40,678 nucleotides of DNA from Catajapyx aquilonaris (Eukaryota), in contig JYFJ02003508.1 in NCBI GenBank assembly GCA_000934665.2, positions 1-40,678 on the forward strand. Reading direction: 5' to 3'. A model generated the notes under the pieces. It ran no database searches. It was not told where the DNA came from and worked only from the letters and a program-made list of their open reading frames with translations. The position numbers and the translations under genes were made by a program. Below, piece after piece: positions 1-40,678 of this stretch. Each line of letters begins with the position of its first letter. Position 1 is the first letter of the stretch.

Positions 1-1332
1 AACGGCGTAAGTCCGACGTCTCTCCGACCCCGGGAAGTGCGAAATCTTTTTCATCCTATATCCTCCTCCTCGGCGTGGGGCTTTATATATATTAGACTAG
101 TGAACCCGCTGCCAAAATGAAAATATTCTCAATTACATAAATCTTTATGTCTTTCCCGTTTGTTTCTCAAACAGGCAGATATCAGTGGCCATAAAATAAC
201 ATTGGTGGGATTTTCTTAGGGGTAGCTTGAATTGGTATGTGTCATTTTACGGCGACTAATCAGGGTAAATGGGTGGACATAATTTCTTTTGCTAAAGGGT
301 CACATTGATTCAAGTTATTTTCCAATCATAATTTATTTCCTACACTCTGTCATTATCTATGATTTTACCATGTTACAACTGACCCCAAGGAAGCTGTTAC
401 ATCTGTCCCCATTGTCTGTTGTCTTGTAGATATGCTTATTACTTTTTAACTGTGCACATGATTTGGTCATCCATACCGTCAGTGTGACCCCACTGAAGGA
501 ACCTTTCTCATGATATACCAAAGGGCAATTCAACGTCACCTACCCTTCACATAATCACTTGATTACTGTCACTTACAAAAGTTGGAAACACACCTTGATT
601 TTGGTTTGATTTTGGTTTGGTACGTTCATTAATTATTTTGAAGTTTACCCAATTGATAAAAAGACTTATTTGAGTAGGATAATATATTCAGACATAAGCA
701 ACACTAATAATGTTGGTGCTAAATGATATGTAGCTATTTCCGATGAGGCATCATTTATCTCTCCTCAATTGAAGGGCTTACTGCTACAATGAGCTAACCC
801 ACATCTTGCAAAATGGAGGAAATGAACTCGTTAAAGGAATAGAAAAAAACACTATTTTTTTTGCATAATAATGGCTGGTATGATTGTATACTGCATAGGG
901 TTACTTCCGCAGGTATATTGGGACATGATTGTCCAACGAGCGTTGTACCTTAGGATAGTACCTTAATCATGAATGAGGGATATTATTAGAATACTTTTAT
1001 GCTTAATAGCACGGTAAGTATGTCTAACATTTGGGCAAAAAAAATCAAAGTTTTAAGACATTAAAAATTGTGGTATATTGTGACGGTATGGGCATAAAAA
1101 TATTGTCTTCAAAAATACTTCGTGAAGCATGACATGACTCATGACAGTGTATTATAAAGAAATAGTCATAGAGAGAATGCATGAAACAATGTACGGTATA
1201 GTTGGAAAATAACGCCTTTAACACCCACACTCAATTTGACCCTTTCAAAGATTTACACAAATATGCTATTTTAAAATATTGTCTATGTTTCATTGCCTGA
1301 TTTTTATGACATGGGCGGAATATGATTTACAG

Positions 1333-4300
1333 TACTACAGCATTGATGAGATCTGTGGTGATATTACTCCTTCCTCCCCATTTCCTGCTGGGGAGCCATT
1401 CGCTAGTTACAACGCTTACTTCAAACAGAAATACAAGCTCGATGTGCAGCACCAACACCAGCCATTGATTGAAGTGAAGCAAATTGGATCACAGGGTTCA
1501 TTACCTGTTAACTTCTTAGTTCACCAGTAAGCATTACTATATAATTGTTTCCCTACTGCTGAACCTAAAAAAATATGTTCAAAGGTTTATTCATTTGACA
1601 TGTTGTTACATCGTTATATTTTTGCTGTATAGGGCTTGATCACTTCTGACTTGTTATCATTCCAGGACTGGCCCTCACAATAAGGAATCACGGCGAATGT
1701 TGCACCGTGACAAAAATCAGGAGCACCTGGTTCCTGAGCTCTGTTGTGTCCATCCAATGCCTGCTTCCTTTCTGGTTCAGGCCCTACACATCCCTTCCAT
1801 TCTTCATCGCTACAGACAGCTTCTTCTGGCTGGGGATCTATACTCTTCACTTGGATTTGAGCACAATAAGAGGATAATCGACTGGAAACCATTGTCTTAC
1901 GGTCCAATCACGACCCTAGGAAATTGTGACGATGCTGATGGAACTATGTCCAAATGTGTTTCCAGTGATGTTGATCAGGAGCAGACACTGGAGGATGGGG
2001 AAATTGTATCAGGTCAAAAACATAGTCGTTTATTAACTGCTTTTAGATGGGTGACATGAACGTACGGTTTCCCAGCAGCCTTTGTAGTAGGCTAACCCTA
2101 GATTTTAGAATATTCTAGCATGATATTTTAAGAGACAAATAATTGAATCGAGCAAAAGAAGAACAGCACATGTCACAAAATGCAACTTTTTCAGGAGAGA
2201 CAAAAAACTGATTACAGAGCTTACCGTTCACGACTGACAGTTCATCATCCTGTCAAACCTCCCAACTGTAACCTGTGCCATGAGGTAGATGCCATGAGGT
2301 AGATGGCGCCACCAGGAAATGAGACGGAAAAACAGCACAAATCCGGGGATATGTGCTGTTCTTCCAGCACACATACAAACTTTGTCCCGTTCTCCTGCCT
2401 TACTCATGCAAGTGACATGTGTTTCTTCTCCATCAAACGATGCACATGGACAAGGACTACCACATCCCATGATAATCTCATTTTCGCAAAAAATGGACTT
2501 GTGCTGTTCTTCTTTTGCTCGATTCAATTATGCTATACCCTGTGTGTCTTATAAGGTTCCTGACGACTCTTCCTATTGCAGATGATGACGTAGTGGAGGT
2601 GTCAGATGCCTCAGAAAATACTTCTGACCTGTTCAGAGACATTGTAGACCCTGAAGACAGCATCTTCACTGCTACTTTGTCTGATATTGAGCTTTTCCAC
2701 CAAGCGGTGACCTCTAAGCCTGTATCGGCATCCAGAAAGCATGATGCGTGCAGTGAAGACCACTCCACATGCCCGAAAACAAAGCGCAACATGCCTGAGA
2801 ACAAAGGACCAACACAAATAGGGTCTCCACCCAGCCATGATATTGAGCTCTCCTCCTTACTTAAGGCTTTGACATTGACTGCCTGTAACAATGGATTTGA
2901 CTTGGAGCGGCTAGAAATGGTTGGGGATTCATTCCTTAAATTCGCAGTGTCAGTCCATCTTTTCTGTGTCTACAAGAGCGATGATGAAGGAAAGCTCAGC
3001 ACTCGCAGGATGCGACTCATCAATAACAAGATTTTGTATAAGCTAGGGAAGATGAAGGGATTACCTGGACATATTAATTCCCATTCATTTGAGCCAAGGA
3101 ACTTTTGTACACCACCTGGATTCAAGGTCAGGCAACATTGTTTCTTTCTTGAACAGTTGTTATTTTGTTGATGGACACGAGCAATATATTGTTGACAATT
3201 GCAAAATGCAGAGTTGTTGCGAATTTATGTTTCTCTCATTTATTAGCCTCCAGTAGCCCTGGAAGACATCCTCATTGAACTTGGTTTAAATTACACCACT
3301 CTTCAAGAGTATACTGCTGAAGAACTGTTTGAATTCGACCCTAAGCAGCTTCGTTACCTAGTGGATTGTGTAGTAGAAAATATTACTGAGCAGACACCAA
3401 AGGAAGTTGACACCTGCAAAGTCAATGGCTTCACTAGATACTTCCATCATCATAGTGTCTCGGATAAGAGTGTGGCTGATTGTGTGGAAGCCATGATAGG
3501 AGCACATCTCCTTGGATGTGGAGATGATGCTGCCATCCACTTTCTGTCCTGGCTTGGCATGAGGGACAGGGGTCTTGAAGGAGAGGAGATCTCATTGCAC
3601 CACACACTTCCACCAGCTGTTGTTAACTACCACAATATGGGAATTGACATGGATGATGAGATCGAAAGTTACATCTTTGGAGTGGATAGGCTTGAGAAAC
3701 GAATTGGCTACAAGTTCAAAGATGTCAGCCTTTTACTTCAAGCTTTTACTCATGCATCATTCTTCCAGAACCGGATTACAGATTGCTACCAGCGGCTGGA
3801 ATTTTTGGGTGATGCAGTTCTAGGTACGTAGGGACTCACAGCTCCAGATTGTAAAGCAATGTAATGATTTTAATACATCAAAAATGATTATGTGTTTCCC
3901 AGATGTAACCTCAATTAATTATTTCATTCTGACACAGATTACTTGATAACTCGTCACATTTACGAGGATGGCCCCAATCTGACTCCTGGGCAGCTGACTG
4001 ACCTTCGTTCTGCCCTGGTGAACAACATTACATTTGCCTCCATAGCTATGCGAGAGGGACTTCACAAATATTTGCTACACTCTTCACCTCAACTTCAGAC
4101 AGTCATTGACAGATTTGTTCTTCACCAGGAAGAAAACGGGCATAAAGTTTCAGGTCATGTAAGTACTACTTCTTGAGCTTCTCATGCAAGATGCTGCATA
4201 TGATAAGTCAGAATTGAATCTATTTTTGTTGTACAAGGTATGATATATTTTTTTAATGTTTGTTTGGAAGTGTGATGGAATTGATCCAAGGCCTTTTTGA

Positions 4301-5141
4301 GCATACCGGTAATTAATGTTGCACCTTACATTATTATCTCAGTGTGGATCACAAGTCATATTTGATGAGTTTGAGCTTCTGAGTGAGGACGAGGACATTG
4401 CGGGCGAGATAGAAGTACCCAAGGTTCTTGGAGACCTTTTTGAGTCGCTGGCTGGGGCTATTTTTCTGGACAGTGGGATGTCCCTCAACAAGGTGTGGGG
4501 AGTCTTCAAATCCTTGATGAACAGAGAGCTAACTGAGTTCACAAGGAATGTGCCTATTCCACCACTCAGAGAACTGAATGAGCGATATCCCGGCAAACTT
4601 GACATCAGGTGAGAACTAAGATCTTATTGCCACAGTGTCAATCTCTATGTCCCATCTTGTGCCATTAGTTCCGGCCACTTTATCCTGGCCTTGAAGCAAC
4701 CCTTCGCACAGGTCCCACGGTGAGGACGTGTGAGTGTGTCTTCAAGACCAGCATAAAGTGGCCAGAGCTAATAAATTGCACCCGATAGTACAGTACATAA
4801 AAATGTGTACACGTGCAGTGCCTTGTCCGCATGTGGTCGTTTTGTGAGCTCCCCCGGGTTGATTAGTCTGTGGATATTCCACCCGAGACGAAGTCAGAGA
4901 CGACACTTTACTCTGCACGAGATGAAGGGGGTGTGTTGGCATTATATTTACTTCAGCATTCTCTCTCAGGTCAGTTCCTCGTCATGGCGAGTTTGAAAAA
5001 GAGGGCTTGGCGGTGGTCCGCATCTGTGTCAATATTGGAGGAAAGGACCAGATGTTTCATGGCCGAGGAAGAGGAAAGCAAAGAGCCAAAGCTGCAGCTG
5101 CGAAGTTGGCCTTGAGGAAGCTAAAAAATAGAGCTATTTAA
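1333..5141 (+). CDS. Dcr-2: Dicer family RNase III, Dicer-2-like, 3' portion (PAZ, connector, RNase IIIa, RNase IIIb, dsRBD); 5' exons lie outside the window or are not identified
   Basis: Phase-compatible GT-AG exons: 1333-1526, 1666-2012, 2582-3126, 3247-3823, 3938-4158, 4343-4608, 4970-5141. Motifs: PAZ (YFKQKY..QPLIEV), LVPELC, RNase IIIa ERLEMVGDSFLK and SDKSVADCVEA, RNase IIIb YQRLEFLGDAVLDY and EVPKVLGDLFESLAG, dsRBD GRGKQRAKAAAAKLAL. Catalytic acidic residues are intact. Dicer identity is secure. The Dcr-2 subtype is inferred from divergence and the TPGQLTDLRSALVNNITFA variant. Confidence 0.92.
2139..2531. mobile_element. MITE-like element in Dicer intron
   Basis: 32-bp perfect inverted repeats ATAATTGAATCGAGCAAAAGAAGAACAGCACA (2139-2170) and its reverse complement (2500-2531); no credible ORF inside. 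Confidence 0.75.
4673..4763. repeat. Short hairpin/MITE in last Dicer intron
   Basis: GGCCACTTTATCCTGGCCTTGAAG ... CTTCAAGACCAGCATAAAGTGGCC; a second, better preserved copy lies at 27359-27484. Confidence 0.7.
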
Positions 5142-5144
5142 TAG

Positions 5145-5216
5145 AACTATATTTCTACGAAACATGAACCGTTGATTATCTCTAATCAATGGTTTCTGTT
5201 TCGTAGAAATATAGTT
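5145..5216 (+). other. 72-nt stem-loop immediately after the Dicer stop codon
   Basis: Arms 5145-5178 and 5183-5216 (34 nt each) with loop TCTC; on the sense strand there is one mismatch and two G-U pairs. Confidence 0.8.
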
Positions 5217-6431
5217 TGTATTACTATAGCCTTGACCCTTTCCTATGACAGGTGCAGCATGTCATATATCAAAATGGTCAAGACCAATAGATAAGGTGGA
5301 AAATTCGGGGGAGGTGTGGTGGCCGAAATGATAACGTCTTGGCTTGGCTTAAAAAACAATTTTTGATCCGAACATAGGCTATGGGTAATTTTACTCATTG
5401 CCATATTATGTATGTTATCATATTATTATTATTTTATTTAATAAATGCCAAGGCTATAATCAACATGCTTTCCTGTAGTTCCTTCATCATTATTCTGCAA
5501 CAATGCCATGACAACAGTAATGACGGTATATGATATTCCTAAGGATCGAAAAAGTCAGGAGGGTACCAAAATACACTATACTTTGAAATGCTGTATAAAT
5601 ATTTTGTGCCAAAGTCAACAATAATGTTCATGTACATTCTTTCCTGTTGAGATATTTGTGACGAGACTGGCTACTCGACTTGTGTAAAAAAATTAAAGGG
5701 AAGTAAGACAGATAATCATGCTGTGATCGCATTTTTACCTCCCATTTTGATTATGAGATTTTCCCTGCTCTTTTCTAAACATGTTTCAAAACTCTCGAAA
5801 TTCACAAAAAAAGGCTCTTCTAAAGTTACATGTCTCCAGTTTAGGACCAGATAACACTACAGTACATTTATAGTATTATGCGGCAGTATTTTACCCTCAA
5901 AAAGATGATCATGACCTCAGAACACTGCTGCCGTCATCCGGGAAGAACAACCTCATTCAACCACGTGTACACTTGCGCATTATATGTAGCCTATATGTAA
6001 TATTACAAACTGAACTTTGAACCTGCATCTGATAATGACCTGGAAAAACTAGCCAATCACTAGTGCTTGCAATGTCTGGTGGAGTGAAAAAGGTCCTTAT
6101 ATTCAAGTGCTGATCAACTTGTACGGAAAACAAAACTGGGAAAGAACTTGTTCTTCGTACAACCATGATTAAGTGTTCAAAAAACTCTGAATATAGTTAT
6201 AGCATGTTTGAAAGAAATATCGCAACAATGGACGGTAAAATAGGTGACACAGCTTCCAGCGGGGTAAAGATGGTGTTCAATAATTGGAACTATTGTTCAG
6301 AAACAAGTTTATTGCAGGCAACAATAAATAGCAGAAAAGGAAAGACATTAGCAATGCAAAGAGATTTTAAACAGCGTCAGTCAATCTCAACACCAAATAA
6401 TTCACGGGTGCACTTAACGCAATTGACTCTC

Positions 6432-8360
6432 CTACGCACACATGACTTCTGCAAATAGAACTATCAGACCAAAACACCAGCTGCAAATGATGAGAAAGTA
6501 GATCACCCCTCTCAATTGCTCAAATTTCAAGGCCATCGATTTCACAAACAATCGATCCTTGGCTCTGGCTTCTCTTATTCCAATAACCAGACAAGTGTCG
6601 AATAAATACCTGTCATACTTAGCCATAAGCCCGGAATCTATGTAGTACACAGCTATCCGTTTCATTATTGGCACAAGCAAACTGTGCTTGTCCATAATGA
6701 TAGTTGCTAATGCAAGAATTCCGTCTTCATTTGGTACAAAAACGGGTATTCTTCCAGCCTTATCTGCAAATTGGGCCCCTATGGCCAACAATATGTCAGC
6801 AGTCGTAATACACGCGTAATTGGTCTCAATTGATTTACCAACACAGGTGTTGAAATCTCTTTCGTCTATCATGCGGGCCACAATGGGTTTGAAATATTCC
6901 AAATTATTATTAATAAATATACTGGCGTAGTAAGGTTTAGCCGCTCCCCAAATCCCCCATTCCCATGTATGGCTCCTCTCGTTCAGTTCTTGAAATGTCT
7001 TTGGCAAATCCTCCTGCAATGGGGATGCCAGGAACCCAAAATATCTGGCTTCGTACCCACAGATCAAAACCAATGAACCAATCCACCAGAAGGAGATGAA
7101 CACTCGGGGGGCATCACCTTCGGGTACAGTGTTAGGATTTTCCTCAATCAGGGTGGAAAATGTGTATCTCAAGGAATAAAGGAAAAGGGATGGTGGGCCT
7201 TTGCCTACTGGAAACGGATTGTTGAATTCCCGTTGTATTTTCAACAATGCACAAAAAACCAAAGTTCCCATTAGGGAAGCCAAAAATATACAGATCCACA
7301 TACTCAGGGTGTAAGGCATAAGGACCGAATTCCAGGAATAACTTTCTCTTGCTATTCTTGTGGTGAAAGATACAGATGAATAATAAATGGGAATATTGAC
7401 TGCAACGACTCTACTCATGGTGCTTGTTGGTATTGTGAAACCAAATTCGGCTTTTCTTAATATAATTTCACCAGTTTGGCCCGTATAATTTCCATCGGGC
7501 AATGGAACATCAGGAATTTCTCCGTCATCTAACATTACGGCTTCAAATGTCCAATCAAAATTTAACGCATCGCTGACATCCAGTACAAAGAAAATCGACC
7601 CATAGAATGGCAAAGAATTTTCGTAAAAATACCTCAAATCTCCTCTCGATATATCAATAGGCCCTGTGGCATTTACGAAAGCTCCATGAAAATTGGTGGA
7701 ATAATCAGGGAAAATATCACTTTCCTTTAATCGACTACCACGTTTGTATTCACTTACTTGGACAACTTTTGGCCCACCGTGATCGCAATAATGACAGTTC
7801 GCCATCACCTTGAGCGAGCTGGAGTCCTGGTGGTACTCGATCCCGACCTGAAAGAGCATGAGTTGGGCGATGGGATGCATCAAGACTGTGTCCAGACCTC
7901 CGTCCCTGGGCCAGAAGAGGAACCTGTCCCTTCCGGTGTCCATGAGGTGAAGAGTGGCCGCGTGGACCACCAGAGGAGACAAGGTGTCCAGTGTCCCGAA
8001 GGCGAAGAGGAAGGTGGCGCAGGGGTCCAGTCTCCTGGCCTCCGGTCTGTGCAGCCAGGAGAACCAGTACTGTCCACTGGCGTCCACTGGTGTCCCGTCC
8101 CACCTCACCACCGCCACTTCCTCCGATCCATTGTTGATCAGCCGGTTAAACGAAGAGGGGAACACCAACCAGTCGCCGCACAGCACCAGGAGACACTCGG
8201 GTCTCGAACCACGGACAGCTTCCACCAGGGAGGCCACCAGCTTTTCCTCTTCCGACCACACAGATGTCAAAGAAGTCTGGACATGACCCGCTGTAAATGC
8301 TGCCAGGGAACAAAGAGCAACAACTGCGAACCTCGTCGCTTCCATGTTGCAATTGAACAA
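6432..8360 (-). CDS. Divergent ionotropic receptor (variant iGluR chemoreceptor) IR-a, intronless, 642 aa
   Basis: Signal peptide; S1 motif DGNYTGQTGE; pre-M1 SVLMPYTLSMW; M1; pore region; M2 RVFISFWW...GYEARYFGFLASP; S2; ALKFEQLRG before M3. The canonical glutamate-binding S1 motif is degenerate. Confidence 0.9.
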   Translation of the reverse strand: MFNCNMEATRFAVVALCSLAAFTAGHVQTSLTSVWSEEEKLVASLVEAVRGSRPECLLVLCGDWLVFPSSFNRLINNGSEEVAVVRWDGTPVDASGQYWFSWLHRPEARRLDPCATFLFAFGTLDTLSPLVVHAATLHLMDTGRDRFLFWPRDGGLDTVLMHPIAQLMLFQVGIEYHQDSSSLKVMANCHYCDHGGPKVVQVSEYKRGSRLKESDIFPDYSTNFHGAFVNATGPIDISRGDLRYFYENSLPFYGSIFFVLDVSDALNFDWTFEAVMLDDGEIPDVPLPDGNYTGQTGEIILRKAEFGFTIPTSTMSRVVAVNIPIYYSSVSFTTRIARESYSWNSVLMPYTLSMWICIFLASLMGTLVFCALLKIQREFNNPFPVGKGPPSLFLYSLRYTFSTLIEENPNTVPEGDAPRVFISFWWIGSLVLICGYEARYFGFLASPLQEDLPKTFQELNERSHTWEWGIWGAAKPYYASIFINNNLEYFKPIVARMIDERDFNTCVGKSIETNYACITTADILLAIGAQFADKAGRIPVFVPNEDGILALATIIMDKHSLLVPIMKRIAVYYIDSGLMAKYDRYLFDTCLVIGIREARAKDRLFVKSMALKFEQLRGVIYFLIICSWCFGLIVLFAEVMCA

Positions 8361-8880
8361 GTCTATCGATCATCAATAGTTTTTATATGACCGCCAATTC
8401 TCAATTTGGCGAATCCCTTTCTCTACAAGTCAACTGCAACATTGGAAGAATTATTTTGACACTCTCATACCCCTTCGTGCATCACATGGACTCTCATCTG
8501 TCGCCAGTGAATTCTCCTAATCCGCCGATAATTCCATAATTTCGCGAACTTTTCTCCGTCAAAATATTGAATGAGGAGACCTGTAATCCTGGCAAATTGA
8601 ACAACAATTTTCTTTGACATAACTGCGAGGGCCACTGTTATACGAGTCCCTTTTATTTACCCGAGGGACAGAAAATTGCATCTCTACTCCGCAAAAACCC
8701 ATAAATATTTGATCGTGTCTGATACATTTTGTACTTTCCTGTCTCGCATCCCATAGCCTACTTACCGTGTCAAAGCCATGTCATTGTATGACCATCTCTT
8801 ATTATATAGCCTACTTTATATTGATATTGAGTTGTTTCCGTACGGCATAAGTCATTTCTCTGTCACAGTCAATGTCAACC

Positions 8881-9106
8881 GTACAATCGATCCTTGTTTA
8901 TCGCTTCTCTGATTCCAATCACGAAGCAAGTATCGAACAAATAGTGGTCGTATTTGGCCAAAAAGCCAGAGTCTATGAAATAAACAACAATTCGGTTGAT
9001 GATAGGTAGTAATAAACTGTTCTTGGTCCTAAATACACCTCCAAGAAAAAAAATATTCCAGCCCCTATCGATATGGGTGTTTTTCCAGACTTGTCTACAA
9101 ATTGGC
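8881..9106 (-). pseudogene. IR relic (S2 C-terminal fragment, frameshifted)
   Basis: Minus-strand translation GQFVDKSGKTPI../..KNSLLLPIINRIVVYFIDSGFLAKYDHYLFDTCFVIGIREAINKDRLY aligns to the C-termini of the intact IRs; there is a frame break at a poly-T run. Confidence 0.85.
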
Positions 9107-9521
9107 CATTTTACAATTTCGCTAACTGTTTCTCCTTCATAATATTACATGAGTCACCAGGCCCTAATACTATCAAATCGGACAACAATATATTATCTGT
9201 GACGTTAATGGACGGGTTACTGTAATACGAGCCCCTTTTATATACCTGAAGGACAGAAAATTGCATAGCTGATCCGCAAAAACATTAAATTTTTGATAGT
9301 ATTTAAAAGCATACAGATAGGCTACACTTATGCGTCAAAGGTAGGTCATTTTATTGCTATTTCTTTTATGCTTACCATTGACATCGAGTTGTTTCAGTAA
9401 GAGCTAGCGGTCAGTACTCTCTCATTCTTAAGGTCAACTGGCACCATTGCTGCTAAGAGGTCTGTTGTGTTTACACTTGCGCCATATGATTCTGTTAATT
9501 ACCAAGGCTAATTCAGAGAGA

Positions 9522-9625
9522 TCTAAAAACGCACAATTCAGTAAATTTCAGTGAAAAAAGAAAATAGTAATATATATTACTATTCTCTTTTTTTCACTGA
9601 AATTTACTGAATTGTGCGTTTTAGA
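9522..9625. repeat. ~104-bp near-perfect palindrome without spacer
   Basis: CTAAAAACGCACAATTCAGTAAATTTCAGTGAAAAAA...TAGTAATATATATTACTA...TTTTTTCACTGAAATTTACTGAATTGTGCGTTTTAG. Confidence 0.85.
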
Positions 9626-10329
9626 GAGAGGAGTTTAGTCCTCCACATTCAAGGTCATCGTAATAGTAGAAGTTATGACATGTGCGTGTCTATAAATGAA
9701 TCCACTAGAAGTAAACAAAGGGCTAGAGACATTTCCCGCCAAATCGATGAAAGTTGGGAGGGATTCTCTGCAGGTGGAAGCACCTCCGAGGTATAGTACA
9801 CGGTATAGTGCAGTAGGCTACATAGATGAACTCGAATGTAGGGCCTAGAAATGAATTATTAGACTGTTATATATTAAGGATAGCTTTTTACACCTTTTTC
9901 TCCCCAATATTTTTCCGAGAGCTCCAGTTAATATTGCTCATACATGATTGTCACATTTGCCAACCAAAAGGTATGTGCCACCTACCGAATATGAAATGAA
10001 ACCTACCTGCACAAGCAAACAATTTTTCTGATTAGAATTGGGAGAATTCGAGATCCTTACCTAACAAAGATTCGTCCCCAAAGACCTCCATTCCCAGTTA
10101 TCACTCCTTTTGCTGGGATCGTGATATGCCACAAAGATTTATTTGCCAATAACACAATCATATCAACATTTGCAACAAAAATTAACATGAACAATGAATT
10201 GGCAACATTAGGCCAACCTGTTTATACGTGGGTGCATTATGAATGAGACAACCTAGAAAGTATAAATAGCTTAAACATTTGGGGACAGAAAATCGTCTAG
10301 CTTAACAATCGAGGACGCTAGAAGCCAAA

Positions 10330-12048
10330 TCATGGTCTGTCCTCTGGATCAAGGATGGCCAAGAATAGTACGTTGAACTGATGCAATTTCTGGTCACGCT
10401 GTATCATCGCCTGCCTTCTTGTATTTTCAACGTGGTCACCCAGACCTAGAAGAGTGTTGGAGGTTTCCTGTACCTTCTGCTCAGCATCATGGACCTGGTA
10501 GATCTCCTTCAACTTTTGCTTGGCTTCTCCCACCTTCTGTTTGGCTTCCTGTACCTCATCTGTCTCATGCAGCTTCCGAAACACCTCTAGTAACTTCTCC
10601 TTGGCCTCTTCCACCTTCAGTTTGACCTTCTGTATCTGACGTGTCTCTTGTATCTTCCGATAGACCTTCTTCAAATTCTCCTCTTCCTTTGTAATTTTCA
10701 TCCTGGCCTCATGCACTTGATTTGTCCTATTTACCTTTCGGTTGGTCTTCCGCAGCATCTTCTTAGCCTCTTCCAACTTCTGTTTGGCCTCGTATACCTG
10801 GTTTGTCTCAGGTACATTCTGACAGGCCTCCTGCAATTTATTGTAGGCTTCTTCCATGTTCTGCTGCGCCTTCCACACCTCATCGTCTCTCTCATACATA
10901 TTCCGGTAGGCCTTCCGAAACATCCGTTTTTTATCTTCCATCATTTGGCTGGCCTTCACTGTCTCAGGTATCTTCTGGTAGACCTCCTGCAACTTCTGTC
11001 TGGCCTCCTGTACCATCTTCTTGGCTTCGTACACCTGTTCTGTCTTATTTACTTTTCTGTAGATTGCCCGTAACTTACCGTCGGCCTCTTCAGCATTCAG
11101 CATGGCTTCCTTCAGTTGCTGTGTCTTATTTACCTTCTGGTGCGCATCCATCAACTTCATCTTGGCTTCTTCCACTTGATTCTTGGTCTCCTGCACCTGG
11201 TATGTCTCATGTATCTGCCCGTACACTTCCTGCAACTTCTTCTCTGCCTCTTCCACTGTCTGTTTGGCCTGCTGCACTTCATTGGTCTCCTGTACCTTCC
11301 TGTAGGCCTTCCACAACTTATGGCTGGCATGTTCAGCCTTCCTATAGGCCTCCTTCACATGATCTGCCTTATTTACTTTCCACCAGGCATCCTGCAACTC
11401 TCTCTTGGCTTCTTCTACTTTCATCTTAGCATCCTGCACCTCAGGTACCATCTGATAAGCCTCCTGCAATTTCTGCTTAGCCTCTTCCACCTTCAGCTTG
11501 ACCTTCTGCATCTCATTTGCCTTCTGCACCTTCTGCTGGGTGTCCACATACTTATGCTTGGCCGCTTTCAGCTTCTTCTTGGCTTCCTGCATCTGGTCTG
11601 TCTCTTGTAGCTTCCTGTAGACCTTCTTCAACTTTAGCTTCGCCTCTCTCACATCCTGCTTGGCCTCCTCTGCCTGATCTGTCTTATTTACCTTCTGATA
11701 GGCTTCCATCAGTTTCACCTTGGCATCTCCAACCATATGCTTGGCCTCCTGCAACTTACTGTTGGCCTCTTCTACCATCTGCTCAAAGTCTTGTATTTGG
11801 TCTGTCTGATATACCTTCTGGTAGGCCTCCTTCAACTTCATCTTGGCCTCTTCTACCTTCCGCTTGGCATCCTGCATCTCCTTCTCAGCTTCCTCCATCT
11901 TCCGGTTGGACTCCTGCTCAATGGAGTTCCACCTGGCACGCAGAACTGCAACGTACTTACGCATGGTGGACTCTGGTCGCTCAACACGGCCACGGAGGGC
12001 AGCCCTGGGGTCGAACCTGGGGCTGAGCGACTGCCCTAGGGCGAACAT
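10330..12048 (-). CDS. Uncharacterised alpha-helical protein with ~17 degenerate 27-aa tandem repeats
   Basis: ORF of ~1.7 kb without stops despite repeat divergence; consensus ~EAKQKLQEAYRKVQETDQVQEAKQKVE; strongly K/E/Q/A biased. A likely acceptor (TTCTTACAG) at 12051 precedes the ATG at 12048. The start is uncertain. Confidence 0.75.
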   Translation of the reverse strand: MFALGQSLSPRFDPRAALRGRVERPESTMRKYVAVLRARWNSIEQESNRKMEEAEKEMQDAKRKVEEAKMKLKEAYQKVYQTDQIQDFEQMVEEANSKLQEAKHMVGDAKVKLMEAYQKVNKTDQAEEAKQDVREAKLKLKKVYRKLQETDQMQEAKKKLKAAKHKYVDTQQKVQKANEMQKVKLKVEEAKQKLQEAYQMVPEVQDAKMKVEEAKRELQDAWWKVNKADHVKEAYRKAEHASHKLWKAYRKVQETNEVQQAKQTVEEAEKKLQEVYGQIHETYQVQETKNQVEEAKMKLMDAHQKVNKTQQLKEAMLNAEEADGKLRAIYRKVNKTEQVYEAKKMVQEARQKLQEVYQKIPETVKASQMMEDKKRMFRKAYRNMYERDDEVWKAQQNMEEAYNKLQEACQNVPETNQVYEAKQKLEEAKKMLRKTNRKVNRTNQVHEARMKITKEEENLKKVYRKIQETRQIQKVKLKVEEAKEKLLEVFRKLHETDEVQEAKQKVGEAKQKLKEIYQVHDAEQKVQETSNTLLGLGDHVENTRRQAMIQRDQKLHQFNVLFLAILDPEDRP

Positions 12049-12850
12049 ACCTGTAAGAACAAAGTTATAAAGATGAGACTGCGGCTTGGCTTCGTAGGTC
12101 AGGGCCTGTACCTTCTTCAAAGTTCTCGAAAAGGTCGCAGGTCACAAAGCACTGAAGGGGCACCATTCAATAGTTCAACTGAGGTCAAAAAAGTGCGTTC
12201 CATTTGCTCGTTATTCACTTGTTACGTTGTTGATGTACCTTACCCGCAGTAGTACCAACGGTATTTTGTCGTCATTATCTAATCGGTTGATGATCGGTCC
12301 CAGTAAGCTGTGATGGTCAATAATGTAAGGACTACACATGCTAACTGACTGTGAGAAACAAAATGAGGCGATTTGTTTTCTTTACATACAGTAGGCCTAC
12401 ATGTTAGTTCAATTTCTTGTTACATCATCGATAATTTGGTTGTGTCCACTTCTCGACAATGAATATGTCAGGCAATCAGGGTGTAACTGTCATCACTCCA
12501 TCTAAACACAGTCTGTATAATCGTAGTGCACCTCTTTCATACGTATTTATCCATTAAGCATTGTTGGTCGTACCTTATAGAATGTAATATTATATTATCA
12601 ATTAACAATTTATTAATAATTTTACAATTTTATCGCCCTTGTGTGATGCCGAGGAGGTGACAATGCCTGATGACCCTGCCAGACACATGCTACAAAAATA
12701 AACCATTTGGCATATTGTAGTACAACACCTGAAATCAATAGGACAATCGATATGTTGTAATGTCTCTGTGGGAAATATTGCATGTTGAAGTGCTTGATTG
12801 TGAAGAGCAAGTGTTTTCGCTTCTATACAGTACCCCCTTCAGCATACTGA

Positions 12851-14087
12851 CAAGGGAAGGTCACGGGGTGATAATGACGGATCTTGATGAAATTTAATAT
12901 GCTAATACAGGACAATATATGATACCCAAAAATGAAATATTTCGTGCGGAACCTCATATTTGCAAAAGTTATGACGTCTTAAAGTTCCAAAAATAATACA
13001 TTTTCATACTCCATGGGATTGCATTAGCGACCACATATAATGACACTGAAGTGTGTAATCAGTTTCTAGAACTTTTCTCATCGGAAAAAAGTCTTACAGA
13101 ACGGCTCTGGCCGTCCGTCCGTCCGTCTGTGGACATGTATCAAGGCCTAAACCGTAAGAGATAGCGACAAACGGTTTTCATATTCGGATTGAGCGTGACC
13201 AAAATAGGTTTCATGGTCAACTTCTGGTGACCCGCCACTTTCGGTCTTCAGGGTTCACTCTATCCTCACAAGTCTATACTTTACGGGCGGGTTTTCGTTG
13301 GATTTCGAAGTTAGTTTCCGTGTATTCCTGACCGTGTTTTTCGGGGATTTACTCTGGGTTTTACCTGACTCTCTGGCACAGGGGCTGTGGAATTTATTCC
13401 TGATGTTGGACATGTTTGCAATGAGCGTCATCGGCCGCCATGATGTTATCGCCCAAGCCGATACTGGAATCGATATGTTGCCTAGGTTACGATATATCGA
13501 TTCACATGCTCCCTGTAAGAATGAGAAAAGGTCTCATCGAATCCCGCTCACGTGAGGTAAAACCCGGAGTAAATCCCCGAAAAACACGGTCAGGAATGCA
13601 CGGAAACTAACTTCGAAATCCAACGATAACCCGCCCGTAAAGTAGACTTGTGCAGTTGTGTGGATAGAGTGAACCCGGAAGACCGGAAGTGGCGTGTCAC
13701 CAGAACGAGTTGACCATGAAACCTATTTTGGTCACTCTCAATCCGAATATGAAAACCGTTTGTCGCTATCTCTTACGGTTTGGGCCTTGATACCTGTCCA
13801 CAGACGGACGGACGGACGGCCAGAGCCGTTCTGTAGGACTTTTTCCTGTGAGAAAAGGTCTAGAAACTGATTACCCACTTCAATGTCATTATACTTGTAA
13901 TATGTGGTCGCTAATGTAATCCCATGGAGTATGAAAATGGATTATTTTTAGAACTTTAAGACGTCATAACTTTTGCAAATATGGGGTTCCGCACGAAATA
14001 TTTCATTTTTGGGTATCATATATTGTCCTGTATTAGCATGCTAAATTTCATCAAGATCCGTCATTATCACCCCGTGACCTTCCCTTG
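12851..14087. mobile_element. Foldback-type element with ~520-bp inverted arms
   Basis: Left arm 12851-13366 (CAAGGGAAGGTCACGGGGTG...) and right arm 13555-14087 (...CACCCCGTGACCTTCCCTTG) flank a ~190-bp spacer. Each arm has a (GTCC)n microsatellite. No ORF and no obvious target-site duplication. Confidence 0.88.
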
Positions 14088-14216
14088 AGCTTATGGAGGC
14101 AATCATTGTAAAACTAATCATTGGCATCACGAAGGCATCAATAATGACAGCTAAGTTATGGGCCACCTAATGTGCTCTCAACGTCACCAGAATAGTTTGT
14201 GTCTGTGATGTCACCA

Positions 14217-14734
14217 TCAAGGAGTTATCACTGCGTCGGTTGTGTTGGCCGAAGTAGTTGTGACAGCATCCTCCAACTTTTCTCCTACTTTGAACTGAGT
14301 CAAGACAATCAGGTACGTCGTCACAGCACCAGCAACCTTCAAAGAGTGTACAGTAATGTTTACATATCATGACTGTGTAGTTATACGAATAGTTTCACAG
14401 AAGCGCAACTCACGGAGGTCAACAGGCCGCGATTGACCGTGAAGTAATTGGCCGCAGTTATCTCCATGGGATGACCTATCATATTCCAGATTAGTGATTC
14501 AATCTGAAAGAAATGATCACCTATTCGTTTATGGAAATTCTCGTGTATCATGATTGTATTGTGTGCTGGGAGCTGCTTGCACAGGGGATATAGTGTAAAA
14601 CCCATGCAGGATAAAACACACTTACATTTGACTTGATGCGTGGGTTGGTCACTTCACGATTCGCTTTTATCAGGTGGGGAAGTGACCTGGTGCTCTGAAA
14701 AGAAAAGAAAAAGAAAAATGCTAAAAAATCGCAT

Positions 14735-14769
<35 letters not shown>

Positions 14770-15735
14770 CTGTCGTTGAATGGATCCTATGGTGCTGGAG
14801 AAAGCAGCCAGGGAAGATGCCGCTACAGCGACGGCAACCAGCCCTAACCCAGTTACAAATGGTGGCGCCGTTGCCAACATAAAATAAAAGAGGCAGACTG
14901 TGCTCCATATCACAAATATAAGAAATGTTGTCATTATAAATATTCCGTAAGTGTTGTCCATCATGTCCGCAAGAAGACCCAGTTCGTGATACAGATCGGC
15001 AGTATACCTCATGTTACGGATCATGCGCACATTATTCTGTGCCGATTCTGTAAACTTGTCGAGCAAATGGCACATTCTGAGCACTTCTTTGTTGAAATCC
15101 TCGAGGTGTGACAAGTGAACGTGCACCAAAAATGTCAACTGAATTGAAATCAGGGCCAGGAAGAAGACGCAATGCAAATATAAGAAAGCGCAAGTTAATT
15201 CTGTTACATTCAATCGTCCCGGCATCAGTAATAGACCTGAGATCATTTCAGCCACAAGTAATGGTGGGAGGGAAACACAAGTGATCACCAGCAGGATTGC
15301 ATAAGTCCTCAATTTCTTCTGATGGTTTTTCACATCCAGATGTGAAAAGCGGCGAATCAATTTCCAAATGGCAGGCACTCGTCTCTGGATCACAATGAAG
15401 TTAATCCATGGACCACCATATACAACCGCTTCCGAGAATGCAAACGCGACTCTTTGCGTTGGACTTTCCCACTGTCCCTCAGCAGTCCACGACAGACGTG
15501 GCTTACACGCAAGTACGGTGATATACGTGGCAAGACATACAAAATGCGCCAATGTTGGCCACCGTCTGTACCACTTCCCTGCAAGATCGTGGTTTTTGGG
15601 CCACGGAAAAGGAGCGATTCCTCCAACCACTGACAAGATGGCCACTGGTCTCAACACTTCCCAAAATGCATTGTCCTCCTCTGAATTTTCCTTTACATTT
15701 TGGGGCCCTTCCACCGGAATTGCAATTGTCGACAT
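14217..15735 (-). CDS. Gustatory receptor GR-1 (7TM chemoreceptor), 4 exons, 414 aa
   Basis: Exons 15735-14770, 14694-14626, 14503-14414, 14336-14217, all with phase-0 GT-AG introns. Multiple hydrophobic helices, ITAANYFTVNRGLL, and the GR signature TYLIVLTQF. Confidence 0.92.
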
Positions 15736-16184
15736 GACACAAATTGAAAATTATTGCCAACCTTTTCAGCTCCTGCCTTACGCTATCTTCAGCCTGTAAC
15801 TTTTCACTTTTTGGTCCAAGAATGGCAGAAACATTTCCAACCAACCTTCATACCACACACTTCCTTCCTTTTCCATCGATTACCACTTGGCTTCGTTCCC
15901 ATGTCACTGCGTGGCGTGTTGCATGACCATATAGTATGTAGAACCTACAGTGACAAAGTAGTGGACAGCAAACAGATATGGACAATTATTAATATTATGG
16001 TTGTCGATAACTTGTCTTGTCTCTCATGAGTAGCCTAAGGTTCGTCGTTCTTACTCACGGTCAGCTCAAGGATACCGAAAGGATACCAAGATAAATGGGA
16101 AAAGTAAATGTTGAGGCTGTTACGTTGCATACAGAAATTCTCAGTCAAAAAGACAAATTGCATTTAAGTTATATGATGGTTATA

Positions 16185-17711
16185 TCATGGTGTCAGTGTC
16201 ACATTTTCTGCAGATGCTCGCTCAGAAGTCACAACAGTAAAGTTAATCGAGGCAGCGGAGGTAACGTCATCTTCCATAGCATCTTCCGATATCTTGAACT
16301 GTGCCAGGACTATCAGGTATGTCGTCACAGCACCCACGACCTGTAATTTGTTACAATAAAATTATGTAATTCATGTCAACTTTGAACTTTGCACTCTTAC
16401 GGCTGTCAGAAGGCCACGATTGACTGGAAAATAACTAGATGCCGTTATCTCGATGGGAGGACCAGTCATCTTCTGGATTAAGGCCTCGAACTGGGAATAG
16501 AACATTGGTTACTGTTGAACTGTCATCCGACGAACACAGGTTGTAATCAGAGTTATCGTGTGATAATTAATTTAATACAACTTACATCTGATTTAACAGT
16601 TGGGTTGGTCACCATTCGATTGACGTGGATTAGATGGGTTAGTGCCTTCGTGCTCTGTGAATAATCATGTCATACTCAATCAATTTTAGTAATAATATTG
16701 TCACCATACCTGTCGCGGGATAGATCCAATAATGACAGTCAGTGCCATCATTGATAATAACGCAGCGACAATAATGGCAGCCCACATGAGTAAAAATGTT
16801 ACTATGGCCTGATTCAACATCATAAGGAAAGAGAAAAGAAAGCTTGTGATCCACACCACGAGGATCAGATAGGTGATCATTATGGAATTTCCATAGATGT
16901 TGTCCATGTTCTCAACTAGAAGGCACAGCTCGTAGAAGAGGTCGGCCAAAGAGGCCAACTTTCGCCTGATGCTCAGGTCATGCTGTCCATTGGGAGATGA
17001 GCTCAGAGAAGAGCACACTCCCATCATTTGCTTGTTGAAATACTGCAGCTGAGAACGGACAACAATCACGAGGAACGCAACTTGAACCTGAATCAAGTTG
17101 AACAGAAACAAGGCGTGCAAAATGATAAGCAATTCAAAAAACCCAAACCAGTGCATCTTACGAAAGAACCAATAAAAATCCCACACTGCTTCAACCAAAA
17201 GCAGTAAGAAGCACCCTGCCACTAGCAGAAGACAATATTTCTTTAGTTTTCTGTCTACGTTGAGTTGAGAGAAGCGATGGAACAGTTTCCATATTTTGGA
17301 TACTTTCACGTGAACCTGAATGTAATTGGCCCACGGCGCAGCCAGGATCACAACTTGCTGTATAATGGTGGTTACTCTTCTCGTCGAGAGAGAAGTATCT
17401 TCGTTCACCCACCATGGAGGCTTGCACATAAGTACTGTGAAGTACGTGATGAGGAGAAGGAAGTGGATGGTGGTGGGCCACCGTCTCTGCCACTTCCAAT
17501 TGACGTCATCCTTCCTCCTTGGCCACGGGTAAGGAGAGATCCCTCCAATCCCTGCCAAAATGGCCATGGGTCTTGCCACACTCCAAAATACTCTCTCATT
17601 GTTGTGGGCATCTTTGGCGTCTCCTTCGTTGTGATTCGTCTCCTTTGCTGGACGCACAGTCGAGGGTGCAGAAATTGCTGATGCCCATTTGGTGCTTCCA
17701 AAAGTCTGCAT
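16185..17711 (-). CDS. Gustatory receptor GR-2, 4 exons
   Basis: Exons 17711-16710, 16654-16586, 16490-16401, 16340-16185 with phase-0 introns; TYLIVLAQF motif. The start is taken at the first ATG. Confidence 0.92.
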
Positions 17712-19022
17712 GTTTCTGAAATGCAAGTGCGGGTGTGCAACTAGTCAAAATAAGTAAAGTACATCATCTTACCAGCAGAAGTTGAGAACTTCAGAGTCAG
17801 ACTCGTCCACACAGCGACGATAACATAGCAAATGAGCTATGAACCATATGATAGTAACCGATATATTTTTCTCTCAATGTTGTGATTACACCAGCAGTGT
17901 TCGTAACATGGCAAATCGTCTTAACAACATCTGCGTCATTTTGTTTCTATAGCTGTAGGGCCTACAAGTGCAACACGTGCAATGTGGACGGATACATGCG
18001 TCACAAGTAGCATTAATGTTGATCTTTTACTCGCCCGAAGAATAATTATTATTCTTAATATTGTTGCAGGTCTTACTTTCAACGCCGATAGCACATAATA
18101 TAGGAATTATTAACTATCCATAAATGGAGTCGATTTCTTACAAAAATGTATAAATTATGGTCTAGTCTCTAGTCAGTCTAGTGTAATGCGACTACTATAC
18201 TGGCTAAGAAGCCACACAATAATTGCCAGTGATAGCCTATGTTTACTGTCAAAGAGTGGGAGGCACTCATACTAGGAGGAACTGCTAAGGAGACACAACA
18301 TTGGCAGTAACAACCAATGTTGCATGTCAAAGAGGGTTTCTAAGTTAGTGGAAGGCACAAACACTCGAATGAAAAGTATCCCCAAGGACGAGTATGTCTA
18401 TATTTTGTAAATTGCCGTAATCGATCCACAAAGTCATTGGGCATGAAACAATTTGAGCCAATGTAGTTTTATGATGACTTGATAACAACATGTGACACTT
18501 CCGTCAATAGCAACCGACCTTACATGTCAAAGAGCCGCTTTAGGGTCTCTTGGGCATCAGAAGACAGTGAGGGTCACACGCACATATTTCAGTAGGCGAG
18601 AAAAAACATTTAGTGGCTCACTCTGTAACATGCAAGTTATACTCTTGAGTCGAATACATGCCAAGGCAATTATATACGTGAAGAATACGCTGTTTAAAAA
18701 AATGCTATTTAAAAACTAATTCCACCTGAAACACTACCCTTTAACTAGGCCCTCTTGTTACTTCACATTATTATTATGAAGGAATAACTGTTGGTCATTT
18801 AATATTGATGTAGATTTATTGATCAGACAGACTATTATTATAAGTTACCGATATGTATTATTTCGGTCAGTATTGATCATACAATCATCATCAGTGCTCC
18901 GTATCGTGCCAACTAAATAATTGTAATGAAGTCACTACCAAGAGATCAAAGTAGCCAAAGTGTTCAAATGAGTTTCTTGACATGAAAGAGATGTGAGACA
19001 TTTTGGATTTGAATAAGAGGCT

Positions 19023-20567
19023 TCATGGTGTCAAGGTCATATTTGCTGTCATGGTCACATTTGCTGCCAATGTCGGCTCAGAAGTGACATCGGTAGTATT
19101 AGTCGTAGGATGGGAGGTCTCGACGATATCCAAAGCTTCTTCCGCTACCTTAAATTGGGCCAGGACTATCAAGTATGTCGTGACAGCACCCACCACCTGA
19201 AATATTATGCAACGAAATTAAGCTGCGAGTTTTAACTGTTCATATTTATCACTCTTACGGCTGTCAGAAGGCCACGATTGATGGTAAAATAACTGGATGC
19301 AGTGATCTCGATGGGAGGACCAGTCATCTTCTGGATTAGAGCTTCGATCTGAAAACAAAATAATCTTATTGTCGATTACTGTTGACCTACCTTCCAGCGG
19401 ATGCTACCAATGTCATGAAATAATGCAACTTACATCTGATTTAACAACAGGGTTGGTCACTAGCCGATTGACGTGGATTAGATGGATTAATGCCTTTGTG
19501 CTCTGTAAATATCATCATATAACAATATTGGTTAATTCCGTTAAATTTTGTCATACCTGCCGCGGAATAGATCCGAGAATGACAGTCAGCGCCATCATTG
19601 ATGCTAATACGGCAACAATAATGACAGCCCACAGCAGTAAAGATATTAATTCCTCTTTACCCGACAGAACAATGAAGTAGAAAAGATAGCTAGTGCTCCA
19701 TACAACAAAGTTCAGATAGGTGATCATAATAGACGTCCCATAGATCTTGTCCATGTTCTGAACTAAAAGGTACAGTTCGTAGAAGAGGTCGGTTAACGAG
19801 GTCAATTTTCGTCTGATGCTGAGGTCATTCTGTCCTTTGGGAGATGAGCACAGATCAGAGCACACCTCCATCATTTGCTTGTTGAAATGCTGCAGCTGAG
19901 AGCGAATAACAATCACGAGGAATATAATCTGAACCGGAATCAGATTGAACAGAAACAATGAGTGCAAAAACAAGAGCAAATAAAACAACCCATACCACTC
20001 CGGTTCAGTAAGGAAATCAACAAGAGCGCTAAGTCGTTCAAGCAAAGTCAGCAAGAAGCACACTGCCACTAGCAGAATAGAATATTTCTTCAGTTTTCTA
20101 TCAACGTTGAGTTGAGAGAAGCGGTGGAACAGCTTCCATATTTTGGACACTTTGACTAGAACTTGAAAGTAATTGGCCCACGGCGCACCCAGGATCACAG
20201 TTTGCATTATAACGTATGTGGCCAGTTCTGTCGATTTTGACGTATCTCTGCCCACCCAATTTGGTGGAGGCTTGTAGATAAGTATTATGGCGTAAGTGGC
20301 CAGGAGAAAGAAGTGGATGATGGTGGGCCACCGTCTGTGCCACTTCCAATTGACGTCATTCTTGTTCCTAGGCCACGGGTAAGGACTGATTCCTCCGAAC
20401 ACTGCCAAAATGGCCATGGGTCTGGCCACACTCCAAAACGCCTCTTCCTTCTCATTATTGACAATTTCCTTCGATTCTTCTTCATCTTGATTAGCCTCCT
20501 TTGATGGACTCACAGTCGAGAGTGTAGCAATCACTGAGGCCCATTTCGTGCTTTCCGAAATCCGCAT
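19023..20567 (-). CDS. Gustatory receptor GR-3, 4 exons, close paralog of GR-2
   Basis: Exons 20567-19557, 19502-19434, 19348-19259, 19196-19023; same internal exon sizes (69 and 90 nt) as GR-1 and GR-2; TYLIVLAQF motif. Confidence 0.92.
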
Positions 20568-21867
20568 GGTTTTAGAATTATTCAAGAGTGTTGATGACTT
20601 GGAATGCAATTTGACGAGTAAGATAAGTGATAAGTTCAGTTATAGTGAGTATTGCTGTTGAGTTACTTTTCAACAAGACGATTACCTCAAGTGAAAGTGT
20701 CATTTAAATTATTACGAAGCACACGACGTATGAAAAGCTAGCAAATAGCACACACAAGCAGCATCAACTTCACACTGAGACATACACTACAAAGTTACAA
20801 ATGCTCAAAATGTTGTGACTACATAAGCAGTCTCATAGCAAATTGTCATAACAACTTGCGCGTCATTTTGTTTCTATAGCTGTTGGCTACAGTAAGCACA
20901 ACCATTGCAATGTCGACGGATAAATAATTATAACTAGTACTACCGAAGTTGCATGTCAAATATTGTTTCCTAGAGACACTCACACTCGAAAAGAAAATAT
21001 CCTCAAGGATATCTGTGTTTTTGTCTTTTGCATTTACATGGAGAGGGAAAATTACGTTACCTTGGCACTGGTACCTCGACCTACCACAAAAATATTGATG
21101 ACTTCCTTCATATGACAGCCTCGAGAAATGAGCCTAATTTTAATCACGAAACGCATAATTTTCATCAATAAGCCTAAGAGTTCAATAACTTTGCTTCTTT
21201 CCATACAAATTGCTACAAAACCATAAAAGTGTGAAATATTAAACTTAGCAAATTTTTCTCAAAACATAATAACATTCAAGGTATTAAGGTGTCAATCAGA
21301 GACGACAGATTTGTTTGGTACCTTTTCACCCGTCCGATATAATGGACACTTCCGCTCTAGTGCAGATTATTTTTATCTCGGAATCAATGTCCCTACAATA
21401 AAATAAATAAAATAATTAATTAAATAAATAAATTAAAGTGAAATTAATCAAAGTATCACAAAGAATTCTACCACATCACTGAAATATGGATTCCCGACGG
21501 AATCCTTCACAAAAACACCATAATAGAAATGTAGTGTTGTTCGTTATCTTTAATTTATTTCTGGTATTAATATTAACATTCCTTTAAAATGGCAGCACCT
21601 CAGTTTTTGACTAATTTTATTTCCAATGTGTACAATATCGACTACAGTCCAATAAACCAAAGAACGATCTTACGTCACGTTCAGCCAGCCTCCACCTGGA
21701 TCTTCCATCCTCGAATAACTCGGCATGCACTACTGCGCATGGTCAGAAAACACGTCTGGTGTGACGTCAGATCGTTCTTTGGTTTAAATGACCCGACATA
21801 GTTGCTGTAAGAGAATATAATAGTGTTATCAGCACAATCCGGGTGGCCTACCGTTTCAACCAATAAC

Positions 21868-22381
21868 TCATCTTCTGTATGGTGGACCATGTAAACGCGG
21901 CTCTAGTTCTGCTGGCTCATAGATTGATGTAGGGCTCCCCATGCCAAACGAAGGACCCCATGGTTGTGGGCCCCATTGTGATGACCCATATGGTGGTTGT
22001 CCTGAAAAGACAGAAAAGTTTCAATTGGTAATACTTCCACCTTAGCAACACTAATTAGAGGACCATATGTTCTTGATGTAGGGTCACTTTGTGTAGGGTG
22101 CTGCCCATTGAAAAACGGTGGGAGTTGGCTCCATGGTTGGTCCAATGGTAGTGGGAACCATGCTAGTGGACCCCATGGTATTGCTGGTCCTATTGGTCCA
22201 TATACTGAAAAGATACAAAAGTTGCAATTGGTAGACTTTTACCTTAGCAACTAATAATATTAGAGCACCATTTGTTAATGGTATGATTTAAAAAATAACA
22301 GTCGACATTACCTTGAGGTCTAGCCACATTGAGGTGGAAGATTGTCGGCAGCAAAAATAGGTACAACCACATCGCTCTCAT
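21868..22381 (-). CDS. Putative small secreted Pro/Gly/Trp-rich protein (2-3 exons)
   Basis: Exon 1 (22381-22312) encodes MRAMWLYLFLLPTIFHLNVARPQ followed by donor GTAATG. Acceptor TCTTTTCAG opens exon 2 at 22204 (VYGPIGPAIPWGPLAWFP...). A second acceptor opens exon 3 at 22001 (GQPPYGSSQWGPQPWGP...HGPPYRR*). The exon 2 donor is weak. Confidence 0.6.
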
Positions 22382-22416
22382 TGCACTTCGTCTAATCCAC
22401 TAATCCAGATTACACG

Positions 22417-22424
22417 TATTTATA
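22417..22424 (-). promoter_or_regulatory. Candidate TATA box of the small secreted-protein gene
   Basis: TATAAATA on the minus strand ~40 nt upstream of the ATG at 22381, followed by an initiator-like TTAGT. Confidence 0.4.
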
Positions 22425-23524
22425 CATACTCCAGTAGATGATTATATGGCAACATGTTCAGAAAGACTTGATAATATTGCGTTGCGGAAACTCCTTTTGT
22501 CCATTGTGGTTCGCATACTTTCTTTTATAGCACGAATTATTGCTTATTACTGCTCTATAACGTTATCAGTACTTAAAGGGTTAATTAGAACATTTCGTTT
22601 GAGGAATAATTAGAATGTCGTTGTTTCGCATTACATCCAACAATAATTATTCGCACTCAGATATTTTGACCTTGAACTGTTAATATACAATGGTAGAGGT
22701 GAGAGATAACTGATGTAATTAGTGACGTCAAGTCATGCTTGAGAAGGTCAGCCAAACATATAGAGAGAAAAATGTCAAAGGTGCTTGGCTGTCACATCTG
22801 ACTAGAGGGCCTTGCCTGTTTGGCCTTTTTTTGGGATAGTTTCTGAACTTTTTGCAGTAATTTCGGAACTTTTTTCCGGGCCTATTATTTTTTTGGTTTA
22901 TTGAGAAATATTCTTTTTGTGATCTTGAAAGGACCAAAATCGTTCAGAAGTAATACAAATCAAATTTAATAAATAATAATTTATAAATTTTTATCTTATC
23001 ACGTAATTATGTCACATCTTGGCCGCCATTCTTCTATTGTCTCATCAGACACATGAATTTAAACATCACCGGAATCCAAATCGCTCCTGAACGATAGAAA
23101 GAGGAAATATTTGGAGAAAGGTAACATGGACGTGACAAGATAAGAACACTTCTGATATTTATTCCTTACAAAATTCGTGAAATTATTCCCATTGATGGGG
23201 CATCTGGTTCACAGGTTAATCATAAATTAACAAAAATAATATTGCTGAGAATTTCATACATTTAAGATCTGAGTGGTGCATTTATTATTCCAGATAGGCA
23301 TATACAAATTCTGAGATTTTTTTACATCAATAATACGCCTATGTGTTATTGTTGTCCACGAAGACAGTAGAGGTCGCTGCTCGCTGCATGACGACTGCAT
23401 ACTGATGTATAAAGCTGTTATGATTCATACCATTTTTAAGGTTGAATATTGCAGCAATATAAATGAGGCTTCCATAGAATGGAATTTAGTGGCCTCATAT
23501 TATCACTGGCATGTGCCTTTATTT

Positions 23525-25468
23525 TTAAGCAATATATTTTGCGCAGTTTTTGCATGTTATAACTTCTCCAATAAACAAAAGAATTCCACAGCACCAGCAA
23601 CATGTGACAATAAAACACATTACTCCTTTCAATTGGTCAAAATTCAAAGCCATTGAGCGCTGATACATCCTGTCAAGCTTCCTCGCTTCTCTGAGACCCA
23701 TCAGAAAACAAGTGTATTCCAAGTACTTGTCATATTTAGCCATCAGACCTGATTCAATGTAATAATATGACATTCTGTCAACAACTGGGCCCAACTTGCT
23801 GTGTTTGTCCAAAATGACTCCACATAATAGTAATATGCCAGCTTCTTTAGCGACGATCACTGGAATATTTCCGGCCTTGTCAATATATTGCGACCCCACT
23901 GCAAGCAATATGTCCGCTGAAGCTATGCAGGCAAAATTTTCATCAATTGATTTCCGAATACACATGTTGAAGTCGGGTAGATCGTTCATGTTTCTAGAAA
24001 TGGGTTTAAAGTATTCCAAATCATTATCGGAGAAGATATTCGCTAAATAAGGCTTAGCAACTTCGAATGTCCCCCATTCCCATTGTTTACGCCTATTGTT
24101 AAGCTCTTGAAACGAGTCCGGCAAATCCTCCTGCAGTGGAGATGCCAAGAAGCCGAAGTACAAGGCTTCGTATCCGATGATGATGACCAGGGAATAGATC
24201 CACCAGAAGGAGATGAAGAGTCTGGAGGGGTCACCTCGGGGGATGGTGTTGGGGTTTTCCTCGATCAGGGTGGAAAACAGGTATCTGGCCGAGTAGAGGA
24301 AGAGGGAATAGGACGGACCCTTGTCTGGAAAAGGGTTGCGGAAGGTGCTCTCTATTCTTAGCAGGGCGAAAAGGACAAAGCTGCCTGCCAAAGTGGCCAG
24401 GAATATCAAAACCCACATTTCAGGAGTGTAAGGCATCAAGACGGAATTCCACGAGTAACTAGGTCTGGATGTCCTTGTAGAAAAGGTCACCTGGACATAG
24501 TAGACAGGTAATAGTACACGCACAACAGAAGTAATCACGGTTAAGGGTATGAGGCCTATCTCCGCCCTTCTATGAATAATTATACCAGTTTGCCCCGTGT
24601 AATTACCGTCGGACTTCAAAATGTCAGGCATCTCCCCGTCATCGAATTCAGCTCCTTCCAATCTCCAATCAAAATTAAGTGCATCACTTGTCAAAAGGAT
24701 GAATATGAAGGTACCAAACATTGGTACTGAATTGTCTAACATGTATTGTAGCTCTTCCTTGAATATATCAAACGGCGATGTGCCGTTAATTACCTTTCCA
24801 TGAAGATTGGTGGAATAATCGGGGAACAATTCGGGCATAGCTTTACCCCTCGTATATTGACCAACGTGCACCACCTTGGGATTACCGTGATCGCAATAGT
24901 GACAGTTCGCCATCACCTTGAGCGAGCTGGAGTCCTGGTCGAACTGGATCCCGACCTGAAAGAGCATGAGTTGGGCGATGGGATGCATCAAGACTGTGTC
25001 CAGACCTCCGTCCCTGGGCCAGAAGAGGAACCTGTCCCTTCCGGTGTCCATGAGGTGAAGAGTGGCCGCGTGGACCACCAGAGGAGACAAGGTGTCCAGT
25101 GTCCCGAAGGCGAAGAGGAAGGTGGCGCAGGGGTCCAGTCTCCTGGCCTCCGGTCTGTGCAGCCAGGAGAACCAGTACTGTCCACTGGCGTCCACTGGTG
25201 TCCCGTCCCACCTCACCACCGCCACTTCCTCCGATCCATTGTTGATCAGCCGGTTAAACGAAGAGGGGAACACCAACCAGTCGCCGCACAACACCAGGAG
25301 ACACTCGGGTCTCGAACCACGGACATCTTGAACCAGGGAGGCCACCAGTTCCTCTTCCTCCGACCCCACCGTTGTAAAAGAAGTCTGAACGTGACCAGAA
25401 GTGAATGTTTCCCAAGAGTAAAGAGCAACAACTGTTAACCAAGCGGCTTCCATGATGAAACTGAACAT
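23525..25468 (-). CDS. Divergent ionotropic receptor IR-b, intronless, 647 aa
   Basis: Full-length paralog of IR-a with the same S1-M1-pore-M2-S2-M3 motifs. Confidence 0.9.
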   Translation of the reverse strand: MFSFIMEAAWLTVVALYSWETFTSGHVQTSFTTVGSEEEELVASLVQDVRGSRPECLLVLCGDWLVFPSSFNRLINNGSEEVAVVRWDGTPVDASGQYWFSWLHRPEARRLDPCATFLFAFGTLDTLSPLVVHAATLHLMDTGRDRFLFWPRDGGLDTVLMHPIAQLMLFQVGIQFDQDSSSLKVMANCHYCDHGNPKVVHVGQYTRGKAMPELFPDYSTNLHGKVINGTSPFDIFKEELQYMLDNSVPMFGTFIFILLTSDALNFDWRLEGAEFDDGEMPDILKSDGNYTGQTGIIIHRRAEIGLIPLTVITSVVRVLLPVYYVQVTFSTRTSRPSYSWNSVLMPYTPEMWVLIFLATLAGSFVLFALLRIESTFRNPFPDKGPSYSLFLYSARYLFSTLIEENPNTIPRGDPSRLFISFWWIYSLVIIIGYEALYFGFLASPLQEDLPDSFQELNNRRKQWEWGTFEVAKPYLANIFSDNDLEYFKPISRNMNDLPDFNMCIRKSIDENFACIASADILLAVGSQYIDKAGNIPVIVAKEAGILLLCGVILDKHSKLGPVVDRMSYYYIESGLMAKYDKYLEYTCFLMGLREARKLDRMYQRSMALNFDQLKGVMCFIVTCCWCCGILLFIGEVITCKNCAKYIA

Positions 25469-27358
25469 GTCTATTGATCTTCAAGAGTTTTTATATGACC
25501 GCTAAATTCAGATTTGACGATCACATTCTTCACAAATCTACTGCAACGTGGGATATGCAAAGAATTTCTTTCAAAATATCACACTAATGAGTCACAGTGA
25601 TACTTTTCTTTGTTTCAAGAATATCAACCTTTCTTTTGCACTGTAAATTATCCTGTTTTGCAAACTTTTTATGCGACAAAATATTAAATGAGGAGACCTA
25701 TAATTCTGTCAAATTGAACTGCACTTTTCTTTGACATAATTCTGAGATTCACTGTTATACTAGTCCATTTTATTTATCTGAGCGACTGAAAATTACATCC
25801 CTTCTCCCCAAAATCACATTATTTATGGACAATATTAACATATTTTCTGCTCGCATGTCTCCTATCATATACTTAATCATAATTATACCGAGTCAGAAGA
25901 AAGTCGTTTTATAACCACTTATTTCTTATTATGCCTGCCATTGGCGTACATCTCTCTCAGCCTGGAACGCCAGCTATTCCTCACTATTACCATTCCCTGA
26001 GAAGGCTCCTGTGATTAAACACAGCCAGATCATTCTTCTAGTAACCTAGATCAATGTAGATTTTATGTATATATTTAAGAAATATTTTAATACTTATTTT
26101 TAACATAGGTCAAATGTCATGAACTTTTGTTTCTCAAAAAGTGTATTTTTGATATTTTCCAAACCAAGTACAAATGCAGGTTATACTAATATCTAACGTA
26201 CGACAAAATTTTAAATCACCTTCTTTCTTAGGTTTCGAGAAAGAAAATCCCAACCATCACATTGTAACTCTATGCTACAGCATGACCTGCGGGTCATCGT
26301 CATCTCTCCGCCCAGACAAAGGCTAGGGCACTGTAAAGTGATACCCGCTGAAGAAATAAAAATTCTTTTGTTAAAAATAAGACCATGAGCACCACCTTAT
26401 TTCCCGATATTCTTATACCCGATATTCGGCTAGAAGGTGTGTTGCTTAGGTGTTCGTTGTCGCCATGAAAATACCTAAGGTATGTTTGGCTCATCTTTAG
26501 TCAATGACATAGAGAGAAAATTGTCACTAGAGGGAAGGAATTGCGGGATTTGAGTGATCAAGATGTATTGTTTTGTGAAAGTAAGATATTCCTCTGTAGT
26601 TGTTATGAGGAAGTGTATTGTTATTGACCGTGCGATTGATAATTTATTACCCATTGAGCATAAAATAGTTGTTAAATTACAGGCTAATAATTTTACAATT
26701 TGTTATTCTTGTGCGATTCGAGGTGATTGTTATGAAACTTGACCCCAGCAGACTCATGCTGCAAAAACAATCCAATTTCCAGACCAACTCGTGAAATCAA
26801 TAAGACAATCGATGGGTAATATCTCTGTGGCCGGTTGCATGTTGAAGAGCATGTCAAGAGCAAGTTTTTTCCCATTATAAGTTCACCACACTATTACTCC
26901 AACAGTGCAAATTACTCGAAACCATCCACGGTCACAGGTGTCATGTCACAAGGCATGTGGCCATTCACAGGTAATGAAGTTTAAGTGTCAACAATAATCT
27001 GGTCAACGTGAGCATTTTGAAAATAATAAAATATATAAATGTTTTCTTCCTCCGAATCATGCTGGAAGTATCGACTGCGCGTGCTATTTCCCATTAAATA
27101 TTTATTCTAATGTCGGTAAACACAGCTCCGTGTTTCTTGTCCACCCTCCTGTTTGACTGATACCATAACAGCTTGGAAAAGGACATCTTTATTTCTAGAA
27201 GGGAAAATGCGTCAGAATTTTCCATGTCACATTATCTACCAAGATATTTTCCTTTATTTACGAGTATTGTAGTCTACTTTGGAGTTAATCACAACAACGC
27301 AACACAATTGCTCAGAAGGATATAACAGGCATTAGGCAGAGTAACTTGTACTATTGGG

Positions 27359-27484
27359 TTCAAATACTTTTGGCCACTTTATCCTGGTCTTGAAGCAACC
27401 CTTCACACTCACACACCTCCTTAACATGGTGTCTGTGTGAAAGGTTGCTTCAAGAGAAGGATAAAGTGGCCAAAGGTATTTGAA
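27359..27484. repeat. ~125-bp hairpin/MITE, same family as 4673-4763
   Basis: TTCAAATACTTTTGGCCACTTTATCCTGGTCTTGAAGCAACC ... GGTTGCTTCAAGAGAAGGATAAAGTGGCCAAAGGTATTTGAA. Confidence 0.75.
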
Positions 27485-28379
27485 AACGTTATGAATTAGA
27501 AATGAGGAAATTTTGGTTCATTTGCATAATTATTCCTGCTATGACTCATTGATTACACAGTTCACTTCCTGATTCATTGCTTCTTCGAATTACGAGAACA
27601 AATAAACCAAGTGTGAACTACAATGCGTCTCGGCCGTGAACAAATTTTAGGTGTCGGTAATTACATCCTTTTAAATGATTGTTTTTTCACTTACAACACC
27701 CAGGTGCAAATAACGCATCATGCCCCACTAGACGTACCGGGAAAAAAACGTTGACATTCCGTACGATGGCTGGCGAAATCAATATGTCGATGCGTAATAA
27801 TACCAGTTGCATGTTGCAAATGTTAACAAAGGAGCTGTTTTGCATGTGACATTTCCAGTGACCCGAATGTGAAAAATGGCAATTCCAAGCCCGCCGCGTT
27901 GCTCTTCTTCCAACAATGCCAATTACCAAAAGTGAGTGTCACAGATGTCGTGTCACATGTCTCATTGTTATGATGATGTACATTGTTATGCTCCGCAGGT
28001 GTTTTCCACTATCCGAATGGGTCGATCCGAAGTAAACAAAGGGAGGCGAACAGTTTTCCCGCCAATTCGAGCGATAGTTGAAGGGTTGAGGTGCAGGTGG
28101 AAGCACCTGCAAGGGAAGGGAAGTTGGAATTGGCGCTGCGATGTGGCATGGACGGACACTAACTGCCAGTTCAACTAACTCTCAGCATCTTCCTCAAAGA
28201 ATATTATTATAATTATGTTAATTATGATTTTTATTACATATCCATTTCATAACAATCAACATTTTTATTTTAAAACACATATGAAATGGCACGGTACTAA
28301 TTTATCAGATATTTGCAAAATAAGCAATAAAATATGTCCGTATTCACCAAGGTATTCACCCTATTTTACGATAGGTTAT

Positions 28380-30091
28380 ATCCCACCAAAAACCTTTCTG
28401 TAAAAAAAGGCCAAGTTCTCCTGACTGCTTGGCCATCAAAAGTGGTGAGATCTGAAATACGGCCAAGTTCAACGTCGTTGTCAATTACTGGCATTCTCAA
28501 CTTCTTCAACCTAAACCACTAACTTTGTTTTTCCAGGTCGGCCTTAAGTTTAATCATAAAAAAAAAAAATTTAATGGAATTTCTCTTGCTGTCACTTGGC
28601 CATTGCTCTTAAAACATTGAAACAGTTGTAGAATTCAACAATACCTCGGACATGAGCAATGGCCAAGTTACAGCAAGAGAAATTCCATTAAAATTTTTTG
28701 ATGATTAAACTTAAGGTAGACCTGGAAAAACAAAGTTAGTGGTTTAGGTTGAAGAAGATGAGAATGCCAGTAATTGACAACGACGTTGAACTTGGCCGTA
28801 TTTCAGATCTCACCACTTTTGACGGCCAAGCAGTCAGGAGAACCTGGCCTTTTTTTACAGAAAGGTTTTTGGTGGGATCTCACCTCTTTTTGTAGGCAGG
28901 ACGAGTGTAGGATAATGATAAGAAAGCTCGGGGAGCCCCCTACGGTTGGGCGTGGAAGCAATGGTCCGTTAAATATTCCAAATAAGGTAATGAATAACGT
29001 AGAGCAAAACGTGTAGGTTATATACGAAAGTATGTAAAACTCTATCTTTTCCTCTGAATAGGTATGATTTTCTTCTGCTTTCTCATATTACGCTTCCTTT
29101 TTTCCGTTCTGGTTGTGCGAATTGGAGATCTGCTACACTCCTGATCGCATAGCCCATTCCACTTCTGTCGATGCCTTATTAGCCCTTTTGAGTATGGATA
29201 AGTCTGGTCGGTAAATAGCTCTCAATCTATCGTACTCCAGAATAGCTGACTCTTGAGCCTTGATGTTAGTAAAGGAGGCATTGATGAGATGCACTCCATT
29301 ATTTTGTATTTTAGGTATTTAGGTATTTGTAGTTGTATTTGTATGAAATATTTGTATTTGTATGAAATGCAATCGCAGCTTCAGTCAGATAGCTAGCGGC
29401 GGTGACGTAGCCTGGAATCCAGTTCGGGGGGGGGGGGGGGGGAGGTCTGCCGCAGGCGAAATTTTTTCGGGTTGAAGGTCACACGAGCTTAGGTGAATAT
29501 GGGAGATTTGAATGGGTGTGTATTAGATGAAATTGGTAGCACTTTTTCTCCCCAAAAAATCATGAANNNNNNGGAAGGGGGGCGGGGCTGGCTACGTCGC
29601 TGGCTAGCCTGCGGTATGTAGGAGGGGGGGAAGGGAGGGGTGAGGAGATGAGAACGTGGGGAGGGCAGGAGGCAGACTTCGTGAAAATAATTTTTTTGAG
29701 CATTTAGACTCAAAAAAGTGTCGTTTTCAGATTTATTCTGGTGTTTGTTTGACAAGCTCTACCAGCATACCACAGCATCCTAGGACCACTGGAAGTTCCG
29801 TATAATTTTGATGATCAGTGAGTGAGTCAGTGAGTGTCATATTTTGGCCGTTTTGGGAGTTTTTAGGATTTTTTAAGTCGGAAATGAAAAGAGATATAAA
29901 CATGGAAGTAAGGGGGTATTATTTTTAACCAATTATTATTTACCCAAATAAAATTCTTGAAGCCACCTATGTTAACCAGTGCGAAGATTCGAGGGGGGTG
30001 AAAAGGATGTGAGTTTTGTCGGGTAAAGGTGGTCCGGCAGTGCGCGTGCGGCGAGAACTTGGCGGGGGCACGACTGCCGTGCCCCCTAATT
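28380..30091 (-). mobile_element. Internally deleted Helitron2/Helentron-like element, copy 1
   Basis: Colinear with 37904-39985: palindrome 28380-28878, helicase C-terminal remnant ~29040-29300 (NGVHLINASFTNIKAQESAILEYDRLR), short GTGA repeat, and GAGAACTTGGC followed by the GGGGGCAC..GTGCCCCC stem-loop. Contains a 7-N gap. Confidence 0.8.
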
Positions 30092-30430
30092 GAGAGAGGT
30101 TAAAGTATGTTAAAAGTGTCCTTCACAATCAAATCTCCAGCGCAATTCTTTGCAAGAATTAAAATTTACAACATTTGTCAGTAAAATATCGCCATTTTTG
30201 TAATCTACATTATGACTTTCATAACAGGAAAAAGTAAAAGCTACACACAGTTCATCAATTACTGGAGAATACTCTTGAGATGCTGTCATAAAGATAGCTG
30301 CAGGTTTCTACGTGGCACTTACACATGACCCCAAGATCTTTGCACTGTGGGTAATTCGAGACTTTCTTCTGGAATGTCGTGTGCGAAAATGGTTCTCGAA
30401 ATAAAATAACTCTGCATTTGTGTACTTTAT

Positions 30431-30548
30431 CCTCCTGAGACCCCTAGTACACCTTTCAATCACCTTTGTTTTTTTTACGCGTTTGAGTTAGTCAGAAGAT
30501 GCTGGAAAAAACAAAGGTACAGTATACTGTACCAGGGATCTCAGGAGG
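30431..30548. mobile_element. Possible piggyBac-type MITE
   Basis: CCTCCTGAGA...TCTCAGGAGG inverted ends flanked by TTAT and TTAA. Confidence 0.45.
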
Positions 30549-30567
30549 TTAAAGTCTATTTGTCTAT

Positions 30568-30667
30568 TTTATAGGTACAAAAGGGAAGGGCTACATGAGG
30601 GTCTAACATGGCCGCCGGCGACCATCTTGGGTGCCCCAATGTAGTTCTTCCCTTTTGTACCTATAAA
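30568..30667. repeat. 100-bp hairpin/MITE
   Basis: 21-bp perfect inverted repeat TTTATAGGTACAAAAGGGAAG / CTTCCCTTTTGTACCTATAAA, with further imperfect internal pairing. Confidence 0.75.
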
Positions 30668-30799
30668 GTTCATCGTAGTCCGGTAGGGTCGCCAAATAAT
30701 AGCTCCGTGAAAGTTCTCATGGCGCTTTCAGGTGAGCACCTCATGCAAAACGCCCTGGCAGACGATAAGGGGTAGTGTCCAGACCTTACTATTCAAAGA

Positions 30800-30960
30800 C
30801 CATGGTCTTGCCACACTCCAAAACATTTTCTCATTGTTGCGGACATTTTTGGCGTCTCTTTCGTCGTGATTAGTCTCCTTTGCTGGACTCACTATCAAGG
30901 ACGTGCAGAAATCGCTGATGCCAATATTTGTGCTTCCAAAAGTCTGCTTGTTTATGAAAT
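30800..30960 (-). pseudogene. GR relic (5' end of a GR-2-like gene)
   Basis: Aligns with 17564-17723 (SPAKETNHDERDAKNVRNNEKMFWSVARP); the ATG is mutated to AAG, there are small indels, and it is truncated. Confidence 0.85.
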
Positions 30961-31957
30961 CCGAGTTTCTTTGACACAGGGGCAAAGGAAAGTCATTCAG
31001 GCTAAATCCATTAATATGAAAATGGTATAGGAATTCTGTGATTAATGTCTTATTTCTAAATATGCAATAAAAAGGGACACTCCACTCAAAATACAAGTTG
31101 GCCTCTAAAAATCAGGCGAAATATCCTGATTCCGGTGATACCCTCTGTTTTTTCTTTCTTCGTCCGGTGCTGACAGAAGCTGCTGGTTGGAACCTGGATG
31201 AAAAATTCAGAGGCCAATGGTGAAGCTGCCGTGAGTGGTAAGTATTAGACCTTCACTAATAGGGCCTCTTACTTTGGACAATGTGAGTAACTCACATTTG
31301 CGTAAGGACCAGGTAAACGTGTCTGAAATGTTAAATTTAAACATGTTCGTTTGTGGGTAAATTAATTCCGGTGAACAAACTTCGGGTCAAAAGACATGCT
31401 TATGTTATAAGTTATAACTCATCAAAATCATGAAAGTGAAAAAAACTATCCTGAATGCAAGTAATTGCTTAAACAATAATTATGTCCTTGGCGATTGCTC
31501 ATCTACAAGTAAAATTAATTTTACACATGATACATTATTACAAACAATAAGTGAAGTCATATCACAAGATCACAACCGTCCTCCTTCAGCTTTAATTAAC
31601 ACCAATATTAGCCTACATCATACAATCATGCAAATATAGTAATAAATAATAATGATGAACTTTATTGATGGATTGATTGATGGAGGCATGACATTAACCA
31701 AAATGTACAGTATGGCCTTAATTATTTTTCATTCGACATGTAATATAGCAACAATGGACAGTAAAATTGGTGACGCCTCTTCCGGCGGGATAAAGATGGT
31801 GTTCAATAATGGGCACTATTGTTCAGAAACCACTTTATTGCAGGAAACAATAAATAGCAGAAAAGGAAAGACATTAGCAATGCCGATAGATTTTAAACAA
31901 CGTCAGTCAACCTCAACACTAAATAATTCACAGGTGCACTTAATACAATTGACTCTC

Positions 31958-33213
31958 CTTCCCACACAGGCCTTCTGCAAATAGAACTATCAGACCAAAT
32001 CACAAGCTGAAAATAGAACTATCATACCAAATCACAAGCTGCAAATAGAACTATCAGACCAAATCACAAGCTGCCAATGATGAGAAAATAGATCACCCCT
32101 CTCAATTGTTCAAATTTCAAGGACATCGACTTCACAAACAATCGATCCTTGGCTCTGGCTTCTCTTATTCCAATAACCAGACAAGTGTCGAATAAATACC
32201 TGTCATACTTAGCCATAAGCCCGGCATCCACGTAATATACACCCATTCGTTTCATTATTGGCACAAGCAAACTGTGCTTGTCCAAAATGATAGTTGCTAA
32301 TGCAAGAATTCCGTCTTCATTTGGTACGAAAACGGGTATTCTTCCAGCCTTATCTGCAAATTGGGCCCCTATGGCCAACAATATGTCAGCAGTCGTAATA
32401 CACGCGTAATTGGTCTCAATTGATTTACCAACACAGGTGTTGAAATCTCTTTCGTCTATCATGCGGGCAACAATGGGTTTGAAATATTCCAAATTATTAT
32501 TAATAAATATACTGGCGTAGTAAGGTTTAGCTGCTCCCCAAATCCCCCATTCCCATGTATGGCTCCTCTCGTTCAGTTCTTGAAATGTCTTTGGCAAATC
32601 CTCCTGCAATGGAGATGCTAAAAATGCAAAATATCTGGCTTCGTATCCACATATTAAAACTAATGAACAAATCCACCAGAAAGAAATGAACACTCTGGTA
32701 TTCACTTACTTGAACAACTTTGGGATTGCCGTGATCGCAATAGTGACAGTTCGCCATCACCTTGAGCGAGCTGGAGTCCTGGTCGAACTGGATCCCGACC
32801 TGAAAGAGCATGAGTTGGGCGATGGGATGCATCAAGACTGTGTCCAGACCTCCGTCCCTGGGCCAGAAGAGGAACCTGTCCCTTCCGGTGTCCATGAGGT
32901 GAAGAGTGGCCGCGTGGACCACCAGAGGAGACAAGGTGTCCAGTGTCCCGAAGGCGAAGAGGAAGGTGGCGCAGGGGTCCAGTCTCCTGGCCTCCGGTCT
33001 GTGCAGCCAGGAGAACCAGTACTGTCCACTGGCGTCCACTGGTGTCCCGTCCCACCTCACCACCGCCACTTCCTCCGATCCATTGATGATTAGCTCTTCC
33101 TCTTCCGACCACACAGATGTCAAAGAGGTCTGAACATGACCCGCTGTGAATGCTGCCAGGGAACAAAGAGCAACAACTGCGAACCTCGTCGCTTCCATGT
33201 TGCAATGGAACAA
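31958..33213 (-). pseudogene. IR-c pseudogene, duplicate of IR-a
   Basis: In-frame N-terminal deletion of ~33 codons; ~640-bp frameshifting deletion near 32697 removing S1, M1 and pore; premature TGA at 32064 in M3. Flanks are homologous to those of IR-a. Confidence 0.9.
31978..32073. repeat. Three tandem 32-bp copies within the IR-c M3 coding region
   Basis: CAAATAGAACTATCAGACCAAATCACAAGCTG x3 (minor variants); single copy in IR-a. Confidence 0.9.
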
Positions 33214-33892
33214 GTCTATCGATCTTCAATAGTTTTTATATGACCGCTAAATCCCAATTTGGCAATCACTTTCTTCACAAGTCAACTGCAACACGGGAAG
33301 AATTATTTTGATGCTCTCATACCCCTTCGTGCATCACATGGACTCTCATCTGTCGCCAGTGAATTCTCGCTAATCCGCCGATAATTCCATAATTTCGCGA
33401 ACTTTTCTCCGTCAAAATATTAAATGAGGAGACCTGTAATACTGGCAAATTGAACAACAATTATCTTTGACATACCTGCGAGGGGCACCGTTATACGAGT
33501 CCCCTTTATTTACGTGAGGGACAGAAAATTGCATCTCGACTCCGCAAAAACCCATAAATCTTTGATTGTGTTTGATACATTTTGTACTTCCCTGTCTCGT
33601 ATCCTATACTTATGTGTCAGAGGCATGTCATTGTATGACATTTATCTCTTATTATACTTGACGTTGACATTTAGTTGTTTTAGCATGATATAGGTCAGTA
33701 CTCTGTCACCGTGAAGGTCAACGTACCACTTGCTGAGAAATAAGTTGGGATTTGACCTCGCTGTATTTATTACAAGGCGACCAACTGAAATAAATAAAGC
33801 CATTAAGTAAGTAAGTAAGCATAACATACTTGCACAAAGTGCCATCATGTACTCCTTTATTAGCGACATAATTATTACATCGCATAGTGGTG

Positions 33893-35818
33893 TTAGTGTC
33901 CAATCAGAACCTCACTAGCGAATGCAATGATACCAAAACACCAGCTGAAAATGAACAGGAAATACATCACACCTCTCATTTGTTCAAAGTTAAGAGCCAT
34001 TGAGTACTGGTACAATCTATCCTTGATTCGCGCTTCTCTGATTCCAATCAACAAGCATGTCTCGAATAAATACTGGTCGTATTTGGCCATCAATCCAGAG
34101 TCTATATAGTACAGAACAAGTCGGTTGAGGATCGGATATAAGAGATTGTGTTTGGCCGTAAACGAACCACATAAAATTAAAATTCCATCCTCCTTTGCTA
34201 CAACTATAGGGATTTTCCCAGCCTTGTCTACAAATTGGGCCCCTATTGCCAACAATATGTTACCATCTGATATGCAGGCGTAATTGGTCTCGATTGATTT
34301 ACGAATACACGTGTTCAAGTCTCTTTCATCTAGCATTCTGGCTGCTATGGGTTTAAAATATTCCAAGTCATTACTCAAAAAGACATTTGCATAGTAAGGT
34401 TTAGCTGCCTCCCAAGTCCCCCACTCCCAGTGATCACTCCTTTTTGTGAGATCCTGATAGGTCTTGGGTAAATCTTCCTGCAATGGAGATGCCAGGAACC
34501 CAAAATATCTGGCTTCGTATCCACAAATTAAAACCAATGAACCAATCCACCAGAAGGAGATGAACACTCGGGGGGCATCACCTTCGGGTACAGTGTTGGG
34601 ATTTTCCTCAATCAGGGTGGAAAATGTGTATCTCAATGAATAAAGGAAAAGGGATGGCGGGCTTCTACCTGTTGGAAAAGGATTGCAGTACTGCTTCCGT
34701 ACTCTTAACACAAAGCAAAGGACGAAACTGCTCGCCAAGCTGGCCAAAAATATTGCAATCCACATGTCTAGTGTGAAAGGTAATAGTGTGGAATTCCAAG
34801 AATAACTAGGTCTGGAAGGTCTTGTCGTGAAACACATTGAGGCGTAATAATTAGGGAATAAAAAGTCAACCACTTTCATCAATACATCTGTTAAAAATGC
34901 ATAGCCCATCTCTGCCTTTCTTCGTACAATTTCACCTGCTTGACCTGTGTAATTTCCATCTGGCAAAGGGGAGTCTGGAATTTCGCCGTCATATAATTCA
35001 GGAGCATCTAGAGTCCAATCAAAATTTATCGCATCACTTGCAAGTAGAATAAACATCGCCAAACCAAACATTGGAACTGAATTGTCAAGCATGTGTTGCA
35101 AATCGAACTTTGTCATATCAAAGTAAAACGTTCCATTTATTACTTTACCATTCAAATTGATGGAATAATCAGGAAACAGTTCGGGGGTTTTACTACCGCG
35201 CTTGTAGTGAGCGACATGCACTACTTTTGGCTCACCGTGATCGCAATAGTGACAGTTCGCCATCACCTTGAGCGAGTGGGAGTCCTGGTCGAACTGGATC
35301 CCGACCTGAAAGAGCATGAGTTGGGCGATGGGATGCATCAAGACTGTGTCCAGACCTCCGTCCCTGGGCCAGAAGAGGAACCTGTCCCTTCCGGTGTCCA
35401 TGAGGTGAAGAGTGGCCGCGTGGACCACCAGAGGAGACAAGGTGTCCAGTGTCCCGAAGGCGAAGAGGAAGGTGGCGCAGGGGTCCAGTCTCCTGGCCTC
35501 CGGTCTGTGCAGCCAGGAGAACCAGTACTGTCCACTGGCGTCCACTGGTGTCCCGTCCCACCTCACCACCGCCACTTCCTCCGATCCATTGTTGATCAGC
35601 CGGTTAAACGAAGAGGGGAACACCAACCAGTCGCCGCACAGCACCAGGAGACACTCGGGTCTCGAACCACGGACATCTTCCACCAGGGATGACACCAGTT
35701 CCTCTTCCTCCGACCCCACCGTTGTAAAAGAAGTCTGAACGTGACCAGATGTGAATGTTGCCAAGAAGCAAAGCGCAACAACTGCGAACCGCGTCGCCTC
35801 CATGTCGCAACTGAACAA
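33893..35818 (-). CDS. Divergent ionotropic receptor IR-d, intronless, 641 aa
   Basis: Full-length paralog of IR-a and IR-b with the same domain motifs. Confidence 0.9.
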   Translation of the reverse strand: MFSCDMEATRFAVVALCFLATFTSGHVQTSFTTVGSEEEELVSSLVEDVRGSRPECLLVLCGDWLVFPSSFNRLINNGSEEVAVVRWDGTPVDASGQYWFSWLHRPEARRLDPCATFLFAFGTLDTLSPLVVHAATLHLMDTGRDRFLFWPRDGGLDTVLMHPIAQLMLFQVGIQFDQDSHSLKVMANCHYCDHGEPKVVHVAHYKRGSKTPELFPDYSINLNGKVINGTFYFDMTKFDLQHMLDNSVPMFGLAMFILLASDAINFDWTLDAPELYDGEIPDSPLPDGNYTGQAGEIVRRKAEMGYAFLTDVLMKVVDFLFPNYYASMCFTTRPSRPSYSWNSTLLPFTLDMWIAIFLASLASSFVLCFVLRVRKQYCNPFPTGRSPPSLFLYSLRYTFSTLIEENPNTVPEGDAPRVFISFWWIGSLVLICGYEARYFGFLASPLQEDLPKTYQDLTKRSDHWEWGTWEAAKPYYANVFLSNDLEYFKPIAARMLDERDLNTCIRKSIETNYACISDGNILLAIGAQFVDKAGKIPIVVAKEDGILILCGSFTAKHNLLYPILNRLVLYYIDSGLMAKYDQYLFETCLLIGIREARIKDRLYQYSMALNFEQMRGVMYFLFIFSWCFGIIAFASEVLIGH

Positions 35819-37259
35819 GTCTATCGATTATCATTTGTTTTTATATGAACGCCAAACCCCGATTTGGCGATCATATTATTCACAAATCTACTGCAACGTG
35901 GGATATGCAAAGAATTTCTTTCAAAATATCACACCAATGAGTCACGGTGGTGCTTTTCTTTCTTTCAAGAATATCATTTCTTTTGCACCATGAATTATCC
36001 TGTTTTGCAAACTTTTTATGTAACAAAATATTTAATGAGAAGACCTGTAATTCCGTCAAATTGAACTACAATTTTGTCTGACAGAACCCTGAGAGTCACC
36101 GTTATACGAGTCAATTTTATTTTTCTGAGCGACTGAAAATTACATGCTTTCTCCCCAAAATTACATTATTTTTGAACTATATTAATTATCTTCTGCTCTC
36201 ATGTCACCTATCTATCATATACTTACAGTCAGAACAGAGTCGCGGTATAACCACTTATTTATTATTATGCCTGCCAGCTGTTCCTCACTATTCTCATTCC
36301 CTGAGAATTCTCTTGTGATTAAACCTCGCCAGATCGTTCTTCTGTAGTAACCAAGAATGAAAGGCAATATATTTACACTGTGGAGTAATTTTTAGTTCAA
36401 AAAGAGGGAAATTTTATGTTAAGCAGGCAATTTCCATGTGGGATCACCCAAGTCATAACACCCTCTAATTTTAAATCAAATTGAATGGTAGTGTCTAATC
36501 ATTGTACCACCTTGATGAGAGAGAAAAAAATTACTGTAAAAATATATTTTAAATATAAATATAACTTACGTAATATATATCAACTTTCAACAAATTGGCC
36601 TTAAATGATCCATTCTATTGTGATATTAATTTTAATAACTTAGAAATAAATTAAATTCCAAACACGTTCATTGGGTTTTGGGCATTTTTCATATGCTTGC
36701 GAGGGACAATCACACATGAAGGACAATCCCACCAAGGTGCTATGCCCAGCTCGTGTCACGCCTCCATTGACTTGGATCCTACATTTTCTGACCACTATAT
36801 GTCTCATTCGCACCTTTTTATATAAACCCATTGAGAATATTGATAGTATTGAATATTTATAAAATGTTATAGGCTAATAATTTTACAATTTTCTTACTCT
36901 TGTGCGATTCGAGGTGACAATGTCTTATGAAACTTTTACCCCAGCAGACACATGCTGCAAAAACAAGCCAATTTCCATGATGTCGACCAACTCGTGAAAT
37001 CAATAGAACAATCGATGCGTAATATCTCTGTGGCCTGTTGCATGTTGAAGAGCATGTCAAGAGCAAGCTTTTCCCATTTACGGGACAAGTGTTCATTATA
37101 AGCTCACCTCACTCTTACTGTTAGACTCTTAGACGTACCGTGCGTGGTTCATAGATTACCGTACCGGACGAAAAAACGTTGACATTCCGTACGATGGCTG
37201 GTGAAATCAATATTTCGATGTGTAATACCAGTTGCATGTTGAAAATGTGAACAAAGGAG

Positions 37260-37505
37260 GGCGGGGTGGTTAGCGCCACAGACTTCCACCTCTAAGGTCC
37301 CGAGTTCGATCCCCGGGTCGCGCAGAACTTATGTGGATAGAGTTTCGATGGGTTCTCTCCGTGTTCGCGTGGGTTATCTCGGGGTTATCTCGTTTCCTCC
37401 TGCAATGACGATCCATCACATGCAGGCAATGATTAAAGTCGGTTCACGAAAAGAAGATCCCATATAGAGGCCCAAGGCCTATCACCAGGTATCCATTATT
37501 ATATT
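37260..37505 (+). mobile_element. tRNA-derived SINE with V/Meta-like core
   Basis: A-box-like GGTGGTTAGCG, B-box GAGTTCGATCCC, core GTTCTCTCCGTGTTCGCGTGGGTT, and ATT-rich tail. 14-bp target-site duplication TGTGAACAAAGGAG at 37246-37259 and 37506-37519. The paralogous site at ~27821-27834 is empty. Confidence 0.88.
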
Positions 37506-38616
37506 TGTGAACAAAGGAGATATTGTTTGTTATTTTGCATTTGACATTTCCAGTGACCCGAATGCGAAAAATGCCAATTCCAATCCCGCGTTGCTCTTCT
37601 TCCAACAATGCAAATTACCAAAATTGAGTGTCACAGATGCCGTGTCACATGTCTCATTATCATGATTCTGTACATTGTTATGCTCCGCCTAAGGTGTTTT
37701 CCACTATCCGAATGGGTCGATCCGAAGTAAACAAAGGGAGAAGAACAATTTTCCCGCCAATTCGAGCAATAGTTGAAGGGTTGAGGTGCAGGTGGAAGCA
37801 CCTGCAAGGGAAGGGAAGTTGGAATTGGCGCTGCGATGTGGCAGGGACGGACACTAACTGTGAGCCAAGATTTCATCACGGAAATCAACATCCATCGATC
37901 TAAGAGATCCCACCAAAAACCTTTCTGTGAAAAAAGGCCAAGTTCTCCTGTCTGCTTGGCCGTCAAAAGTGGTGAGATCTGAAATACGGCCAAGTTCAGC
38001 GTCGTAGTCAGTTACTGGCATTCTCAACTTCTTCAACCTAAACCACTAACTTTATTTTTCCAGGTAGACCTTAGGTTTAATCATCAAAAAATTTTAATGT
38101 CATTTCTCCTGATGTCACTTAGCCATTGCTCTTAAAACTTTGAAAGAGTTGTAGAATTCAACAATACCTAATAAGCAATGGCCAAGTGACATCAGGAGAA
38201 ATGACATTAAAATTTTTTGATGATTAAACCTAAGGTCTACCTGGAAAAATAAAGTTAGTGGTTTAGGTTGAAGAAGTTGAGAATGCCAGTAACTGACTAC
38301 GACGCTGAACTTGGCCGTATTTCAGATCTCACCACTTTTGACGGCCAAGCAGACAGGAGAACTTGGCCTTTTTTTACAGAAAGGTTTTTGGTGGGATCTC
38401 ACCTCTTTTTGTAGGCAGGACGAGTGTAGGCTAATTATAATAAATCTCGGGGAGCCCCCTACGGCTGTGTCAGAGTTACGGCGACCCGACCATAAAGGCC
38501 CCGCGCCAATGTATCTCATCATCCACAATTATTCAAAATCTACGGCTGGGCGTGGAAGCAATGGCCCGTTAAATATTCCAAATAAGGTAATGAATAATAC
38601 GAAAGTATGTGAAACT

Positions 38617-39260
38617 CTATCTTTTCCTCTGAATAGGTATGATTTTCTTCTGCTTTCTCATAGTACGCTTCTTTTTTTTCTGTTCTGGTTGTGCGAATTG
38701 GACATCTGCTACACCTGATCGCATAGCCCATTCGCGATCCTTAACCACTTCTGTCGATGCCTTATTAGCCCTTTTGAGTATGGATAAGTCTGGTCGGTAA
38801 ATAGATCTCAATCTATCGTACTCCAGAATAGCTGACTCTTGAGCCTTGATGTTAGTAAAGGAGGCATTGATGAGATGCACTCCGTTGAGACTTTTAACTC
38901 TGGAAAGAGCCACGTAGGCTTGACCGCACGAGAAGACAGAGGAACCCATATCGATGAGTGCATTAGTGAGACTCAGGCCTTGGCTCTTGTGTATGGTAAT
39001 GGCATACGCCACACAAATTGGGAATTGTTCCCTGTACACATAGGCTCTATCGATGACCTCGAATTTTGATTTCACTCTCACTAGGTCATGCACTGGGCCA
39101 TTATTAAATTTTATAGCTAGACTTCTAGTCTTCCTGATGTCGTCCGGATCCCATCTCACTTGCACTACAGTCCCTATGGAACCATTAACCAGACCCAAAC
39201 TGACATCAATGTTCCTCTTCAGCATTACCCTGACTCCTTCCTTTATAATTTCACAGAGGT
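38617..39260 (-). pseudogene. C-terminal fragment of Helitron-type PIF1 (SF1B) helicase
   Basis: RVMLKRNIDVSLGLVNGSIG, REQFPICVAYAITIHKSQGLSL, VFSCGQAYVALSRV. No Rep domain or motifs I-III. Confidence 0.9.
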
Positions 39261-39645
39261 GGGTTTCACAGATAAGTGAATTGTAAGTATTTGGAATAAA
39301 TAATATTAGAATTAGTATTTGTATGAAATGCAATCGCAGCTTCAGTCAGATAGCTAGCGGTATGCAGAAGGGGGGGGGGAAGGGAGGGGGTGAGGAGATG
39401 AGAACGTGGGGAGGGCAGGAGCACCAGCATAACTGATGGAAATTGAAAGTAAAAAGTAATCCGTGGTAAAAATGCCGCATCTGGTAAAGCGCAGCAGACT
39501 TCGTGAAAATAATTTTTTTTTCGCATTTAGACTCAAAAAAGTGCCGTTTTCAGATTTATTCTGATGTTTGTTTGACAAGCTCTACCAGCATACCAAATTT
39601 CAGCATCCTAGGACCACTGGAAGTGCCGTATAATTTTGATGATCA

Positions 39646-39740
39646 GTGAGTGAGTGAGTGAGTGAGTGAGTGAGTGAGTGAGTGAGTGAGTGAGTGAGTG
39701 AGTGAGTGAGAGAGTCAGTCAGTGAGTCAGTCAGTCAGTG
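39646..39740. repeat. (GTGA)n/(GTCA)n microsatellite inside the Helitron-like element
   Basis: Directly visible; much shorter at the matching site (~29817-29838) in copy 1. Confidence 0.95.
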
Positions 39741-40394
39741 TCACATTTTGGCCGTTTTGAGAGTTTTTAGGATTTTTAAAGTCGGAAATGAAAAGAGATA
39801 TGAACATGGAAGTAAGGGGGCATTATTTTTAATCGATTTTTATCTACCCAAATAAAAATTTTGAAGCGACGTGTGGTCACCAGTGCGAAGATTCGAGGGG
39901 GTCAAAATGACGTGAGTTGTGTCGGGTAAAGGTGGTCCGGCAGTGCGGCGAGAACTTGGCGGGGGCACTGCCGTGCCCCCTAATTGTTCGTTGGCAATTA
40001 ATTGCCATTAACAGTCACTATCAACAGTCCAAAGTGCCCCCTCGAGCGTGTTCAGAGGAGTCTGGACATTGAGGTGCTATGGACGTGAGAAACTCTCCTG
40101 GATACAGAGATTCACGATCAATGTATGTAAAGTGCCATGCTATGGAGATGGGGCAATACCATGGCGACTGATATTGACTTGAAGCTAGATGCAGTCAACC
40201 ACGAGACCTGCGGAAATTTTCACTGCACCAATTATTATTTCCGATGAAGTTGTAGGATTCACAATCGCAGAATAATTTAGGCTTCGGTGCAGTTTAGCCC
40301 CGCAAAAGTCTTGCAGGTTTCTATACTGTATATATTTCCTGGATCTAATCGATGATCTGAGTCGAATGACACTATGCCTGGGGTGGGGTGTGGG

Positions 40395-40631
40395 TCATTT
40401 CACCGACACCCACCCGGCCGACAGGCCATTTCACCGACAGACATTTCACCGAAACACCCACTCCACCGACAAGCCATTTCACCGACACACCCACTCCACC
40501 GACAAGCCATTTCACCGACAAGCAGGTTCCCCGCCACGACGGCTCACCGACAGGGCGGTACAACAACAGAACATAACACCGACACCCACTATGCCGACAC
40601 ATCAGTTTCACCGACGGGCCATGTCACCGAC
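40395..40631. repeat. Array of CATTTCACCGAC(A)-type short repeats, probably subterminal repeats of a DNA transposon end
   Basis: Multiple CATTTCACCGA and CACCGAC units, including two consecutive ~32-bp higher-order units; any partner end is outside the window. Confidence 0.7.
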
Positions 40632-40678
40632 GACTGTTGGCTACGAAATAAAGTCTATACTCATTAAACCTGAAGTGT

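What the first reader, a model, noticed from the sequence alone, without database searches (positions are those of the whole stretch)
7839..8217. Invariant GC-rich 379-bp 'constant region' in otherwise divergent IRs
Seen: 7839-8217, 24947-25325 and 35297-35675 are identical by eye, including synonymous sites, except for one base in IR-b. The surviving part in the pseudogene (32791-33085) also matches. The adjacent S1 and S2 lobes differ at many residues. The block is about 60% GC against about 40% in the rest of the CDS, with sharp edges. Known: the N-terminal region of tuning IRs is usually the least conserved part, so this pattern is inverted. Inference: ongoing GC-biased gene conversion or a DNA/RNA-level element maintains a constant-plus-variable receptor design, for example a shared co-receptor interface or a common small-RNA target.
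Basis: partly seen in the sequence, partly recalled or inferred. Interest (0 to 1): 0.72.

Follow-up and report, generated by a model that had tools for sequence, protein, structure and literature searches.

The report
One N-terminus for dozens of receptors
Dozens of otherwise very different smell/taste-type ion-channel genes in this arthropod-type genome carry an almost letter-identical, GC-rich 380-base stretch encoding their front domain, likely because the copies keep overwriting one another there, and they are so alike that the overwriting likely favours a few donor copies.

Summary
The block encodes the N-terminal domain of intronless divergent ionotropic receptors (IRs). At least 40 genome loci carry it at 97-100%. 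The clade has about 87 members, and contig depth from the raw reads implies 53-113 exact copies, so it is not a polishing artefact. Synonymous divergence is 0.01 in the block against about 1.7 in S1/S2; GC3 is 0.8 against 0.3-0.4. Three other IR clades each have their own, different constant N-terminus, which argues against a shared RNA/DNA element. Best reading: region-restricted ectopic gene conversion with GC bias, as in fugu protocadherins. Added here: the copies are star-like (Tajima's D -2.2 to -2.7) and far less diverse than simulated symmetric conversion among 85 loci. This points to donor bias or recurrent family-wide sweeps, conditional on a rough heterozygosity estimate and a short-read assembly. 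Promoter/signal-peptide ends are decoupled from ligand domains (crossovers or mis-joins). Diversifying selection on S1/S2 is not shown. The scan noted the same pattern earlier on other pieces of this genome. My ten literature searches found no report for IRs.

The parts
6432..8345 (-). IR-a, single-exon divergent ionotropic receptor, 637 aa
   Evidence: ORF; Pfam Lig_chan E 1.6e-7
7839..8217 (-). Constant block in IR-a (codons 44-169, N-terminal domain between signal peptide and S1), GC3 0.79
8346..8387 (-). Predicted core promoter: TATA-like box 8387-8380 and an initiator-like word near 8356-8351; the block would start about 140 nt after the start site
   Evidence: sequence; TATA-like word at a fixed distance in 24 of 29 intact members; motif names recalled
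6996..7195 (-). Second, weaker homogenised tract (pore loop/M3), shared within subgroups; a and c 100% identical in protein at residues 386-450
   Evidence: read-depth peak at 7029-7190
23525..25468 (-). IR-b, 647 aa ORF, Lig_chan
24947..25325 (-). Constant block in IR-b (one synonymous difference from IR-a)
31950..33198 (-). Pseudogene p, a duplicate of IR-a, with a 99-nt deletion in the block's 5' part and a deletion of about 640 nt removing S1-M1
32791..33085 (-). Surviving block in p: 0 of 295 differences from IR-a, while S2-M4 differs at 16 of 510 and the flanks at 27 of 354 and 22 of 212
33893..35803 (-). IR-c, 636 aa, Lig_chan
35297..35675 (-). Constant block in IR-c, identical to IR-a

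Best explanation
The block is the N-terminal-domain coding region of a large clade of intronless ionotropic receptor genes, almost identical among dozens of copies whose ligand domains are saturated for synonymous change, and it is likely kept so by ongoing GC-biased gene conversion between copies that is likely directional (a few donor copies, or repeated family-wide sweeps). Shown: near-identity, raised GC3, graded edges, the same pattern with different DNA in three other clades, and a star-like variant spectrum. Inferred steps: (1) breaks near the 5' end of these promoter-proximal genes are repaired from a paralogue; (2) heteroduplex repair favours G/C; (3) S1/S2 escaped once their divergence blocked pairing, helped by purifying selection on each paralogue's own ligand domain; (4) overwriting the N-terminus is tolerated because all members would present it to the same co-receptor; (5) donor use is skewed, so about 85 loci coalesce like one locus. 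My confidence is about 0.85 in conversion as the homogenising force and about 0.5 in the directional part.
For: Divergence in 29 intact members: dS 0.01 in the block against 1.67 (S1), 1.73 (S2) and 1.80 (M4); 4-fold-site diversity 0.000-0.018 at residues 61-165. Reads: in run X4 one 148-nt contig at 8005-8152 has depth 1733 and 0 mismatches, against 15-32 for single-gene contigs, giving 53-113 copies. Of 13 contig-end loci fetched, 12 break inside the block. Replicates: clades F2 (17 loci), F3 (3) and F4 (4) are separate starred clades in a 73-row S1-M1 tree (quick tree), each with its own near-invariant N-terminus and GC3 0.75-0.83. Eighteen other IRs average 0.58. GC bias: rare variants run GC>AT 15 to AT>GC 4, and the non-genic 137-nt fragments 10 to 2 (counted by eye); pooled p=0.04, implied equilibrium GC about 0.28 against 0.61. 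Not protein selection: rare variants in intact copies are 12 nonsynonymous to 3 synonymous, which rejects omega<=0.3 at p=0.012, and pseudogene p is still identical. Conversion elsewhere in the genes: 31 of 406 pairs have a significant identical third-position run outside the block. Directionality: pi 0.0015-0.0046 in 37 copies (0.005-0.012 in all 41), D -2.2 to -2.7, and F2 D -2.17. Simulated symmetric conversion among 85 loci gives pi 0.38-0.52 at theta 0.004 and 0.04-0.07 at theta 0.0005, with D near 0. A single donor gives pi 0.003-0.010 and D about -2.2 at suitable rates.
Against: No cross-species orthologue test was possible; the nearest outside relative is a 278-aa fragment at 48-53%. 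Theta rests on about 2 apparent heterozygous sites in about 440 nt. A short-read assembler walking a collapsed repeat could itself yield 'majority plus singletons'. Read depth bounds mean per-copy divergence only to about 1.6% (my arithmetic, 53 of 87 copies matching a 31-mer), which overlaps the low end of the symmetric model at theta 0.0005. The GC>AT excess among in-gene variants alone is not significant (p=0.16). L072 has a single-copy N-terminus yet GC3 0.77, L046 likewise (0.70), and 13 of 18 comparison genes have a milder 5' GC3 excess. A strict master copy would not itself gain GC, so donor bias and GC bias fit together only if the donor role shifts over time. The simulation treats the tract as one unit at equilibrium. 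No donor copy was identified.
Confidence: 0.7

Rival explanations
1. Ordinary symmetric concerted evolution: all copies convert each other equally, and the extreme uniformity reflects low heterozygosity plus assembly smoothing.
For: It is the textbook process and matches fugu protocadherins. One intermediate-frequency variant exists at the block edge (28 of 42). The assembly is short-read and breaks in the block.
Against: Simulated pi is 10-100 times the observed value and D is near 0. In positions 40-340 all 11 variants of 37 copies are singletons. F2 shows the same spectrum.
Confidence: 0.3
2. Selection on the protein: one N-terminal domain is required for assembly with a co-receptor, an improved version swept through the clade by conversion, and synonymous sites hitch-hiked.
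For: The cryo-EM preprint 10.64898/2026.09.30.755715 reports that tuning IRs keep only the R2 lobe and that it contacts the co-receptor's N-terminal domain. Five diverging copies show pN/pS 0.46, p=0.006. A star-like spectrum is also what a sweep leaves.
Against: Rare variants in intact homogenised copies show pN/pS 1.3. The domain is no more conserved than S1/S2 between lineages. M4, also a membrane part, is not homogenised. Two clades would need equally recent sweeps.
Confidence: 0.2
3. A DNA- or RNA-level element (exonic enhancer, receptor-choice element, small-RNA target) under selection at every base.
For: Invariance includes synonymous sites. The block lies about 140-520 nt after a conserved TATA-like promoter.
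Against: The four clades have different constant sequences. No fold signal (z +1.29) and no Rfam match. Edges are graded like conversion tracts. Non-genic fragments decay at least as fast as their flanks (6-11 of 137 against 6-8 of about 195).
Confidence: 0.07
4. Assembly or polishing artefact: reads from diverged copies were collapsed onto one consensus.
For: Short-read assembly with many contig breaks in the block, and single Ns inside it in L040 and L044.
Against: Contigs built from the raw runs by another pipeline hold the same letters at 53-113 times single-gene depth. Copies carry private variants. Duplicates a and p agree on both sides of the block. The GC3 shift cannot come from polishing. 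The four runs are one sample, possibly the source sample, so this tests the pipeline and not the species.
Confidence: 0.03

Closest known systems
Regional gene conversion in fugu clustered protocadherin variable exons (PMC1852091; 12 passages read)
   Same: One region more than 99% identical among paralogues whose other part is divergent; higher GC3 in the converted part (54-69% against 38-45%); different subclusters homogenised separately and only about 38% identical to each other.
   Different: There it is the 3' ectodomains of adhesion proteins, in subclusters of up to about 17 genes lying close together. Here it is the 5' domain of chemoreceptor channels in about 50-110 copies, with GC3 0.8. 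In the passages I saw, that paper does not treat the variant spectrum or donor bias.
Interlocus gene conversion with a divergence peak held by selection, e.g. primate L/M opsins (review PMC3924837; 12 passages and section 2.3 read)
   Same: Conversion homogenises part of duplicated genes while the specificity part stays different.
   Different: There it is two genes, mostly homogenised, with a small divergent peak. Here most of the gene has escaped, the constant part is the island, and dN>dS in the ligand lobes was not found.
Large intronless divergent IR expansions, e.g. Campodea augens, 2,424 genes (PMC6938034; 9 passages read; supplements not opened)
   Same: Mostly intronless IRs, arrays, many pseudogenes, rapid turnover.
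   Different: The word 'conversion' does not occur in that main text, and no constant N-terminal tract is described in the passages seen.
Tuning IR architecture (bioRxiv 10.64898/2026.09.30.755715; abstract, 12 passages and section 12 read)
   Same: A short N-terminal domain before S1, expected to be the R2 lobe that faces the co-receptor.
   Different: The preprint calls tuning-receptor N-terminal domains often poorly conserved; within these clades they are nearly invariant. The fold was not confirmed for this protein.

Membership tests
Divergent (tuning) ionotropic receptors | iGluR-type ligand-binding and channel core | tested here: met
   Pfam Lig_chan above cut-off in 3 of 3 intact genes; a family profile matches GluD1, kainate and AMPA chains over S1-M4, best E 8e-43
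Divergent (tuning) ionotropic receptors | Short N-terminal domain (R2 lobe only) before S1 | tested here: inconclusive
   About 170 aa between signal peptide and S1, outside the iGluR match; atlas lead 0.92 to a putative IR cluster and 0.87 to a cluster with IR75A_N in 26% of members; no structure model obtained
Divergent (tuning) ionotropic receptors | Often intronless, clustered, with many pseudogenes | tested here: met
   Single ORFs of 636-647 aa; 23 of 30 first loci full length and 7 broken
Divergent (tuning) ionotropic receptors | Sensory-neuron expression and co-receptor dependence | not testable with these tools
   No functional or expression data available
Regional concerted evolution (protocadherin type) | Near-identity including synonymous sites in one region of otherwise divergent paralogues | tested here: met
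   dS 0.01 against about 1.7
Regional concerted evolution (protocadherin type) | Raised GC3 in the homogenised region | tested here: met
   0.73-0.97 against 0.33-0.5 in S1 and most of S2; two single-copy genes also have high N-terminal GC3
Regional concerted evolution (protocadherin type) | Each subfamily homogenised to its own sequence | tested here: met
   Four clades
Regional concerted evolution (protocadherin type) | Paralogues closer than orthologues of related species | not testable with these tools
   No related genome held; nearest outside protein 48-53% identical
Regional concerted evolution (protocadherin type) | Converting copies lie close together in one cluster | tested here: inconclusive
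   Up to 4 per contig, but spread over more than 30 mostly short contigs of unknown linkage
Neutral symmetric conversion model (island-model theory, recalled) | Between-copy diversity at least n times theta, neutral frequency spectrum | tested here: not met
   pi 0.0015-0.012 and D -2.2 to -2.7 against simulated 0.04-0.5 and D near 0; conditional on a rough theta and on the assembly
Transposon or MITE insertion | Foreign sequence, mostly outside genes, not homologous to the host domain | tested here: not met
   In frame after the signal peptide in 30 of 30 loci; homologous at 33-44% to N-termini of other IRs; only short fragments lie outside genes
Structured RNA or small-RNA target | Fold signal, RNA family match, or sequence shared across targets | tested here: not met
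   z +1.29; 0 Rfam matches; the sequence differs between clades; small RNAs could not be examined
Programmed cassette systems (antigenic variation, chicken immunoglobulin; recalled) | Silent cassettes copied into one expression site | tested here: not met
   Most members are full-length genes with their own TATA-like promoter (24 of 29); somatic exchange itself was not testable

The most novel reading that the evidence does not exclude
The block is a standing recombination hub of a chemoreceptor family. One or a few master copies rewrite the N-terminus of about 85 genes, and crossovers inside the block swap promoters and signal peptides among ligand-binding domains. This would rewire which neuron expresses which ligand specificity without changing the co-receptor interface: a constant/variable design built by the germ line, evolved repeatedly in one genome. 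Support: signal-peptide distances are uncorrelated with S1 distances (Mantel 0.05, p=0.24, against 0.70 for S1 vs S2). L003/L019 differ by 7% upstream but 39% in S1, and L011/L027 by 44% upstream but 7% in S1. Assembly mis-joins across the block are not excluded.
Probability: 0.15. Interest if true: 0.85.

Novelty: new variant of a known kind. Interest (0 to 1): 0.58.

Why it matters
It shows domain-restricted concerted evolution in IRs, at a scale of 50-110 copies and replicated in four clades of one genome. This offers a natural test of what keeps conversion going in one domain and stops it in the next. If the singleton-only spectrum survives long reads, symmetric conversion cannot explain it, and donor bias or recurrent GC-driven sweeps become directly measurable in a large gene family. 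Practically, the block breaks short-read assemblies (roughly half the clade lies on contigs cut there), distorts IR trees and dates built on whole genes, and makes probes, RNAi or guides against the N-terminus hit the whole clade.

Tried and rejected
Homologue search of the 90% protein collection found nothing at E<=0.001 among 7999 candidates. The 50% library gave 708 hits, the best three close ones being unnamed fragments and the best named ones Orchesella dallaii IRs at 24-25%. The run search showed no RNA holder listed, which is no evidence on expression. RNA folding and Rfam were negative. The + strand ORFs over the block (7791-8390, 24800-25438, 32686-33093, 35216-35692) are antisense shadows of a GC3-rich frame (inference); the one scanned has no Pfam match. 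Positive selection on S1/S2 was looked for and not found (F1 dN/dS about 0.17; F2 S1 0.64, 0.97 in one part). The prediction that high N-terminal GC3 marks only converting clades failed for L072 and L046. Only 3 of the 18 comparison genes were checked for being single-copy. No structure model was obtained, so the R2-lobe assignment stays open. No complex was predicted, because no co-receptor sequence was in hand. The careful tree did not finish and the quick tree is used (73 of 90 loci had the motifs needed). Ten paper searches combined IR, gene conversion, concerted evolution, N-terminal, chimeric and GC-biased terms. None listed a paper whose title or abstract start reports this pattern in IRs. 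Subscription papers are mostly not covered, and I opened no supplements, where chemoreceptor annotation notes often sit.

Full report
Observation. The three stretches are as described. IR-a and IR-c are identical over exactly 7839-8217, IR-b differs at one base, and GC is 0.61 against 0.42 for the window. The pseudogene's surviving 295 nt have no difference from IR-a. The genes are single-exon ORFs of 637, 647 and 636 aa on the minus strand, each with Pfam Lig_chan above cut-off. The block is codons 44-169, between the signal peptide and S1. A family profile matches solved iGluRs only from S1 onwards.

Scale. A DNA search of the genome (G000, 285.6 Mb, 20,583 contigs) scored 40 of 103 candidates, all 97-100% identical. 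In 30 of 30 fetched loci the block sits in frame in the same IR family; 23 are full length and 7 are broken. A central 30-mer occurs exactly 45 times. Searching with S1-M4 scored 106 of 1250 candidates. By my count about 87 rows belong to this clade (F1) on identity, and not all were tree-tested. Many lack the block because their contig ends there: of 13 contig-end loci fetched, 8 begin and 4 end inside it, and one begins about 120 nt downstream.

Artefact test. Contigs built from four raw runs of one sample, possibly the source sample, show summed depth of 3,400-9,200 over the block against 27-113 in S1. In run X4 one 148-nt contig (8005-8152) has depth 1733 with no mismatch, against 15-32 for single-gene contigs, giving 53-113 exact copies. 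Polishing therefore did not create the identity. The variant table of that call was truncated and omits even the known 8183 variant, so it cannot exclude some hidden variation. Depth limits mean per-copy divergence to roughly 1.6% (my arithmetic).

Profile. In 29 intact F1 genes (of 45 loci then held), 4-fold diversity is 0.000-0.018 at residues 61-165 and mostly 0.4-0.7 in S1/S2. GC3 is 0.73-0.97 in the block against 0.33-0.58 in S1/S2. dS is 0.01 in the block and about 1.7 in S1, S2 and M4; dN there is about 0.3, so the ligand lobes are under purifying, not demonstrably positive, selection. The edges are graded over 100-150 nt on each side, peaking at residues 121-150, and a weaker peak covers the pore. 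The reads also show this pore peak. Outside the block, 31 of 406 pairs have a significant identical third-position run, and nearest neighbours switch along genes (L005 follows IR-a in early S1, then L004). A TATA-like word lies at a fixed distance in 24 of 29 genes, which places the block about 140-520 nt after the predicted start site (motif identities recalled).

Replicates. Three other clades have their own constant N-terminus with different DNA. F2 has 17 full-length matches at 97-100%, F3 has 3 loci, and F4 has 4 loci, looser at 87-98%. Their GC3 is 0.75-0.83. Each is a separate starred clade in a quick S1-M1 tree of 73 loci. Eighteen other IRs average N-terminal GC3 0.58, range 0.42-0.77. 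Against a tight link, L072 and L046 are single-copy in this region yet have 0.77 and 0.70, and 13 of 18 show some 5' excess. Between 14 lineages the domain is 44.5% identical, similar to S1 (48%) and S2 (43%). It is thus not intrinsically conserved.

What holds it constant. An RNA or DNA element is unlikely: the sequence differs between clades, folding is no better than shuffles (z +1.29), Rfam gives nothing, and a 137-nt fragment inserted between genes decays like its flanks. Protein selection alone cannot fix synonymous sites, and rare variants in 27 intact copies are 12 nonsynonymous to 3 synonymous (omega<=0.3 rejected at p=0.012). Five diverging copies do show purifying selection (0.46, p=0.006), so the domain is functional. 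Pseudogene p is identical in the block but differs from IR-a at 16 of 510 sites in S2-M4 and by 8-10% in the flanks. New variants lean GC>AT (15:4, not significant alone; 25:6 pooled with the fragments, p=0.04), which implies a fixation bias towards GC. This is the signature described for fugu protocadherins (PMC1852091). Published tract estimates of 50 to several hundred bp fit the block's size (PMC3924818, 12 passages).

The unexplained part. Under symmetric neutral conversion a family of n loci behaves like n demes, so between-copy diversity should be at least n times theta (island-model theory, recalled; simulated). About 2 apparent heterozygous sites in about 440 nt of IR-a-specific sequence suggest theta near 0.004, very roughly. 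For 85 loci the simulation gives pi 0.38-0.52 at theta 0.004 and 0.04-0.07 (lowest 0.016 of 30 runs) at theta 0.0005, with D near 0. Observed pi is 0.0015-0.0046 for 37 copies after dropping L038, L039, L041 and L042, and 0.005-0.012 for all 41. D is -2.2 to -2.7, and F2 gives -2.17. One donor locus reproduces both numbers at suitable rates, three donors less well. I therefore commit to directional conversion, by skewed and shifting donor use or recurrent sweeps, at about even odds. The weak points are the theta estimate, possible assembly smoothing, and the need for donors to be converted too if GC is to rise.

Promoter decoupling. Signal-peptide distances do not track S1 (Mantel 0.05, p=0.24), and upstream DNA tracks it weakly (0.29, p=0.002), whereas S1 and S2 track each other (0.70) in 29 genes. 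Clear discordant pairs exist (L003/L019, L018/L025, L011/L027, and IR-b/IR-c in this window) beside concordant ones (L004/L005, L015/L028, L011/L017/L022, IR-a/p). Crossovers within the block would do this, and so would mis-joins of a short-read assembly; I cannot separate them.

Why this domain. The cryo-EM preprint reports that tuning IRs keep only the R2 lobe of the N-terminal domain and that it packs on the co-receptor. Overwriting it among members sharing a co-receptor would be harmless, while overwriting S1/S2 would erase specificity. That is inference: no model or binding test was obtained, and M4 is not homogenised. Nearness to the promoter is an alternative reason.

Comparison and verdict. 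It works like protocadherin regional conversion and meets that pattern's testable features. The cross-species test and linkage could not be done. My ten searches found no report for IRs, and the Campodea IR paper's main text does not mention conversion. After I had reached this reading and found the fugu paper, the scan's index showed earlier notes on other pieces of this genome with the same pattern and reading. These are unchecked AI notes, not support. A look-up by this block's sequence found nothing. Verdict: real, a new variant of a known process, notable for scale, four-fold replication and a variant spectrum that symmetric conversion does not predict. Interest 0.58.

Noticed in passing
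L092:1557-1693, L094:2224-2360, L095:4122-4258: One 137-nt piece of the block inserted in AT-rich intergenic DNA and later duplicated with its flanks, 93-98% identical to the block; it looks like a templated insertion.
   Followed up: partly
L091:1564-1684; L093:2505-2658: Further lone block fragments of 121 and 154 nt, the first inside a GACA microsatellite array far from any IR match in the 3.2 kb fetched.
   Followed up: partly
L041, L042, L039, L038: F1 members that have partly escaped homogenisation (90-98% in the block); L041 keeps a longer 5' loop.
   Followed up: partly
L052-L069 (clade F2): The open frames end near the start of the pore region in most members, probably at a shared intron.
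   Followed up: no
window 1697-3831 (+): Exons of an RNase III-domain gene, Dicer-like by recall; Ribonuclease_3 E 2e-13 at 2530-3168.
   Followed up: no
window 14755-15735, 16701-17711, 19551-20567 (-): Three long gustatory-receptor-type exons (7tm_7 in the two scanned); the last two regions are 76% identical over 1.5 kb.
   Followed up: no
window 10330-12048 (-): 572-aa repetitive, Lys/Glu/Gln-rich ORF with no Pfam match, built of degenerate repeats.
   Followed up: no
window 12851-14087, 28373-28885, 37904-38400, 9526-9622, 27359-27484: Long inverted repeats, probably MITE-like elements.
   Followed up: no
window 26664-30092 and 36852-39986: The upstream regions of IR-b and IR-c share patches of 86-98% identity although their ligand domains fall in different subclades.
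   Followed up: partly
window 38617-39225 (-): 202-aa ORF that resembles the C-terminal part of a PIF1/Helitron-type helicase (resemblance recalled, not searched).
   Followed up: no
window 8538-9452: Decayed IR 3'-end fragment and a duplicated promoter-side segment just upstream of IR-a.
   Followed up: no
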